In this document: positions 1 to 64,000 of the stretch, in pieces
How positions within the stretch are numbered: the first letter of the stretch is position 1
Layout of the letters: every line of letters starts with the position of its first letter
Source: Trypanosoma brucei
Taxonomy: Eukaryota
NCBI GenBank assembly: GCA_000002445.1
Contig: CP000067.1
Location: forward strand, 1,344,001 to 1,408,000
DNA length: 64,000 nt
Direction of reading: 5' to 3'
Translations under genes and position numbers: made by a program
Notes under the pieces: model-generated
What the model was told of the DNA's origin: nothing
Database searches by the model: none
Seen by the model: the letters and a program-made list of their open reading frames with translations, nothing else

Positions 1-110
1 TAGGTGAAATATGTATATTTATATATGTATCTTTATTGTTAATGTTACTGACCAAAGAAGGGTTCGTGCCATTTTCTCACCACAAAAGTGCCTGCAGTCG
101 GGCTGTTGCT

Positions 111-1313
111 TCACTTCCTTACTGCCTTACCCTTTAAACGTGCCGTGAAAGCTTCAAGACTCTTCTGCACTTCCGGGTTCATCATAAGCTCCACGAAGAA
201 CTGCGTGTCATATTCTCTATCTTCCTCGGAGCCAATGAACTGCAAGAACTCACGGCGGAGCATATCGCGCGACATCCAGCGCGACTGCTGCGGAACTGAC
301 AGGAAGCGCTCAACCTCCTTCACGGCTGCCTCGCGCAACTGGTGTTCCCCATCCACAACCAGATCAACCAAACCCATTCGAAGCGCCTCGTCAGCGGTGG
401 GCGTTTCACCAAGTTGAAGCATCCTCTCAGCACGCCGCGAACCGAGAACGTACGCATAGGCGGGAATAACCCAGGGTGGTGTGGTGATGCCAAGTTTCGT
501 CTCGTTGAGACCAATGCGGTACGGGCGGTCGGGTTTGTCAGCTGGGTGCCGGACCATCACGCGGGAATCACAACCGAGAGCGAGCACGCAGCCACCAGCC
601 GGAGAATTGCCGCTAATCGCCCCGATGATTGGTTTCGGGAAGCTGTTGAGGATGAGCCACGTCTCCTGAAAGCTCTTCCAAAAGCGCCGGAGGCGCTCGG
701 GTTCCGGGTTGTGCATTTCACTCATGTCCAGACCTGCCGAAAAAACAGTGGGTATCGAGGATGTCAAAATGATCGCCTTGCAGCTTTCGTCACTACCAAG
801 CCACAACATCCAACTGTTGAATTCTTCAAAGAGCTCTAGACTGAGTGAGTTCACGGGTGCACGACTAAGTGCCACTGTTGTGATGCCCCGGTCACTCGTG
901 TCTAACCGCAATAACCTTGGAGGCTCCGATGGCTTTCGTGGAGGTTCGAAGTCATCTTCTGCTTCTGCGCCGACTGCCGATGAGTGCATTTGCGGTTGCT
1001 GCTGCTGCTGCATGTGCTGTTGCTGGTGGAACTGCTGTTGCTGCATGTGTTGCTGTTGCTGGTGGAATTCCTGCTGCTGCATGTGTTGCTGTTGGTAGAA
1101 TTGCTGCTGCTGCGGTGACATCTGGTGCTGGGTAGGAGCTGCCCCCCTCAGTGGTGGGGCGCGAAAGTTTGGAGGGACGTTACCTGGTGGTCCATGGAAC
1201 GTTGTTTGCAAACGGGAGGCTACAGCCGCTGCCGGAACGACACCAGAAGTTCCAATGTTGACAATCAGGACGGACGAAGATCTATTAAGGGATGACAGGA
1301 CGTTGCGACGCAT
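111..1313 (-). CDS. Enoyl-CoA hydratase/isomerase (crotonase fold, delta3,delta2-enoyl-CoA isomerase-like), probably mitochondrial. Has an N-terminal presequence followed by a Q/H-rich repeat insert.
   Basis: The ORF 111..1592 carries crotonase motifs (TVFSAGLDMSEM; PIIGAISGNSPAGGCVLALGCDSRVM). The first ~93 codons of the long ORF translate pyrimidine-rich UTR-like sequence. The first plausible Met (MRRNVLSS...) is at 1311-1313 and has a basic/hydroxylated presequence. A QQQFHQQQHMQQQ tripled repeat precedes the catalytic domain. Confidence 0.8.
   Translation of the reverse strand: MRRNVLSSLNRSSSVLIVNIGTSGVVPAAAVASRLQTTFHGPPGNVPPNFRAPPLRGAAPTQHQMSPQQQQFYQQQHMQQQEFHQQQQHMQQQQFHQQQHMQQQQQPQMHSSAVGAEAEDDFEPPRKPSEPPRLLRLDTSDRGITTVALSRAPVNSLSLELFEEFNSWMLWLGSDESCKAIILTSSIPTVFSAGLDMSEMHNPEPERLRRFWKSFQETWLILNSFPKPIIGAISGNSPAGGCVLALGCDSRVMVRHPADKPDRPYRIGLNETKLGITTPPWVIPAYAYVLGSRRAERMLQLGETPTADEALRMGLVDLVVDGEHQLREAAVKEVERFLSVPQQSRWMSRDMLRREFLQFIGSEEDREYDTQFFVELMMNPEVQKSLEAFTARLKGKAVRK
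990..1112 (-). repeat. Imperfect tandem repeat of about 33 nt, present 3 to 4 times, encoding the Q/H-rich motif (QQQQFHQQQHM) inside the enoyl-CoA hydratase N-terminal region.
   Basis: Direct reading shows ctgctgcatgtgttgctgttgctggtggaa-like units repeated head to tail. Confidence 0.7.
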
Positions 1314-3199
1314 AACTACTTGATCACTGCTTGTTTTTTTTCCCCTCTTCAACTTTATTTTTGTGCTTAGTGTGAGTATGGGTCTTGTGCCTCTGGTGCT
1401 CCCTGCGTGTGGTGAATAAACACACAAACAAACACGAAACAGAAATAGAAACAGAGAAGAAGGCAGGAAAAAGTCCAAGAAAGGTTGGGTGGGAAGTGAA
1501 GCAGTAGGTGACTGTGCGCCCATCCATTCCAAGCTTCCGCCTTTCTCCCCTTTTTCGGTTGAGTAATGTGAGGAAGTGTTTGGGAATCCCACTCACCCAA
1601 CGGGGGTTAACCGAGACACAAAGAAGCGGGTGAAAACCGTGTCTCTTTGTTGCCTCACCCGCGGTACAAGCGGTGGGACGTTGTGAGAAAAACATCACGT
1701 GCGTGCCATCACGGTGTACCATCTGCAGATGTAGGCTGTCGTAGATTATATCGGTAGTTTCATCAGCTCTAGGGCAATATTTGCACAACTCAGAGTTGTC
1801 CTCTCTTTTCTCAACAGTATGAATAACACAGCACTAGGCCCTCTTTAATCTCTTTGTCAATGTTCTCTCCAACACATGCGTCCGCCCCCTACAGACGGTA
1901 AGTTCGGCAACCACCACTGAATCTCTCAGTGCGTTGGTGGTCTCCTGGAGGGTGCTGACTGTAAACTCGTTGTTCCTTTTCATCGCATCAACAACATTGT
2001 TGCCATTGAAATCGTTGTTGTTGGAGGGGTGGGGGCACCGGTTGCCACCACACAAAAGTGGTATCTTATCCCCAAGGCGCGATATACAAGAATCGAAATA
2101 GAATAGATGATTGTGTTGGAATTTGTTGAAACTCCATTGCTTGCATACAAGAGCAAGGCTTTGCTGCCGTTGGTAAAATCCTCCCCTCCATGCCAGCGCG
2201 GCTGGTGAAACGCATGCCGGATATTAGACGAGCAGACAACAGTGGCGCCCCTACTTGTGGCTCACTTACTTAACCATTGGTTTGAATTTTCTTGAATGCG
2301 GTAGATGAAGCGGGAAAAGCACGTGTGTGTGTCAGGGGGGGGGTAAGAAGACATGTTTCCAAAACTGAGCCGGTGACGGTTTTCTTCCTGGAAATTGTGC
2401 AGGGCAACATCCAACCACGGATGCAATATAACATAGAGGGGGTAACAACTCACGGCAGATTCCTCGGAATTTCCATGGAGGGGGTCATAAGGACTGTTAA
2501 CACAAATTTAATTACTTTTCAGCAAAGAAGGGCAGTCACGAGATTGGTTTAAAAGGCCACTAAACTTAATAAAAAGAATACTTGAAGAAAAAACAAATGT
2601 TGAGAATGTACTCATCTTGGGCTGTGCTGTTCTAAACCCAGAAAAGGGACCGATTCCCGCCCTACGCGACCAAAAAACTAAAGTAAAGACGTCAACGACA
2701 CAGTCAGAAAGAGTGTTTGCATGGTAAAAACTAAAATATTGGCAGTGCCAACGACCCACCGACACTTGGGGCTAAAGGAAGCCACCGGCAAATTAGCGGA
2801 GATGAGGACTTCCAACCATTAAAAAAAGGGGGAAAAAAGACAAGCGTAAACTAATGTTAGGCAAAATTACGACCCCAAATAGAAAGGACAATGATAAGGC
2901 AAGTCTCGCCATTGCGTAGCATTGCGCTACGCACACAATGTACCTCGCTGGAGGTATGAGAACAAAGAGTGAACAAATAATGAACCCACAACAAGGGCAC
3001 CCTCCCCCTTCTTTGCTCCAACTGCGGAGTCAAAAGGATACAATGCTCTGTGATTTTCATATATCGCATCCCCACGGGGCAACAGCATATGCACAAAACC
3101 GTCGTTACAGAGAAGGGGGAAATCGACTTTGGACGAACAGGAGAGACTCTCCTCCCGTTATTCCATTCCTAGGCTTCCCTCAACCCCTGCCAACTGGGG

Positions 3200-3976
3200 T
3201 CACCTAAAAGAACTAAACGGTTCAGCAAAGACTTCACCTGCCATATTCTGAGTCTTCGTGGTTGATGTCGGTGTGCGAGCGCAACAGATGCTTCCCAGTG
3301 ATTCGCTAGCTCTACGGTTTAATTTGCTGCTTTCCCGTGTGCAGCGCACTGAGGCGTCCGGTTCCTTATCAATAGTAATGTATTGTGCCGAACCGTAGAG
3401 AGCCGAAGACGGTTGGCTAACGTACAGCTCAAACACGCGATCAGTTGACAAGTCGCGAATCCTTTTGGGGTAACCCAGTTGGCATTTGCCGCAGTCATGG
3501 GCACCCAACACGGCACTCTCCTTCGCGCACTCGCGAGTTGCGAGGCATCCGTCGTTGATGGCAATATCTAACGTAGAACAGTTGGAGCTACTACGGCACA
3601 GTTCCTTACAGTCTTCGCACAGGGAAGGCACCGGAGTGAGTGGAATGTCCAGGGCGCTAAGCAACTGCCTGTTTTCATCCCCTATCAGAACCGCTCCGTT
3701 CACTCCTCCCCCAAGCGCCCGAAGTCGCCTCGTCTCACACAACACAGCGGGTGGCGGCAGCGCGTCAGGGGGCCTATGCCCGTTTGTAAAAAGCCTTAAT
3801 ACAATGTGGTTGTTACGAATAAGGCATACGAAGATGATAAAAACGATGCAAGTTAGGATAACTACAAAAAGAATGAACAACAACATGGCCACACCCACTC
3901 TCTCCATCGACACGTACTTCGGGGCGTTGGGATTGTGCGACGCAACGTGGTTCAAACTCCTTGATGAAGAATCCAT
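3200..3976 (-). CDS. Hypothetical single-pass membrane protein with a Cys-rich C-terminal domain.
   Basis: 258-aa ORF on the same strand as the neighbouring genes. It has one strongly hydrophobic segment (VGVAMLLFILFVVILTCIVFIIFVCLI) followed by a domain with about 12 Cys. I recognise no family. Confidence 0.45.
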   Translation of the reverse strand: MDSSSRSLNHVASHNPNAPKYVSMERVGVAMLLFILFVVILTCIVFIIFVCLIRNNHIVLRLFTNGHRPPDALPPPAVLCETRRLRALGGGVNGAVLIGDENRQLLSALDIPLTPVPSLCEDCKELCRSSSNCSTLDIAINDGCLATRECAKESAVLGAHDCGKCQLGYPKRIRDLSTDRVFELYVSQPSSALYGSAQYITIDKEPDASVRCTRESSKLNRRASESLGSICCARTPTSTTKTQNMAGEVFAEPFSSFR

Positions 3977-4449
3977 GGGTGAAGTTCCTTTGTGCCTATG
4001 TGCGTGTAAATGGACAAGGGGGGAAATACCATGTTCAAAGAGGGTAGAAACAGAGGTTCAAAAACTCTTTTGCCCCGTTGAGCAAGTTGGGAACCATCGA
4101 AGATATTCCATTACCGACGCGCCACCAGCACACAAAAGTTTAGACGTGGCCAAAGGACTGCCAACTCAGTTGTAGTGATGTCCATTAAAGGTGGAGGCAA
4201 GACGCGTCATTATTCTTCAACCTCATGAGACAATCTGTGGGTAGACCACATGACCAGACTCATGCAAAAAGTCACAAATCAGTAGCGGAGAATGACGAAA
4301 AATTTAGCGAACAAGTTGGTGGCTCTGCCGTGCAGGTGCATGAGGCTCTCCGCCGCCCTACTTTCTCATCGGCTTCCACCACGTCAGTTACCTCCTACAC
4401 GCACGTGAGCAGATACGTTCGCCCATCCGCTTATCACATTGTGCTACAA

Positions 4450-7400
4450 TTATAGACTACCGAGAATATGACCAAAGTATGCGTTGTTTCCATGTTCCTC
4501 TCTAAAGTATTCACACAGTTGTGGGCGGACGCGGAGTGCTTCGATGAGGACCTGATCTGGCAGGTTTACGAGGAAGCTGCTGCACTCACGGTAGTGCATC
4601 TCTGCGAAGAGGAGGACACCGCGCCACAGCTGAACATCCTTTTCCCATGTTCCGTCCTTCGCTAGTGGAAGCAAGACCTCCTGATGGACAAATCGAACGA
4701 GGTCCACGGCCGCGCGTGGTGGGTGGAGACCGCAGGCGAAAATCAGTGTTGCCATCAACTGTGAGGGAACTTTTGTAGCTCCAGTGTTCTTCATTAACTG
4801 TCGCACTGCCCCTTTGATTTCTGCTGGTCCGTAGAGGTATTCGGTCGTGCTCTCGTCGAAGGTCCGCCGCAGTTTTAGCAGCACACAAATCACCTCTTTC
4901 GTTGTGAGGGCACTGAGGGGAAGATTCTCAGCGATGAGCGAGGTTTCGCCTTCCGCTGTCCTTGCTTTTGCGTTGTTACCAACCACACTGCCATCAGGAG
5001 ACTGGGGGCCGGAGGAACTGAGAATGCCACGTGTTTCTGCATGAGTCCTCATTGGTGTCTCCACAACAGTTGAGTGGGGAGAGGATTGATGAGCTTTGCT
5101 TTGATATGCATCCCCATCGCGTACTCCACGTGTAGCGTGATGCAAATAAACAAGAAGATCCACACGCGAAACCCCGCGTGGGGAGCCGTCACTAAACTGC
5201 ACTGGTGAGCGGACAAGGACTTCTTGTGCAACATCGCGAATGAGCCGAGACATTTCCTCCTCGCTCATGCGCATCGACTCTGGTGCCGTGTCATTGTCCA
5301 TTGTTTCCTCGGCCCGTTGCTGGAGCTGTTGTTCCACAAAGTGCAGAAACGAACGGAGGTAAGTCCTCTTAAGCTCCTCCATCGGAATGAGACTCATAAA
5401 AGGGGCAATGAACCGCACGTCGTGAAGGGACGCAGGCGATTCCTGCACGTTTACCACGTCAGCGGGCTCGCCGTTGCTCGCGAGAGCACTGTGATATACG
5501 AAAGGTATTTCGCTATTTTCATACATCACACGTGCGTGGCCGAGCAGAGCTGCGGCTATTCCCTCCAGATCCGCTGCTGATACCTCACCACCTTTCCCCA
5601 TCGACCGTAGCTCAGCACTAACCGCCCACAATATCCTCTGAACAAGCATCGTGGCACTGTTGCTGTACCGACGGAGATACGGCATCACATTCGACATGAA
5701 GGAGAGGGCGTCCGTTTGAAAGAGCCGCTGACACATGCGGCGCACGTCTACATGATCAGCAAGCAATTGGACCATGGCGGTGTTTTGCCGTTCGACGCAC
5801 TCTTTAAACACGTCAAGAAGTGCTGGAATGAGCTCGCGCGGTTGCCGGGCACACAACATAAGGAATGGCCCAAGATGGCGGTCCAGTGCTTCGGTCAGCT
5901 TCTGTAACTCCTTCGCTCGAGTTTCCGCCGCATCACCTCCCGTCATGGTCGTTTCTCCTTCTTCCTGTTTCGCCACAGCACTCCCTGAAGACGTAACTGC
6001 TGTTGGGAGCCTAGTGACTGGTATGGCGGCTATTTGCCGCTTGGCGTGCCGCACAAGAAGGGTCTCCACATTATCGTCAATCACGCGCCGGCCGTCCAGC
6101 CCGGCGGATGAGGCCAGTAGAGCACCTAATTGTTTCACTGCGAGGCGACGTGGATACTCACTCCTCGATGTAGTCATGTAGAGAAGGCTGTTTAGGGCGT
6201 AGCGTCGACAAACTGCGCGGCGCGCGGCGACACTTTTTAGAAGCCACATTCCCAGCAGGCAACGTGCCTTTTCCGGCGAAAGACAATAGTGTTTGTGCAA
6301 ATAGTGCCAAACATAGCGAGTAATGCGAGGGCACTGCAACAGCAAGTCGAGAAGCAACACTGGCATCTCGCCTTCCGTCAGCACCTCCATCATGCGGCAG
6401 AGAAAGTGGCTATACACACAAGGGTTTTGTATAGAGTCCTCACGGAAGAAGCGCGAAGGACCATCCGTTGCCGACTGTGCCTCTTCACTACCACTTACGC
6501 CCTCACGGTGGAAAGAGTCGAGATCGTTTCCGCCAAACGAGCTACCATCGTCACGTGGCCGCTTGCGGTCAGTTAGCGAACTTTGCATATCCGGTGCCTG
6601 CAGCCAGTCAACTGGGTTTTCCGTATCAATAGTGAGAACTGCACGTGACTGTAGCTGCACCTCACCCCCCATGTTAGCAAAGGCAGAAGAGGGGGAAACC
6701 GCAAACATCAGCGCCTTGCCGTCATGTTCATGCACCGGTGCCTGTGCTGAGTATAGCATGAAGAGTACCTGAAGGGCTAGCTGGTACGCCGATGTAAGTG
6801 GTGGAACCTTCGCTACTGGGCTCCCTCCTCTCGTCTTTTGAAAACTACTCGCCGCAGCCAGTTCTTTTTTCAAGCGGGCGCAGACGGCATCTAGCGCAGA
6901 ATCCATCATCGACGAGGGCATCTGAGCGATTGTACGGGCAATGAGTGCTTGGGCCTCTCGCACACGACCCTCTTGCGCATCCACCAACAGATCGTATGCG
7001 TCAAGTAACGAGAAAAGAGCGGCGCGCTGCATTGTGGCAAGACCGGACTCATTGCTGAGCAATTGTGCACCAGCTGCGTACATTGCCGTGCTTTCCTTCA
7101 AGTGCTCCAACAACCTGCCGACGGGAATATTTTCCACACCCTGCTGTTCAATACGACGAAGTCGCTGTAGTTCTGCCCTTTGTGCTCGTCGTACTGCTTC
7201 ATACTGTTGCTGTTGAAGTCCCTGCATGTGCAGCAACTGAATTCCCTGCTCATTAATAATGTCAAGGCGTGAGATACTCAAGAACACCATCTCTACGAGA
7301 GCGTTCGCCGGGAGGGGCCCGACAGTACTCTTAAGGAGCGTCTCCCGTGGCCCTCCATCGGCACCATCTTCCATAAGCGTTGGGTCATCAAAGTCAGCCG

Positions 7401-8787
7401 CTGCGCCTTCATTAACTACTGCATCACTGCTGGGCGCAGGTAATATCTGCTCACACTCACGCAGCCTCGAGGTTGCTGACGAGGACGGTGCCTCTTCCCA
7501 TTTAGCAGCACAAATGCGGTTATCGCCGCTAACGTCAGTTGCATTATTACAACCATTCTCAGCACCGACTCCGTCTTGTTGCAAATTCGTAAGTTTGAGT
7601 GGGTCGTCAACATCCAATTGCCCACCAAAGACACCAATGGCCGCTGTCACCGCACTTTCAATCGAGGGGAACACAGGCAGTTGCCGGTGGACCACTGAAA
7701 GCAGCCGGCGAATAGCGCGCTGAGGTCCAGCAGCGCGAAGCACATCAAACGCTGCCGCCGGTTTTTCCTGTGATTCGGTTCCTGTGGACTCTACAGATTT
7801 TTGTTGTTGGAGCACTAAATATTGCTGTACGGCCGTCAGCAAGCGGTTCGCTGCGAAACGCCCAACGACAACAATCGAGTCATCAGTTCCGCGTCCAGCA
7901 CAATGCCACAGTAGCTCCTCTACTACACGAAAAGTGCTTACCAGCACTAGTGGCGAAACGGCCGTGCCATGTGCACCATTTGGTTGCGGTGTAACCAACA
8001 ACCTTCCCTTGCCACTGCTGCTATTGGTCACATGAGGACGGAGGGCGTCCACTGCAGTGGAAAGGGGCAAAAACAACCCTTCAACGACCTGGCGCGCCGC
8101 CTGCAGGGCAGCTTCATTGCCTGTTCCGCCTTTCTGCATTTCCTTAACCGCTGCTAATGTCGCGTCCTCACTATTGGATACTTCCAGAAGCGAGAGAAGC
8201 AAGACACGCAGACAATCTATCACCTTCAGCTGCATGGCGGTGTCGTGGCGTTGATGTTGTTTACTTACGAATTCGGAAGCGTTAGAAGGACCAACGAGCC
8301 GCTTCGCCATAACGAGCCGGAGGGACTGCAATTCCCCACGTAGCGATGTGATGGATGAGCAATCTTCGGTCTCATTACTGCTTGGCGACAGAGCTGATTT
8401 AAAAGCCACTGCAGCCGTCTGCCGGAAGAGAGCTGTCACGGCTTCTGTCAGAAGCGAAAACAACTGAACGTCACCTACCGTTGATATCTCGTTAAAAAAG
8501 AGCGCAAGAAGAATATAATCATCCACCGCAAGTTGGCAATTACTGCCCCCAATGTTTGATGCTGTGGCACATAGAATACTCCCGATAGCTTTCATCAGAG
8601 AGCACTGCAGCACCACCTGTGAGCTATCGGCTGCGCTGTACGTGTCGACTAATGTTGTGATGGTTTCTCTTAGTGCTTCACCATCAGCAACGCCCTTGGC
8701 TGCGTCTTCAGCCAGCTGTTGGACGGGACCGAAGTCTACTGCGGCTACCGTTACGGCCTGCCTTGCCGCTTCGATGAAGGCTTCCAT
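4450..8787 (-). CDS. Large conserved hypothetical protein (1445 aa), possibly alpha-helical repeat/HEAT-like.
   Basis: Uninterrupted 4.3 kb ORF with coding-like composition and no low-complexity bias, on the minus strand like the rest of the unit. No diagnostic motif is recognisable by eye. Confidence 0.6.
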   Translation of the reverse strand: MEAFIEAARQAVTVAAVDFGPVQQLAEDAAKGVADGEALRETITTLVDTYSAADSSQVVLQCSLMKAIGSILCATASNIGGSNCQLAVDDYILLALFFNEISTVGDVQLFSLLTEAVTALFRQTAAVAFKSALSPSSNETEDCSSITSLRGELQSLRLVMAKRLVGPSNASEFVSKQHQRHDTAMQLKVIDCLRVLLLSLLEVSNSEDATLAAVKEMQKGGTGNEAALQAARQVVEGLFLPLSTAVDALRPHVTNSSSGKGRLLVTPQPNGAHGTAVSPLVLVSTFRVVEELLWHCAGRGTDDSIVVVGRFAANRLLTAVQQYLVLQQQKSVESTGTESQEKPAAAFDVLRAAGPQRAIRRLLSVVHRQLPVFPSIESAVTAAIGVFGGQLDVDDPLKLTNLQQDGVGAENGCNNATDVSGDNRICAAKWEEAPSSSATSRLRECEQILPAPSSDAVVNEGAAADFDDPTLMEDGADGGPRETLLKSTVGPLPANALVEMVFLSISRLDIINEQGIQLLHMQGLQQQQYEAVRRAQRAELQRLRRIEQQGVENIPVGRLLEHLKESTAMYAAGAQLLSNESGLATMQRAALFSLLDAYDLLVDAQEGRVREAQALIARTIAQMPSSMMDSALDAVCARLKKELAAASSFQKTRGGSPVAKVPPLTSAYQLALQVLFMLYSAQAPVHEHDGKALMFAVSPSSAFANMGGEVQLQSRAVLTIDTENPVDWLQAPDMQSSLTDRKRPRDDGSSFGGNDLDSFHREGVSGSEEAQSATDGPSRFFREDSIQNPCVYSHFLCRMMEVLTEGEMPVLLLDLLLQCPRITRYVWHYLHKHYCLSPEKARCLLGMWLLKSVAARRAVCRRYALNSLLYMTTSRSEYPRRLAVKQLGALLASSAGLDGRRVIDDNVETLLVRHAKRQIAAIPVTRLPTAVTSSGSAVAKQEEGETTMTGGDAAETRAKELQKLTEALDRHLGPFLMLCARQPRELIPALLDVFKECVERQNTAMVQLLADHVDVRRMCQRLFQTDALSFMSNVMPYLRRYSNSATMLVQRILWAVSAELRSMGKGGEVSAADLEGIAAALLGHARVMYENSEIPFVYHSALASNGEPADVVNVQESPASLHDVRFIAPFMSLIPMEELKRTYLRSFLHFVEQQLQQRAEETMDNDTAPESMRMSEEEMSRLIRDVAQEVLVRSPVQFSDGSPRGVSRVDLLVYLHHATRGVRDGDAYQSKAHQSSPHSTVVETPMRTHAETRGILSSSGPQSPDGSVVGNNAKARTAEGETSLIAENLPLSALTTKEVICVLLKLRRTFDESTTEYLYGPAEIKGAVRQLMKNTGATKVPSQLMATLIFACGLHPPRAAVDLVRFVHQEVLLPLAKDGTWEKDVQLWRGVLLFAEMHYRECSSFLVNLPDQVLIEALRVRPQLCEYFREEHGNNAYFGHILGSL

Positions 8788-9039
8788 GAAGTAAATCCCA
8801 ACCCCAAACTTTCGTTTACTTCCCGAGAATATCTTTTTGTATTCTTTTTCCCAGCCAGTGGTGAGAACTTATGTAAGTGAGCTACAAATGTTGCAGAGCT
8901 GTCTTATGAAACTGTGCCCCCAACTCTTCTCTCGCCCTTAAGGGGGAAACCTATTTCTTGCTCTTCTTCGTTAATGTTACGCTTTTTTTTTTTGTGATCG
9001 TGCCGAATGCGAAGTCGGCAAACAAATAATACGATTACG

Positions 9040-9130
9040 GTCCGCATCAGTAGAGACACACAAGAAAAGGAGAAAGACATGAAATAGGAAGAGCATACGA
9101 AGAGACTAAAAACAGTTGAAATAGGAGGTA
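9040..9130 (-). promoter_or_regulatory. Putative polypyrimidine tract (minus sense) upstream of the 1445-aa ORF.
   Basis: The plus strand is a purine-rich run (caagaaaaggagaaagacatgaaataggaagagcatacgaagagactaaaaacagttgaaataggagg). It lies 250-340 nt upstream of start 8787. Confidence 0.3.
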
Positions 9131-9148
9131 TACACATGCACATATAAA

Positions 9149-9170
9149 CATATATATATATATATATATA
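9149..9170. repeat. (TA)n microsatellite.
   Basis: Read directly from the sequence. Confidence 0.9.
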
Positions 9171-10153
9171 GGTGTGTTACGCGCACAGCAGTACCGCTTT
9201 ACGATGCGTATCTAACTTCCACTGTTTCAGGTTCTCTGAGAGGCATCCATTTCATTTCTTTTTCTGTGTGCGTGTATCTGACGTGTGTACTGAAAGGAGA
9301 AGGTTGCAATCCTCTTCTTTTACTTTTTGTCTGTCCCTCTTTACTACTTCATTTACTCAAACCGAATAGTCACATAATGGAAGGATGTCATCATTCCACT
9401 CCACTCCACTCCACTTCGTTCCATTCCGTTTATTCCTCTTCTTTCGTATGCACAAAGTTTCCACGAACGGCTGGAAAGAGACAAAAAAAAGATTGGATAA
9501 TGAAAACGTGGGACATATTCATACAAATCAGAAACCAGAAACATAGAGAAAAATAACGTAACAAACACGGCAACTGCAAGAAATGAACAACCAAAAGAAA
9601 ACAAATGAGGAACTGTATCAGAAAGCGAAAAAAAAAAGAAAAGAAAAAATAACAAAACAGAAGAGATGAGTTACCGTATAGTTGCTGTATGAAATGACAA
9701 AGTAATTCATTATTCCTCTCTTTAGCTTCTTATTGTTTCCCATACAAAACGAAACGAAAAAAAAAGTATAAACATGTGACCTCCCCCGAGGGCGGTCGAT
9801 GCGGGAGAGGCGCAAATTCCTGCTCGTTTATCCTGTTCATCCTTTTCTTTCATCCCTTTTTTGTATCTGTTTTATGTTTCACTCATATTTCTATGTGTTT
9901 GCGTATAAATGAATAAATGAGTCTTTGTGTTGGCTTCCACTCATTCATTCATAAAATTGTTTTATTTCCTCTTCCTCCCTCAATGTCACAGGGACTGACA
10001 GGGTGATGCGTCATTTTTTTTTTGTTTTTTTTGTTTTTAGCATCACTCCACCCAATGTTTCCCGTCTCTCTTGGACAAAACTCAGTTTTTCCTCCTTTTT
10101 TCCTTTCAAATAGCCACAAGCCCCCCAAAATTGTTATATTTTATATGACTTGT

Positions 10154-10171
10154 AAATAAATAAATAAATAA

Positions 10172-10203
<32 letters not shown>
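10154..10203. repeat. Compound microsatellite: (AAAT)6 followed by (TA)~14.
   Basis: Read directly from the sequence. Confidence 0.9.
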
Positions 10204-10206
<3 letters not shown>

Positions 10207-12185
10207 AAGTTTTCACAATTTGATTTTTTTTTCATTTATTTATTCGTTTATTTATTATTATTAGTATTTTTTTAGGGGGTGGATGGGGAGCCGCCGTCAA
10301 GTGGCAAAAACCATATGCGGCTAAACAAAGTATACCCCCCCTTTCTTTTAAAAACAACAACAAAAAAAAAATGTGCGCATTCAAAAGAAAAAGAAACCAA
10401 TACGGGAGATAAAAGGCAGTGAACCTAATAAAACAGAAGAGAAAGGGGAGGGGAAAAAATTGGAAAAAATAAAACAACAAAACGAAGTTCAAAAGAGAAA
10501 AAAGAAAATAACCGACAACACGAAAAAATATGGAGGAGGCGTCAAGTTCAGTGCCGGTTAGCGTATATTTGAGAAAAATAAGAAGAAAGCAGCGGTAAAC
10601 ATTAAGAAGGAGATGTACCGTACACGTAATTGAGAACAAAAACCTTTCCTTCCCTTGTTCATGAAAATATAAATAATGATAATGACGATATAATTATAAT
10701 ATAAATGTAAATATTTGTCATTTTTTTTTCATGTTTCATTTGTTAAGTTTTTCTTCACTCATTCACTCAGGAATGTCAAGCAATCGAATCAAAAACGATA
10801 TCATAACCATAACCATAACCATAAACAAACAAACAAAAAGAAAAAAAAACGGAAGCGATAGAAATAAAAGAGGGAAAAGAAAAGAATTATGAATGAAAAA
10901 GTAATGTCTCACGACAGGCACCGCGTCACGCATCGAAAGACACGGACGGGAAAACAATCAAAATCAAAAATAGAGAGCAAGAGGAACACACAAAATAAAA
11001 CAAGGAAAAAAGTATGCGTGTTAAGGCGTTTAAGTGCTGGGCAAAGTTGAATCAAATTGGTGACTGGTGACACCGGCATTTATAATAAACAAAAATAAAA
11101 ATAAAATAAAAAATGCACGCAAACACATGGAAAGCATAAAAGTGAGTTTATGCGCTGCGAAGTGAGGGATTGAACAAGACCGGCATATACACACACGTGC
11201 ACACAAAGCCGTACAAATATGAAACATATAAGTATATATATATGCTTTATTTATACAAATTGACTTGCGTGAATCATATGAATCTCTCTTATTTTTACAA
11301 AGTTTTGTGTTTGATTTGTTTATTTTTCTGCTTTATTTTTTCTATCTTGATGAGAGAACAGCCGATATCTTCCCCCGTCTCCTCCTTCCTCTTTTAGTTT
11401 CTTCTTTTGTCTTTTTTTTTTTGTTTTAAATTATCTTTTCTATAGTTCATCCGAATAGTCGCAAATCATATTGGAAGGGAACCATAAATTGAATCAGGTA
11501 AACGTAGAAACAACAACAATAAAAAAAAAAAAGAACAACAAAAAGAGGCAACAACATGAAACAAAGCAAAACCAAAGAAAAAAGCAGATAATAACAATAA
11601 CAATTAAAATAATGATAATAACAAATGAAGGTGAGGGAATTTAAGAAGAAGTACACGTGAAATGTATACGTGTGCGACACCAACAGGCCAAAAATCAGTT
11701 GTTGTTGTTGTTGTTGCTTTTGACATACGAACGAAAATAAATAAAAGAAATGGAAGGCGCTTCCCCGAATGTTTTCCCTCTTTGTTTTTTTTCCTTTCTT
11801 TTATATTTGGGGATGTACCGCCATGCCACAACGAAACGAACGTGAAATACAGCACGAGCTAAAGCACACAATCAAACCAAAGGAAAATCGTTTAGGGAAG
11901 CAAAACAAAACAAAAAAAAAAGAAACTCGTTTTGGGCCATACGTTGGGAAGCGTTTGAACACAGTGCTGAGATAAACCACTGAGGGTCCACTCTTTCAAA
12001 TACAAAAGTACATATATATGTATGTATATGTCCATATGTATGTTGTTTGCTTGTGTGCGGTCTTGCATGTGTTTATGTTGTTATTTCCCCATCTTTAGAT
12101 ATGCTTTTTTTTTTTTCTCTCTTCCTTTTTTTTTTCGTTTTTAATTGTTAACACAGCTCCTGTTTATTCAAGCACTTGGAAACTG

Positions 12186-14195
12186 CTAGCATAGCGCAAC
12201 GTGGCGCAGCACAAATCCTGGTGAAACCCTCACAGGGATATTCTCTGGTGGGTAATTGAACTGACGTTGCGCCACATCAAACCACCGCTCACACATTTTC
12301 ATCCAACCACTGATATCATACGGAGTGCATGGTAGCCCTTGTCGGTTATCACGAACATATTCCCCTTCCACTTTGTAATGGTGTTGCTGTTGTTGGTAAT
12401 GGTACTGTTGTTGCTGGCGTTGCTGCTGCTGCTGCTGTTGTTGTTGTTGTTTTCTTCGCCTTCGTGACTCTTCCTGCTCCCGCATTTCAGGTAACGGTGT
12501 GCGTGGAGGAGGCGGAAGGCGGTGGGTGATATTCCATTTGCTTGCGTAGTGATACCACAGAGCCGCTCGCCGGCCACAACATGAGGAGCAGTAAGGTGAT
12601 AGTTGCGATAATGAATACAATGATGATGTTGTGGTGCCCGCGGCATCATATGAAGGAGGAAAGGGTAGCCCCCGTGGTGGCGACGGTGGAGGAAAGAAGT
12701 CCGCGTGGAAGTATAATAAATCACTGAGGTATTCACTGTACGCTTTGGTCTGCTGCTGTTGTTGTTTCTGACCGTCACTACCTCTCGCAGTTGGCTGCTG
12801 GGCATGTTTGATTTGAATAAATGGCGAGTTTTGTTCATTGCCCCACGACTTGCCGGTCCAGACAGATATACACGTGTTGTTGGTCGCGCCTGTGGCGTTA
12901 GAAAAATGAGCCATTTTAAGGCTGGAGGTGTTGCCCACGGAACTGTAACAATATGGTGGTGGGGAAACTGGTGAAGACATGGGATTCCCCTTCAAGGTAA
13001 GCTCCTGATGGTTTCGGTCAAAGCCCCCCTGTTGCTGTTTCTGCACTGGTTGTCTTGAAGGGAGTCGTGGTTGTCCTTCCATGATATAATTCGCCAACGA
13101 CAAGGTGCCGAGGGGTAAACCTGCGGCCGCGATGATACTCGCGGCTGCAGCTTCGAAACCGATTGTTGATGATGCTGAAGAGGTAGCCATGGCCGTGGCA
13201 GCTGTCTGCCTGACAGGAGGTAGGGCCTTTCCGGCGTTGGTACCACTGCCGTGGCTGACAGCATTGATGTTGTAAACGTTGCTTATGTGGGCATTGCCGT
13301 CGTTACTGTTAGCATTTTTGTACCTCATGCGGCTTGCCGTGTAGACTGTGGCTCCAGTAGGCGCCTGTGGGTTCACGGCGCCGCTCACACCCGTGAAAGA
13401 CTGCGTCCACTCCCCGTTTGGAACCGTTATTGTTGGCGTTGTTGCAGGGGCCTTCCTCTTGTCACCTCTTTCCACATCGGCATCACCACTAGTCATTGGA
13501 ATCCTGCCGTAGGCGCTGTGCGTGCTGTAGACGTGGCTATATTGACTGTTGTTCCTGTTGTAGTTGTGACTGTAGTCAACATTTTCACCGCTGAAGCCGC
13601 AGCTATTGTTACCTTTGCAGTTGTATCGGCAGTAGTAATCTAGCCAATTATCTTCCTTGTTCTCAGCGTCTTTCTCCTCAGGACTGTTGTTTTTGTGACC
13701 ACCACCACCACCACCACAACCAATGACACTGTCACCGATAACAACATCATTCCCGGCAATGCCACCAACGGCATTCTCGTCCTCGTCCTCATCGTCTTCC
13801 ATGAAGAGTGGGATATTCACCGCTTGATGATTATGTTTGGCGATACCCGCGCCTCCCACTAGCTGTTGGAGTGGGACTGTGTAGTTTATGGTAGGGCGGC
13901 TGTGCTTTTCGCGGACGTGTACGTTCAACACGCTGCTGGTTGCACTCAATTCGTCTTCACCGCTCGGCCACCATCTTCCAGGCTCTTCATCGTTACCGTT
14001 ATTATTGTTATTATTATGATTGCCGTAACTGTCGTTGGTATTACTTCCGGCACCATGACTTTTGCGGTGGGGGTTGCTAAAGTGGCTCTTGTCCTCGTGG
14101 ACGTCATAAACACTCCAACGCGCAAAGTACGGCGGGCTTCCCGGGCCTCCATCTTGTCCCTCCGAAGGTTGGCGGGTGAAACCACGGGACTTCAT
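12186..14195 (-). CDS. Low-complexity N/Q/G/S-rich hypothetical protein (669 aa) with poly-Q, poly-N and poly-G runs and a short non-repetitive C-terminus.
   Basis: Long ORF in the transcribed orientation. Contains QQQQQQQQQQRQQQQ, NNNNNNN and GGGGGG tracts. The antisense ORFs in the same span are composition artefacts. Confidence 0.55.
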   Translation of the reverse strand: MKSRGFTRQPSEGQDGGPGSPPYFARWSVYDVHEDKSHFSNPHRKSHGAGSNTNDSYGNHNNNNNNGNDEEPGRWWPSGEDELSATSSVLNVHVREKHSRPTINYTVPLQQLVGGAGIAKHNHQAVNIPLFMEDDEDEDENAVGGIAGNDVVIGDSVIGCGGGGGGHKNNSPEEKDAENKEDNWLDYYCRYNCKGNNSCGFSGENVDYSHNYNRNNSQYSHVYSTHSAYGRIPMTSGDADVERGDKRKAPATTPTITVPNGEWTQSFTGVSGAVNPQAPTGATVYTASRMRYKNANSNDGNAHISNVYNINAVSHGSGTNAGKALPPVRQTAATAMATSSASSTIGFEAAAASIIAAAGLPLGTLSLANYIMEGQPRLPSRQPVQKQQQGGFDRNHQELTLKGNPMSSPVSPPPYCYSSVGNTSSLKMAHFSNATGATNNTCISVWTGKSWGNEQNSPFIQIKHAQQPTARGSDGQKQQQQQTKAYSEYLSDLLYFHADFFPPPSPPRGLPFPPSYDAAGTTTSSLYSLSQLSPYCSSCCGRRAALWYHYASKWNITHRLPPPPRTPLPEMREQEESRRRRKQQQQQQQQQQRQQQQYHYQQQQHHYKVEGEYVRDNRQGLPCTPYDISGWMKMCERWFDVAQRQFNYPPENIPVRVSPGFVLRHVALC

Positions 14196-14625
14196 TTATT
14201 CCCCCTTTCCTCCTTGTCTTTTGCACTTCCTTATAAATATTTAAGTATTTCGATAATGCGTTTCCCTTTGCCAGGCTTTCGGTTGTCAACTTTCGATGCA
14301 ATACAGGTGAAAGAAAAAAAACAAACAAAGAAGAACCATGAGTCGCGGCGAAACGACACTAGATGCTTAACATCAGAGACATTCATCGTTTCACCCATTC
14401 CATCCTCTTACAACCGTTCTTGTAATAACTAACCAACCTATTTCCGATCTTACAAATTACTCGCTTCAGGTGCTTTTATTCCTCCCTCCCCCCCCACCAG
14501 TATCCCTCTTACGTTTGCTCGGGGGAGAATCTCTGCATGTTTCCCCAACGAGAGGTACGAACCTCGGTCCCCACTTGCAGAAGGAAACCCTCAGCTTCAC
14601 CCATCATCGACCCGTCACCAAAAAG

Positions 14626-16338
14626 CTACAGCCGCAACACATCCATCGTCGTCACACGACCCCTGCAGTTTGCACTACAGATGTAGTGGAGCATCAAATC
14701 TGAGCTTTTGCCACTCGCACTGATACTGTTATTACTGCTGATGCCTCCTTTATCCACATTCCAAGCGATAGCGACACCCGCCGCATCCAATGAAAAGAGG
14801 GTTCGGCCAGCACAATGCAGTGCTTTCACACGCGTTGAATGCTTTGTGGGGTGACGTCCCGAGTGCTGTGACGCATCAGAACCAGCGGCAAAGCTGCCAG
14901 TCGTATCCCCGCTGCTGTTGTTAGTACCGCAAACTCCAACGTTACCGCCCTCACTACCATGGGGAATACGCCGTTCCACGATCCCCGGAACGCAAGCCCC
15001 CTGCCATGGCCCACAGCAGCATCGTATGTTTCCCGACTCATCACCAATCATTATGGTTTGTTCGTCCATGAAACAGAAGGTGTGCATTTCATTGTGCGGC
15101 TGCAGCGGAGAAGGAGCCCGGTATTGCGCCACAGCCCGCATCGTGGCCGTCTCATAAACAAGTAGAGCGTGACTGGACAGAACGGCGAAGTAAGAACCTA
15201 CTGGGGAGAAGTGGACCTCACGTGGCTCGTCGTGCCGCTCCCACTTCGCCAGCTTCACCGGCCTCCCGGGCTCATCGCTGTCGCTTGTTGTTTGTGCAGC
15301 AGCCGGAGACGCGACATTATCCCTTCCACCGTTGTCTTTGTTGGCTCTGTATCGACTTATTGCTGTTGCTAGTGATGTACTGTAGCGCCATTTGCTTAGT
15401 AACCGACCCCTCAACAAGTCTACAACTACAATATGGTGGTCTTCTGCCGAGCATGTAATGGCCAGCGCCGCACCGGAACCGCCGTCATTATTGCTTCCCG
15501 GATGTAGGGCAATGCTAGAGATGCATTTCTCATGTAATGGAATAGCCGAGTTGATGGACCAATCACGTGTGCGGTATGTTATAAGCTGCCCGTCGGTACA
15601 ACCACACAACATCAGCTGTGAGTTACTCGTTATCTTCATACAACGTACTTCACTGGGTGGTGAGACGTGACCCAAATCGGTAAGTCTGAGAGCAAGAGGC
15701 TCAGCGCTGCTGCCGCTATTTGTTTCTGCGGAAGGACCAGCAAAAGCCAGGGTTTCTTCCATTTCCCCACCGTTCCCACATGGTTCACCACCTTTCTTCA
15801 GCCTTTTCGCTTGCCGTTTTTGCTTCTTTTTCAAGAGCTTCAGTTGCTTTTGAACGCTGTGACTTTTATTGGTGAATAAAAATACCCGCTCATCCGTGCC
15901 CGCCGAAGCCATATACTTCGCCCCGCCCCCAGCTGTGACAGCGTTGATGCATCCGACATGGTGCTTGATGGAAAAAAGCAGGCCGAAGCGGCGACGCCGG
16001 TAGAGCAACCCCGCCATGACGGAGTGATATGTTCCAATGACCAGCAGGGCGCTGCGACACTCTTCAGTAGGGACTTTCGCCTGCACTTGATCCAACACCG
16101 GACTCTTCACTTGCTGCGCTGCCGCTGGTGATGATGATGCAATCGGTAAATTTCGCTTTTCCTCTTTTTGCCGCCGCCGTTGCTGAAGTTGGTCCTCATT
16201 CCCTTCACCTGCATTATCCGTCTTTTTCTTCGGTTTCAGTTTCTTTTGTTTGAGTGCTACCGCTGGTGAAGAGGCCGCTGCTTCACCAGCATGCCGGGGG
16301 CGCTTTTGACCGTTCCGCTTCTCACTGCCGCTTTGCAT
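14626..16338 (-). CDS. WD40-repeat protein, possibly PAK1IP1/Mak11-like nucleolar protein, with a basic N-terminal extension.
   Basis: The ORF 14626..16503 has a first plausible Met at 16336-16338 (MQSGSEKRNGQKRPRH...). Segments LLVIGTYHSVMAGLLY and HHVGCINAVTAGGGAKYMASAGTDERVFLF resemble the first blades of PAK1IP1 (VAGCYEQVLFGF; HHAHTASLSAVAV...TGSKDETIHIYD). LMLCGCTDGQLITYRTRDW is WD-like. Confidence 0.5.
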   Translation of the reverse strand: MQSGSEKRNGQKRPRHAGEAAASSPAVALKQKKLKPKKKTDNAGEGNEDQLQQRRRQKEEKRNLPIASSSPAAAQQVKSPVLDQVQAKVPTEECRSALLVIGTYHSVMAGLLYRRRRFGLLFSIKHHVGCINAVTAGGGAKYMASAGTDERVFLFTNKSHSVQKQLKLLKKKQKRQAKRLKKGGEPCGNGGEMEETLAFAGPSAETNSGSSAEPLALRLTDLGHVSPPSEVRCMKITSNSQLMLCGCTDGQLITYRTRDWSINSAIPLHEKCISSIALHPGSNNDGGSGAALAITCSAEDHHIVVVDLLRGRLLSKWRYSTSLATAISRYRANKDNGGRDNVASPAAAQTTSDSDEPGRPVKLAKWERHDEPREVHFSPVGSYFAVLSSHALLVYETATMRAVAQYRAPSPLQPHNEMHTFCFMDEQTIMIGDESGNIRCCCGPWQGACVPGIVERRIPHGSEGGNVGVCGTNNSSGDTTGSFAAGSDASQHSGRHPTKHSTRVKALHCAGRTLFSLDAAGVAIAWNVDKGGISSNNSISASGKSSDLMLHYICSANCRGRVTTMDVLRL

Positions 16339-17465
16339 GATTCGAACGAGGTCCACCCTTCCTTGCTCGCTATAGATGCCTATATGACCGTTTAAATAGA
16401 GGTCAGTAATTGCAGAGGAAGTTGATGACAAAAAAATAAATAAATAGAGATTTGTATATTTCCCATCAGCACTACGACAGTGAGTGACAACTAAAATACC
16501 CATTTGTTATAAATGATTGTTTGTGCAGAGCAATCGCGTACTGAGTTGCCCCTTATTGACCTCTTGTAACGTTTTTTTTTCCTTCTTTCATTTCGACAAA
16601 CGGTGCCGTAACGACACATTTTGTGCTCGCATTCCTTCTTCATATCATACCTCTTGCGTTAATCCATGAAGAAAATTGAGGGGGCCCAACGGAGCAAAAA
16701 ACAAAAACAAAAACAAAAACAAGAAGGGAATGAGGAATCGAGCAACTGCAGTTGTTGAAATAGTAGTTGAGAGGGAATGGGTACAGGTATAATGTCGGTG
16801 GAGGTAATAAATACGTCATTATCCCCTTGGGGTTCCTTCTTCGTTCGCCCTATCCACACTTTCTTCATATCTTTCCTACATTTTTTCCCGTTGAACAGTC
16901 AGCACAAAACAGACATCATTTGCTATCAATCCATATACAGTGTAGCCCCACAAAGTGAGGGATTTAGTGGCGAAGAGAGCGTTTTCACGTCTGCTTACAA
17001 ACGGTTTTGTTTGAAAGTGTGGGTACTTTTTTTTCCCTCTCCTTCATTGGGAGAGAAAAAGTGATGTTTTATTAGTGTAGATAAAAGCAATTTAACAACG
17101 GAATGTCAAGCAGGTGAGCAGAAAAAAAAAAAATCAAACCTTCCACCTTCAGCTCTGTGAGCCGGCTCAAAGAAGAGAGGTATGCACAGAAAAAGAAAAA
17201 AAGAATAAATAGTAGACTACTTGAAGGAGCAATCTTCGCTTCATACCAGCCACATTTTATTTCCCTCATACTGTGTCGTTATTAAATGTGTTAATGCCGA
17301 ACGACGCTTATGTACAAAAATAGAAACGGTCCCCGAAAAAGAACTTATAACGGATGATGGCTAAAGTAGAAATAAAATGAGTAAAATGATAACATGCTAA
17401 AACAAGCACATTTTTTTTTCACTTTACTGGTTCAACATTTGAACGTCGCATAATTATGAAGTGAT

Positions 17466-18869
17466 TTAAACTGTTCCACAAGTTGAGTGACATAGACCTG
17501 CCCCATTTTCCACCGTGTCCACCTGAATGGTCGTATGGGTGATGCCAAATCTCTTGCAAACCTCCTGTGCCTTCTGAAGGGCTGCATCCTTATCATCCGC
17601 CTCAAGATGAACCGACAGCGCTGCGTAGTCGGAGGCAATCGACCACACGTGAAGGTCGTGTACGCCTTCAACACCTTTAATACTGCGCAGGGCACTCAAC
17701 AACTCGGAGTAGTTAATACCCGGAGGGGTACTCTCCATGAGAATTCCCAGAAGGTCCCGCAGCAACGGTCGCGTCATGTTGAGCGTAATGACGGCAAACA
17801 GTAGCGAGCACAGCGGGTCTGCAAGGTTGTAAATGGAGTAGCGATATGATGGAACACCGTACGAATAACGGTTTGCGACATAAATGAAGATTCCAGCGAG
17901 GATGACGCCGAGAGACTGGACACAATCACCCAACGCATGAAGCAGAGCAGCGTGAACGGCGAACCCTCTGCCACTGTGACTGTGACTGTGATCATGACCT
18001 TCACCTTCACTTCCGCTGTGCCCGTATCCATGTCCATGGTCGTGACTGTGATTGTGCTCAGTATTCTCCTCGCATAGTGAATCCTCTTCTTCCCCGTTAC
18101 CGCTATGGCTATGATGGTGTGATCCACCAAAATGACTGTGGCCGTGCGAACCACCGAAGTACAAAATAGCGGTGCATACAATGTTTACCACCATCCCTAG
18201 TACACCCACCACAACCATGATGGGTGAGTCGATACTTGTACACATTTCCATATGCGTCGCCTCTGTCAGTGCTCCATCCTTGTCGACCGTAGGGTGCTGT
18301 GAAATATTACCGAAGCCGTAATAGCTGGTGCTATTATTTCGCTTGTACTGTTGAGCAGTGGTAGCAAGCATCGCATGGATACGGCTACACTTCAGTACAG
18401 TCCACGACCGGTCCAACCCCTCCATGACAATCCAGACGACAAGGGCCCAAATGGAGAAGACCGACACAAGCGTTCCGATGACTTCCGCACGATGCCAACC
18501 ATAATTGTACTTCCCGCAGGAAGAGCGTGAGGCGGTACAGAGGCTCACAACACTCATCGCATAGGCGCCCACGTCAATGAGGAGGTGCGAAGCATCGGTG
18601 AGAAGTGCGAGGGAATGCGCGAGGACACCAAAAACAAACTCCACAGACATGAAAACAAAACAAAATAGGAGAGCGCTCAAAAGCACTTTCGACTCGCGGC
18701 GCCGCCGCATCTCCGTTGGTTCCACATGAGCTTGTCTTCCACCACCCGACTTGCTCATCAGGGAATGCGGCGTTGAAGTTGTTACTTCTACAGCCGTTGC
18801 ACTGTAACCTGTAGCCCGCCCGGCCCTAACGGGAAGGAGTTGATGTTGCTCACGGGGTTTCTCCACCAT
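17466..18869 (-). CDS. Cation diffusion facilitator (CDF/ZnT-type) zinc transporter with a His-rich cytosolic loop.
   Basis: TM helices carry the CDF signature (HSLALLTDASHLLID...; YGWHRAEVIGTLVSV). The His-rich loop reads HGHSHFGGSHHHSHSG...HNHSHDHGHGYGHSG. A C-terminal dimerisation-domain-like region follows. Confidence 0.85.
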   Translation of the reverse strand: MVEKPREQHQLLPVRAGRATGYSATAVEVTTSTPHSLMSKSGGGRQAHVEPTEMRRRRESKVLLSALLFCFVFMSVEFVFGVLAHSLALLTDASHLLIDVGAYAMSVVSLCTASRSSCGKYNYGWHRAEVIGTLVSVFSIWALVVWIVMEGLDRSWTVLKCSRIHAMLATTAQQYKRNNSTSYYGFGNISQHPTVDKDGALTEATHMEMCTSIDSPIMVVVGVLGMVVNIVCTAILYFGGSHGHSHFGGSHHHSHSGNGEEEDSLCEENTEHNHSHDHGHGYGHSGSEGEGHDHSHSHSGRGFAVHAALLHALGDCVQSLGVILAGIFIYVANRYSYGVPSYRYSIYNLADPLCSLLFAVITLNMTRPLLRDLLGILMESTPPGINYSELLSALRSIKGVEGVHDLHVWSIASDYAALSVHLEADDKDAALQKAQEVCKRFGITHTTIQVDTVENGAGLCHSTCGTV

Positions 18870-19140
18870 GTTTTTACTTTTATTCTTATGGGGGTTATTA
18901 AGTTACTTTTCTGAGTGCCGTATTTCCAATACGCACGGCGATGAGAGCCAAAATTTCTTTTCTCAGCGTCTGTGGTTTCGTTTGATTTGAGGTGGCGCTT
19001 ACCCTCCTTTGTCCTTTCCTCTCTCTGATGTTTAGGTATCAAGTGAAAAAAAAATTATAGTGCCAGCCACACGTTCACGGCTGAAGATACGGCTCGGCCT
19101 TCTTTACCCTCGGCGGAGAAATAATGAATATTAGCAACCG

Positions 19141-19200
19141 CAGAAAAAGAAAAAAAACAATAAGAGGAGGGGAAGTGAAGAAGGAAAATGGGAGAGTTAA
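19141..19200 (-). promoter_or_regulatory. Putative polypyrimidine tract (minus sense) upstream of the CDF transporter gene.
   Basis: An A/G-rich run on the plus strand (cagaaaaagaaaaaaaacaataagaggaggggaagtgaagaaggaaaatgggagag) lies about 270-330 nt upstream of start 18869. Confidence 0.3.
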
Positions 19201-20480
19201 GCAGACTACCAAGTAAATGATGTGTGTATATATGTGTGAAGCAATTGAATAAAATGAAACTTAATACACGCATGCAGACAAAGAAAAAGTGCATGTGTTA
19301 ACTTCGGTACTGGAATTACGCTATTATGTCCCTCATTGGAACCACCAGGGCTATTTTGGCGGGTTGTCCTCACGACGACGCGAGCTCCGCGTCCATGCTA
19401 TGAGTATATTCTTATTTTTTTTTTTCAAGTGATCCAAAGAAATAAAAAAAGAAACCTAATCATGCGGGGAGAGTATCCGTATTCGCGACGGCGGCCTCTC
19501 GACTGCCTCTCACACTTCCTCTACCTGCCCGAGGAGGTACGGAAACCCAACAAGTACATAAAAAATATGGGTAGTGGAAGCTGTTGAGATGAGAAGGTTG
19601 CGCAAAAAAAAAAAAAACAACACACATACAAACAATACCAACACGCCCACACGAGGAAAGAAAAGAAAATGACTGGAAGAGAAATAATCAAAACCAAGCA
19701 GCGATAAAGAGAAAGGAAACGGGCACAAACGAGCTGATGTCCCACTGCGGGAAAGTACTGTTACTAACACCAACTCCCAACTGCCTCGCATCTTTTCGTT
19801 ATCCTTTTGTTTTCCTTTTTTCTCCATATCTTCCTTTTTTTTTCTCCATGAAGGCGGTAAAAAGCATCACACTTCAAATCACGCTCAAGCAAAGCACCCC
19901 TTCCCTATAATTAATTAACACTGAACGGCTACTGAGTCCAAACAGATACAGAAGCATTAGTCGGTACCGTTAACAACACGCGGGGCATATCCACGCGCGT
20001 TAACTAGGAGTAACGATAGCAGCAGTTGCCAAACTATCTCTCTAAGTTGTGGCAAAGGTGCTGACACACAAAAGTCTCCAATGTCGATAATGATGGAAAA
20101 TGACATAACAACTAACGGGAGAAACGATGATAAGAACACTGCCGCGGTGAAGACAGCGTTCACAACGGTAATGCACAGGGTGCAACTAACGCCACGGAAG
20201 CATAACGTACAAGGGAACAAAGCGAAAAAGCTTCTCCCACCCCTCTTTCTTAAAACGCTTTGCCCTGAATTATCGTGCCATCTGTAAGGGATGCACTATG
20301 ATGCGAGCAGCGTTTGCAGCAGCAACAACGGCACCACCTTTGGTATTTGTAACAATACCAATGACGACGTTGGTTGCAACCGCAGTCCGGACAGCTGTAG
20401 AAGCAACACTCATTTCTCCCGTCTTCCCCTTTAGCTTGTGAATACCAAGTGTATCCACCCACTTCCACACCCCCTTTCAT

Positions 20481-21509
20481 TCAGTAAGTGACACGGGACA
20501 GCTGCAGGGCGTGCTCAAACTTTTCCTCTTCTGTCATCTCAGATATCGGTTTAGGAGGTGGAATGAAATCCTGTCGGAGTTGGGCCCGCAGGTACGCATA
20601 AACATTTAACTCCTTTGCTTCATCACTAGACTCCGGTACCACACCTGTCAGCGGCTTCAGATCCAAACCCTCGCAAATTTCGTTGCATTTGTGATTGACC
20701 ACAAACTTCGTAATGCCCTCCACGCCCATGTTTCCCAGCCCGAGGCCCCGACCGTCCTCCGTGTGAATTTGCGGGTCTGTCAACAAGTCATTGACGCCCT
20801 GCAGATCGCACAAAAGCATCGAGCCCACACTATCTACGAGAGTGAAATGAGAGAAAGCTTCAGCCACGTGCAACATATGCTGACGCTTCCGTTTCTGGGA
20901 GTCCGTTTTGCAGTGCTTATCATCCTCATAGACGTCACCGTAGTTGCTGTTATACTTTGTGAAGTGTCCCCCAAGTTTGGGTTCCATCACGAAAAGAACA
21001 TCTCCTGTGTCGACTGTACGGTGGGAGAAGAACCCATCCTTCAGCCGGCGGTACTCGCGGGGGATGATATTACGACTAATACGCAACACCTGACACTGTA
21101 AGAATGATATGCGCGGTTTGTTAGGTCCATGGAAGGGAGCCTTGTTGAAGTTGCTCGCAAATTCTTCGCAGAGACACTGCGCTTCCCCTTCGCAGAAATA
21201 ATCCTCTTCCTTCACGTCACTCACAACCTTAAGGAACAACTTGGCGATGCAGCGCGTGCGGCTGCCGTCATCTTCGATCTCCTCAACCTCATAACAGACC
21301 CGCATGCCACCCTTAGCAAAGGGTTTGAGTGGTTTGATGATTTGAACGTTGGTGTCCGACACAACCCATTCCTTCCTCCGAAAGCTGTAAATATATTTCG
21401 TGGCGCTACAAATGCAACTCGCGCCTGTGGGCTTTGGAGTCGAATCTCCTCCTGCTGACTGCATTAGCTTAACCAAAATGCGAACTGCCAAACGTATAGA
21501 TAAATACAC
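20481..21509 (-). CDS. Alpha-kinase family protein (eEF2-kinase/MHCK-like atypical protein kinase).
   Basis: Alpha-kinase catalytic motifs are present: LLCDLQGV, TDPQIHT and GLGLGNMGVEGITKFVVNHKCNEICEGLDL (the GxGNxG...F...H.CN..C..L.L pattern). An alternative start is the Met at 21462-21464. Confidence 0.65.
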   Translation of the reverse strand: MYLSIRLAVRILVKLMQSAGGDSTPKPTGASCICSATKYIYSFRRKEWVVSDTNVQIIKPLKPFAKGGMRVCYEVEEIEDDGSRTRCIAKLFLKVVSDVKEEDYFCEGEAQCLCEEFASNFNKAPFHGPNKPRISFLQCQVLRISRNIIPREYRRLKDGFFSHRTVDTGDVLFVMEPKLGGHFTKYNSNYGDVYEDDKHCKTDSQKRKRQHMLHVAEAFSHFTLVDSVGSMLLCDLQGVNDLLTDPQIHTEDGRGLGLGNMGVEGITKFVVNHKCNEICEGLDLKPLTGVVPESSDEAKELNVYAYLRAQLRQDFIPPPKPISEMTEEEKFEHALQLSRVTY

Positions 21510-21978
21510 GTGTAGTTGTACGAGTGATGCTCAGAGAAACAGTGCACTCCTGCAATATAAGAACGAGGGAAGAGCGTATATGTATGCCTATAGATAGTTT
21601 TCCTCCTGTACAGTGTGATCCTACGTGGGATGCCTTTTGGTCGGGCGCTGCACAGCGCTATAAGGATTCCAGTGGAGCTCCGACAGCGAGCGGGACGGCA
21701 GCGGCAGCGCGGTAGGCAATAATTAAAATTAAAAAGTGAGAAAGGGGAAGGGGAGACATGCAGCGATGGGGATGAGTAGCGTTACAAGTATCGAACAATG
21801 ACAGCCGAGCAACTGACAACATTTGTACAACACAAAAAAAAAATGAGAAAAAGGCAGGATCAATTATTATTTGCCGTACGTCTTTGTGTTCTCCGCATCA
21901 CCTTCACGTGCGCACGTGTGTGCGTTTGTGTGTGTATGCACGACGGAAGAAGTCAACCGAAATAGATATTCGTCGATA

Positions 21979-22497
21979 TCACCGCATTTCATTCGTTGTT
22001 TCACTCGGCATCTGCAGCGTAATCCCATCAAGTTCTTTGCTGAGCTTTACCTGGCACGCGAGCCGCGACGTCGGAGTCACCTGCGGCGCGAGGTCCAACA
22101 TGTCCATTTCATCCTCCGATGCCGCTGTCAGTTTCCCAAAGTCCTCTTCGCGAAGGATGACGTGACAAGTGCTACAGGCGCATGTCCCGTCGCAGGCGGC
22201 TTCAATGTCCACCCGAGCAACGTCACGAAGCGCCTCCATCAATGTTAAACCACTTGGGGCAGAGAATGTAATCTTTTCCCCCTCAGCGGTTGTCACATTG
22301 ACGCGGATTGCTCCTGGAGTTGAGGACCCATCGTTGCCACTGTTGCTGCTATCGTTATTTTGATTATTACCACCGCCTCCACTGTGACAAAAGCGGCCCA
22401 TAAAGGTTGTAAGTAACCCCTGACGCTGAAGGAAGCCCCGACCACATGATGTTCCTAAAGTGCCGAAAGTTGCGGAAAGCATACCCTTATGTAGCAC
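21979..22497 (-). CDS. [2Fe-2S] ferredoxin of the adrenodoxin type, mitochondrial (Fe-S cluster biogenesis electron carrier).
   Basis: The Cys ligand pattern is ACDGTCACSTCHV...LACQV. The N-terminal region looks like a mitochondrial presequence, followed by a low-complexity N/S/G linker. Confidence 0.8.
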   Translation of the reverse strand: MLHKGMLSATFGTLGTSCGRGFLQRQGLLTTFMGRFCHSGGGGNNQNNDSSNSGNDGSSTPGAIRVNVTTAEGEKITFSAPSGLTLMEALRDVARVDIEAACDGTCACSTCHVILREEDFGKLTAASEDEMDMLDLAPQVTPTSRLACQVKLSKELDGITLQMPSETTNEMR

Positions 22498-22572
22498 TGT
22501 GGTGGGTCACAGCGCAGTTGTGTACAAACTGCATTGGTGTTAATTGTCGCAAAAGAACGAGATTAAAGTTTT

Positions 22573-22612
22573 AAAAAGAGAAACGCAAGACAAAAAAAAA
22601 AAAGAGGTGAAC
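22573..22612 (-). promoter_or_regulatory. Putative polypyrimidine tract (minus-strand sense) directing SL trans-splicing of the ferredoxin mRNA and polyadenylation of the upstream gene.
   Basis: A purine-only run on the plus strand (aaaaagagaaacgcaagacaaaaaaaaaaaagaggtgaacg) lies about 80-110 nt upstream of the ferredoxin start on the minus strand. The kinetoplastid trans-splicing model is assumed. Confidence 0.35.
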
Positions 22613-23304
22613 GCACAGCAAAATTACACTGACAAAGCCATGTAACCACAAAATGCAGTTGGAGGCTTCCGCAGTTGCAGGGTCACGAATATCGTGGAGA
22701 AGACGTTCTCGCAAACGAATGCATTTGAAATTCTCTACAAATGCGCCCCATTAATCCCCTCATGTCCCTTCACGAGCCTAAACATCCTCTGTGGACCAAT
22801 CTCCACCCGTTTCACCACCCCAAACGTAATATAATGCTAAAATTCCTTTACTTGAAAATAACAACAACCAGAAAATAAATACCCCCCGTCGTATGCGGTG
22901 CATCAATATGTAGAACAGACTTCCACACGTCGAATTGACGCCCCTCTCACCTTGCAACCGCGGCGGGGTGAGTCAGGCATCTCCTCCATTCTTAAACAAA
23001 AAGAAAAAAAATAACAATCGAACGAACAAAACAACACCTAACAAACTTTTTCCAATCGCTTGCCGAGTATCAAACCACAATTGTGGCAAGGGGTTGCTCA
23101 CTCCTACGCACGGATCTTAAAGTGACAGTCGCATATATTTCCCTACCCTTTTCCTTCAATTCCGATAGTTAAAGTAAATAAGCGAATAAGTGGACAAGAA
23201 CCCAGTCACAACCAGTGAGAACTGCATTGCTCCCTCTTGCTTTGATTTGATTCCTCCCATAGCATCACATCCTCTCCCCCATTTTTTTAAAAGTCCCGTT
23301 GACG

Positions 23305-23520
23305 TTACACCAACGTTGGCCACAGCTTTGGGTCAACGCACACATCGACGCAATGAACTATATCAAAGTATTGGTGGTAGCAGTGGGGCTCCTTTTCTGA
23401 AGGGATATCCTTGATGCGCTCGAGGCAGGCATTGTAGGCGAGCACTTTATGTTGGCAGTTGTTCGCCAGGCAGTCCTTTTCAAGATCAAGTTTAATGTCG
23501 CGTGGTTCCTCGTCGGCCAT
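23305..23520 (-). CDS. Ubiquinol-cytochrome c reductase hinge protein (QCR6/UQCRH-like), 71 aa.
   Basis: An internal Met (MADEEPRD...) sits at 23518-23520 within the ORF 23305..23664. The motif CxxxC...CYHQYFDIVHCVDVCVDPKLW matches the hinge-protein pattern (E.F.FLHARDHCVAHKLF). The upstream part of the long ORF translates a CT-rich UTR. Confidence 0.6.
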   Translation of the reverse strand: MADEEPRDIKLDLEKDCLANNCQHKVLAYNACLERIKDIPSEKEPHCYHQYFDIVHCVDVCVDPKLWPTLV

Positions 23521-23937
23521 AAAAGACTTCTTTTTTTTTTTTGCACTGTGTTTCGTATGTTTATGGGTGTGACTGCTTGGCTTTGCTTCGGGGGGTGTAG
23601 GGAAAGTAGCGAGGTGGGTAAAGGCAAACAGTAGGTATAAGAGTAGCACTGTGGTGAGAAACAATAGAAGAAGAAGAGGGACGGGAGCAAAATGTCCCTC
23701 TACAACTGCATCTCTGCATTGGAGAACCTTTTTTTAGTTGCAACATCACCAAAGTAAAAAGGTGGAAACGGTATGGGGAGCGTCATGCAGTGCAAAATCG
23801 CAACGCTGGAAGAAATTCCTCGAATACATAACTTCAACACACAACATCTAACGAAATGGGAGTTATTCTATAATATACCATATTGGTGATGTCGACAAGA
23901 GGTAGAACAAAGCAAACGACAACTCCGGTTCCAACCA

Positions 23938-26517
23938 TTACATGATGCAGCACGGTCCTGAGTATTTTTCTCTAGCAGCCTCATGCTTTTCTTCCTCCAC
24001 AGCCCTCGCATGGTCTCGCCTTTTCTTCTTTGCTGCTGCAATGGTTCGCTCACTCTCCTCGAGCAGCTTTCCAATCGGAGCACGAGATATGCGCAGCCGC
24101 ACTAACCCATCACTAAGTGGTCCACCGCTTAACTGAAACCACCGGTCCTGCGCCGGGGTGGCGGACATAAGACTCGCCGGCTGCGTTGCATTTGGCACGA
24201 ACAGATCAGGTTGCGGGTTCTGTGACCACAACTCGTTAATATCCATAAGGTCAATGTCCACGTAGCCGAAGGCGGCGCGCTCGTATATAACCACACGGAT
24301 ACGATCAAATTCCCGTACGAAGAGTAACGCGGCCGTGGCTGGGTTGCTTTCGTCCCACTGCATGTTCTGCCTGTGCATTAAGTATGGTGTGCGGAAGGTT
24401 GGTTGGTCGTATACGGTTAGTGAGCGCTTCTCCGTAAAGGGTGTCTTTTCGCATACCCACACCTCACCGTGGCACTTGAATACGTGTGGCAGCTCCGGTT
24501 GCAGATGCCGCACCTCAAGAAACTGCACCCTCACGGCGTGGTAGGAAAGCACTCCACTGGAAGCTCGTACCTGATCCCACATAGAAGTCTGTGTGTTTAG
24601 CTGCGGTTGGAAGGTTTGCAGTCGTAGTGGGTTATTAATATTCTGATCCGCACTACTTCGAGTTGCTAAATTGCTGCTAGGCTTGTTCCGACAGTACTTT
24701 GCTATGCAGCGCATATACGGCATCATTTCCACAAACCCTTTTGCATTGCTGATGGGAACGTACTCGTGAATGGGGAGATACTGAAACACGGAAACAACAG
24801 TATCGCTTTCTGGAAGCGGATCAGCACCCGCTGCATTCCCGTCCTCCTCTTCCGTTGCTACTTGAGCGTCGGAGTCACGTGGAGATCCGCTCGAATTTCG
24901 CCGTTCCACTTCCCCCAACTCCCCTTCAGGCTTCTGAGCACAAGCCTCCGGGTAGAGTTCCCTAAGCGGAGCTTCTGCAGTTTTGACCATCATGCCGAGC
25001 ACCAGCGCACGCACGGGAAACATCTTACCGTCGGCTCCCTTGTAGGTGTGTAAGAGGCGTGAGGACAACTCACTAACCTTTGGAAGGTTGTCCGCTGACT
25101 TGGAGCCTTGCAGCTGCGCTTCCTTCAACCTTTTTCTTTCCTCATCTGCCCGCTTTATTTCCTCATGAACATTCCAGCGGTCTACTTCAATGGCGTTCGG
25201 CCATGCTGCCGTGCGATTCTGCAGCCGCATGTAGAACTTAGGCACATCCATAATGCTCCTTGTGCTACGGCCGCCCTCTACGTAACACACACCGAATATA
25301 ATTGTGTGCACCTCCAACGGGAGGCGGTACGTGACTAGGTCAATAAATTCTTCATCGCCCACGGCACTATATCCATTAATCGCATCCCCCGAATGACGTG
25401 CGGTGTGTGGGAATCTCGATTGTAGCTTAACCGGTTTTGGGTTAATGTGGTCTACGTAATTATTCTTTTCGTCTAAAAACACCATGAAGGAATCTAAATC
25501 GTGATCACCACCCCAACCAACCCCGAACCGCACATCCGAGAGCGGCTGCCGCGACGCCCCGTATGAATCCTTTGATAATGAGTAGTCTGGAAGTTGCCAG
25601 ACCGCATTAGTGCGGGAGTTCACCTCCACTCCAAGGACGTCCATCATGGTGGGTAGCGTGTCTACAAAAGTGTAACCAAACGTCCGGATGTTCAGCTCTC
25701 GCAAGTCCCATAACTGACGAGAACCCCCGTCCATTGTTATTGTTCCATTGGCACTTCCAGGTGCTGTGCTACCGCTGAGCCTCGTAGGAACGCGGCAGAG
25801 CATGCACGCCAAGTTTGCCGTGCCATTTCCAGTGGCGTGCTTCAGATCAATTGTCCCCACCTGCTCATTTGTCATTTCATTCACCACAACAAGCTTGACA
25901 GTGGGTAGTACAGAAAAGTCAGCTCCGGTGTAGCTGGTCACAACGAGAAATATGACCGCCGCCTCGGACGGTATCTTGTGCATCACGAACGTTACAGACT
26001 CGTCGCACATCTCGCGAGAATTTTCGCTACGAAACGCTCGTCCATCTTCATCAAATATGTGACCTCCGCCACGCTTGTCATTCAGCACCTCCTCAACCAT
26101 CTCTAGCTCCGATTCGTTGTAGATGCGGGAGAAAATAGATTCAATGACTCCAAACCGCTTCAGCTCGTCGTCTCTTCCGCCCCGCATTTGGAGAGCACGG
26201 CGGCGAGCAGCGAGTGCAAGTCCTGGTAGACGGTTCTCTTCTTCGCCTCCAATACGACTGTCGCCACTGATAAACATATAAGGCAGTTGCTGCGGGTCAA
26301 CGAGGAAGCCGCAGTCTCGTAGCGCCTCCTCATCGGTGCCGACTGGAAAAGGATGATTGAAGAAGACCACATCAAGCAGGACTCCCTCACTGCTAAAAGC
26401 TACAGCACTCAGATCAAGGTCCACGGGGTCCGCGCCGACGAAATCCCAGTGGAGACCAACGGAGACGGCGATATTTCCAGGAATGCGAAATAACTTTTGC
26501 CGCAACTGGGCTGACAT
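23938..26517 (-). CDS. Protein with two TerD-like domains (tellurite-resistance/CAP-family fold) plus a long C-terminal region ending in a CaaX prenylation box (CCIM).
   Basis: TerD-like segment 1 is HWDFVGADPVDLDLSAVAFSSEGVLLDVVFFNH...ISGDSRIGGEEEN. Segment 2 is RFGVGWGGDHDLDSFMVFLDEKNNYVDHINPKPVK. The last four residues are C-C-I-M. Confidence 0.6.
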   Translation of the reverse strand: MSAQLRQKLFRIPGNIAVSVGLHWDFVGADPVDLDLSAVAFSSEGVLLDVVFFNHPFPVGTDEEALRDCGFLVDPQQLPYMFISGDSRIGGEEENRLPGLALAARRRALQMRGGRDDELKRFGVIESIFSRIYNESELEMVEEVLNDKRGGGHIFDEDGRAFRSENSREMCDESVTFVMHKIPSEAAVIFLVVTSYTGADFSVLPTVKLVVVNEMTNEQVGTIDLKHATGNGTANLACMLCRVPTRLSGSTAPGSANGTITMDGGSRQLWDLRELNIRTFGYTFVDTLPTMMDVLGVEVNSRTNAVWQLPDYSLSKDSYGASRQPLSDVRFGVGWGGDHDLDSFMVFLDEKNNYVDHINPKPVKLQSRFPHTARHSGDAINGYSAVGDEEFIDLVTYRLPLEVHTIIFGVCYVEGGRSTRSIMDVPKFYMRLQNRTAAWPNAIEVDRWNVHEEIKRADEERKRLKEAQLQGSKSADNLPKVSELSSRLLHTYKGADGKMFPVRALVLGMMVKTAEAPLRELYPEACAQKPEGELGEVERRNSSGSPRDSDAQVATEEEDGNAAGADPLPESDTVVSVFQYLPIHEYVPISNAKGFVEMMPYMRCIAKYCRNKPSSNLATRSSADQNINNPLRLQTFQPQLNTQTSMWDQVRASSGVLSYHAVRVQFLEVRHLQPELPHVFKCHGEVWVCEKTPFTEKRSLTVYDQPTFRTPYLMHRQNMQWDESNPATAALLFVREFDRIRVVIYERAAFGYVDIDLMDINELWSQNPQPDLFVPNATQPASLMSATPAQDRWFQLSGGPLSDGLVRLRISRAPIGKLLEESERTIAAAKKKRRDHARAVEEEKHEAAREKYSGPCCIM

Positions 26518-26943
26518 CTTCTCCTCTCCTTCCGGCTTGCACTATATAAGGTAGTAAATTCTCTATATATATACGACCGACTGCACCTGTAAGCGTGTAT
26601 TTGTTTTGCAGCTTCTACTTATCACTTCGCCTCCTGTCTTACCTGCACCAAGCACACACTGCGTAAGTACAAGGCGGGGACTATGTAGGAATATATAAAC
26701 CACTGCCACCTCTTCCTATACGAACGGATGTTGTGTGCGCGTGCGAAGGCGCTGCCCTTTACTAACCTTTTTCCTTCTTCCTGGTATATGATTCTTCACC
26801 TAGAGTTTTCTCCCTCCAGCTGCCACTGACGGCAGAGGTGTTTCCTAACAGATGCAAAAGTACTAAATATAAGCAAGGCAAAAGAATCACAGTGGTGGCG
26901 AGAGAAGTGGACGTGGTTAGCAGGTACGACACCCAATAGGCAA

Positions 26944-26967
26944 ATATATATATATATATATATATAT
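26944..26967. repeat. (TA)n microsatellite.
   Basis: Read directly from the sequence. Confidence 0.9.
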
Positions 26968-28028
26968 GGGTATGCAGCGGGGACTGCTTTGATAGCTCGA
27001 AGTGCCGGTAAGTATGAATCAGACAAGTGAAAACAGGAAAGCAAGAAAGGATTCGGTTTATGAAAAGCATGTAAAAATAAAATAAAAGAACAAAAATACC
27101 CCAAAGCATGTCAAACAAAGAAAAAGGTAACATTTGTATGCGATTGTGGGAAAAATGAAGAAATCCCACAGCAGAACCTCCTCTTGCTTCCTAACTCCCC
27201 TTCTTTCCTTCCTCCATCCACTTCGCTCACTTTCCTTCTACGGTTCAATCTTGACATCCGTTGCTATCATAAATCCTTCCTCCTCACCATTGCCACTCTT
27301 CCACTCCTCTTGTATCTTCTTTTCCCTTACAGTAGTCCTGCCGGTGGAGACAGTGAGGTAAATGTCTCCATGCATGAAAGCCATCCGGTTTTCATTTCCC
27401 CATTCCCTGCAGCCCACAAACTCAAGCGTTGTCATTTTTAGGTGCAGGGCCGCTTGCCACCAGACCCCGGGTAGAAAAAAACAACAACAAAGAACCAGAC
27501 GGTATATGGAGGGACAACGGAACCGAGAGAAGGACCACAGCAGCAGCAGTAGGCAAAACTGCGCATTCCCTCCATCCTTTGATAAATCAAAGTCCAGGGA
27601 GGTTGTCGCGCCTCTGAATTGCATGACCCACTTGGCGCTTTGGAAACCCATTGGACTGCCCCTTCCTTCTTTTTTTTTTTTTAGAATTCTTCGTCACCCT
27701 TCTCCTCAAATGCGCTTCCTGTACTTCTCTCCCTTCTACATACCACGTCCTTATGAGCACACCTCTTTTCCCTCCTTTCGGAAACCCTGGTAGCTTTTTT
27801 CCCTCCCTGTGGAAATTCTCTTTCCCCATTTGATACCTTTCATTCCCCCTTTCTCTGTTTTACTGAAGTCTTATGGGTTTAAATGTCACAAGGCAATATA
27901 TCAAGCAACCACACAAAACACGGAGAGACATCGCCCTTCACAAACTCCTCTGAACAAGCCGTGACCACATAAACGGTTGAAAGAACTATACTTTCACTTA
28001 CATGTTAATGAAGGACGTGTGTTGAGCT

Positions 28029-29216
28029 CTACAAGTCTGACTTATCCTCCTTCTTCTTTTTGTCCTCTTCCCCGTCGGTTTCCTTCTTGTCTTCCTCCTT
28101 TTCGTCTTGTTCTTCCTTCTTCTCGAAGGCTGCGAGGGCATCCTCTTCTGCTTTCTTCATGCCATCATAAGTGCTCTTCACAATGTCCAGCACCTCCTTC
28201 ACATCATCGCCGATGATAATGTCCTTGAAGATACTGCCGGATTCCACTTGCCACACGTCAATGCCAACATGTGTGAGAGGCTCAGGAATTTTGTAAAGTT
28301 CCTCATCATTCTTATACGCTGGATTGGGGATCCTGCGTGGCGCCCATGGACCCTTGTAAGCCGGGTTCGGGATCTTACGGGGTGCCCACGGGCCCTTCGA
28401 CTTTGGGTTTGATATCATAGGGGCCTCCCATGCACCGTCCTCAGCATCGTTCCAGTCTTCTGGTTTCTTCGCCTCGGGGTCGACAATTTTTTCCGGTTCG
28501 CTGTCCCAGTCCTCCGGCTTTTTGTCTTCTGGGTCGTCGATGGTTGGCACGTCCACCCAGTCGGCGGGTTTCTTGTCTTCGGGGTCATCAATTTCTTTTT
28601 CGGGGAGGAAATCCCAATCAGCCTCCAGGGTTCCCTTTTCTTTCGAAACGCCGTCAAGGAAGAACTCGTACGAATTACTGGGGGTGATGTGCAGCGTGTA
28701 GACATGGGTTAGTCTGTCATCAGGGTAGCTTGGGCGCTTCTTCCACTCTCTGTTTGCGCCGTTGTAGCTGATGATGATGTGAATCTTCTTGTCGTATCCG
28801 CAGCGGTCAGGTCCGAACATGAGCCAATACTTCGTTTCCCCCTTGAGCTCAGCTGGATCCATCTGTGGAAGGAGCTTAATGTACCCGCCGCCGCACCGGA
28901 GGTCCTGCTCATGTTTCACAGAGAAAGAAACAACGAAGTCTTTCTTCTCGTTTGTGATGGGAGTGGGGAGTGGTGTGGAGAGAGCATAGAAGCGAGCATC
29001 TTCCGTAAGTCGAAGGCCCTTGCTCTTCTCCGCATCCGCGTAGAACTTGCCGGCAGACAGCTCCACTTTGCCGTAATCACTGCGTGCCTTTGAGGCTGTC
29101 CAGTGGTCAATGCTGCTGAACTTCTCATGGAAATGGATGGCGCCGTGAACAGTTGCCACCGTTGCAAGAGCCACGAAGACACAGGCGACCGCTACTGGGC
29201 GCATGCACATTAGCAT
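28029..29216 (-). CDS. CRT: Calreticulin (ER lectin chaperone) with signal peptide, N-domain, P-domain proline-rich repeats, an acidic C-domain and a C-terminal xxDL retention-like tail.
   Basis: Signal peptide MLMCMRPVAVACVFVALATVATVHG. Calreticulin family motifs KHEQDLRCGGGYIKL and IMFGPDRCG are present. The repeated P-domain modules read PDDWD/PEDWD...KPEDW. The K/E/D-rich tail ends ...KSDL. Confidence 0.9.
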   Translation of the reverse strand: MLMCMRPVAVACVFVALATVATVHGAIHFHEKFSSIDHWTASKARSDYGKVELSAGKFYADAEKSKGLRLTEDARFYALSTPLPTPITNEKKDFVVSFSVKHEQDLRCGGGYIKLLPQMDPAELKGETKYWLMFGPDRCGYDKKIHIIISYNGANREWKKRPSYPDDRLTHVYTLHITPSNSYEFFLDGVSKEKGTLEADWDFLPEKEIDDPEDKKPADWVDVPTIDDPEDKKPEDWDSEPEKIVDPEAKKPEDWNDAEDGAWEAPMISNPKSKGPWAPRKIPNPAYKGPWAPRRIPNPAYKNDEELYKIPEPLTHVGIDVWQVESGSIFKDIIIGDDVKEVLDIVKSTYDGMKKAEEDALAAFEKKEEQDEKEEDKKETDGEEDKKKKEDKSDL

Positions 29217-29828
29217 TATTATCAGATGCCTTTGTTTTGACTTATATTGAATTTATTCAAGTCTTATATTAAAATCTTTTTTAAATCGCTGGTTACTCCT
29301 TGAAATGTTTTGCGTCAAAAAGAGTCTTATTTTAGATAAAATATGGTGAGAAATAGTGATATTTGCTGCGCATGCCCTTACAACGTCGACGATTAGTCAT
29401 CTGAAGTGACTGCATCCATGTTGAACACAGTAAAGAAGAGATTGTTGACACGAATGGCAGAATGACCGTATCGACATGTGCCCTCCTTCTCCACATCCAA
29501 AACGGCTAAACTTTAGGTTGTGCAGGGAAACTGCCATTCTCTTTCACCGTTTTTATTTTTTGAGTTCCACCCTTGCCCGCCCCATTGGGTGTATAGCTCT
29601 CAACAAGCAAACATACACAACATCTCGAAAGCTTCCCGACCACAAATAATCCTCTCCTTTCCTCTGTAGGGTCTCCAAGAAAACGCTGATATCCTCTGCA
29701 CCTTCGTTCCCACCTTTTCTGCTTCCACTCAACTGCACGCTGGCACTTAGCAGTTTAGCGCTGCTTACAGAATACACACCAAACAGGTTGACAAGGTTTG
29801 ACCTTCCCACCTCACTAATTTCCTTTCG

Positions 29829-32800
29829 TTACTGTTCTTCCTCTTCCTCGTCCCCAAACTCTGCGGCTGTCGGCGGTGCCACCTGCTGGGGTGTCTTTGC
29901 AGTGGGCATATAATTCGTGGAGAGGTCATCTTCCTCATCCTGTTCCCTTCCCCCGCCAGCCTCCCGCCACATGACATTTGAGTCACTACGATGTGTGGAT
30001 GGCTCATCACCTCGTATAGCGTAACCCGCGTGGGTGGGTGAGAGTGTCGGAACGTAGAGAGCTGACTGGGACCGCGAGTCCTCGCTGTGCGACCGGCCGA
30101 CTTCTGTGCTGGCGTATACCTGCGACGGTGGGGCAGCACTGGACATGGCATGGGGCGTGTACGGTACTGAAACACTACCGATACCTTGCATGGTCATAGA
30201 GTTGTCGGTTCTTGGTAGTGAAGCTTGCATGGAAGTTGGCGCCACGCTGTGTTGCAGGTGGTAAGAAGAGGCTTCACTGTATTCGGAATAACTGTGTGCC
30301 ACTGACGACATCCGCGTTGAAACTGGGTTGAACGCGCTGGCGGAAGACATAACGCTGTACATTTGTGAGGCGCTTGCTTCCCGCCCTCCGTATTCCAAAG
30401 CGGGGGATGTAGAATAAGCTTGACTCCTGTGCACTGCGCTCGCTTCGAGCCGACCGCCGTGGTACGTCGTCGAAGGGTTGTATGGGGCCGAGGCCGTTAC
30501 TGGTGCGGAGGAGGACCCCCCACCGAAACCCTGGCGGAGAAACAGACTGGCATTGTTTACAAACGGTGTTGCATCATGATCTCTTGGTCGGTACGCAATG
30601 GAGGATTGGATATTTTGCTGCAGCGTGGACCCGAGACTGTGATACACATTTACATCCTTTCCGGGTGCAACCGCTTCTGCCTGCGGTACAGCCTGCTGCA
30701 GCGCTGCCATGTTGAGAACAAGATCGAAAAGCCCCGTACCAACGCGCGCTTGGTTACCGAGCACAAGATTTGCTGATACCCCACGCACGGGATCGCACTC
30801 GCCAAAAGATGCAGCCGCCATAAGCACCTTAACAGTTTCTTCAAATGAACAGCGCATCAACGGACCCGACGTATCGGAGCGGTTGATTCCTGAGCGAGAA
30901 ACAGCCATCAGGTACCCATGCTGACATATCGTATCCACCAGTATAGTATAGTGGCGGTAGTTAATATTGAGACCATAGGCCAGGTAAGCCTCACGAAGTT
31001 CCGTCAACATCTTTGATCTCGCCGCCTCAATACCAAGAAGACTACATACCTCAGGCACTTTGTTGCTACTCGTTTTCACCGCATTAATAATGTTCTTACC
31101 ATCCTCACCTACGACACCAATAAAAGCACGTCGCAATGCCGTGCCGTCCGTGTCTATTGCCCATATTTTGTTGCCACTCATTTTCCCCGTTGCCTGATCT
31201 ACAGTGAATTCGGTGGTGTCCTTCAGCAGCGCCCGACGCACACCGGGAATACCACGCAAGTGAACCCGCGCAAGAAGGGCTGGGATTTCACGCTTAAGCT
31301 TTGGGATCGAGTCAGCTCCTTCGTTATATCTGGACCGCATTCTTATGGTCCGCTGGCGCACATTGTTAGCCATTCCCGTTTCAATTATGTAGCTTTCATC
31401 CACTCGCAGGATAGCTTGCTTCACATCCTTCATATCGAGGGCCTTGTCGGTGACCATATCCACGTCGAGCTCCAACCTCACCACCCATGGCGAACCTGCT
31501 ACTACCTCCTGTATTCTTAGCTCTGCATCGCTTTCATCCATAACATTCCACTCTAGTTCTAGGATGTCACGATCAGCCTCCACAACGGTGTGACGTGGGT
31601 CAGGGTCGTAGATGAACTGTATGCGCCTTGTGATACTCTCCAGCGTGCAGTATTCAATGAGATGCTGGGCCTTTTGCGCATTTCGCTTTTCATCATATGG
31701 TGGAAACAGAGACACTGTCATGCTCGCGTGCTTTTGGTTTCGTGAGACGTTTAGAAGCTCCAGTAAACGTGGCACACCGAGGGTAACGTTCTTTGAGGAA
31801 ATTCCCGCATTGTGGAACGTGTTAAGTGTCATTTGTGTGGCAGGTTCACCACACGACTGCGCAGCGATTGCCCCAATGTTCTCACCCGGTGTGGTGAGTG
31901 ACTGGTGGTACTTGGTTCTAATTTCCTTGAGAAGATACTCAAAAGCCCTATCGTTAAGTTTATATTCCTTCAGCACCCTTTTTGACGCAAGTAGCTGCCT
32001 CAAATGAACGTTGAAGAGAGTAAGCGCACTTTCAATGCGCTCACGACTCAGCGTATTCCTGATGTATCCATCCCCTCCCCGGTGGTAAGATGGAAAGAGT
32101 TTCATGAGATCTTCTTGAAGCTTCCGCACGTGGTCGATAATAGTGATGGGGCTCAGGTTGGACACTTGACTACGTTTGCCCATAGTACTGCGCGCGTTTT
32201 GGATAAGTCGACCTGGATTAACAGGGAGGTTAAGCTTCAGTTTATCACGATCCTCGAGGTCAAGCATTTTGCGTGACCACTCGCGGTCCGCCGTAAGCTG
32301 TTCATATTCTTCCTGAAGTTTCCGAACATTTTGGGGATCAGCGCGTAGCATCTTCCTAACGTGGGGATCCATATAGTTACCACCAACCTTCCCACTGAAG
32401 GTGCCATCCACGTCGTACTCATATTTGTACGTGTCTTCCATCTCCTTATCGTCCCGAAAGGGAAGAGGGAACAGCTGCCCACCCTCTATACGGGCCCCGT
32501 CAAGACCGTCTTCACCGTACATAAACTGAATTAGTTCATCGTTTGCATTTCGCACAGTACCGTCGTAGGCTGCGTGGACATCTTCTAGCGCCTTGATAAG
32601 CTTACGCTGCAGGTAGCCTGTATCAGAGGTTTTCACCGCAGTATCGATCAAACCCTCACGACCAGCCATGGTGTGGAAAAAAAACTCGTGCGGTTTCAGA
32701 CCCTCAACGTAACCACGGTTTGCCATGCCGCGTGACGTCTCACCATAATCGTCAAGCATAAAGTGTGGAAGCGTGCGCCTACGAAAACCGAATGGAATAC

Positions 32801-35126
32801 GGCTTCCCGCGACGTTTTGTTGCCCAACAAAGACGGCAATTTGACATATGTTCAGATCTGTACCCTTACTGCCCGCTTCAATCATCACCTTGAAGCTGTT
32901 AGTGCGACGGACGTTGCTCAGTGCCTTCTTTGCTGCCTCTTCGCGGCACTTGTTCAGTGCGCTGTTGACATCTGCTTCGAATGACTGCAGAAGTGTCATA
33001 CCAGCCTTGCGGTTCAGTGTACGGTTGTTGGCAGCCGCACCAATTTTTTCAACATTCCTCCGTGTTTTCACGAGGACATCATTCATCTGCCGCAAGGTGT
33101 CACTGTCAGCTACGGTGTCTTGAACCCCAACGCTGAAACCGAAGTTAAGTAAGAAAAACGTCGTCACGCGCTGCACGCCGTTGATGAAGCGTGCCACTTC
33201 ATCAGATCCGTGCTCATTAAATATAACGTGAATGAGTGACCCCGGTGCAGCACCAACGATACTCTTAGTGATTGGTCCACATAACAACTGACCACGTCGT
33301 ATCATCACTACGGAATCATTGTGAGGAAAGGGGGGCCGGTCCTGTGGTGTTGCTGGATGGTTAACCTCAGGAAGGATAAGTGAAAATACCTGCTTTCCGG
33401 TCCAGAGGGGTCGGGGTTTCAGAATGGCGGGAATGGGTAACTGCCAAAGATCCAGCCAAAGTGCCACGCTTTGCACAAAGTACTTATCGAGGAATGTGTC
33501 CTTGTCCGTCAACCGGTAACTACCCAGCAGACTGTCTTGCACAATACCCATGCACGGAGCAGACTTATTGGGCGAGACGAAGTTCTTTGGAACCATCATC
33601 ATTTCAATCAGCTCTGCTTTCGTTAAGAGACTCTGCGGCACGTGCAAATTCATTTCGTCACCATCGAAGTCAGCATTGTATGGTGTGGTACAAGAGAGAT
33701 TAAGCCGGAAAGTGTTATAGTTGAGAACCCGAACCCTGTGGCCCATCATACTCATGCGATGCAATGTCGGCTGTCGGTTGAACAAGACGACATCCCCATT
33801 AATCACATGCCTCTCCACAACGTCACCGATGTTTAGCGTCACCTTGGAGCGGTCACGCAAGAGCGCGAGTTTTGTTATGGTGCCATTCGGATGGTGTATG
33901 TAATTCGCCGACGGGTAGACCGTGCGCCGGGCAAACTCCGTCAGTCGCTTCTTATTTACTGTGTTCACTCGCTCGGGGAATGTAAGCGTCATCGCGACAG
34001 AAAAGGGTACACCTACTTCATCCACGTCAATGTTCGGATCGCCTGTGATGACGGTTCGAGCGGAGAAGTCCACCCGCTTCCCCATTAGATTTCCACGCAG
34101 TCTACCGTACTTCCCCTTCAAGCGCTCCGTTAATGACTTTAGCTTCTTTGTGTCATTCACCTTCGTTGGCTTATAGTATGTGGAAGCGTTATTGAAATAT
34201 GTCGCCACATGTTCTTGCAATAACGCCCGGCTCCGGTCAATTGCTGCCTGCACGTCTGACTCCTTATCCCTGCGTAGTTGGTTGTTTCGTTTCACAATGG
34301 ACATGATCTGATGCGTGAGTTCATCATCTGACCTGAGACCGCCGAAGGATATTGCGGGCCGCACCTGCGGGGGTGGAACTGGAAGCACAGTGAGCACAAG
34401 ATCCCGTGGGTGGCAACGTTGAGGGTCGAAGCCCATCAAGCGGGCATCATCATCGGACACGCGGTCAAGTACCTGTCGCACCTTATCAGCGTGCCACTCG
34501 GCGTCTTGTTCCTCATGTACTGCCTTGATAACGAGTGTTGGGTAGATACCATAAAAGCGACTTACGCGGGGTTGAGACGCACCACAACCCCGTGTCGCGC
34601 CTGGCCCCATTCCTGATCCGCCATTGAAAGGGGCACTATCAAAGCCGTCAATCCCCATATCGTCTTCGGTGCTGGTGGAGACGCGGCACTTTGCCTCAGC
34701 CATCTTCGCAACTTGCCGAAGACGGTTGAGGCCTGTCATGTGCTGCAACTTCTTATGTACGTCCTGTTCGCGCGTGTTAAGGAGGAGAGCCCCGCACGTT
34801 TTGCAAACACACTTCAACACCTGCAGTACAAGATCGAAGACGCCAATATTAAAGACAGGCTCTGCGAGCTCGATGTATCCGAAGTGTCCAGGGCACTCTG
34901 GGTGCTTCCTATGGCATGTCTCGCATGCGAATTCGAAGTCAGTGGTACCCATACGCAAATCATTGATGCCTCCCCGGACTGGTCGGCCGCGTTCATACGA
35001 CTTGGCGTGCTCGACAAGGCACACGGCGTAACTTTTGATTTGCCTTTCCTTAAATATCTCGAACTGTACTTCATTCACCTTCTGCAACTCCATCTGGGAA
35101 ACCGGTAGGGCCGCACCACCTGACAT
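29829..35126 (-). CDS. RPB1: DNA-directed RNA polymerase II largest subunit (RPB1), 1765 aa, with a non-canonical heptad-less C-terminal domain.
   Basis: All the conserved RPB1 blocks are present: the zinc-binding N-terminus, NADFDGDEMNLH around the catalytic aspartates, the bridge helix, and the trigger loop region. The S/Y/T/P-rich tail has no YSPTSPS repeats, which is the kinetoplastid hallmark. Confidence 0.95.
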   Translation of the reverse strand: MSGGAALPVSQMELQKVNEVQFEIFKERQIKSYAVCLVEHAKSYERGRPVRGGINDLRMGTTDFEFACETCHRKHPECPGHFGYIELAEPVFNIGVFDLVLQVLKCVCKTCGALLLNTREQDVHKKLQHMTGLNRLRQVAKMAEAKCRVSTSTEDDMGIDGFDSAPFNGGSGMGPGATRGCGASQPRVSRFYGIYPTLVIKAVHEEQDAEWHADKVRQVLDRVSDDDARLMGFDPQRCHPRDLVLTVLPVPPPQVRPAISFGGLRSDDELTHQIMSIVKRNNQLRRDKESDVQAAIDRSRALLQEHVATYFNNASTYYKPTKVNDTKKLKSLTERLKGKYGRLRGNLMGKRVDFSARTVITGDPNIDVDEVGVPFSVAMTLTFPERVNTVNKKRLTEFARRTVYPSANYIHHPNGTITKLALLRDRSKVTLNIGDVVERHVINGDVVLFNRQPTLHRMSMMGHRVRVLNYNTFRLNLSCTTPYNADFDGDEMNLHVPQSLLTKAELIEMMMVPKNFVSPNKSAPCMGIVQDSLLGSYRLTDKDTFLDKYFVQSVALWLDLWQLPIPAILKPRPLWTGKQVFSLILPEVNHPATPQDRPPFPHNDSVVMIRRGQLLCGPITKSIVGAAPGSLIHVIFNEHGSDEVARFINGVQRVTTFFLLNFGFSVGVQDTVADSDTLRQMNDVLVKTRRNVEKIGAAANNRTLNRKAGMTLLQSFEADVNSALNKCREEAAKKALSNVRRTNSFKVMIEAGSKGTDLNICQIAVFVGQQNVAGSRIPFGFRRRTLPHFMLDDYGETSRGMANRGYVEGLKPHEFFFHTMAGREGLIDTAVKTSDTGYLQRKLIKALEDVHAAYDGTVRNANDELIQFMYGEDGLDGARIEGGQLFPLPFRDDKEMEDTYKYEYDVDGTFSGKVGGNYMDPHVRKMLRADPQNVRKLQEEYEQLTADREWSRKMLDLEDRDKLKLNLPVNPGRLIQNARSTMGKRSQVSNLSPITIIDHVRKLQEDLMKLFPSYHRGGDGYIRNTLSRERIESALTLFNVHLRQLLASKRVLKEYKLNDRAFEYLLKEIRTKYHQSLTTPGENIGAIAAQSCGEPATQMTLNTFHNAGISSKNVTLGVPRLLELLNVSRNQKHASMTVSLFPPYDEKRNAQKAQHLIEYCTLESITRRIQFIYDPDPRHTVVEADRDILELEWNVMDESDAELRIQEVVAGSPWVVRLELDVDMVTDKALDMKDVKQAILRVDESYIIETGMANNVRQRTIRMRSRYNEGADSIPKLKREIPALLARVHLRGIPGVRRALLKDTTEFTVDQATGKMSGNKIWAIDTDGTALRRAFIGVVGEDGKNIINAVKTSSNKVPEVCSLLGIEAARSKMLTELREAYLAYGLNINYRHYTILVDTICQHGYLMAVSRSGINRSDTSGPLMRCSFEETVKVLMAAASFGECDPVRGVSANLVLGNQARVGTGLFDLVLNMAALQQAVPQAEAVAPGKDVNVYHSLGSTLQQNIQSSIAYRPRDHDATPFVNNASLFLRQGFGGGSSSAPVTASAPYNPSTTYHGGRLEASAVHRSQAYSTSPALEYGGREASASQMYSVMSSASAFNPVSTRMSSVAHSYSEYSEASSYHLQHSVAPTSMQASLPRTDNSMTMQGIGSVSVPYTPHAMSSAAPPSQVYASTEVGRSHSEDSRSQSALYVPTLSPTHAGYAIRGDEPSTHRSDSNVMWREAGGGREQDEEDDLSTNYMPTAKTPQQVAPPTAAEFGDEEEEEQ

Positions 35127-35710
35127 GTTTGCACTACTTTTTGCCCTCTCCGGTAATCTCTCAGTGCTTCTCTTTATAGGAACGTGAAAGGGTTACCAAC
35201 CTAATTCCTTCCCCCCCTCTTATTGGTTAAGATTGTTTTCCTTCTTTATTGACTCTTTCTTACCTTCCTTCACCGTCACGCTTAGCCTGGGTAATTAATC
35301 GGCGTGACAGGGGGTCTCTTTACTATGATGAATCAAAGTACAGTAAAAGAATTAGGGTAAGATAAACAAACAGTGGACAAAGGGAATGCTTGGACGAGCG
35401 CACCCACCAACACCACCGCGGTGAAGACACAGAGTTGCGTTGGCACCATCAACCACCAAACGGAGGGAAAAGTTATCATTACAAAATCAATAACGTAACA
35501 GTGTGTTAACGGCGCGACGCAAAGTTGCAGTGCCGAAAGCAGGAGGCGGAGACTCAAGTCTCGTTGTTCGCCACCAGTTTGTAGACCAGCTTTCAGCATC
35601 TGATACCCCGATCGACCCATTTCCACAGCCCGCGCCACCGCACCTATACACGAGCGAGGTAGTACATGTGGCTATCATCCCACAACAAGCAGCTTCCACC
35701 ACTTATACAT

Positions 35711-35746
<36 letters not shown>
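35711..35746. repeat. Compound (AC)n(AT)n microsatellite.
   Basis: Read directly from the sequence. Confidence 0.9.
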
Positions 35747-36127
35747 GTCGCACTTGGACGAAACCTTAAACGTATGTTGCGTTATGCAAAAGTCTCCAAT
35801 TTACCTTTAAACACTTCCCTCCTTCACCCACTTTCCATCAGGATCACCGACTTCATTGTTTATTGTTGATTCCCTCCATGCGAGTCCGCGCTGTGCCGCG
35901 AGATGATGGGGGAAAACTGCGCTTACACACACATGGATGAAAAGGGTGGGTAGGAGGAATGTGATGCAGGCAAGTAGGGACACGATGGGTGCTACTTGTG
36001 CGCGGCCTTTCATACTGAAGCTATGCCCCTCTCTCCTCACCTCCGCATGTGCATGTTGGTAGGCCTCCCATATCCCAGAACTCAGGTTAAGGGGCATCCC
36101 GACACCGCATGAGTACCTTCCATAACG

Positions 36128-37168
36128 CTAAAAGAAGTACCTCAACAGCGTGCGTGTGGGCTCAATCCGTATGAAGCTACACATAAAATTTTCATCCACA
36201 CACATAAATGCACCGGCGTTATCAAACTCATCGCAGTAGTTCGGCGCAGAGAAAACTGTCACAAGCTGCCGTGCTGCGAAGAATTCATAACCCGCGTCCA
36301 CCACCTGGTGGGCACGGCAAATGAGGTCGAGGTCAAACTTCTTATTGAAAGACTTCACGACACTCTCACTAAAGGTCCACGACACGCCGCGGTCATTCTC
36401 ACTCCAGTTACTCTCCATATTCGTGCTGGGATCAGACCATAACAAATCGCATATCAGTCCACTATCGGGCACGTCCGTGGGGCGGAGAATGCGACGTATC
36501 TGATCGAGATCAGTGAGTTCAGGACTGAGCCCACCATGCATACAGAGGATACGTCCTTCAACCAATCCAGCCACTGGCATGCAGTTGAAAGTATCGGTGA
36601 ACTGTTTCCACAAGCGGACACTATACCGCCTCTTGCACTCATCGAAGAAACCGTATATACGGTTGATGCTACTACACTCGTGGTTGCCACGTAGGAGGAA
36701 GAAGGTCTCAGGGAAGCTCAACTTATATGCGAGCAAGAGACAGATTGTTTCCAATGACTGGTCGCCACGGTCTACATAGTCCCCGAGAAAAATGTAATTT
36801 GCATCTGGAGGGAAGCCTCCCAAGTCGAAGAGTCGCAGGAGGTCGGTGTACTGTCCGTGCACATCCCCGCAAATTCTCACGGGGGCGGCAATTTCTACTA
36901 GCATCGGCTGCGACATGAACAGCGCCCGGGACTCCATCACTAACCACCGCACCTCAGCCTCCGTTAACCCCTCTGTCGTTGCCCGTCCGGTTCCATTGGT
37001 TTTAGGAGTGCTTTCTTGTGTCTGGGCGCTCTGGAACGCGGCAAGGCGTGAGATGCGAGTGTACGTTCGTTGGTTGCTCTCGCAGTTCTCACCGGCAGGG
37101 CCCCGCGTAGCAGCAGTGTTGTGTACCGGATTGAGCAAGAGTTTCTTTATGATTTCGTCACAGTTCAT
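36128..37168 (-). CDS. Serine/threonine protein phosphatase PP1 catalytic subunit (PPP family) with an N-terminal extension of about 45 aa.
   Basis: PPP motifs are present in the right order: GDVHGQ, GDYVDRG, LRGNHE, HGG, and SAPNYC (as [17 protein letters not shown]). The closest family resemblance is PP1 rather than PP2A. Confidence 0.9.
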
Positions 37169-38356
37169 TGAGGTTTCGGTTACTTCACTACTATGACTCG
37201 CTCACGCCGTACCGCCTAGATCGTATGCTAATTCGCAGCCTCTCTTGTCCGAGCTGTTCGCTTAGGTAACGAATGATGCCGACCAGTTGTAAGTGGCGGA
37301 ACAACAGACCCTTTCGCCAAGTGCGAGAACAGGCACGGGGTTCGGGCAATTGAACGGACTGGATGGCACCCCTTTCCCCTACCCCTACAACCTTCTAATC
37401 TTCCCTTCTCTAACTCCACTTCAACCCCTGTCACCTATTATTACACCTTCCTTATTTTTCAGTTCCTTGGGCTTTTTTTTTCAGTTTCTGTTCCTTTCCT
37501 AATGTTCCCCTCTTCGTCGCGGTTCTGCCTCGTGGGACCGCGTCGACTGCAGCACCTGCGGGAATACACCGAAGCACTACGGTGGAAACACTAGAAGCAA
37601 TACCAAAGCACTGATAATGAGGGACAAAGTTTGAGAGAAAGCGGAGCGGCTGAACGAGGAAAAAAAAGTCAGTCAAGCTAAAGCAATCAAAGTAGTTCCA
37701 ACGGCTAAAGGACAGCGCGCCTGCCTACACGTTGGTTAAGATACGACATTTATTTGCGCGTGTGTGTCCGAGAAAAAGTCATGCATAAAGCCCTCACCAT
37801 AGTGAGTACTCAAACATCGGGATACTCCCTTCCCTACACACACGCACATATTTGGATCGTTGCAACGCCCGCACGCAGACGTTTCAAAGTTATATTACAA
37901 TGACGTGCTTCTTTTCCCGTTGCCGTTGATAATGACTGCTTATCGCGCGGAGGATTTCGCCCTCCCCGCGCATTTCAGTCCCGGACACAACGGTATACAG
38001 AACACTGCACGGTATGAAACAAAGCAGAGAGGCGAAAGACAGGTAAAGTAGGGAGTCGATAGGTCTCTCACCTTCGAAGGAAGGAGACGATTGATTATGA
38101 ACTCACTGATAAGAGGGGTGGTAAAAAAGAAGAGAATGGGTGAGGGTGAGGGTGAGAGAAGGGAAGGGATAATACACTGTCCTGGATCTTATGCCCTCAT
38201 GCGATCTGCCTTTGACCAGCGCACAACAGTGCTCTCACATATCCCTTAAACGTATACACATGACGATGGAAGAACTGTAACTGAACATCCAGCAGTCACG
38301 CCATCCGCAATTATAGGCCTTTACGGGGACATGGGCTTGTATCCTTCCACCAACAT

Positions 38357-40183
38357 CTAGCGTCGCTCAATATCCTCGGTTACTTTTAAGCTTTGCCTCA
38401 CTACCGACTGCTCTAACCGGGTGGCTTCTAAATTCCGCTCCATCTCTTTTTGCTCGTGTGTGACCTCCGGCGATGAGGGGGCGCAGTCGCTTGCGTCGGA
38501 GCCGCCGGCTCGGCCGCGGGCACCGTGCGGTGGGCGCCATTCGGTGAGCGTTAGATTTGGCATCGTGTTGGGCTTGATGTTTGACCGGCCGAGAATCATA
38601 CGAATACATTCAACAAACCCTTGTACCACTGCCGGGTACGCTGCTGTCAGCTTCAGCAGTGAGTACACAGAATCTGACTGTCGAATGGCAAGTGACGCGA
38701 CTTCAACTATGCTTCCTGCGTGAGCCCCGACTGCGCGAACGCCTAGAAGCAGTTTCTGCCGGTCGTTTGTTACAATCACCTTACAAAATCCCTGTGCACC
38801 ACCCATTGCGATGGCACGGCTGAGATGGCTGTAGTCGTAACGCGCAACGATGTAACCGAACCCAAGAGCACGGCATTGTTCCTCGTTGAGTCCAACGCAA
38901 GCCACCTCCTCTTCGAGAAAGAGGATGGTGGAAAGGTTTGTGAGAAGAGAAGAATTAACCGGTCGCGCAGGTTTCTCCCCGTAAATGTGCTCAACAGCCC
39001 CTCGGCCTTGTGCCTCACCGAGGTTCACCAAACCCCGGTCAGCGGAAACATCACCAACAGCGTAAATGTGCTTGTAAGGGACACAACGACCAAAAGCATC
39101 CAGTGTAACCTGTCCGCCGGTGACCTTGCACGCAGTGTTCTCGAGGCCAAGGCCAGAGAGGTTTGGTGTGCGACCCAAAGACACCAGTGCTCGTTCTGCC
39201 TCATACGTCTCCACGCTATTTGCATCATTCCTATTATTCGTTGTGTTGTGTCGCACACTGTACACACATCCCCCAACATCGTCACTCTCCTCCCATGACT
39301 CTAGGTCAAACAGGGTACAGGTGTTGAGAATACGTACCCCCCGTCGCGTAAGATGCTCCTCGACAAAGTTTGCGATATCCTCGTCTTCCTTCGGAAGAAT
39401 CCGTTTGGCTTTGTCGATGATTGTCACTTCTGTGCGGCCAAAGTTGGCGTATATGCTGGCGAACTCACATCCCACTGCACCAGCTCCGATAATTACCAAG
39501 CTTGACGGGATGGGTAACTGCATGATGGTGTCCGTCGTCACGACTCGTCGGTGATCCGCTACAACGAATTCGTGTTGCCGTGGTACGGAGCCTGTAGCAA
39601 TAATGAAGTAATCAGCAGTAAGAACGTGATATTCATTTGCACCGGGGCTATGCACATCCAGTTCATGTGGTGAAGAAAACATAGCCCTTCCAAACACTGT
39701 TGTGACCCCGGCAGCCCGCAACAACTCAACAGTCTGAGTTTCCCGCGTTGCACTAACCTCTTGCAAGGTTTGTTGCACTCTTGATAGGTCCAGTTTCTGC
39801 TGAATTTCCCTCACCGTGTCGTCGTCGAAAACCCGCCGAGCTGACGCTCCGGAGAGAGAGGATACATACTTCGACATTTCCCACAACGTTTTTGACTGTA
39901 ATGCACCATCCCACAGATCGCAACCACCAATACGCTTTGCTTCTACAAGACAGACCCGTTTGTTGTAGTCCACAGCTCGTAGGGCTGCCGCAATGCCAGC
40001 GGGGCCGGCACCAATGACACAAACATCGAAACGAGGCAAATTTGAGGGGATATAACTGACGCAAGCTGATCTCAAGGAACATACCCGGCACAGCCGAATC
40101 ATCACTGTGGTAACGGTATTAATTACTAAAACTACGTGTGGGGGCGTTGTCACGTGAAATGTTGCAGAGATCATAGGAAACAC
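38357..40183 (-). CDS. Dihydrolipoamide-dehydrogenase-like pyridine nucleotide-disulfide oxidoreductase homologue that lacks the redox-active CxxxxC and the catalytic His. It is a predicted pseudoenzyme with N- and C-terminal extensions.
   Basis: FAD motif VCVIGAGPAGIAAA, NAD motif VIIGAGAVGCEFA, and a C-terminal dimerisation domain are all present. Where DLD/GR/TR have GGTCLNVGCIPSK this protein has GGCDLWDGALQSK (a single Cys). Where they have HPTxxE it has YPAVVQGFVE (His replaced by Tyr). Confidence 0.75.
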   Translation of the reverse strand: MFPMISATFHVTTPPHVVLVINTVTTVMIRLCRVCSLRSACVSYIPSNLPRFDVCVIGAGPAGIAAALRAVDYNKRVCLVEAKRIGGCDLWDGALQSKTLWEMSKYVSSLSGASARRVFDDDTVREIQQKLDLSRVQQTLQEVSATRETQTVELLRAAGVTTVFGRAMFSSPHELDVHSPGANEYHVLTADYFIIATGSVPRQHEFVVADHRRVVTTDTIMQLPIPSSLVIIGAGAVGCEFASIYANFGRTEVTIIDKAKRILPKEDEDIANFVEEHLTRRGVRILNTCTLFDLESWEESDDVGGCVYSVRHNTTNNRNDANSVETYEAERALVSLGRTPNLSGLGLENTACKVTGGQVTLDAFGRCVPYKHIYAVGDVSADRGLVNLGEAQGRGAVEHIYGEKPARPVNSSLLTNLSTILFLEEEVACVGLNEEQCRALGFGYIVARYDYSHLSRAIAMGGAQGFCKVIVTNDRQKLLLGVRAVGAHAGSIVEVASLAIRQSDSVYSLLKLTAAYPAVVQGFVECIRMILGRSNIKPNTMPNLTLTEWRPPHGARGRAGGSDASDCAPSSPEVTHEQKEMERNLEATRLEQSVVRQSLKVTEDIERR

Positions 40184-40653
40184 AGGAGGGCTGTTTATAC
40201 GGGAAAATTAAGGGGTGCTATTGATCAAACTAACGTTCTCTTCCTTCATACGCGATTACAACATATATTTCCCACCAGCTTTTTTAGCGTAAAAGGTACG
40301 TCCGGTTACTGGACTACACGTCACGCAAATAAACAGGGTCCAAGACGGAGGATCGACTCAAAGGAGAAAAATGATGTGTGATTTCATTGAGCGCTCCCTT
40401 GTTGTCTCATGAAAAGAGTAACTCTGGGAAGGGAGTGTACACGTCATTTTTTAAAAAAGGAATAAGTTGCGTTACGCGGAACGCGATTGGGCCATTCACC
40501 TTTCCAGTCAAGCGGACCCTCCTCGCGACCACTTGATGAACAGCAGCCATCCGCCCACCCGAAGGCAAACGGCAGCCCCACTCCAAGAACAGACATGCGT
40601 GTAAACTCCAGCCCACGTGTTCCCGACCTCTTCATGCCCGTCTGTTTTACCAC

Positions 40654-42290
40654 CTATTGTTTGCCACCGCCTTGAGCATTTCCCAGCGAACAATAGCCCC
40701 GACCTCGCTCACAGTCAGACGGAGTCCATGTATTGCAGACGAGACCGGGGAATGTACCAGGTTTTAACATGGATGTGCCCAATATGACGCGCAAGCACTC
40801 TAGAAATGCTTGTGAAACGGATGGGTACGCTGTGAGCATTTCACTCAGCTCGTATGCCGACTGTTTACGTTGAATCGCCGCGGTAGCGAACTCTACGATA
40901 GTACTTGCGCTCCATCCCACTACGTGAACGCCGAGAAGCGTCTTTTTACTGTCATTACTCGCGAGTATTTTTACAAACCCTTCGGTGTTGCTTGCAGCCA
41001 CGTTGCGACTGCAGAGTTCAAACCCATACTTGGCCACTACATACGATACATTTTTTGCTCTGCACTGCTTTTCGTTTTTTCCCACGGAAGCTACGGCACT
41101 GTCTAGGAATACAATTCTGGAATGGTCGGGGTGAAGCGGCTCCGTTATGTGTGAACTGTATATATGATCTACTGCCAACCGCCCCTTCGCTTCGCCCATA
41201 CTCACTGACCTGTCACGACCTGTTGCGTCTCCCACGGCGTAAATGTGTTTTTTGTTTACACACCTGCCAAATTCGTCTAGCACAAGTACCCCGTCGCGCA
41301 CTTCGCAGTTAGTATTACGTAGGCCCAGTCCGAAGTAATTCGGTCGGCGCCCAGTCACGGTGAGGCCCCGCTCCACTTCGTACGTCTGAAGTTCATGTGT
41401 CTTGCGGTGCATGATGGTATAGCGAACTCCATTCCCCGAGGTGCCGTCATTTGGTGTCTCCTGGCCATCACTCTCACTTTTGGTCAGTGATTGTAAGCTG
41501 TACAGCAAGCAATCTTGGTGCACCTCTACGCCATGCTTTTCCATTCCCTTCTGTATCGCTGCTGCCATATCATCATCTTCCTTCGGCATTATGCGCTCCT
41601 TCTTGTCTAGTAGAAACACCTTGGTCTTACCAAGCCTGCCGTATGTCATCGCGGATTCACTGCCAAGCGCGCCGCCACCCACCACTACCATGCTTTTTGG
41701 CAGCGGTAACGTCATAAGGTCATCGGAAGTCACCACGTTCTTGTGGTCCACGGGCACATGTGGCTGCGTGACAGGGGCAGAACCTGTGGCGATGATGAAA
41801 TAATCAGCCGTCACCGTTCGGTACTCCTTTGCCTCGCGGCTACTGACCTCTAACTCATGAGGGCTAGCAAAAGCGGCGCGACCGTAGAGTAACGCCACGT
41901 TAGAGGCGCTGAGGGCAGATAGTACCTGCTTTTCCCGCGTCTCGCTCACCTCTTGCAGTTTCTGCAGCATGCGTTCATCATCGAGTTCCATAAAATTTGA
42001 AATGGTAGTTCCATACACCCGTTCGGCGGAACTTCCCCTCGCGCGCCCCAAAAAGTTTGACATTTCCCACAACGTTTTCGACTGAAGTGTGCCATTCCAC
42101 AGATCGCAACCGCCAGTACGTTTTGCTTCTACAATTCAGACCCGTTTGTTGTAGTCCACAGCTCGTAGGGCTGCTGCAACGCCAGCGGGACCGGCGCCGA
42201 TGACACATACGTCGAAATGTGTTTTGCCGAGCGACTGCCAGTAGACGAGGTGTGGTCGCTGGTGCGTGAAGGAGAAACGTGTGTGCCGTA
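40654..42290 (-). pseudogene. Tandem paralogue of the DLD-like gene. It is disrupted by an in-frame TGA at 42136-42138 and has no in-frame ATG upstream of the FAD-binding motif. It is either a pseudogene or an N-terminally truncated product starting at Met 42072.
   Basis: In the frame of ORF 40654..42072 the upstream sequence reads ...GKTHFDVCVIGAGPAGVAAALRAVDYNKRV*IVEAKRTGGCDLWNGTLQSKTLWEMSNFLG. This is homologous to the copy-1 N-terminus, where the stop position is occupied by TGT CTT (Cys-Leu). The rest of the protein is about 55-60% identical to copy 1. Confidence 0.55.
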
Positions 42291-43649
42291 ACACGGTAAT
42301 GATTCGTGCCAAAGTTACCTGATTTACACCCAGGCACCAAACCGAGCAGCGCGGGGTACCAGACTATGCCAATCACCTCACCCGCAGCCTACATACTGGG
42401 ATTGGGCAATGACTAAAGAGGGAAAAAAATTGTTCATCACCCTCCTCTTCGTCCGTTTTTCAAGGGATGCAGTCACCTTCTGGTGTGTAGTCTCTCTACC
42501 GCCAGTAAAATGGAGTGTCGGGGATGAACTACAGAAGACAAAAAGCAAGAGAGAAAAAAGAAAACTATGTATGTGTGGGTTGTGCGAAAGGGTTAACAAT
42601 TTCAGCACCCGTCACATTGCCCCAAAACACCTGAAGTGACAAACAAAAGCATGTAGACGTTAAAGTTAGAAATAATGCATATGCACATGTTTGACGCTCA
42701 TTTAGTTCTCGGAAAACAAAAATAAAAAAATTGAGCGACGCTCAACCCTGAGCCCCCCCCCCAGTATTGCTTCTATCTGCATTAATGTGTCAGAATACTT
42801 GCAACCAAGGGAATCAACAATGAGGGGGACAACAAGAACAGGAGGGGAGTCGTGGGGAAACAAAGACATCTGACGGCATTTTTCTTTCTCCATTATGCAG
42901 TAAAAGTAACAAGCACATAAAACACAAACACTTGCAAAAAATTGTGGAAAATGGAGAGGTAGAATTAAAAGAAGGTGTTAGGACTCACCTACTTAGACCC
43001 CAATGAAAAACAAGTACTAAAGGTGCCGTGGGTAGATGGCCGACAGCAACATCGTGCGCGGGGCGAGCTACTACCACAAGCGTAATGCATAAATATGACT
43101 ATTTCGGCTTCACCATACCCCGATGAACAAAGCTATGTGTCGCATATTCACATCGTGCACTACGTGGTTACACATGAAATAAAACAAAAATGGGAGTCGT
43201 CCAAGGTGACTCAGGTAATCCTACCGCTGACGGAAACATACATACATATATGGAGAAGCATTAAACAACCCGCTAAAAAACGAAAATGGGAGGCAAACTT
43301 AAAGAGATGAAAAAATAATCACTTATTTGTGAAAACGGGGTCCCATTTGGGATGTAATAAAAATAAGGGAGGTGAGAAAACCACAACTAAAGTAAACACG
43401 GTGGCATTAAAGATAAAACCACGGAAGAACAATTAAACTGAGAAACTTGGCTCAAACAAGGGAGAGCAAAAAATACATATACGAAAAATAAGTGAGTGTT
43501 TGTGGACGGTAACCCCCGCAGCTTACATCCGGTGTGCTTTGCATAGGAAACTTCCCCTGTGCACGTATGAGGTTGGTCAACGCAGTAACGTTTTGCAGGC
43601 CCCCATGCTTTCTCTCGTTACCACTGAATTTATCAACACCACCAGTGTT

Positions 43650-44642
43650 TCACGGTGTTGGTGTACAACGATCCATCGCTGGAGAGAACAAAAAGAGGTC
43701 CGACCCGTCAGATGTTGCGTACGTGTTATTACCGTTAGACTGCAGGCTGTATGAAAAGCCACGAGCTCCACAACTATCCCCACGCAAGGATTTTGTCGAG
43801 GTAGTCTGCAACTCTCGTACCGCCGCCAGGCCCCTCGTCCCACGTCCGCTCAGTGAGACCTGTGTGTTACTGCAGGAAAGTCCATCACTCAGACTGTATG
43901 GCAAAGCACTCGCCGGTTCATCCGCTTTTAGGATAAAATGAGAAACTGGAGTTACCCTCGACGTGTTGAGCCCTTCACTGTCACTCTCAGGTCTGCAACG
44001 ATGAGATGCGCTCAACCTGTGTTGATCATCGGAACCACTACACATCTGCTCCCCACTTGCGATAATCTCCGTACCCACCACTTCTGCGGGTTTTGGGTTA
44101 AAATATGGTGTCAGTGCACCTTCCCTCGGCTCCGATACCCCAAGTGAGTGTACGGGTCGCCGCAAGTGGCGTCGAAAAATCTGTAAGTTGGGTGAAACCA
44201 TTTCCCTTTCATTGTAACTGCTATTGACATTGCCAGTGTCACAGTCGTCTTCGTCGTCATCCGCATCTATATCGTCCTCAGTCACCTCGGTCCCGGTTGG
44301 TACGGAACCTCGGCAAAATTCACCCGGCCGATGTACATTATCGTTGGTGTGGCCTGTCGTCGCATTTAGACCACCGCTGGTGATATCTCCGTTGTTTTCC
44401 CTTGCACGCAATTTCTCCCCACGATCGTGCTTTTTTTCTCCAATCTTTCCCGCAGCAGAACCCATTGTTATCTGATGACAACAAGCCCGGTAACGGTTAG
44501 CCGCAGCGACGACGGGAGCAAAATCACCAACGACGGTGACAACTGAACAAAGGGGATGATACACGGCAAAAGTGAAGTAGATTTTCCTGCTTAATATTTT
44601 TTCCCGGGAGGGGAAGGGGGTGTACAAACTGTTGTATACCAC
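43650..44642 (-). CDS. Hypothetical protein, acidic and Ser/Thr-rich (330 aa).
   Basis: ORF on the transcribed strand with no overlapping alternative on that strand. I recognise no domain. The sequence is low-complexity (a DDDEDD run, S/T-rich). Confidence 0.4.
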   Translation of the reverse strand: MVYNSLYTPFPSREKILSRKIYFTFAVYHPLCSVVTVVGDFAPVVAAANRYRACCHQITMGSAAGKIGEKKHDRGEKLRARENNGDITSGGLNATTGHTNDNVHRPGEFCRGSVPTGTEVTEDDIDADDDEDDCDTGNVNSSYNEREMVSPNLQIFRRHLRRPVHSLGVSEPREGALTPYFNPKPAEVVGTEIIASGEQMCSGSDDQHRLSASHRCRPESDSEGLNTSRVTPVSHFILKADEPASALPYSLSDGLSCSNTQVSLSGRGTRGLAAVRELQTTSTKSLRGDSCGARGFSYSLQSNGNNTYATSDGSDLFLFSPAMDRCTPTP

Positions 44643-45309
44643 TCAAACCCTCTGGGCTTCTTTTCCCGTTATACTTGCGTAGGTTACTATTTACACTCCT
44701 CTCGAGCAGAAGGCAATGATACTATTGACTGTTGACCGGTTGCTAGCGCAGCGCAAAAACCTATGAAGTCAAAACGGGAAGGAGGTAGAAAGTAATGACA
44801 ACGTGAGGATGTGGTGCATTGCAAGTGCACGTGTGAAGTGTTACCTATAAAGCATAAAATAAAATGTTATGGCGATGTTAGCCTAACACCGTTGCAGCAA
44901 CCATTTCTGCGTGCAACAAAGCAGTTTAAAGAAATAAGGGAAATGAAAGGCAAACTGTCCATCAGCTTCAGGGATATGATCCCCAATTAACCTCTTCGCT
45001 CCTTAGCGGTATCAACTGCCTGCTTTCACAAGACCCTCTACACCACAAACTGTTGGTTTGCACACCCCATCACGTTCCCGTAGCGGCATCTTTCCCCTTG
45101 TCTGGCGTAGTGGCTACCGCTTTACTCGGATGTTAAAACTCATGCAGCTGGTGGGGTGTGAACTTTTCAAAACAGCTTGCGACCTCCCCCCCCCCCATTA
45201 GGTACGGTGATGGGTAACGAAGCAGTAGAAATGCCAACAGGCTTTCGCTATTGTTTGATGGGGAGTCAACAACATGTTTACGATGGCACATGATCTGCAT
45301 TTCCTCACG

Positions 45310-46647
45310 TTACACATTCATTCCCCAAGGCAAATGTACTGCGGAAAAAGCACCAGCGACGACTGCTATTATTAGTGTTGTGATGTCCTCCCTCAGCACC
45401 CAGTCCCACCATATGAGTGTGACACGGCATACAAAAAACACCGCGGCCAGAAGTATAGCGGCGGCCACGCCAGCTGCTATCTTCACGTAAAAGAGATAAT
45501 GTTTCTCCTCTGCAAGGTGCCTCTTTACCTTCCGGTATTTCTCACGAAAGTAATGACATGTTTGCTCTCCGTCTTTGCAGCATCCTGACATAGACCTCAG
45601 AACTAAATTCCTCTTTATGAGTTCCACCTTTATTATCTCGTCGCGGACAGAACAGTAGTTTCTCATCAGATGGTATTGTTCTTCGGCGTATGATCTGTTG
45701 CCTCTCTCATGCCGGTCGCCGTACTCGTGTCTTGCTTTCGTGATATCACCGAAAGGTTCAGCTTCACCATCTTTGCATTGTAATTGACGCCCCGCGGCCC
45801 TCAGTTGCAATTGCTGCAGCTCCCATTCTTTCACAGTTAAATTATCTTGCTTTATGGCCTTCTGTAACTCACAGAAATGGCACGTCACGGCGTCTGCGAA
45901 CGCACGCCAACGCGCTGGTTCCACAGTATTAAGTTCACCGCCTAGTTCGGTAGGGAGAACCGCTTGGTCGAACCATTGTAGCAGGAAACCTCGGCGTAGT
46001 TCGGCTTCAGACACGACGACAATAGAACCTGATATATCTTTCAACGCTCTGTTAAGCAGCGGCCGAGCTACTACCGCCGCGATTTTGGACATATTCACAA
46101 TAAAGACCCGCTCTATGAGCCCCGGGTAGAACCTGCTAATGCGTGTCGCAACAGTCTTTTGGAAGCATAACTCCATACTCTTTAACACCTCCGCGTTCTG
46201 TTGATCTATTAACAAAATTACACGGCAACTCTTATTTTCTTCACGCAGTCTTGTTGCATACGTCATAACAACATCAAGCATCTTGACGTATTCACTGTGA
46301 TTCTTTACACCTGTTGCGTATCGTGCGGTGCAAACGTACAGACAGACCCGTCCGAGTCGGTCTGACCCAATGATTTGGACAACTCCGCGCGCAAGTTCGC
46401 TATGAATGTCAGTATCGACGTCGGTGTAGTTGCACAACTCAGTTCTCTCCATCGTTTCACGCTCCTCTACGATTCTTATAGTCTCCGGGACGTTAAAATC
46501 CTTACTCTCGAGGAAAGCATATAACCAGCAATCAAAATGTGTGTGTGCAATACCTATGCGATTTTTCAGGTCCTGCAGTTGTTTCCGGTGGGTGGTTGCT
46601 TCGTATCCTAGGTGGGAAAGAAGTACGTCGACTTCATGAGTAGACAT
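45310..46647 (-). CDS. CRAL-TRIO (SEC14-like) lipid-binding domain protein with a C-terminal transmembrane anchor.
   Basis: SEC14-like core: RLGRVCLYVCTARYATGV...VILLIDQQNA...ISRFYPGLIERVFIVNMSKIAAVVARPLL. The hydrophobic C-terminus reads IAAGVAAAILLAAVFFVCRV...IIAVVAGAFSAV. Confidence 0.6.
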   Translation of the reverse strand: MSTHEVDVLLSHLGYEATTHRKQLQDLKNRIGIAHTHFDCWLYAFLESKDFNVPETIRIVEERETMERTELCNYTDVDTDIHSELARGVVQIIGSDRLGRVCLYVCTARYATGVKNHSEYVKMLDVVMTYATRLREENKSCRVILLIDQQNAEVLKSMELCFQKTVATRISRFYPGLIERVFIVNMSKIAAVVARPLLNRALKDISGSIVVVSEAELRRGFLLQWFDQAVLPTELGGELNTVEPARWRAFADAVTCHFCELQKAIKQDNLTVKEWELQQLQLRAAGRQLQCKDGEAEPFGDITKARHEYGDRHERGNRSYAEEQYHLMRNYCSVRDEIIKVELIKRNLVLRSMSGCCKDGEQTCHYFREKYRKVKRHLAEEKHYLFYVKIAAGVAAAILLAAVFFVCRVTLIWWDWVLREDITTLIIAVVAGAFSAVHLPWGMNV

Positions 46648-49457
46648 CCTCCAGTCCCCCCCTTTTCCACTCTACAACTTCGTTACGTTCGCATAAAATA
46701 CCAGAAGGACCACCTGCGTGCAACACACTGCGGAAAAATTTCCACTTCTTCCCCACCTCTAAACTAGCGTAAAATAGTAATACAGTAGGGAAAAATATTG
46801 AATACAATAATGATGGAGCCGACAATATTTTCCGCTTCGGCTCCATGAATTTCCACGCTCTAACGGTGATCAAAGGGGGGAAAGTAAAGAAAAGAGAGAG
46901 AGAAGCTACTAAAACAGACACAACTGTGTCGCCACAATATCCCGCATAATCATCCAATGTGCGTTTGGTGTCAATGCAAAACAAAAAAAAAAGAAATGCG
47001 CTCTTCCCTACCCACAGCAAACGGTTCACACTACGTCCCCGTAATCTCACCTCAATATCAAACTAAACAAAAAAAACTAAAAAGACCATCTAAATCATAT
47101 AGTAGTGATACAATTTCAACCAAATTTGTGCACCTCGCAGCATATTTGGCGAAAACAGTGTTGTCACCACGGCTCAAGTTCCCTTCCGGATTAGTTTGGT
47201 TAAACAATATAACCCATAGGATGTAGAAAAGGATATCGTGTATACCACTTCCCCCTCACTCAAAAAGGGCCAAAAATACGACGGTCCCTCCTTTGATTTT
47301 CGTCACAGGGGATTTTGTCCACTGAAAGAGCGGCAAGCAATCGATTAACAGTCCCACTGGCTGTTACTATGAAGATACCCACGAGGTGCAGTATACAATC
47401 TTTTGGCAACCACTTATACTCAGTGAACCTAACAGTCCCGTGCGACAAGAGGTGCGACTGAGGTCTCCATAGGTTAGATTTTATGTTGATTATACATAAA
47501 CAATACAAAAAAATCTCACCAATTTAAGGTTTCTAATAATTTTTTTTGACGCCGGTAAGGTTAAAGTTTATTTTATAGTACTGCGGCGATCCACTGCACT
47601 GGGCCCATTACGGGCAAAGATCTCAGCTGCACGAAAAAAATACACCACTCAAACGCACGTATTCCTCATTTTTTTTTTTGCGACTGAGCAGCTCAAACGG
47701 CGTTAGCGCAAATGGGAGTCATTTTGCACACAGCAACTAAATGCCAGATGACGGTACCGGAACGAGAGGAGAAAGTTAGAAGCAGAGGTTGGTAGACTGA
47801 AAATAGGCACTTATGTATTCGTGTACCGTCACAAAGTTGTACTTTTCAAGATTTCACCAAAACCACTGAAATGGTGTCGGATACATCCCGGAAATCGCTG
47901 AATCCCCCCCCCCCTGTGTGCCAACCCACGAGATGTGTAAAGCCAATAAGGGAGATGCATCCCATTGTGACAAAAACCACAAGCATTCGCAACTCTCAAG
48001 ATACCTAATTTCTTCGCATACGCAAGGTACTACGCCTCCGCACATTTCTCCATGAAAACATCATTGATTCGATGTTATAAACCGCCCCCATGGGGTAACA
48101 CTACCCCCCATAAAAGTCAATAAATAACTATAGATACAAGCAAAAATAAGGGAATATATCTAAGCGTCCGAGTCAACTTCCGACACTGTCAACTTGTCAC
48201 GGTAAGCATGATGCAAATATTGCGCTGCAGTAAACGGATTTGCTTCCCTGCAAACGGAAAGGGCAGCGCAGCGTGATAAACCCGGTCCTTGAAAAATTGA
48301 TACATAGGCTTCCTGTCATCACAGTTAATGACATCTACGGTATATGCCGCCTTCGCAACCCGTCGGGGCAGCGGCGAGTAGGACCATTACCATAACGGGC
48401 ACCATCACGCAGCTTTCATGAAGAAACGTGAAGAGGCATCATATGTTCCCGTGTGTGTCACTAAGAATACCAATAGATATAAGATCCAATGAGTTCCACA
48501 AAACACACATACACATATATGCAACAACAGTAAAATATGAGAATTTATTGACTGATGGAACGTAATACAATTGGGGGCCAGACACCTATGACATGACGGT
48601 TTCTGATAAAGCAGTCAGAGGCCACTACAGACTTGGGTAGTCATGTCCTTCATTTTCCGCATTTGTTACCCTCCATGCTCACAAGAGGTCATGGTCGCTG
48701 TACACCACTGAAAGACACAGTGCCGAGGGGCAACTTGTTTTCACCGCTTAACCAGCATTTGGTTTTTGTTTCTCCACAGCAGTCAAGATTATTTGGTAAT
48801 TTCACACGGTGTGAAGTGGCCGAAAGAGTTAAAAACGATACCACCACCCAAATAGACAACTTTTGTCAGAAGCCACTCCGTCCCCTCCGCGCCACGCGGC
48901 TGTCAGTGTTGCCTTTTGAGCCCAGTCTGTAGAACGAACCCGCACAATATTTATGTATTGGAATTGTGAAAGATGCCAGCAATGGCCTTACGAAAAAGTT
49001 GCTATGACTTTAACTCCTCAATAGACCAGTTTGTGCTCCATCATCACTTTCAGTAAAATGTGGTGGCCGCTACGCCATTACAAAGAGCACCAACGACACG
49101 ACTTAGTTCTGTGACGACGCAAATACTCAACGGAAAGGGCCCTTTCCTCGTGCGTTTGACGCTGATAGTGATACCCCCTTCCTGAAGATAGCTAATACTA
49201 CTTCGGCAATACCTGCCACAGACATTTAAGAATGTAGTTGCGTTGCGATGCGGTGCGTTGTAGGGGGAGGGGGTGGAGATGCCAACTTTGCCCGTGGTGA
49301 CAAAAAATACGGGCTGCCATTAAAAAAGAAATCATAGTAAGTGATTGAAACAAGCGCTCACAAAGCAGTGTAAAAACAGTAACAATATTGCTAACGGTAA
49401 TAAAAGTAGTAGTATCCGTGGGGCAGAGGTAGCCAGTCAGTATGACGCCATATATTG

Positions 49458-49850
49458 CTACCTTTCTTTCTTCTCAAGGGCGTTGTGCAGCCTTGCAAAC
49501 TTCATCACGGCAGCACTCAAAACCGTGGCAAGTGCGTGGATGTACATATTTCGTTCAAGGCGCCACTTCCTTCCCTCCCAGTCGATTTCCATTGTCATTT
49601 CCGCGAAGCTTGGTTTGCCGCCACTGTACTTCCTCCTCCAATCAATTACTTGTAGAACAAAACCAATGAATGTTGTGACTGTCACTATAGTGAGAACCGA
49701 CACTCCGTAAAAATTGACTCGTTCGGCATAGCCCATTGCCCGGCTCATGGCTCTCGACAGCAGCGGTATAGGGATTATGAACAAAACGAAGACGATAAAT
49801 GCAGGCACTATAAGCGCGTTAACCTCCAATGCCAAAAGGCTGACCATCAC
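49458..49850 (-). CDS. BAP29/BAP31-like ER membrane protein (B-cell receptor-associated protein family), short form of 130 aa.
   Basis: Three N-terminal TM segments are followed by ERNMYIHALATVLSAAVMKFARL, which resembles BAP31 QRNLYIAGFSLLLSFLLRRL. The overall topology matches the BAP31 N-terminal membrane domain. Confidence 0.5.
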   Translation of the reverse strand: MMVSLLALEVNALIVPAFIVFVLFIIPIPLLSRAMSRAMGYAERVNFYGVSVLTIVTVTTFIGFVLQVIDWRRKYSGGKPSFAEMTMEIDWEGRKWRLERNMYIHALATVLSAAVMKFARLHNALEKKER

Positions 49851-52800
49851 TAAAGACTTACCTTCATCGACAAAAGTTAAGTGAAATGATACAGAAACGA
49901 GTGCGCGTCGTACAGTTTCATACCCTCTGAGTCAAAGCCATTATCAACAGCCATATCGACTTAACGAGTATCACAGAATGCATAACACATGTATGCACAT
50001 GTTTGGTATCGCATAGCTTTGTTGATTATTCAAACATCCCCCCTCTCTTGGTGAGAAACTACAATGCTTGTACCATTTGACAAAAAAAAACTTGAGAAAT
50101 ATTTTCACGCGGGGATAGCAGCGCGAATCTTTCTAGAAGGGGGACTAAGACAGTAGGACATTACGCGACATCCAGAGCCGGCACGTCCGTCCCAGTTCAT
50201 CGCTATTCCATGTTGTCGTTTTCCGAGTGGGTTAGAAAAACAGCACAGGTGGGTGAAGCGGTCAAGTCATTTACGAATGACTTTGCTGTTGGCGATTCGC
50301 ACCGTCCCAAAGTTTTTTTTTTCAAAAAAGGGGGAATGCTCCACTCTTTCACCTCGGAGTTGACAGGTGACCGACATGCCATCGACATCGTGTATCCAAA
50401 GCAGCGGCAGCCCGGCCCCAAATGGTTAAACTCCCTGCGCTGAGGTAACGCGCCCCGCATAGGCACATGGAAAATATCCTTACTGATGAGGTTTGAATCA
50501 CCCGCAGCCCTAGTGCTCCCCGCCGACTACCAAAGAAACAACCAACCCTGTTTCCCCCTTCGATAAACAATGCAATGGGGCGACAAACCTTTATCCTACG
50601 GACTGCTGGCCGAAATCCCTGGTGAAACAGCATTTCCGGCTGGTCGTTAAGTGGAGTCAACACGGTACTCACAGCTTACACCGCGCCCGCGCCCACACCC
50701 TCGCCTCGGGGGTCCCTCCCTCCCCCAAGAAACGCCACAGCCGCCGCGGGACGACACCATTCGCTGGTCCCACCGCCCTAGGGAAAATGCGGATGTCAGA
50801 GGATTCTCACCGCGCCATGCTTGGATCCCTTTACCTTCCCTTTTGCCTTTGCCACCGTTGCTTTACACTAAAGTTGGCTCCCACATGCCCGCGGTCGCGT
50901 TCGGACCGTCGTGTTGGGAGCAAAATAATCGCCCTAGCAGTCGACCGGGTGTCTCCCTGTGTGCGCGGGGGCTGTCACCGCTTCGCTGGCAAACCGTTCC
51001 ACGTCGGCTTCCCCAGCAAAAAGTTTGCCACACAACTCGGTGCCGCCCACAGCCACTCCCTGTTCCACGTAGTGAAAGTGCACGTGGGACAGAAGGATTA
51101 ATAATGCACAGCCGAAACACCGGGTATGGCGCCAACGCCTTGTTTGAAAGAAACTGTCCAGGTTGGCCATCAACACAGGAAGACACACAAGTAAACACGA
51201 GAATGCACCAGTTCCATGAGTGAACATGGATTCGAAGGCAAAAAGGGATAAAGGACGAAACAATAATGAAAGCTGTGTCCCCCCCCGCCTTACCTCACCA
51301 ATTGTGGTTAAGAGGCGAACCTGTTGGTTTGGAGGACTTTGGGGCGCACCCGGGTGGAGATGTTTCAGATGCGGAAGGGTTGGAAGAGTTGGAAGGGAGA
51401 TGCGAATCCACCGCCTTACGCGAAGTGGGAGGCACGAAAAGGAAGCACGGCAACTGTAGCAAAAGCAACGTGAATGCCAGTGGTGTGTTTGCGTTGTTTC
51501 CGCGGCGCTGGAAAGTGTGCAAAGACCGGAAAAATAGAGTTGTGGTTCATGTAAAACCGTATGCGTGCAATGCCCGGTGGTGAAGCAGGATTTAAGCAAA
51601 AAAAAAAGAGATAAATACGCGGGAGGGGGGAAAGTTTACGAGTTCAACATGTGAAAGGTGTTTCGTAGCAGGGGCTTCGATAATGCACATCAACCTCGTG
51701 AGTATGCACGGCCCCGTGGCACCGCTAAAGGGACTACGAGCGGTGGAGGGAAAGTGGGGTTAGCCGTAGCCGCGCCGGTGTTGAAACCAAAATAAAAAAA
51801 GGGATGACGTGGAGGTAACAGTTAAAGAAGGAGAGGATAGAGAGATCAGGGTGGGGTTGGAATAAAATGTTCCTAGTAAACTTTTGATGTTCACGGGGCA
51901 CGTGGGGCTCCAGAGAGTAAGGAGAGGTGCGCACTTAAGGCACACACAAGAAAAATGCATACTGAATCCGATTGCGCGCTCCGAGGGGTTTCCTGACGCT
52001 TTTATAAGGAAGTGGAAGGTGTAAAGTGAAACCCACCAGTGCCCCATACTGCGGCTAAACGTAAGCGAGGCGAGTTGGTCTAAAAGGTTTAGTAGGAAGG
52101 TTACACGGCGATGGAAAGAAGGACGTTTACAACAAATTGAAGTTGGGTATCCAAGGATTGCTGAGCCACTTGCCCGAATGCACTGCCGTGGAGAAGCTGA
52201 AGATGAAACATGAACTAATAGGCTTGATGGGGAAAGCGCCTCGCGGGGAGGCAAAAATTGGCGGGGTTCCTTTCCGTTTGACTCCGAAGGGGAGGCCCAA
52301 AAAGAGTACATACCAAAACAGAGGGTAATTCTAAGAGGCAGGACTTGTTTAGTCCCACCAAAATCTGTGGTGAATCATCTTCCAGTTCCTGCGGCAGCTA
52401 CGGTAAGGTTAACGGCGTTGAGCGTAGCAGTGTCACCCCGTCAAAAGCATTAAAAAACGGAATATATGGGACAGTGGTGACATAATTGCAACAGCAAGAC
52501 ATCCCCTTCATTTACGGTAACGGCATGCGCACAGTTGCTCAAATGACGCTCAACCAGCCGATTAAACTTTCCGTGGGATGCAGCTACGACAGTAACCCTG
52601 CGCATACCCTTCCTAACAAGCACCTGCTGGCGTAGAAAATATGAAAAATCATAAGAGACAGCCCGTTACGAGATGTGACCGCAGTGATCCAGCAAGCACA
52701 TGGCTCTATGGTGGAGGTTTTGAATTCCGCAACAACAACAGCTAAAATCATTAAATGATAGAGGGCGCTACACCGTATAGAGCGGTGGGAAGCATGCTCA

Positions 52801-52988
52801 AAACCAAACCCGAAAGAAAGAAAATGTGAACAAGGTTGTCGCGGTTCGTCATCAACTTCGGGAACGGGAGCGATTGAGGTTACAATGAGCCGAGCTTTTT
52901 TTAAAAAAAAAAATCGCCCCTTACCCTTCCCGATTCCTCCACCCCCCCCCCTCCCTACACAAAGGAAAAGAAAAGAAAAAAAGTTACA

Positions 52989-54206
52989 TCAAAACTGCTT
53001 CCCTCTATTCATCTTTATCTGCATCCGCCTGATGCTGTGGAAGAAGAGGGAATCAATAAGGCCAGTTACCGTGTAAACACCGCCGCCTACGGCGCACAGT
53101 TGCAACACCAGATGCACAATGGATGGATATGGGTGTGTACGCTTGACTGAGACGCGAATGGGAGAGAGATCGTATGATATGAACACTCCTGGTACCACAG
53201 ATGGATCATGTTTGGCATTGTTGTTCTCTCCTCCCTTTGGAGTCTCCCAACTTGGGGTGAAGTGATGCGTCACAGAGTATTGGTTAGATTCTACCACGCG
53301 GCCGCCTCCAACTAATGACTCAATACGGTAAACTGTGGGCACCACCTTCACGAAATACGAGAACCGGCCAATTAGAGGCTCGGATGGATCCGTAGCGCCA
53401 CGCACATTTGCCATCCCGTCCATAGGATTACTTTGTCCTGGAAACCGCTCACCAAACTCCAGGGAATGCACGATATGACTAAGATTCAACTTCTGTATAG
53501 TCTCCCCTTTAAAACTATGCAGGTGTTGACCAAAGAAATTAAACATACGACCCGGTATGAAATGAATGTTTCCCGTCACTCGCGGAACACTAAAGGAGGC
53601 GTGCAAGTTACACCCCTCTGTGGACGCACTTGCCGCCGCCATCTTAAGCCGCTCATGCACGCACTGCACAATACTGGCATCGTCTTCGTGGAACTCCCAC
53701 TGGCGCTCCGCAAATGCGCGCCGCACATCATCACAAGTGTGACAACAGTCCCCTGGATTACTCTCGGCACCGTAGCAACTCGGGCACTTTCCATGCTCAG
53801 CTCCGTTCCCATCAGCTGGTTGCTTCTTCATATCCATGAGTGGTCGTGCCTCACCGAGTGGAACCAATGTATCGGGATTCACACGAACCCTGGCAGTGTC
53901 TGTCAGAACATTTTCAACGTGCTCACCAAAGGCGTCAATGGCGTCCGCCGTCATGAGATCACATGGCACCCGTGGGAACGTAATGTTTACTTTCATGTGC
54001 ATGATACCGCCGATATGCGGATCGACGTACATCTCATGTTGTTCCACGGAGGAAAAGAAGTAACGCACCTCACCCACGACGAGAAAAGTGATTATGAAAA
54101 TGGACGCCATGGAGAGAACACCACCAAGCGCCGTACGCTGCCGGGCATCCCGCAAGAAACGCTCGTCAAACTTCGGGAAGACATCAAGGCGGCTGAGGCC
54201 TTTCAT
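52989..54206 (-). CDS. ERGIC3/Erv46-like endoplasmic-reticulum-Golgi intermediate compartment protein (COPII cargo receptor family).
   Basis: Collinear similarity to ERGIC3 across the protein. Shared elements: the N-terminal DVFPKF...TALGGVLSMASIFIITFL TM region; the CPSCYGAE...CCHTCDDVRRAF cysteine motif; FSVPRVTGNIHFIPG; FSYFVKVVPTVY; and the C-terminal TM GGVYTVTGLIDSLFFHS. Confidence 0.8.
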   Translation of the reverse strand: MKGLSRLDVFPKFDERFLRDARQRTALGGVLSMASIFIITFLVVGEVRYFFSSVEQHEMYVDPHIGGIMHMKVNITFPRVPCDLMTADAIDAFGEHVENVLTDTARVRVNPDTLVPLGEARPLMDMKKQPADGNGAEHGKCPSCYGAESNPGDCCHTCDDVRRAFAERQWEFHEDDASIVQCVHERLKMAAASASTEGCNLHASFSVPRVTGNIHFIPGRMFNFFGQHLHSFKGETIQKLNLSHIVHSLEFGERFPGQSNPMDGMANVRGATDPSEPLIGRFSYFVKVVPTVYRIESLVGGGRVVESNQYSVTHHFTPSWETPKGGENNNAKHDPSVVPGVFISYDLSPIRVSVKRTHPYPSIVHLVLQLCAVGGGVYTVTGLIDSLFFHSIRRMQIKMNRGKQF

Positions 54207-54839
54207 GGTACCCCACGACTAAAACAAACGGGCGTTACACCCAGCAAATTATATCGATTTCACTACAACAGAAAAAGAAAGTGGGGTGAAAATGCTAAAG
54301 GGTGCCCGCAGGAGGTGTGAGTGTAGTGGTATTAGTGCTGGTGGAAAAATGCAATATGCAGAGTTAGACAAGTTTTGTGCGAGACTCGGTGCTTATCGAT
54401 ACAAGTCATAAAGTACGTGAAACGGGTTAAAGCATACCTGTGGAAGGTTACTTAGCCAAAAAAAAAAATGGAAAAAAGTGCTTGCCCTACGCGCATTCAT
54501 ATACACTATTTTTTCCCTTTCTATTGCTCCCATTTTCTCTTGTCTAAGTGTTTACGCAGTTGATTACCACATCAACGTTCATATATTTCTTTTGCGTCTT
54601 CTTTAATATATACGTGTGTGGTCTCGCGTTCAGGAGGACAGGGAAGCTGAGAGCACAAGCCCGCAATTACATAAAATGTCTACACAATGAACCACAGAAG
54701 TTTGTTCCTTCTGTGCGTGAGGAATAGTGAAAGGGGAGCTCACAGAATATCCCTACACACACATACATATGTATGTGCATATATTTCAGGGCGGCCTTTC
54801 CAGAAAAAAATATATATATCTAGTCTACGGTAACTCTAG

Positions 54840-56042
54840 TCACACGGCAGGCACCACTAGTTGCACACGCTTGGTGTCGTTTAAAGAATACCTCACGCTT
54901 TGCCCAGAAATCCCACATATGTCGTCGCGATCGCAATCCTGCTCACTTTCCTCGTCCTCAGCGCCTGCCGAGTTCCACGACCCTCGCTGTGTTAACCCTG
55001 ATACCGTGTCACCAGTATGTCGGGTACTGCGGGCATAACCGTCATCGTCTCCATCGGAACCGGTGTCAAGAACAATACTCTTCTGCGCGAAGCTAACTCC
55101 ACGAGACATGGAGCGCGAGGACCGCCGTGACCGTTTTATCCCCAAAAGCGGCTCGTTGTTTCGCATTTCCATTAATTGATTTTCCGTTTCCTCCGCTTGA
55201 CTCGCAGCCTCCTCCCCGCGCCGTGACTCCACATCAAAAAGCGCTTCCGACTGAAGCATGCACAACCTTCGACGATTCTCCAAAGTGGCGAACCTCTCCC
55301 GCACGGCACATGTCTCCTTTTTCAGTCTCTCCTTTTCCTCCATAACTGCGTCGTAGCTTTGGTGCTGTCGCTGCAACTCCTCGAGGGAATGTTTAGCCTC
55401 TTCCACACGGCTGGCGAGATGAACGCACTGCACCTCCGCATTCTTAATCTGTGCCGTGTAGTCCACAATGGGTTCCACGTAATATTGTTGTTCTAGTACC
55501 ACCATTTGCATAAGCTCCACAGCGACCTTTTGTGTTTGTTCTTCCAGTTGCTCTCTCATTCTCTCGAGCTCGATAATTTGGGGGCGAAGCTCCTCCTCCT
55601 CCCTCTTCAGCGACTTTTCTTCCTCTTCAAGTGCAGCTAGTTCGGTCATTGGGGGAGGTAACGTGTTTCTCATCAAGTTTGCGGCATACCGAAAGTAATC
55701 ACTTGCCGAGGTTTCCGTTCCGGTCCCAGAGGTACGTGGGGAAGCGCTCACGTACCCATGCAGGTTTGGTGCCTGTGCTGCGGGGAATTGAGTAATGAAA
55801 GGTGCGGGATTCGTTGCGCGGGTGCTCGTTTCTAGAGAGCCAAGTCGAGGAGCAGTTGCAGCCATAACAAACTCTCCTTGTGCCGCAGCTGTTGGGGGCA
55901 TTGCGTGGCTGGTTGCACTCAAGTGCTGAGGGATGCGTAATGTCGGCACATCGGGCATTGCAAGCGGCAGACCCGTGTTATACGAAGGAGCCAAACCCTC
56001 AGGCTGCCTCTGGTACAGCGGTGGCGTTGATGCGCGCATCAA
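54840..56042 (-). CDS. Hypothetical coiled-coil protein (400 aa).
   Basis: Heptad-like charged segments (EEEKSLKREEEELRPQIIELERMREQLEEQTQK...) are flanked by S/T/P-rich regions. On the transcribed strand. Confidence 0.5.
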   Translation of the reverse strand: MMRASTPPLYQRQPEGLAPSYNTGLPLAMPDVPTLRIPQHLSATSHAMPPTAAAQGEFVMAATAPRLGSLETSTRATNPAPFITQFPAAQAPNLHGYVSASPRTSGTGTETSASDYFRYAANLMRNTLPPPMTELAALEEEEKSLKREEEELRPQIIELERMREQLEEQTQKVAVELMQMVVLEQQYYVEPIVDYTAQIKNAEVQCVHLASRVEEAKHSLEELQRQHQSYDAVMEEKERLKKETCAVRERFATLENRRRLCMLQSEALFDVESRRGEEAASQAEETENQLMEMRNNEPLLGIKRSRRSSRSMSRGVSFAQKSIVLDTGSDGDDDGYARSTRHTGDTVSGLTQRGSWNSAGAEDEESEQDCDRDDICGISGQSVRYSLNDTKRVQLVVPAV

Positions 56043-56821
56043 ACGAATTGCAGCACGGGGGAGCGAGAAAAAAAATCCGCGGAGGAAATACTGGAACAGT
56101 CCGTTAGGTGTATTAGGAATGAAACTGCTCTATTACTGTCCGTGTAAAGGCCTATCGCCCAACTCTAAATGTTTAGGGAGGAAGAAAATGCAAAGGTAGA
56201 ATAGTCGAGGTGCAAGAAAAAAAATAGAACGAAGAAATGTCGCTTTCGTGTGACAACATTGGCAGACGACTTTACCACTACTGCGACGCGACTAGACTAC
56301 AAACAAACGGTGCTGCAGCTCTTACGGGATTACCAAGCGGAAAATAGAAGCACGTACAAAAAATAAAGAATGGAGGCGCGTACCAATACGGGGTTTACTC
56401 TATGAAATATGGTAGTCTATGGGTAAAATTTATGGATGTAAGTGTATGATGCGTCGGCAACAACAACGGTAGTGCTCCACCCCAAGGACAAGCAAAAACA
56501 AGATACGAACGAAAGTCACCAAGAAAAGCGCACGCGTGCGGCAAAAAACAAAACGCGACACTCGTTGCTTCGGAGCACAACCTGTGATTTCTTAACCACA
56601 CAAGTACTTACTTGGTTCACAGCTATTTAATTCAAAAAATGTAGCGATAACGAAAGAAAAGATCTGAAGAAGATCAAACAAAAGAAATCCCGTCAACAAT
56701 GACCGCCTCGATGAGGGGCCTCAAGAGGAGCAGAGGGCAGAACAGGAGAGTTCGCAAACAAGTGCCAAGATAATGTAAAGGTGATAAAGTTGGGGCGTCC
56801 ACGCAGTCCCTCAGTACACTG

Positions 56822-59800
56822 TCATTTCCGGAACACGAACGTCGCCAGGAGACTTTTCTTGAGAACTTCCATTACCTCGCGAATGTTGTTGGCTTTTGTG
56901 CCGTTAACTTCCTCGAGGAACCACACGGGCTTTGACTGATACGTACGCATGAAGGGGTGCAAACGGCGTGGGTCTGAGAGCCTGTACATCGGTAAGGAAC
57001 CGATGGCCAGCGTTTTAACTGTCCAGTCGAACCGCAGGCCAATATCCCACGGAACATCCAAGCTTTGCCGTCGCACTACCAGTCGGTTCTCGTCAAACTT
57101 TTCGATCGCAACACTGCCGTTTGGAAAGATGAGAGCATTGGCAACCAAAGTTGCCTCCGACGGAGAGGAAACGGGTGTGACCGTGGGCAAACCGCTAACT
57201 CTACTCGTGGAAATGAGCGGCACGTCACCAACAGCTTGCGTGACAGCAGCTGCAGTCACATCACCTACCTTACAGACTGGTCTCTGGTTGCGGGCCATCA
57301 CCTGCTTTCTATATCTTTCTAACTTTTTCCTTGCTCTTTCATGTCGCTGCTGTTCAGATAAAGTGCATTCCTGGTTAGACGCAATCCGCGGAGGCCCGTC
57401 ACTGGCACGATTTCCTCCCAACCCCTCCTCTTCCACAACACATCCTTCTTCGTCGGAATTCTTGCGCCCAGCCCCACCCTCAGCCTTCATGCGCTCAGCC
57501 TCTTCCTCAGCCTTCATGCGCTCAGCCTCTTCTTCAGCCTTCATGCGCTTAACCTCTTCTTCAGCCTTCATGCGCTCAGCATCTTCTTCAGCCTTCATGC
57601 GCTCAGCCTCTTCCTCAGCCTTCATGCGCTCAGCCTCTTCCTCAGCCTTCATGCGCTTAACCTCTTCCTCAGCCTTCATGCGCTCAGCCTCTTCTTCAGC
57701 CTTCATGCGCTCAGCCTCTTCCTCAGCCTTCATGCGCTCAGCCTCTTCTTCAGCCTTCATGCGCTCAGCCTCTTCCTCAGCCTTCATGCGCTCAGCCTCT
57801 TCCTCAGCCTCCACGCGCTCAGCATCTTCTTCAGCCTTCATGCGCTCAGCCTCTTCTTCAGCCTTCATGCGCTCAGCCTCTTCTTCAGCCTTCATGCGCT
57901 CAGCATCTTCTTCAGCCTTCATGCGCTCAGCCTCTTCTTCAGCCTTCATGCGCTCAGCCTCTTCTTCAGCCTTCATGCGCTCAGCATCTTCTTCAGCCTT
58001 CATGCGCTCAGCATCTTCTTCAGCCTTCATGCGCTCAGCATCTTCTTCAGCCTTCATGCGCTCAGCCTCTTCCTTCTTTGTCCAAGCATCACTCTGAAGC
58101 TGGTTACGGGAAACCTTTTCTGCCATTCTGCGTGCACCTTTATTCGCTCGCTTCCGCAGAGTTTTTCGTGCTTCAGCAAGTTTTCGGGCTCTCTCAGCCT
58201 TCTTCCTGGCAGCTTCCTCCTCTGCTCTCTTCCTGGCAGCTTCCTCCTCAGCTTTCTTCCTGGCAGCTTCCTCCTCTGCTTTCTTTCTGGCAGCTTCCTC
58301 CTCTGCCTTCTTCCTGGCAGCTTCCTCCTCAGCCTTCTTCCTGGCAGCTTCCTCCTCTGCTTTCTTCCTGGCTGCTTCCTCCTCAGCCTTCTTCCTGGCA
58401 GCTTCCTCCTCTGCCTTCTTCCTGGCTGCTTCCTCCTCAGCCTTCTTCCTGGCAGCTTCCTCCTCAGCTCTCTTCCTGGCAGCTTCCTCCTCTGCTCTCT
58501 TCCTGGCTGCTTCCTCCTCTGCTTTCTTCCTGGCTGCTTCCTCCTCAGCCTTCTTCCTGGCAGCTTCCTCCTCTGCCTTCTTCCTGGCTGCTTCCTCCTC
58601 AGCCTTCTTCCTGGCAGCTTCCTCCTCAGCCTTCTTCCTGGCAGCTTCCTCCTCAGCTCTCTTCCTGGCAGCTTCCTCCTCAGCCTTCTTCCTGGCTGCT
58701 TCCTCCTCTGCTCTCTTCCTGGCTGCTTCCTCCTCAGCCTTCTTCCTGGCTGCTTCCTCCTCTGCTTTCTTCCTGGCAGCTTCCTCCTCAGCTTTCTTCC
58801 TGGCAGCTTCTTCGGCCTTCATGCGTGCCTTTCGTGCTTGAGCGCGTTTTCGCATCTTTTCAGCCTTCTTCCTGGCTGCTTCCTCCTCTGCTTTCTTCCT
58901 GGCAGCTTCCTCCTCTGCCTTCTTCCTGGCTGCTTCCTCCTCAGCTTTCTTCCTGGCAGCTTCCTCCTCTGCTCTCTTCCTGGCAACTTCCTCCTCTGCT
59001 TTCTTCCTGGCAGCTTCCTCCTCAGCCTTCTTCCTGGCTGCTTCCTCCTCAGCCTTCTTCCTGGCAGCTTCCTCCTCTGCTCTCTTCCTGGCAGCTTCCT
59101 CCTCTGCTCTCTTCCTGGCAGCTTCCTCCTCTGCCTTCTTCCTGGCAGCTTCCTCCTCTGCTCTCTTCCTGGCTGCTTCCTCCTCTGCTTTCTTCCTGGC
59201 AGCTTCTTCGGCCTTCATGCGTGCGTTTCGTGCTTGAGCGCGTTTTCGCATTTTTTCAGCTTTCTTCCTGGCAGCTTCCTCCTCTGCTTTCTTCCTGGCT
59301 GCTTCCTCCTCAGCTTTCTTCCTGGCAGCTTCCTCCTCTGCTTTCTTCCTGGCAGCTTCCTCCTCTGCTTTCTTCCTGGCAGCTTCCTCCTCAGCTTTCT
59401 TCCTGGCAGCTTCCTCCTCAGCTTTCTTCCTGGCTGCTTCCTCCTCAGCTTTCTTCCTGGCAGCTTCCTCCTCTGCTCTCTTCCTGGCTGCTTCCTCCTC
59501 AGCTTTCTTCCTGGCAGCTTCCTCCTCAGCTTTCTTCCTGGCTGCTTCCTCCTCAGCTTTCTTCCTGGCAGCTTCCTCCTCTGCTCTCTTCCTGGCAGCT
59601 TCCTCCTCTGCTTTCTTCCTGGCAGCTTCCTCCTCTGCTTTCTTCCTAGCTGCTTCTTCTGCTTTCTTCGCCGTGGTATCTTTCTCTCTCATTCGACTTC
59701 TCGCAGATAATTTCTTAGCGCGTTTCCTTTCCCCATCTGTTTTCGAGCGCTTTTGCCGAGTTTCCAACCTTTCCATCGAAGCCTTCTTCGTTGCTGTGTT

Positions 59801-61111
59801 AAACGCAGTTTCGTCTGTCACTATGTTCATGTTGTTTTTCTGAAATGTTTTTACATCGACAAATGCGGAGAGAATGGGTCTGCTCACGGAGCTGTTGACG
59901 CGCTTCTGTTTTAGCGCATCACCGTTGTTCCGAGCTCTTTCAACTTCACCGGGGGTTTGACACACAAAATCCTTGCTATATACGGGCCCATCCCCATAAT
60001 TTAATCCCTGTGAATGCATTTCGGGGACGTTTCGGGGAAGCACGCTGGAGATGGCGAGATGTGCGGGGGTCGTCACGCTTTGTTTGGTGTGATTGATGCC
60101 GTTTTTCGTGGAAGTCAACTCCACCACTGACGGAGGGAAAGTTGTGTCGCCTTTGGGCTGCCTGGATTCAAATCCTCGTGGGGCGGCATGCGCTTGATGC
60201 CTTGACCCGTTCAAATCGTAGTGGGTCTCAACCTGTGTTCCCTTCGGCCCTTCGACACAATGAGTTGCGCCGATATTTCCCGTAGCCATTGAGAGCGCTG
60301 TACCACCCCTCCAAAGCCGCTGCCGCTCCTCCAGCGCGCTTACAGTCATCTGGACCGCAGTGGTTTGTACGGGAGCAGCCGTCATAGTGGCTGTTTCTGA
60401 AATTCTGGTGTCCACATCAGGTTTTGGAAGTTGGCACTGCGTCCCCTGGTGTTGTTTCATGCTCTTGAATGCCCCCACATCTCCCTGCGCGGTCGGCTCC
60501 GTTTTTTTCTTTGCTTCTGCAACCAACTTGCTGGCATCATCAGAAACCTCTGTTGTGGGCTTACAGTGCATCCCTAGTTGCTGATGTCCCGTTGTCTTGG
60601 TGCCAACTGTCCCCCTTTCCTTATCAGTTACAGACCGTGACTTGGGGTCAATGCCATCGCTAAACTTCGCCACTCCGGGGCGATGTGCCTCGTCAAGCGA
60701 CTTCGGCGGCATCAATGCGGTTTCGAGTTTGAAAGCAGTTGAATTAACAGTCGGAGCAACTCCCGTCGACTGCACTTCTGGTGTGGCAGCGGTTGGGGGG
60801 TTGACGCCGAAGGGCGTGTTCTGATGCTCATACGTGGCCTTACGCCCCTCATGTTGGTGCTGCGCTACTGTCGGTGATAGCGAAGACTTTGGAGTCACAA
60901 GTTTCTGTGCGTGAGCAGCCGTATGGTGGTGGTGACGGCGATGGCGGCGAGCAGCCATAAATTCTTGATTCAGGGATGGGATGAAAAGTGAATGGGAAAA
61001 GAGGGATTTCAACTTCAGAAAGTGAGAAGACGCCAAGGAAAGAAGAGGCCTCAAACCAGAGAGGTTAACAAGCGTCTCTAGGCAATGCCCCAACACACAA
61101 CCGCTGGACAC
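56822..61111 (-). CDS. Giant repeat-containing protein (about 1429 aa) that includes two arrays of 9-aa repeats (AEEEAERMK type and AEEEAARKK type). It has an H-rich N-terminus and a non-repetitive C-terminal domain.
   Basis: Single long ORF. An alternative start is Met 60956-60958 (MAARRHRRHHHH), because the upstream codons translate UTR-like sequence. The repeats are read directly from the sequence. The non-repetitive C-terminal region of about 250 aa suggests a functional globular domain. Confidence 0.75.
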   Translation of the reverse strand: MSSGCVLGHCLETLVNLSGLRPLLSLASSHFLKLKSLFSHSLFIPSLNQEFMAARRHRRHHHHTAAHAQKLVTPKSSLSPTVAQHQHEGRKATYEHQNTPFGVNPPTAATPEVQSTGVAPTVNSTAFKLETALMPPKSLDEAHRPGVAKFSDGIDPKSRSVTDKERGTVGTKTTGHQQLGMHCKPTTEVSDDASKLVAEAKKKTEPTAQGDVGAFKSMKQHQGTQCQLPKPDVDTRISETATMTAAPVQTTAVQMTVSALEERQRLWRGGTALSMATGNIGATHCVEGPKGTQVETHYDLNGSRHQAHAAPRGFESRQPKGDTTFPPSVVELTSTKNGINHTKQSVTTPAHLAISSVLPRNVPEMHSQGLNYGDGPVYSKDFVCQTPGEVERARNNGDALKQKRVNSSVSRPILSAFVDVKTFQKNNMNIVTDETAFNTATKKASMERLETRQKRSKTDGERKRAKKLSARSRMREKDTTAKKAEEAARKKAEEEAARKKAEEEAARKRAEEEAARKKAEEEAARKKAEEEAARKKAEEEAARKRAEEEAARKKAEEEAARKKAEEEAARKKAEEEAARKKAEEEAARKKAEEEAARKKAEEEAARKKAEEEAARKKAEKMRKRAQARNARMKAEEAARKKAEEEAARKRAEEEAARKKAEEEAARKRAEEEAARKRAEEEAARKKAEEEAARKKAEEEAARKKAEEEVARKRAEEEAARKKAEEEAARKKAEEEAARKKAEEEAARKKAEKMRKRAQARKARMKAEEAARKKAEEEAARKKAEEEAARKKAEEEAARKRAEEEAARKKAEEEAARKRAEEEAARKKAEEEAARKKAEEEAARKKAEEEAARKKAEEEAARKKAEEEAARKRAEEEAARKRAEEEAARKKAEEEAARKKAEEEAARKKAEEEAARKKAEEEAARKKAEEEAARKKAEEEAARKKAEEEAARKKAEEEAARKRAEEEAARKKAERARKLAEARKTLRKRANKGARRMAEKVSRNQLQSDAWTKKEEAERMKAEEDAERMKAEEDAERMKAEEDAERMKAEEEAERMKAEEEAERMKAEEDAERMKAEEEAERMKAEEEAERMKAEEDAERVEAEEEAERMKAEEEAERMKAEEEAERMKAEEEAERMKAEEEAERMKAEEEVKRMKAEEEAERMKAEEEAERMKAEEDAERMKAEEEVKRMKAEEEAERMKAEEEAERMKAEGGAGRKNSDEEGCVVEEEGLGGNRASDGPPRIASNQECTLSEQQRHERARKKLERYRKQVMARNQRPVCKVGDVTAAAVTQAVGDVPLISTSRVSGLPTVTPVSSPSEATLVANALIFPNGSVAIEKFDENRLVVRRQSLDVPWDIGLRFDWTVKTLAIGSLPMYRLSDPRRLHPFMRTYQSKPVWFLEEVNGTKANNIREVMEVLKKSLLATFVFRK
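57478..58075 (-). repeat. Tandem array A: about 22 copies of a 27-bp unit (plus strand ccttcatgcgctcagcctcttcctcag) encoding AEEEAERMK/AEEDAERMK.
   Basis: Direct sequence reading. Copies differ only at D/E and V/M wobble positions. Confidence 0.9.
58196..59668 (-). repeat. Tandem array B: about 52 copies of a 27-bp unit (plus strand cttcctggcagcttcctcctctgctct) encoding AEEEAARKK/AEEEAARKR. It is interrupted twice by an identical linker of about 55 bp (KAEKMRKRAQARNARMK), giving a higher-order periodicity of about 400 bp.
   Basis: Direct sequence reading. The linker occurs at about 58806-58862 and again at about 59206-59262. Confidence 0.9.
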
Positions 61112-61977
61112 CAGTGAATAAGGCGTTCAAAATAGACTTTAACAAACAGTTTAAACTGAAACTCATACATGCATACATTACATGCCAACTCTTGCAGCAA
61201 CCGAACGAACGGAATGACCTCTTGTATTCGGTGGCAGGCGAGTAACGTAGCATTTGGTAAAAGTTCGCTACAACAAACAAATTCACTGTGTGACTGCCCC
61301 TTCTTGTTTCTTTTCAACGTTGCGCATCGGCCTTCTTGACAAATACGTTGCTCACGGGCACACTCCTTCACATATAAGAGTTGAAGGAGAATATATGAAA
61401 GGGTACTGGACAGGAAATGGACACTGACAGGCATCACTTTTTGTGTAGTTTACCGGTGTAATAATTTCCATAGAGAAACCCACAACCCACGTTGCCCAAG
61501 TCTGTGCGGCGGGAAGAAATGCAGGGGGAAAGGAAGTAATAGCATACCTGCGTAAGCTATGCGTCAACGGTGCTTACTGACGTCGATCCCTTTGGCACGC
61601 GGCGGCGGCAGCTTCAACTTCAGATCCAAAAAATATGTTTGACAAAGGACGGTTTGAGTCACTTCCCTGTTGTTATAACATGTCACAGTTCAATAACCAG
61701 CAAAAGATGTTGACTTTTTTTTTGTTGTCCCCAGTAGCCTCAGCCGATACTTTAACCTTCAAACCCGGAAGATTGGTTCACCCCGCACGCTTCAGCACCC
61801 TCGCTTATTTCATTCCCACACAGCACAACCTCCCGTTCCGCAGCTGAGCAGTGCTGAAACACAAAGAAAACAAAAGGAAATGCACATTGTACTGATTGGT
61901 CGACGAAACGCACCAAAAACAAAAAACGGATCGGCAGGGAGTTAATAACTCTTGGAAGCGCTGTTTTGAAAAAAAAA

Positions 61978-62796
61978 TCAAAAACAATTGCATGTCGCTT
62001 TCTTCACCTTAGTTTCCTTCACAGGACGACAAATGCCCACTATCTTTGCCCTCAACTCCGCGGTCGAAACCTCGACAAACTCAATGTTGCTCTCGCGGAG
62101 AAAGTCGGCGACTGCCTTCTTCAACTTTGCACCCTCAGGTCCCGAGTGCCGACCGGCACCGGTAATAATTTGCATTTCAGCCACCTCACCCACGGAGGCC
62201 TCCCGCAGGCGTTCAACACGCGACTTCAACATATTAACTGCCTCTTCTACTCGCAGGCCATGCATGTCAAAGTAGTCCTTCCCTTTACCCTTGTTTTCGT
62301 TGTTGTGCCTTGCAATGGCATTGGCAGCCTCCTGGTTCTTCAAACGCATTTGCTCGCCCGCCTTCTTTGCCTCTTCCAGCGTTAAGCTGACCTCATGCTT
62401 CTTTCCTTCACCGCGTAACCGAGTAACCTCATCAAGTAATTCTGCACGCTTGGTTGCCCACGCTGCTGCATCCTTACGCAGTCGACTCCCCTCAGGTCCC
62501 TCATAATCGGGGTTAATGGCTGCGTTTATGATGTCACGCACACGACTCGTAGCGTCACTCAACTTCTCCTTGTTGTCAGCGGTAATGCAAACCCTGCAGC
62601 CATCGCTTATGGTAATTGTTGCTCCCGTTTCACACTGCAGACTCTTAATGGTGGACCCGCCCTCGCCAATGACGTGACCAATAAACTCCGGTGGCGCTTC
62701 TATCACCTCCTGCAGTGGATTCATTTCCCCATTTGCTCCTCCCTCGCCGCCTTCCCGGCACCCCGTGACATGCATAGTTGTAAAAAACGGTTCCAA
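61978..62796 (-). CDS. KH-domain plus Smr-domain protein (RNA-binding, nuclease-like Smr).
   Basis: KH motif IGHVIGEGGSTIKSLQCETGATITI. The Smr domain reads DMHGLRVEEAVNMLKSRVERL...MQIITGAGRHSGPEGAKLKKAVADFLRE. Confidence 0.65.
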   Translation of the reverse strand: MEPFFTTMHVTGCREGGEGGANGEMNPLQEVIEAPPEFIGHVIGEGGSTIKSLQCETGATITISDGCRVCITADNKEKLSDATSRVRDIINAAINPDYEGPEGSRLRKDAAAWATKRAELLDEVTRLRGEGKKHEVSLTLEEAKKAGEQMRLKNQEAANAIARHNNENKGKGKDYFDMHGLRVEEAVNMLKSRVERLREASVGEVAEMQIITGAGRHSGPEGAKLKKAVADFLRESNIEFVEVSTAELRAKIVGICRPVKETKVKKATCNCF

Positions 62797-64000
62797 TATG
62801 ATTGTTTATCCCTTCACTAAACCTACGTTTAAGGGTAGATGCATTACACCGTGGCAGAAGGTGGCAAAGAACGGAAGGTCATTCACCAACAGGCCAAAAC
62901 AACTTTCGACTCACCGCCGTTGGATACAACGAAATATGACCCCCGTGCACACCCCCAATTATTTTTTCCGACGAGGAAAAGGTTCCGTGGTGAGGTGTCC
63001 CCTGTTCCCAAGTGGTTAACGATATCAGTATCGCCTCACCATTATTGCAACCAATTGGCAACGAGAAAGTTTCTTCCCGGCGCACTACACAGCAAAATTA
63101 AGCAGCCGCGCTTCCCCAATCGAATCCCAATAAACAAATATGTCACGTACTCATTCAGGCTGGTCTTTAGCCAGATGCCGGTGGATAACCAATGTTTCCA
63201 CAGCTTAGTGTGCTGTTTCTGTCACCGCAACATTCCATAATTATTTATATTTGAAAATTTAAAATGAAACAGCAGATCGGCTTACAGTCGCATCTGCAAT
63301 CGATTGAAATTCAACTAAAAGATCACACCACAAGTTACCAACGACGTACAGTTGTGAAAGGGAGATGAGACAAAAAAAAAAGGACACATTCCATCGGCGA
63401 GGGGGAAGCGAGTTGCGGCATGCACGAAAAGCTCGAACCTTCGCCTCAGCCAAGAGGTTGTCAACATGATCATACGCACATACTCACGCACATGCACAAT
63501 TCCATAACTTCGTATAAAATCTCAGTAAGCAAACGCAACCGTCAACGGTAATAGCTGCGGCTCCTATAGGCATGGAGGAAAAACAAGCGCTGCGTGCCTT
63601 CCGAAGATGAAACCGACAGCCTTGCATTCAAGTGGTTACGAGCGACCCGCGTTCAAGTATGAAAAGATTCAGGGTAAAACAAAAGAAAGAAAAGGGAAAA
63701 TCCAAAGAGTTGGCGAAGTAAAGCACACAGACCCAAGGCGATCTGTCACGGGTAAAATGATGGTGACTCATTTGAATGTGGAAATTGGTCAACTGTGCAC
63801 ACCCACAGGTATCAATAGCCCTCAAAGAACCCGTGCAGTAGCGTTGCACGGCAAAGTAGGAGGAGAAAAGCAAAATAAAAAAGGTGAAAGTACGTGTGAG
63901 AATAAAAACAGAACCCAAAGGAACGCTGACGGTGGAAGTACGGAAAGAAGAAACTGCGCATGCCGTCGTACAGTTATAGTACACAGGCGCGCACAGACAG

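What the first reader, a model, noticed from the sequence alone, without database searches (positions are those of the whole stretch)
42058..42290. Copy 2 of the DLD-like gene carries an in-frame TGA and lacks an upstream ATG
In the reading frame that continues into ORF 40654..42072, the sequence upstream encodes the homologous FAD-binding N-terminus (GKTHFDVCVIGAGPAGVAAALRAVDYNKRV). It is then broken by TGA at 42136-42138, where copy 1 has TGT-CTT (Cys-Leu). The open frame upstream (to about 42360) contains no ATG. Either this is a pseudogene, or it is a truncated protein starting at Met 42072 that would lack the FAD-binding loop. A third possibility is a sequencing or strain polymorphism, and a recoded UGA (Sec or readthrough) is a remote option.
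Basis: seen in the sequence. Interest (0 to 1): 0.55.

Follow-up and report, generated by a model that had tools for sequence, protein, structure and literature searches.

The report
Known decaying duplicate gene in trypanosome
The stop codon and the missing start codon are real, but they mark an ordinary, already published pseudogene: a redundant copy of a dihydrolipoamide-dehydrogenase-like gene left on Trypanosoma brucei chromosome 4 by the chromosome 4/8 duplication, and now decaying.

Summary
On the minus strand, copy 2 (window 42294..40654) has TGA at 42138-42136, where every relative has a Cys codon. It has GTG at 42294-42292, where every relative has the ATG start.

The window matches the T. 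brucei chromosome 4 side of the chromosome 4/8 segmental duplication. An intact 546-aa paralog lies on chromosome 8 (Tb927.8.7380). There, copy 1 has been deleted.

Jackson 2007 (PMC2212663) already reports this pair, Tb927.4.5050/Tb927.8.7380, as a case of pseudogenisation that restores the original copy number.

- The ATG>GTG loss is shared by the chromosome 4 copies of T. b. gambiense and T. b. equiperdum.
- Among these three assemblies the TGA occurs only in the window. T. b. equiperdum has its own TAG at codon 177.
- Ten amino-acid replacements arose on the chromosome 4 branch and none on the chromosome 8 branch. Two of them (F214S, A310G) hit columns where all 16 aligned relatives agree.
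- The neighbouring copy 1 has no amino-acid change among the three assemblies.
- No SECIS element was found.

Selenocysteine, readthrough and sequencing error are each poorly supported. Verdict: a dead or dying pseudogene, already known, of low interest.

The parts
40654..42294 (-). Copy 2 of the DLD-like gene: the chromosome 4 pseudogene (corresponds to Tb927.4.5050). 546 codons plus stop, collinear without indels with the intact chromosome 8 paralog.
   Evidence: 98.1% nucleotide identity to the T. b. gambiense chromosome 8 gene (L001 5001-6641) with no gaps. Jackson 2007 names the pair and its pseudogenisation.
42292..42294 (-). Lost start codon: GTG where the chromosome 8 paralogs and all 16 aligned relatives have ATG/Met.
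   Evidence: GTG is shared by the window, T. b. gambiense chromosome 4 (L003) and T. b. equiperdum chromosome 4 (L002). The chromosome 8 copy examined at DNA level (L001, T. b. gambiense) has ATG, and both chromosome 8 proteins (P0001, P0121) start with Met.
42136..42138 (-). In-frame TGA at codon 53, replacing a Cys that all 16 aligned relatives keep (KRVCLVE, just before the conserved Glu).
   Evidence: The codon is TGT in T. b. gambiense chromosome 4, in chromosome 8 and in the window's copy 1, and TGC in T. b. equiperdum chromosome 4.
42096..42180 (-). 85-nt tract that holds 8 of the 12 coding differences between the window and the other two chromosome 4 copies. Five bases are unique to the window (42180, 42136, 42135, 42121, 42116). 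At three sites (42175, 42112, 42096) the T. b. gambiense and T. b. equiperdum copies carry copy 1's base, which indicates a short gene-conversion tract from copy 1 in those lineages.
   Evidence: clustering P = 2e-8.
42061..42063 (-). First in-frame ATG downstream of the TGA. It would give a 469-aa product without the FAD-binding GxGxxG motif.
38357..40174 (-). Copy 1 of the DLD-like tandem pair: an intact 605-aa gene, corresponding from memory to Tb927.4.5040. Its protein is identical in the three assemblies.
   Evidence: 0 nonsynonymous and 1-6 synonymous differences in each pairwise comparison of the three assemblies.
42295..42314 (-). The last 20 nt upstream of the start codon that still align with chromosome 8. 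Further upstream the two chromosomes cannot be aligned.

Best explanation
Copy 2 is a unitary pseudogene produced by duplicate-gene loss.

The inferred history is as follows. Trypanosomes carry an old tandem pair of DLD-like genes, with copy 2 upstream and copy 1 downstream. In the T. brucei lineage a roughly 0.5-Mb segment holding this pair was duplicated onto chromosomes 4 and 8, which gave four genes. Chromosome 8 then lost copy 1 through a 2.2-kb deletion and kept copy 2 intact (Tb927.8.7380, 546 aa). Chromosome 4 kept copy 1 intact, and its copy 2 became redundant.

The first disabling event still visible is ATG>GTG at the start codon. It predates the split of the three T. brucei assemblies compared here. 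After that the gene drifted:
- Ten amino-acid replacements accumulated on the chromosome 4 stem.
- The window's strain gained TGT>TGA at codon 53, within a cluster of five substitutions.
- T. b. equiperdum gained CAG>TAG at codon 177.
- In T. b. gambiense and T. b. equiperdum, an 80-98-nt gene conversion from the adjacent copy 1 overwrote the same stretch.

The sequence is presumably still transcribed as part of the polycistron. It makes no functional flavoprotein.
For: Shown:
- The TGA and the missing ATG are present.
- Intact 546-aa relatives exist: P0001 from T. b. gambiense and P0121 from TREU927 and T. b. equiperdum. In the two assemblies held here they lie at a different locus from the window's, where the gene is followed directly by PP1 and RPB1 with no copy 1 in between.
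- The window is collinear at 98.3-98.7% identity with the chromosome 4 loci of T. b. gambiense and T. b. equiperdum. No gene is called there at the copy 2 position.
- GTG is shared by all three chromosome 4 copies. The TGA is unique to the window. T. b. equiperdum has an independent TAG.
- Ten amino-acid replacements are derived on the chromosome 4 stem and none on the chromosome 8 stem, polarised with T. congolense, T. vivax and four other orthologs. Binomial P = 0.002.
- The window is the only deviant at four columns where the other 16 sequences agree: M1, C53, F214 and A310.
- Among the three assemblies, pairwise dN/dS of the chromosome 4 copy 2 is 0.36-0.57. Copy 1 has 0 nonsynonymous and 1-6 synonymous differences. 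Fisher P = 0.015 for window versus T. b. equiperdum.
- Jackson 2007 reports rate asymmetry with 'apparent pseudogenisation' for Tb927.4.5050/Tb927.8.7380. [quoted passage not shown]

Inferred: the order of events, and the absence of any protein product.
Against: - dN/dS among the chromosome 4 copies is 0.36-0.57, not about 1. The counts are small (6-13 nonsynonymous, 4-7 synonymous).
- There are no indels or frameshifts over 1641 nt, so the decay is young or is slowed by gene conversion.
- The T. b. gambiense chromosome 4 copy has no internal stop and could in principle be translated from a non-AUG or downstream start.
- No expression data (RNA, ribosome profiling or proteomics) were examined.
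- The strain of the window was not identified. It is neither T. b. gambiense DAL972 nor the T. b. equiperdum assembly. It is consistent with TREU927, but the look-ups could not confirm this.
Confidence: 0.93

Rival explanations
1. The locus makes a truncated protein that starts at ATG 42063-42061 (469 aa) and has some residual or new function.
For: An uninterrupted 469-codon ORF remains. It still matches Pyr_redox_2 (from profile position 58 onward), Pyr_redox and Pyr_redox_dim. Polycistronic transcription means an RNA probably exists (established knowledge of trypanosomatid transcription).
Against: - The product would lack the GxGxxG FAD-binding beta-alpha-beta motif and the conserved Glu.
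- It carries F214S and A310G at columns where all 16 aligned relatives agree.
- T. b. equiperdum has a TAG at codon 177, inside this ORF, so the ORF is not conserved.
- No such protein is on record in the protein collection.
Confidence: 0.04
2. The TGA is an assembly or sequencing error, or a private strain polymorphism, in an otherwise functional gene.
For: Among the three chromosome 4 copies compared, only the window has the TGA, so it is polymorphic within T. brucei.
Against: - The start-codon loss and ten derived replacements are shared by three independent assemblies. The gene is therefore defective without the TGA.
- The TGA is one of five window-specific substitutions within 65 nt (P = 1e-5). 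That is not what a single base-call error looks like.
- Jackson 2007 also treated the chromosome 4 copy as a pseudogene.
Confidence: 0.02
3. The UGA is recoded, either as selenocysteine or by programmed readthrough, and yields a full-length protein.
For: The TGA replaces a Cys codon that all 16 aligned relatives keep. A Cys/Sec exchange is the usual signature of selenoproteins. From memory, kinetoplastids have Sec machinery (SelK, SelT, SelTryp).
Against: - No SECIS family matches anywhere in 38000-43500, even at E <= 10.
- The only ATGA..AA..GA regex match in the 3' region (40635) does not fold into a SECIS-type helix.
- There is no AUG from which to start.
- Cys53 aligns with a Cys at the same position in pea DLD, upstream of that enzyme's redox-active disulfide, and is neither of its two cysteines.
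- Sister assemblies have TGT or TGC, and one has a TAG elsewhere.
- The other decay signatures argue against any selection on the product.
Confidence: 0.005

Closest known systems
Tb927.4.5050 / Tb927.8.7380, paralog pair 20 of the T. brucei chromosome 4/8 duplicons (Jackson 2007, BMC Genomics 8:432, PMC2212663)
   Same: The gene, gene order (DLD-like gene, PP1, RPB1), paralog on the other chromosome, rate asymmetry and pseudogenisation of the chromosome 4 copy all match. So does the loss of one tandem copy from chromosome 8. The CDS is conserved while the flanks are unalignable: homology ends 20 nt upstream of the start and 16 nt past the stop, and the paper lists 18 bp of 3' UTR.
   Different: No difference of substance. 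The paper does not give the lesions themselves. Identified here are ATG>GTG shared by three assemblies, the TGA specific to the window, an independent TAG in T. b. equiperdum, and a short conversion tract from copy 1.
Dihydrolipoamide dehydrogenase (E3), class I pyridine nucleotide-disulfide oxidoreductases, for example pea DLD 1dxl
   Same: The domain architecture is the same: Pyr_redox_2, Pyr_redox and Pyr_redox_dim. E = 6.6e-50 to 1dxl over the full length. The GxGxxG motifs are present.
   Different: The whole kinetoplastid family, intact members included, lacks both redox-active cysteines. It reads GGCDLWNGTLQSK where DLD has GGTCLNVGCIPSK. The C-terminal His..Glu pair reads AYPSVSQ where DLD has AHPTMSE. 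The intact genes are therefore probably not true lipoamide dehydrogenases.

Membership tests
Pseudogene (non-processed, from a segmental duplication) | Recognisable homology to a functional gene over its full length | tested here: met
   98.1% nucleotide identity with no gaps to the intact chromosome 8 paralog. Pfam E = 1.6e-41.
Pseudogene (non-processed, from a segmental duplication) | Disabling lesions in the reading frame | tested here: met
   Start codon ATG>GTG and TGA at codon 53. An independent TAG at codon 177 in T. b. equiperdum.
Pseudogene (non-processed, from a segmental duplication) | Relaxed selective constraint compared with functional relatives | tested here: met
   Ten derived replacements on the chromosome 4 stem against none on chromosome 8, P = 0.002. 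The window is the sole deviant at M1, C53, F214 and A310, where the other 16 sequences agree. Neighbouring copy 1 has no nonsynonymous change. dN/dS is only 0.36-0.57, on small counts.
Pseudogene (non-processed, from a segmental duplication) | A functional copy elsewhere makes the gene redundant | tested here: met
   An intact 546-aa paralog is present at the paralogous locus in T. b. gambiense and T. b. equiperdum (DNA examined) and as an annotated TREU927 protein.
Pseudogene (non-processed, from a segmental duplication) | No protein product | not testable with these tools
   No proteomic or ribosome-profiling data were available. No protein with this sequence is on record in the collection.
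Eukaryotic selenoprotein gene | SECIS element in the 3' UTR | tested here: not met
   The Rfam scan of 38000-43500 at E <= 10 gives no SECIS family. The single regex candidate at 40635 lacks a SECIS-like fold.
Eukaryotic selenoprotein gene | UGA at a redox-active Cys position, conserved as Sec or Cys among orthologs within an intact ORF | tested here: not met
   Cys53 is kept by all 16 aligned relatives but is not one of the cysteines of the redox-active disulfide. The ORF has no AUG. Sister assemblies carry other lesions.
Dihydrolipoamide dehydrogenase (class I disulfide oxidoreductase) | Redox-active CxxxxC disulfide and C-terminal His-Glu dyad | tested here: not met
   GGCDLWNGT aligns to GGTCLNVGC, and AYPSVSQ aligns to AHPTMSE. 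The same holds across the family.
Dihydrolipoamide dehydrogenase (class I disulfide oxidoreductase) | FAD- and NAD-binding Rossmann domains plus a dimerisation domain | tested here: met
   Pfam PF07992, PF00070 and PF02852 are all above their cut-offs on the conceptual translation.

The most novel reading that the evidence does not exclude
The pseudogene is not simply inert. It exchanges short gene-conversion tracts with the adjacent functional copy 1, and the stop-bearing stretch 42096-42180 is the ancestral pseudogene state. In T. b. gambiense and T. b. equiperdum, conversion from copy 1 'repaired' that stretch. On this reading the locus would be a natural record of ectopic conversion between tandem paralogs in T. 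brucei, and possibly a reservoir of variants for copy 1.
Probability: 0.3. Interest if true: 0.25.

Novelty: already known. Interest (0 to 1): 0.08.

Why it matters
It matters little beyond annotation. The result confirms that this ORF should be labelled a pseudogene and not a truncated or recoded enzyme.

It also gives a clean, datable example of reciprocal duplicate loss after the T. brucei chromosome 4/8 duplication. Each chromosome kept one member of the old tandem pair, which restored the original two-gene dosage.

The independent stop codons in different subspecies and the short conversion tract are small additions to what Jackson 2007 described.

A side point is of some interest. The intact family members lack the catalytic cysteines and the His-Glu dyad of real lipoamide dehydrogenases, so their annotated function is doubtful.

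Tried and rejected
- Selenocysteine. The Rfam scan at E <= 10 over 38000-43500 found no SECIS. A regex for ATGA..AA..GA in the 3' region gave one ATGA candidate at 40635, and its fold is not SECIS-like. Rejected.
- Strain identification. Exact-sequence look-ups of the 445-aa neighbour and of the 469-aa truncated ORF found nothing. The window's strain could not be named, and no further strains could be sampled.
- Literature. A phrase search for 'dihydrolipoamide dehydrogenase point mutation' found nothing (the first attempt was a syntax error). A search on gene IDs gave only Jackson 2007 and two unrelated catalogue papers.
- A third DLD-like paralog (P0070-type) as donor of the five clustered window-specific changes. 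It shares V39 and I54 but differs at intervening positions where the window does not. Rejected by inspection only, with no DNA-level test.
This was corrected once its different genomic context showed that it is the chromosome 8 paralog.

Full report
**Observation.** All long ORFs in this part of the window lie on the minus strand. That fits a trypanosomatid polycistronic unit. Read on the minus strand, the frame that runs into ORF 40654..42072 encodes ...LGKTHFDVCVIGAGPAGVAAALRAVDYNKRV, then TGA at 42138-42136, then IVEAKRTGGCDLWNGTLQSK.... Upstream the frame is open back to a TAG at 42366-42364, and the 75 codons between contain no ATG. Copy 1 (38357..40174, minus strand, 605 aa) has TGT-CTT at the homologous site. 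The observation therefore stands, with one correction. 42072-42070 is TTG, and the first in-frame ATG after the stop is at 42063-42061.

**What the gene is.** The conceptual translation matches Pfam Pyr_redox_2 (E = 1.6e-41), Pyr_redox and Pyr_redox_dim. The best database hits are two intact 546-aa proteins, 97% identical to the query. One is P0001 from T. b. gambiense DAL972. The other is its cluster-mate P0121 from T. b. brucei TREU927 and T. b. equiperdum, which its sources name 'dihydrolipoamide dehydrogenase, point mutation'. Orthologs of both copy 2 and copy 1 occur in other Trypanosoma species. The tandem pair therefore looks old.

**Genomic context.**
- The intact P0001 gene (L001, record FN554971) is followed directly by a PP1 phosphatase and RPB1, with no copy 1 between them.
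- The window is collinear at 98.7% identity over 21.7 kb with a different T. b. gambiense record (L003, FN554967), and at 98.3% with T. b. equiperdum (L002). Both of those carry copy 1, PP1 and RPB1, and no gene is called at the copy 2 position.
- Against the P0001 locus, homology covers window 42314..40638 (copy 2). It then jumps to 38412. This corresponds to a 2.2-kb deletion on that chromosome. The deletion removed all of copy 1 except its last ~55 nt, across a short imperfect microhomology.
- This is the known chromosome 4/8 partial duplication of T. brucei. Jackson 2007 (PMC2212663) lists the pair as number 20, Tb927.4.5050 and Tb927.8.7380. The paper reports significant rate asymmetry 'coincid[ing] with apparent pseudogenisation of one paralog'. 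[quoted passage not shown]

**The lesions.** An ungapped DNA alignment of the window's copy 2 with the two other chromosome 4 copies and a chromosome 8 copy shows the following:
- The start codon is GTG in all three chromosome 4 copies and ATG on chromosome 8.
- Codon 53 is TGA only in the window. It is TGT in T. b. gambiense chromosome 4 and chromosome 8, and TGC in T. b. equiperdum chromosome 4.
- T. b. equiperdum chromosome 4 has its own CAG>TAG at codon 177.

The start-codon loss is thus shared and older. The stop codons are independent and younger, which is the expected pattern for a gene already released from selection.

**Relaxed constraint.**
- Polarising with T. congolense, T. vivax and four other copy-2 orthologs gives ten replacements derived on the chromosome 4 stem: M1V, H18Y, T112K, F214S, T216M, V243M, A310G, I312T, T399S and E413A. 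None is derived on the chromosome 8 stem. Binomial P = 0.002.
- In a 17-sequence alignment the window is the sole deviant at M1, C53, F214 and A310, where the other 16 sequences agree.
- Among the three assemblies the chromosome 4 copy 2 shows 6-13 nonsynonymous and 4-7 synonymous differences per pair (dN/dS 0.36-0.57). The adjacent copy 1 shows 0 nonsynonymous and 1-6 synonymous differences. Fisher P = 0.015 for window versus T. b. equiperdum.
- dN/dS is below 1 and there are no indels. The decay is therefore either recent or slowed by gene conversion.

**A clustered tract.**
- Eight of the 12 coding differences between the window and both other chromosome 4 copies fall in the 85 nt from 42096 to 42180 (P = 2e-8).
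- At three of these sites (42175, 42112, 42096) the window agrees with chromosome 8, while T. b. gambiense and T. b. equiperdum carry the base found in copy 1. Flanking sites where copy 1 differs from every copy 2 bound the tract at 80-98 nt. This indicates a short conversion from copy 1 in those lineages.
- The other five sites (42180, 42136, 42135, 42121, 42116, including the TGA) are unique to the window.
- One event could explain both sets. The ancestral pseudogene may have carried the five changes, and conversion later erased them in T. b. gambiense and T. b. equiperdum.
- Five substitutions in 65 nt is still more than the background rate predicts (P = 1e-5). The origin of the cluster therefore remains open.

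**Rival readings.**
- Selenocysteine or readthrough. No SECIS family matches in 38000-43500 even at E <= 10. The single regex candidate at 40635 does not fold like a SECIS. There is no AUG. Cys53 aligns with a Cys at the same position in pea DLD, upstream of that enzyme's redox-active disulfide, and is neither of its two cysteines. Sister assemblies have sense codons there and other lesions elsewhere.
- Sequencing error. This cannot explain a start-codon loss seen in three assemblies.
- Truncated protein. A 469-aa product from ATG 42063 would lack the FAD-binding motif. It would carry F214S and A310G, and its ORF is interrupted in T. b. equiperdum.

**Comparison with known families.** The gene belongs by sequence to the class I pyridine nucleotide-disulfide oxidoreductases, closest to DLD (E = 6.6e-50 to 1dxl). 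The whole kinetoplastid family, intact copies included, has GGCDLWNGT where DLD has GGTCLNVGC, and AYPSVSQ where DLD has AHPTMSE. It therefore lacks both redox cysteines and the His-Glu dyad. The name 'dihydrolipoamide dehydrogenase' is probably wrong as a description of function. That concerns the family, not this finding.

**Verdict.** The best explanation is a redundant duplicate undergoing pseudogenisation (confidence 0.93). This has been published since 2007. The additions here are the exact lesions, their distribution across three assemblies, and the conversion tract. Interest is low.

**Limits.** The window's strain could not be named. No further strains and no expression data could be examined.

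Noticed in passing
window 38357-42294; proteins P0001, P0035, P0070 and relatives: All three kinetoplastid clades of DLD-like proteins, intact ones included, lack both redox-active cysteines: GG[CASV]DLW[ND]G[TA]LQSK aligns to GGTCLNVGCIPSK. They also lack the C-terminal His..Glu dyad (AYPSVSQ where DLD has AHPTMSE). They are probably not lipoamide dehydrogenases, and their real activity is unknown.
   Followed up: partly
L001 6641-6660, against window 40654-40638 and 38412-38357: On chromosome 8, copy 1 was removed by a 2.2-kb deletion. Its junction lies 8-16 nt after the copy 2 stop codon, at an imperfect ~9-nt microhomology ([AG]CAG[ACT]CGG). The last ~55 nt of copy 1's CDS now lie just downstream of the chromosome 8 gene's stop codon.
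   Followed up: partly
window 42096-42180: Five substitutions unique to the window lie within 65 nt. They sit exactly where T. b. gambiense and T. b. equiperdum show a copy1-to-copy2 conversion tract. Whether the five changes are ancestral and were later erased, or came from a single multi-base mutational event in this strain, is unresolved.
   Followed up: partly
window 42314 and 40638 (edges of homology with L001): The chromosome 4 and chromosome 8 copies are 98% identical across the CDS, but they become unalignable 20 nt upstream of the start and 16 nt after the stop. This sharp CDS-limited homology matches Jackson's 'conserved CDS / divergent NCS' class. It may reflect inter-chromosomal gene conversion or remodelled flanks.
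   Followed up: no
L002 and L004 (T. b. equiperdum GCA_003543875.1, record CM010675.1): In this assembly the chromosome-4-type locus (2017186-2039003) and the chromosome-8-type locus (993220-1000860) lie on the same 2.37-Mb record. This points to a scaffolding artefact or a different karyotype.
   Followed up: no
L002 15229-20351: In the T. b. equiperdum assembly the RPB1 gene at the chromosome-4-type locus is called as two pieces (1040 aa and 630 aa) instead of 1765 aa. This suggests an assembly error or a lesion there.
   Followed up: no
window 57459-59656: Two long arrays of 27-nt tandem repeats (22.7 copies and 54.9 copies, 86-94% matches) lie inside the 1429-aa minus-strand ORF 56822..61111. 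The region shows extreme strand skew (GC skew -0.39, AT skew -0.66). This would be a protein with 9-residue repeats.
   Followed up: no
window 10001-12000: An AT-rich stretch (GC 0.33, against about 0.50 elsewhere) with no ORF of 200 aa or more, between the genes at 4450..8787 and 12186..14195.
   Followed up: no
protein P0121 (AAZ13501.1 / XP_847567.1): The product name 'dihydrolipoamide dehydrogenase, point mutation' is attached to the intact chromosome 8 protein. It has been propagated to T. congolense and T. b. gambiense UniRef entries, although the copy with the in-frame stop is the chromosome 4 one. The label may be misplaced.
   Followed up: no

What the first reader, a model, noticed from the sequence alone, without database searches (positions are those of the whole stretch)
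56822..61111. Giant charged-repeat protein with two diverged 27-bp arrays and a higher-order repeat of about 400 bp
About 2.1 kb of this CDS is made of near-perfect 27-bp units in two blocks (an ERMK type of about 22 copies and an ARKK type of about 52 copies). Block B has an identical linker of about 55 bp recurring after about 400 bp, which means recent unequal crossing-over of a higher-order unit. Such arrays are typically collapsed or mis-sized in assemblies and vary between strains. They often encode immunodominant cytoskeleton-associated antigens in trypanosomatids. The non-repetitive C-terminal domain of about 250 aa (…PMYRLSDPRRLHPF…VWFLEEVNG…) is the likely functional or binding module.
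Basis: seen in the sequence. Interest (0 to 1): 0.5.

Follow-up and report, generated by a model that had tools for sequence, protein, structure and literature searches.

The report
Charged-repeat trypanosome protein with PDZ-like end
This is a real Trypanosoma brucei-group gene, already annotated and most likely Tb927.4.5120, whose product looks like a disordered head, a long charged helical rod encoded by two 27-bp repeat arrays, and a small PDZ-like binding domain at the tail; it is an ordinary repeat protein of untested function.

Summary
One uninterrupted minus-strand ORF (56822-61111) carries two 27-bp arrays. TRF gives 22.7 copies at 94% matches and 54.9 copies at 86% matches, about 2.1 kb in total.

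- The likely start is the ATG at 60958, giving 1378 aa and 155 kDa.
- The recurring linker is 70/72 nt identical, not identical, and recurs after 396 bp.
- The order of unit variants is not shared between sub-blocks (permutation P=0.61). A recent higher-order duplication is therefore not supported.

Synteny and the literature identify the gene as the chromosome-4 member of the Tb927.4.5120/Tb927.8.7260 pair ("kinetoplast-associated protein, putative").

The 766-aa repeat region has no proline, is 63% charged, and has dense i/i+4 opposite-charge pairs. That fits an ER/K single alpha-helix up to about 115 nm long.

Best reading: a spacer or tether with a PDZ-like anchor. Cellular location, binding partner and antigenicity are untested. 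It is a member of known kinds and of modest interest.

The parts
56822..60958 (-). Most likely CDS: ATG at 60956-60958 to stop at 56822-56824. 1378 aa, 155.3 kDa, pI 8.8. Ortholog of Tb927.4.5120.
   Evidence: ORF list and translation. Polypyrimidine tract plus AG just upstream of the ATG. Physical parameters. Synteny with calreticulin and RPB1, and the Jackson 2007 pair table.
60959..61111 (-). In-frame extension from an upstream GTG. Probably 5' UTR with a splice-acceptor region, not coding.
   Evidence: the ORF listing uses bacterial start codons. The stretch is pyrimidine-rich with AG sites.
59774..60958 (-). N-terminal low-complexity, probably disordered region (aa 1-395; T/A/V/S/K/G-rich; pI 9.5). 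It has a basic N-terminus, MAARRHRRHHHH (60923-60958), with no acidic residue before position 37. It also has a conserved island, QMTVSALEERQRLWR (60308-60352).
   Evidence: Composition. The alignment to the chr8 paralog is only about 22-25% identical, apart from the N-terminus and the SALEE island. No Pfam hit.
57476..59773 (-). 766-aa uninterrupted charged region (aa 396-1161). Counts: 0 Pro, 3 Gly, E 240, A 213, K 136, R 108. Predicted ER/K-type single alpha-helix, up to about 115 nm at 0.15 nm per residue.
   Evidence: Composition and densities of opposite-charge pairs at i/i+4 (0.56 per residue) and i/i+3 (0.33 per residue). No LIVMFWY residues in most block-B windows.
58199..59662 (-). 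Array B. Three modules, each an 8-aa AEEAARKK starter followed by 14, 12 or 22 units of the 27-bp AEEEAARK[KR] repeat. There are 13 distinct DNA unit variants.
   Evidence: TRF. Unit parsing. Within-array variation is mostly synonymous, with a per-site non-synonymous to synonymous ratio of 0.12.
59189..59260 (-). Linker 1 (AEKMRKRAQARNARMK) plus the 8-aa starter of module 2.
58793..58864 (-). Linker 2 (AEKMRKRAQARKARMK) plus the 8-aa starter of module 3. It is 70/72 nt identical to linker 1 and lies 396 bp away.
58073..58198 (-). Spacer between the two arrays (AERARKLAEARKTLRKRANKGARRMAEKVSRNQLQSDAWTKK). Its start is a third, diverged copy of the linker: a 20/23 nt core at the same offset.
   Evidence: Local alignment.
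57485..58072 (-). Array A. 21 full units and one partial unit of the 27-bp AEE[ED]AERMK repeat, in 6 DNA variants. Its consensus matches the array B consensus at 17/27 nt in the same register.
   Evidence: TRF. Parsing. Consensus comparison.
57284..57361 (-). Conserved basic helix LSEQQRHERARKKLERYRKQVMARNQ. K15, K16, E18, R21, K22 and Q23 of alignment A1 are invariant across Trypanosoma.
Evidence: Alignment A1.
57209..57229 (-). Conserved short motif GDVPLIS, within a low-confidence linker.
Evidence: D49 and P51 are invariant in alignment A1.
56825..57160 (-). C-terminal DUF7759 domain with a PDZ-like fold. WDIGLRF (inside 57023-57052) occupies the beta1-beta2 loop, where PDZ domains carry GLGF.

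Best explanation
This is the chromosome-4 paralog (Tb927.4.5120) of the T. brucei 'kinetoplast-associated protein, putative' pair. It is a 155-kDa protein with three parts.

1. A fast-evolving, probably disordered, basic N-terminal region of about 395 aa. It carries two short conserved motifs.
2. A 766-aa proline-free stretch rich in E, A, K and R, encoded by the two 27-bp arrays. In the ARKK array its 9-residue unit places glutamates four residues before arginine or lysine, and the reverse. It should therefore form a stable single alpha-helix (ER/K motif) rather than a coiled coil. Fully extended, that rod would be up to about 115 nm long.
3. A conserved basic helix followed by a kinetoplastid-specific PDZ-like domain (DUF7759) at the extreme C-terminus.

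Inferred mechanism: the PDZ-like domain docks onto a peptide of a partner protein. The N-terminal motifs engage something else. The helical rod holds the two ends a set distance apart, acting as a spacer or tether. Gain and loss of 27-bp units by unequal recombination changes the rod length without breaking the frame.

Shown here: gene identity, ORF integrity, array anatomy, domain family, and PDZ-like fold of the model.
Inferred: single-helix behaviour, peptide binding, and the spacer role.
Unknown: cellular location. The 'kinetoplast' name is inherited, not tested for this gene.
For: Identity:
- The C-terminal 205 aa are 100% identical to a T. equiperdum protein and 69-70% identical to Tb927.8.7260.
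- Calreticulin (28029-29216) and RPB1 (29829-35126) lie downstream on the same strand. This matches the Tb927.4.5020 RPB1 row and pair 18, Tb927.4.5120/Tb927.8.7260, in Jackson 2007 (PMC2212663).

Coding strand:
- All 21 non-overlapping ORFs of 200 aa or more are on the minus strand.
- The repeat ORF runs into a Pfam domain hit above threshold.
- Array B variation is mainly synonymous: 4 synonymous and 2 non-synonymous segregating sites, per-site ratio 0.12.

Rod:
- 0 Pro and 3 Gly in 766 aa, and 60-67% charged in most windows.
- Opposite-charge i/i+4 pairs at 0.56 per residue.
- No large hydrophobic residues in most array B windows.

PDZ-like domain:
- The AF2 model has pLDDT 84.9.
- The Foldseek top 50 are all PDZ for both models.
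- The order of secondary-structure elements matches PDZ, with WDIGLRF at the GLGF position. hhalign aligns it to PSD-95 PDZ3 in roughly the expected register.

Spacer idea:
- Leishmaniinae orthologs keep the basic N-terminus, the basic helix and the PDZ-like end.
- They replace the ER/K arrays with about 1000 aa of A/P/T-rich sequence. A long middle region is conserved, but not its sequence.
- T. conorhini has AEEEAERKR units, so the 9-aa unit is old within Trypanosoma.
Against: - No experiment on this gene was found in the searchable literature.
- Single-helix behaviour is predicted from composition only.
- Array A carries a methionine in every unit, and its within-array changes are mostly non-synonymous (ratio about 1.0). 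It may behave differently from array B.
- Repeat copy number in the window cannot be verified without reads.
Confidence: 0.45

Rival explanations
1. Cytoskeleton- or microtubule-associated repetitive antigen. The charged repeats would bind the acidic tubulin lattice and would be an immunodominant B-cell target, like MARP, GM6 or the K39 kinesin repeats.
For: - It has the long, near-perfect charged tandem repeat layout typical of trypanosomatid repeat antigens.
- A repetitive Leishmania protein with a similar name, LinKAP, is immunogenic and is being tested as a vaccine antigen (PMC12108087).
Against: - The repeat region is close to net neutral (pI 6.1; E+D 249 against K+R 244). It is not strongly basic as microtubule binders usually are.
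- LinKAP fractionates and co-localises with mitochondria, not the cytoskeleton. It is on Leishmania chromosome 27, and its orthology to this gene is unproven.
- A repeat-like peptide from a similarly named T. cruzi protein was poorly reactive.
- No serology exists for this gene.
Confidence: 0.2
2. The repeat region forms a two-stranded coiled coil or a higher-order filament rather than a single helix. The protein would then be a dimeric structural fibre.
For: - Alanine at positions 1, 5 and 6 of each unit, plus methionine at position 8 in array A, could give a weak apolar stripe.
- Long charged helical repeats are often annotated as coiled coil.
Against: - Most array B windows contain no L, I, V, M, F, W or Y.
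- Nine residues make 2.5 helical turns, so any apolar stripe switches face at every unit. No continuous seam compatible with heptad or hendecad packing can form. This is inference from helix geometry.
- The i/i+4 salt-bridge pattern is the ER/K signature.
Confidence: 0.15
3. A true kinetoplast-DNA-binding or kDNA-condensing protein, as the inherited name suggests. It would act on kDNA like the KAP proteins.
For: - Names of homologs: 'kinetoplast-associated protein, putative' and 'kinetoplast DNA-associated protein'.
- The N-terminus is basic, with no acidic residue before position 37, as in many mitochondrial presequences.
- The chr8 paralog carries an internal deletion and a frameshift in akinetoplastic T. 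evansi STIB805 (PMC4288722).
Against: - There is no HMG-box or histone-H1-like domain.
- Size and architecture are unlike the small basic KAPs.
- The similarly named LinKAP does not co-localise specifically with kDNA.
- The name appears to trace to a 1990 T. cruzi KAP paper that I could only see as a citation.
Confidence: 0.1
4. The array sizes and the three-module layout are assembly artefacts.
For: - Repeats of this kind break short-read assemblies. The T. equiperdum contig ends inside the array.
- The exact 1378-aa product is not in the protein collection.
Against: - The frame is kept across 2.1 kb.
- There are 13 plus 6 distinct unit variants in non-periodic order, unlike a collapsed consensus.
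- The flanks match T. equiperdum at 99%.
- Only the copy number is in doubt. The existence of the arrays is not.
Confidence: 0.05

Closest known systems
Tb927.8.7260, 'kinetoplast-associated protein, putative' (XP_847555.1, 1028 aa), the chromosome-8 paralog
   Same: - Same architecture: basic N-terminus (MTARRRHRQRQ), the SALEE motif, an E/A/R/K repeat rod, a basic helix, and C-terminal DUF7759.
- 70% identical over the last 199 aa.
   Different: - The repeat unit is 8 aa (AEEAARKK) rather than 9 aa.
- It is shorter.
- The N-terminal region is only about 22-25% identical.
- There is no ERMK-type second array.
ER/K single alpha-helix (SAH) domains, such as those described in myosin VI, myosin X and caldesmon (from established knowledge of the motif, not read here)
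   Same: - Alternating blocks of E and K/R, spaced so that i/i+4 salt bridges form.
- No proline and no hydrophobic seam.
   Different: - At about 766 aa it is far longer than the characterised SAH segments as I recall them (tens to a couple of hundred residues; from memory, not checked here).
- It is built from near-perfect tandem DNA repeats.
- Helicity and monomeric state are untested.
PDZ domain scaffold proteins (for example CASK, LNX, PALS1 and PSD-95 PDZ domains)
   Same: - Same fold and same order of strands and helices.
- A GLGF-like loop (WDIGLRF) at the equivalent place.
   Different: - No detectable sequence-family membership.
- An extra N-terminal beta-hairpin and a longer alpha1.
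- Restricted to kinetoplastids: 17 kinetoplastid hits among 1.84 billion representatives.
- The ligand is unknown.
LinKAP, 'kinetoplast-associated protein-like protein' of Leishmania infantum (LINF_270007500; PMC12108087)
   Same: - Similar inherited name.
- Large share of charged repeats.
- Size varies between species.
- Leishmaniinae DUF7759 proteins carry the same product name.
   Different: - It lies on Leishmania chromosome 27. From memory, the syntenic region of this gene (calreticulin and RPB1) is on chromosome 31.
- Whether LinKAP has a DUF7759 domain could not be checked, because no sequence was available.
Kinetoplastid DUF7761-DUF7762-DUF7759 proteins (for example T. brucei XP_846155.1, 746 aa)
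   Same: - They share the C-terminal DUF7759 domain.
- In at least one member (P0023), the preceding basic helix and the D-x-P-[LV]-V motif are also shared.
   Different: - They have two further DUF domains.
- They have no repeat rod.

Membership tests
Pfam DUF7759 (PF24945) | Match to the family HMM above the gathering score | tested here: met
   116.5 bits against a cut-off of 27, E=6.1e-34. Profile positions 3-109 of 109, at residues 1272-1377.
KAP-like DUF7759 subfamily (Tb927.4.5120 / Tb927.8.7260 orthologs) | DUF7759 at the extreme C-terminus, preceded by the basic helix KKKLERYRKQ and a D-x-P motif | tested here: met
   Invariant K15, K16, E18, R21, K22, Q23, D49 and P51 in alignment A1 of seven Trypanosoma sequences.
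Chromosome 4/8 duplicon pair 18 of T. brucei (Jackson 2007) | Position on the chromosome-4 side, near calreticulin and RPB1, and a sequence distinct from the chr8 copy | tested here: met
   Calreticulin at 28029-29216 and RPB1 at 29829-35126, on the same strand. 70% identity to Tb927.8.7260 in the C-terminus only. Pair table in PMC2212663. The calreticulin gene number is from memory.
PDZ domain | Sequence match to PDZ family models or to solved PDZ sequences | tested here: not met
   No PDZ family among Pfam hits at E<=1. A profile of 20 sequences finds nothing in PDB sequences at E<=10.
PDZ domain | PDZ fold: a six-stranded beta-sandwich with two helices in the canonical order | tested here: met
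PDZ domain | Carboxylate-binding GLGF-type loop between beta1 and beta2 | tested here: inconclusive
   WDIGLRF lies between strands 36-41 and 51-55 of the model. The W is invariant across the 20 aligned sequences. The G-L-R-[FY] residues are conserved in the KAP-like subfamily but not in the DUF7761/7762 proteins. Model coordinates could not be inspected.
PDZ domain | Binds C-terminal or internal peptides in the beta2/alpha2 groove | not testable with these tools
   Needs peptide arrays, pull-downs or a co-structure.
ER/K single alpha-helix | High density of i/i+4 E-K/R pairs, no helix breakers, no hydrophobic seam | tested here: met
   0.56 opposite-charge i/i+4 pairs per residue in array B windows. 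0 Pro and 3 Gly in 766 aa. 0% LIVMFWY in most array B windows.
ER/K single alpha-helix | Monomeric, stable helix in solution | not testable with these tools
   Needs CD, SEC-MALS and SAXS on recombinant repeats.
Coiled coil | Hydrophobic residues at heptad a/d positions or equivalent | tested here: not met
   No large hydrophobic residues in array B. The 9-residue period equals 2.5 turns (plus helix geometry). No dedicated coiled-coil predictor was run.
Kinetoplast-associated proteins in the strict sense (KAP3, KAP4, KAP6 type) | HMG-box or H1-like small basic DNA-binding protein | tested here: not met
   Only DUF7759 is found in Pfam. The protein is 155 kDa with a near-neutral repeat region.
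Kinetoplast-associated proteins in the strict sense | Localises to kDNA | not testable with these tools
   No localisation data for this gene were found.
'Hint domain plus GPI anchor' membrane protein, as Jackson 2007 described Tb927.4.5120 | A Hint domain, and a C-terminal hydrophobic GPI signal or an N-terminal signal peptide | tested here: not met
   No Hint family hit at E<=1. The C-terminus is ...KKSLLATFVFRK and the N-terminus is MAARRHRRHHHH. Neither is hydrophobic.
Immunodominant tandem-repeat antigens of trypanosomatids | Recognised by sera of infected hosts | not testable with these tools
   Only indirect data on similarly named proteins.

The most novel reading that the evidence does not exclude
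The two paralogs would be length-tunable molecular rulers. Each would be a rod of up to about 100 nm of ER/K single helix, among the longest proposed, whose length is set by tandem-repeat copy number. A kinetoplastid-only PDZ-like domain would anchor each rod to a mitochondrial or kinetoplast-associated structure. Strain-to-strain copy-number change, and the 8-aa versus 9-aa units of the paralogs, would then tune a physical spacing inside the cell.
Probability: 0.12. Interest if true: 0.55.

Novelty: new member of a known kind. Interest (0 to 1): 0.3.

Why it matters
- It gives a testable structural reading for a gene family that carries only an inherited name and a 'domain of unknown function' label.
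- DUF7759 appears to be a divergent PDZ-like domain confined to kinetoplastids.
- The repeat arrays probably encode a rigid charged rod rather than merely antigenic filler.
- For genome work, this locus is one where short-read assemblies break and where copy number should not be trusted.
- Beyond that it is an ordinary trypanosomatid repeat protein.

Tried and rejected
1. Recent higher-order repeat. Unit variants were coded and compared in the higher-order register, with 10,000 shuffles. No excess sharing was found. Rejected.

2. Plus-strand ORFs inside the arrays (56949-58097, 58078-59649, 58838-59710). These are stop-free frames of the repeat unit. They have no flanking domain and run opposite to the polycistron. 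Rejected as genes.

3. Homolog search with the N-terminal 433 aa found nothing. I do not use this as evidence of absence. The same tool failed to recover a database protein from its own C-terminus.

4. Two strong-looking hits, P0015 and P0017, in the representative search. They are tandem-repeat ORFs from a bird genome that score by adding many weak matches. False positives.

5. Sequence-level PDZ membership: negative.

6. PDB sequence search with the C-terminal 205 aa: only chance-level hits.

7. Link to LinKAP. No sequence is given in the paper or its supplement. Unresolved.

8. The afdb50 fold library was unavailable.

9. The 1990 T. cruzi KAP paper is not held.

10. Searches for alternative gene identifiers, and for PDZ-like domains in T. 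brucei, returned nothing. DUF7759 is mentioned in no searchable paper.

11. The 'Hint domain and GPI signal' description of Tb927.4.5120 in Jackson 2007 is not supported by Pfam or by the termini.
Full report

Yes. The mechanical ORF list shows one stop-free frame at 56822..61111 on the minus strand, 1429 codons from a GTG.

Tandem Repeats Finder reports two arrays of period 27:
- 57459-58072: 22.7 copies, 94% matches, score 1053.
- 58193-59656: 54.9 copies, 86% matches, score 2014.

Together they span about 2.08 kb. The remaining 56.8 kb of the window holds only one small 33-bp repeat, so the arrays are a singular feature here.

In-frame parsing gives:
- 21 full AEE[ED]AERMK units plus one partial unit.
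- 48 full AEEE[AV]ARK[KR] units.

**2. Corrections to the anatomy**

*Start codon.* The ORF tool uses bacterial start codons. The first ATG is at 60958. A pyrimidine-rich tract with AG dinucleotides lies directly upstream, which is the usual trypanosomatid trans-splice acceptor context. The protein is therefore most likely 1378 aa, 155.3 kDa, pI 8.8.

*Layout of the ARKK array.* It has three modules of 14, 12 and 22 units. Each opens with an 8-aa AEEAARKK unit and closes with a linker, AEKMRKRAQAR[N/K]ARMK. The two clear linker copies (59189-59260 and 58793-58864) are 396 bp apart and 70/72 nt identical. The spacer after module 3 begins with a third, diverged linker copy, sharing a 20/23 nt core at the same offset.

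I coded the 13 DNA variants of the unit and compared the modules in the higher-order register. There were 2 matches against a shuffle mean of 2.0 (P=0.61). Only the linker is shared. Either the triplication is old and the 27-bp units have since turned over within each module, or the linkers are held constant by selection.

*Relation of the two arrays.* Their consensus units agree at 17/27 nt in the same register. T. conorhini carries the intermediate unit AEEEAERKR. The two arrays are therefore diverged descendants of one old 9-aa unit.

**3. Which strand codes, and is it a gene?**

- All 21 non-overlapping ORFs of 200 aa or more in the window are on the minus strand, as expected for a polycistronic unit.
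- The repeat ORF continues into a C-terminal region that hits Pfam DUF7759 at E=6.1e-34.
- Within the ARKK array, variation is mostly synonymous: 4 synonymous and 2 non-synonymous segregating sites, per-site ratio 0.12. This points to constraint at the protein level.
- The ERMK array does not show this pattern (ratio about 1.0).
- The three plus-strand ORFs inside the arrays are stop-free frames of the unit and are not genes.

**4. Identity**

The C-terminal 205 aa are 100% identical to a T. equiperdum protein. They are 69-70% identical to the T. brucei TREU927 'kinetoplast-associated protein, putative' XP_847555.1. That protein sits on a 2.48-Mb contig, and the literature identifies it as Tb927.8.7260.

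Jackson 2007 lists Tb927.4.5120/Tb927.8.7260 as pair 18 of the chromosome 4/8 duplicon. The same table lists Tb927.4.5020/Tb927.8.7400 as RPB1 (PMC2212663).

The window carries calreticulin at 28029-29216 and RPB1 at 29829-35126, with about nine further ORFs between RPB1 and this gene. That spacing fits the numbering 5020 to 5120. The window gene is therefore the chromosome-4 member.

[quoted passage not shown] There is no Hint hit, and neither terminus is hydrophobic.

**5. Assembly and strain variation**

The T. equiperdum contig (L001, 5365 bp) begins inside the ERMK array. It is 99.0% identical to window 52257-57627. Of the 11 nucleotide differences in the shared 777-nt CDS, 10 lie in the last four repeat units.

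A mis-assembled contig end cannot be excluded. Copy number in the window cannot be verified without reads.

**6. The C-terminal module**

An alignment of 20 DUF7759 domains (A2) gave an AlphaFold2 model with mean pLDDT 84.9 and pTM 0.72.

- Foldseek returned only PDZ domains in the top 50 for both models, at E about 1e-2.
- The order of elements fits the PDZ pattern: strand, WDIGLRF loop, strand, strand, helix, strand (VWFLEEVNG), helix (IREVMEVLK), strand (ATFVF). WDIGLRF sits where PDZ domains carry the GLGF loop.
- At sequence level there is no membership. There is no Pfam PDZ hit and no PDB hit with the profile. hhalign to PSD-95 PDZ3 aligns in roughly the expected register but with probability 4.6%.

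I therefore call it PDZ-like by fold, not a member of the PDZ sequence family.

The exhaustive search of 1.84 billion representatives found 19 hits. Seventeen are kinetoplastid: the named ones are Trypanosoma, Leishmania, Porcisia, Leptomonas, Lotmaria and Phytomonas, and the unnamed ones are close relatives of these. The other two are false positives from a bird genome.

A second kinetoplastid family combines DUF7761, DUF7762 and DUF7759.

Upstream of the domain, a basic helix (KKKLERYRKQ) and a D-x-P motif are conserved.

**7. The repeat region**

Residues 396-1161 (766 aa) contain 0 Pro, 3 Gly, 240 E, 213 A, 136 K and 108 R.

In ARKK windows, 67% of residues are charged. Opposite-charge pairs occur at 0.56 per residue at i/i+4 and 0.33 per residue at i/i+3. 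Same-charge pairs are absent, and there are no large hydrophobic residues.

Nine residues make 2.5 helical turns, so the alanine stripe alternates faces and cannot form a coiled-coil seam. That is an inference from helix geometry.

This is the signature of the ER/K single alpha-helix motif, known from established work on myosin VI/X and caldesmon. At 0.15 nm per residue, the rod would be up to about 115 nm long.

Leishmaniinae orthologs keep the basic N-terminus, the basic helix and the PDZ-like end. They have about 1000 aa of A/P/T-rich sequence in place of the arrays. This is consistent with a spacer whose length matters more than its sequence.

**8. Mechanism, and how sure**

Best reading (confidence about 0.45): a spacer or tether.
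- The PDZ-like end binds a partner peptide.
- The conserved N-terminal motifs (a basic N-terminus and QMTVSALEERQRLWR, both shared with the paralog) bind something else.
- The charged rod keeps the two ends apart.
- Unequal recombination adds or removes 27-bp units without frameshift.

Shown: identity, ORF, arrays, domain family, and fold of the model. Inferred: helix state, peptide binding, and the spacer role.

Location is unknown. Hints for a mitochondrial or kinetoplast link:
- The inherited names.
- An N-terminus with no acidic residue before position 37.
- The truncation of the chr8 paralog in akinetoplastic T. evansi (PMC4288722).

The similarly named Leishmania LinKAP is mitochondrion-associated but not kDNA-specific, and it is immunogenic (PMC12108087). 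However, it lies on chromosome 27, and I could not establish that it belongs to this family.

**9. Rivals**

- Cytoskeletal repeat antigen: 0.2.
- Coiled-coil fibre: 0.15.
- True kDNA-binding KAP: 0.1.
- Assembly artefact, for copy number only: 0.05.

Details are in the rival entries.

**10. Novelty and score**

The gene is annotated and was noted in a 2007 comparative paper. The domain is already a Pfam DUF. Charged tandem-repeat proteins are common in trypanosomatids.

What is new here is modest: the PDZ-like fold assignment for DUF7759, the single-helix reading of the arrays, the corrected start codon, and the rejection of a recent higher-order duplication.

I rate it a new member of known kinds, interest 0.3.

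Noticed in passing
window 56949-58097, 58078-59649 and 58838-59710 (+ strand): Three long plus-strand ORFs (382, 523 and 290 aa) lie entirely inside the arrays, with products such as SSWQLPPLL repeats. They are stop-free frames of the 27-bp unit and are very unlikely to be genes.
   Followed up: partly
window about 8800-12200: An AT-rich gap with no ORF of 200 aa or more, GC 0.30-0.40 against about 0.50 elsewhere, and strong local AT skew. It lies between the 1445-aa ORF (4450-8787) and the 669-aa ORF (12186-14195).
   Followed up: no
window 4450-8787 (-) and 12186-14195 (-): Two large ORFs (1445 aa and 669 aa) have no Pfam family at E<=1e-4.
   Followed up: no
window 38357-40183 (-) and 40654-42072 (-): Two adjacent genes of the pyridine nucleotide-disulphide oxidoreductase family, with Pyr_redox_2 and Pyr_redox_dim domains. 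They look like a tandem pair of paralogs.
   Followed up: no
window 61978-62796 (-): The gene directly upstream encodes a small KH plus DUF1771 plus Smr protein (272 aa).
   Followed up: no
window 20481-21509 (-): A 342-aa ORF with a strong alpha-kinase family hit (E=2.3e-51).
   Followed up: no
window 997-1113: A short imperfect CTG-rich repeat of 33-36 bp (about 3.4 copies) lies inside the enoyl-CoA hydratase ORF (111-1592).
   Followed up: no
P0041 (T. brucei XP_846155.1, 746 aa; not in the window): A second kinetoplastid family combines DUF7761, DUF7762 and DUF7759. The window's domain also hits DUF7762 weakly (E=0.0058), so these DUFs may all be related PDZ-like domains.
   Followed up: partly
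P0015 and P0017 (hawfinch genome; not in the window): Two tandem-repeat ORFs from a bird assembly reached E=2e-33 and 5e-26 against the DUF7759 profile by summing 18-25 weak partial matches. They are false positives and a reminder to check multi-stretch hits.
   Followed up: yes
tool behaviour: The word-indexed homolog search returned nothing for the C-terminus of a protein that is itself in the collection. Its 'no hit' for the N-terminal 433 aa of this gene therefore says little.
   Followed up: yes
literature: Tb927.8.7260 in T. evansi STIB805 (PMC4288722): The chromosome-8 paralog has an internal deletion and a frameshift in an akinetoplastic T. evansi strain. The authors themselves remarked on this, given the 'kinetoplast-associated' label.
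   Followed up: partly
literature: LINF_270007500 (PMC8715437): All four Colombian L. infantum genomes share a stop-lost variant in the LinKAP gene. The 660-aa reference model may therefore be truncated.
   Followed up: no
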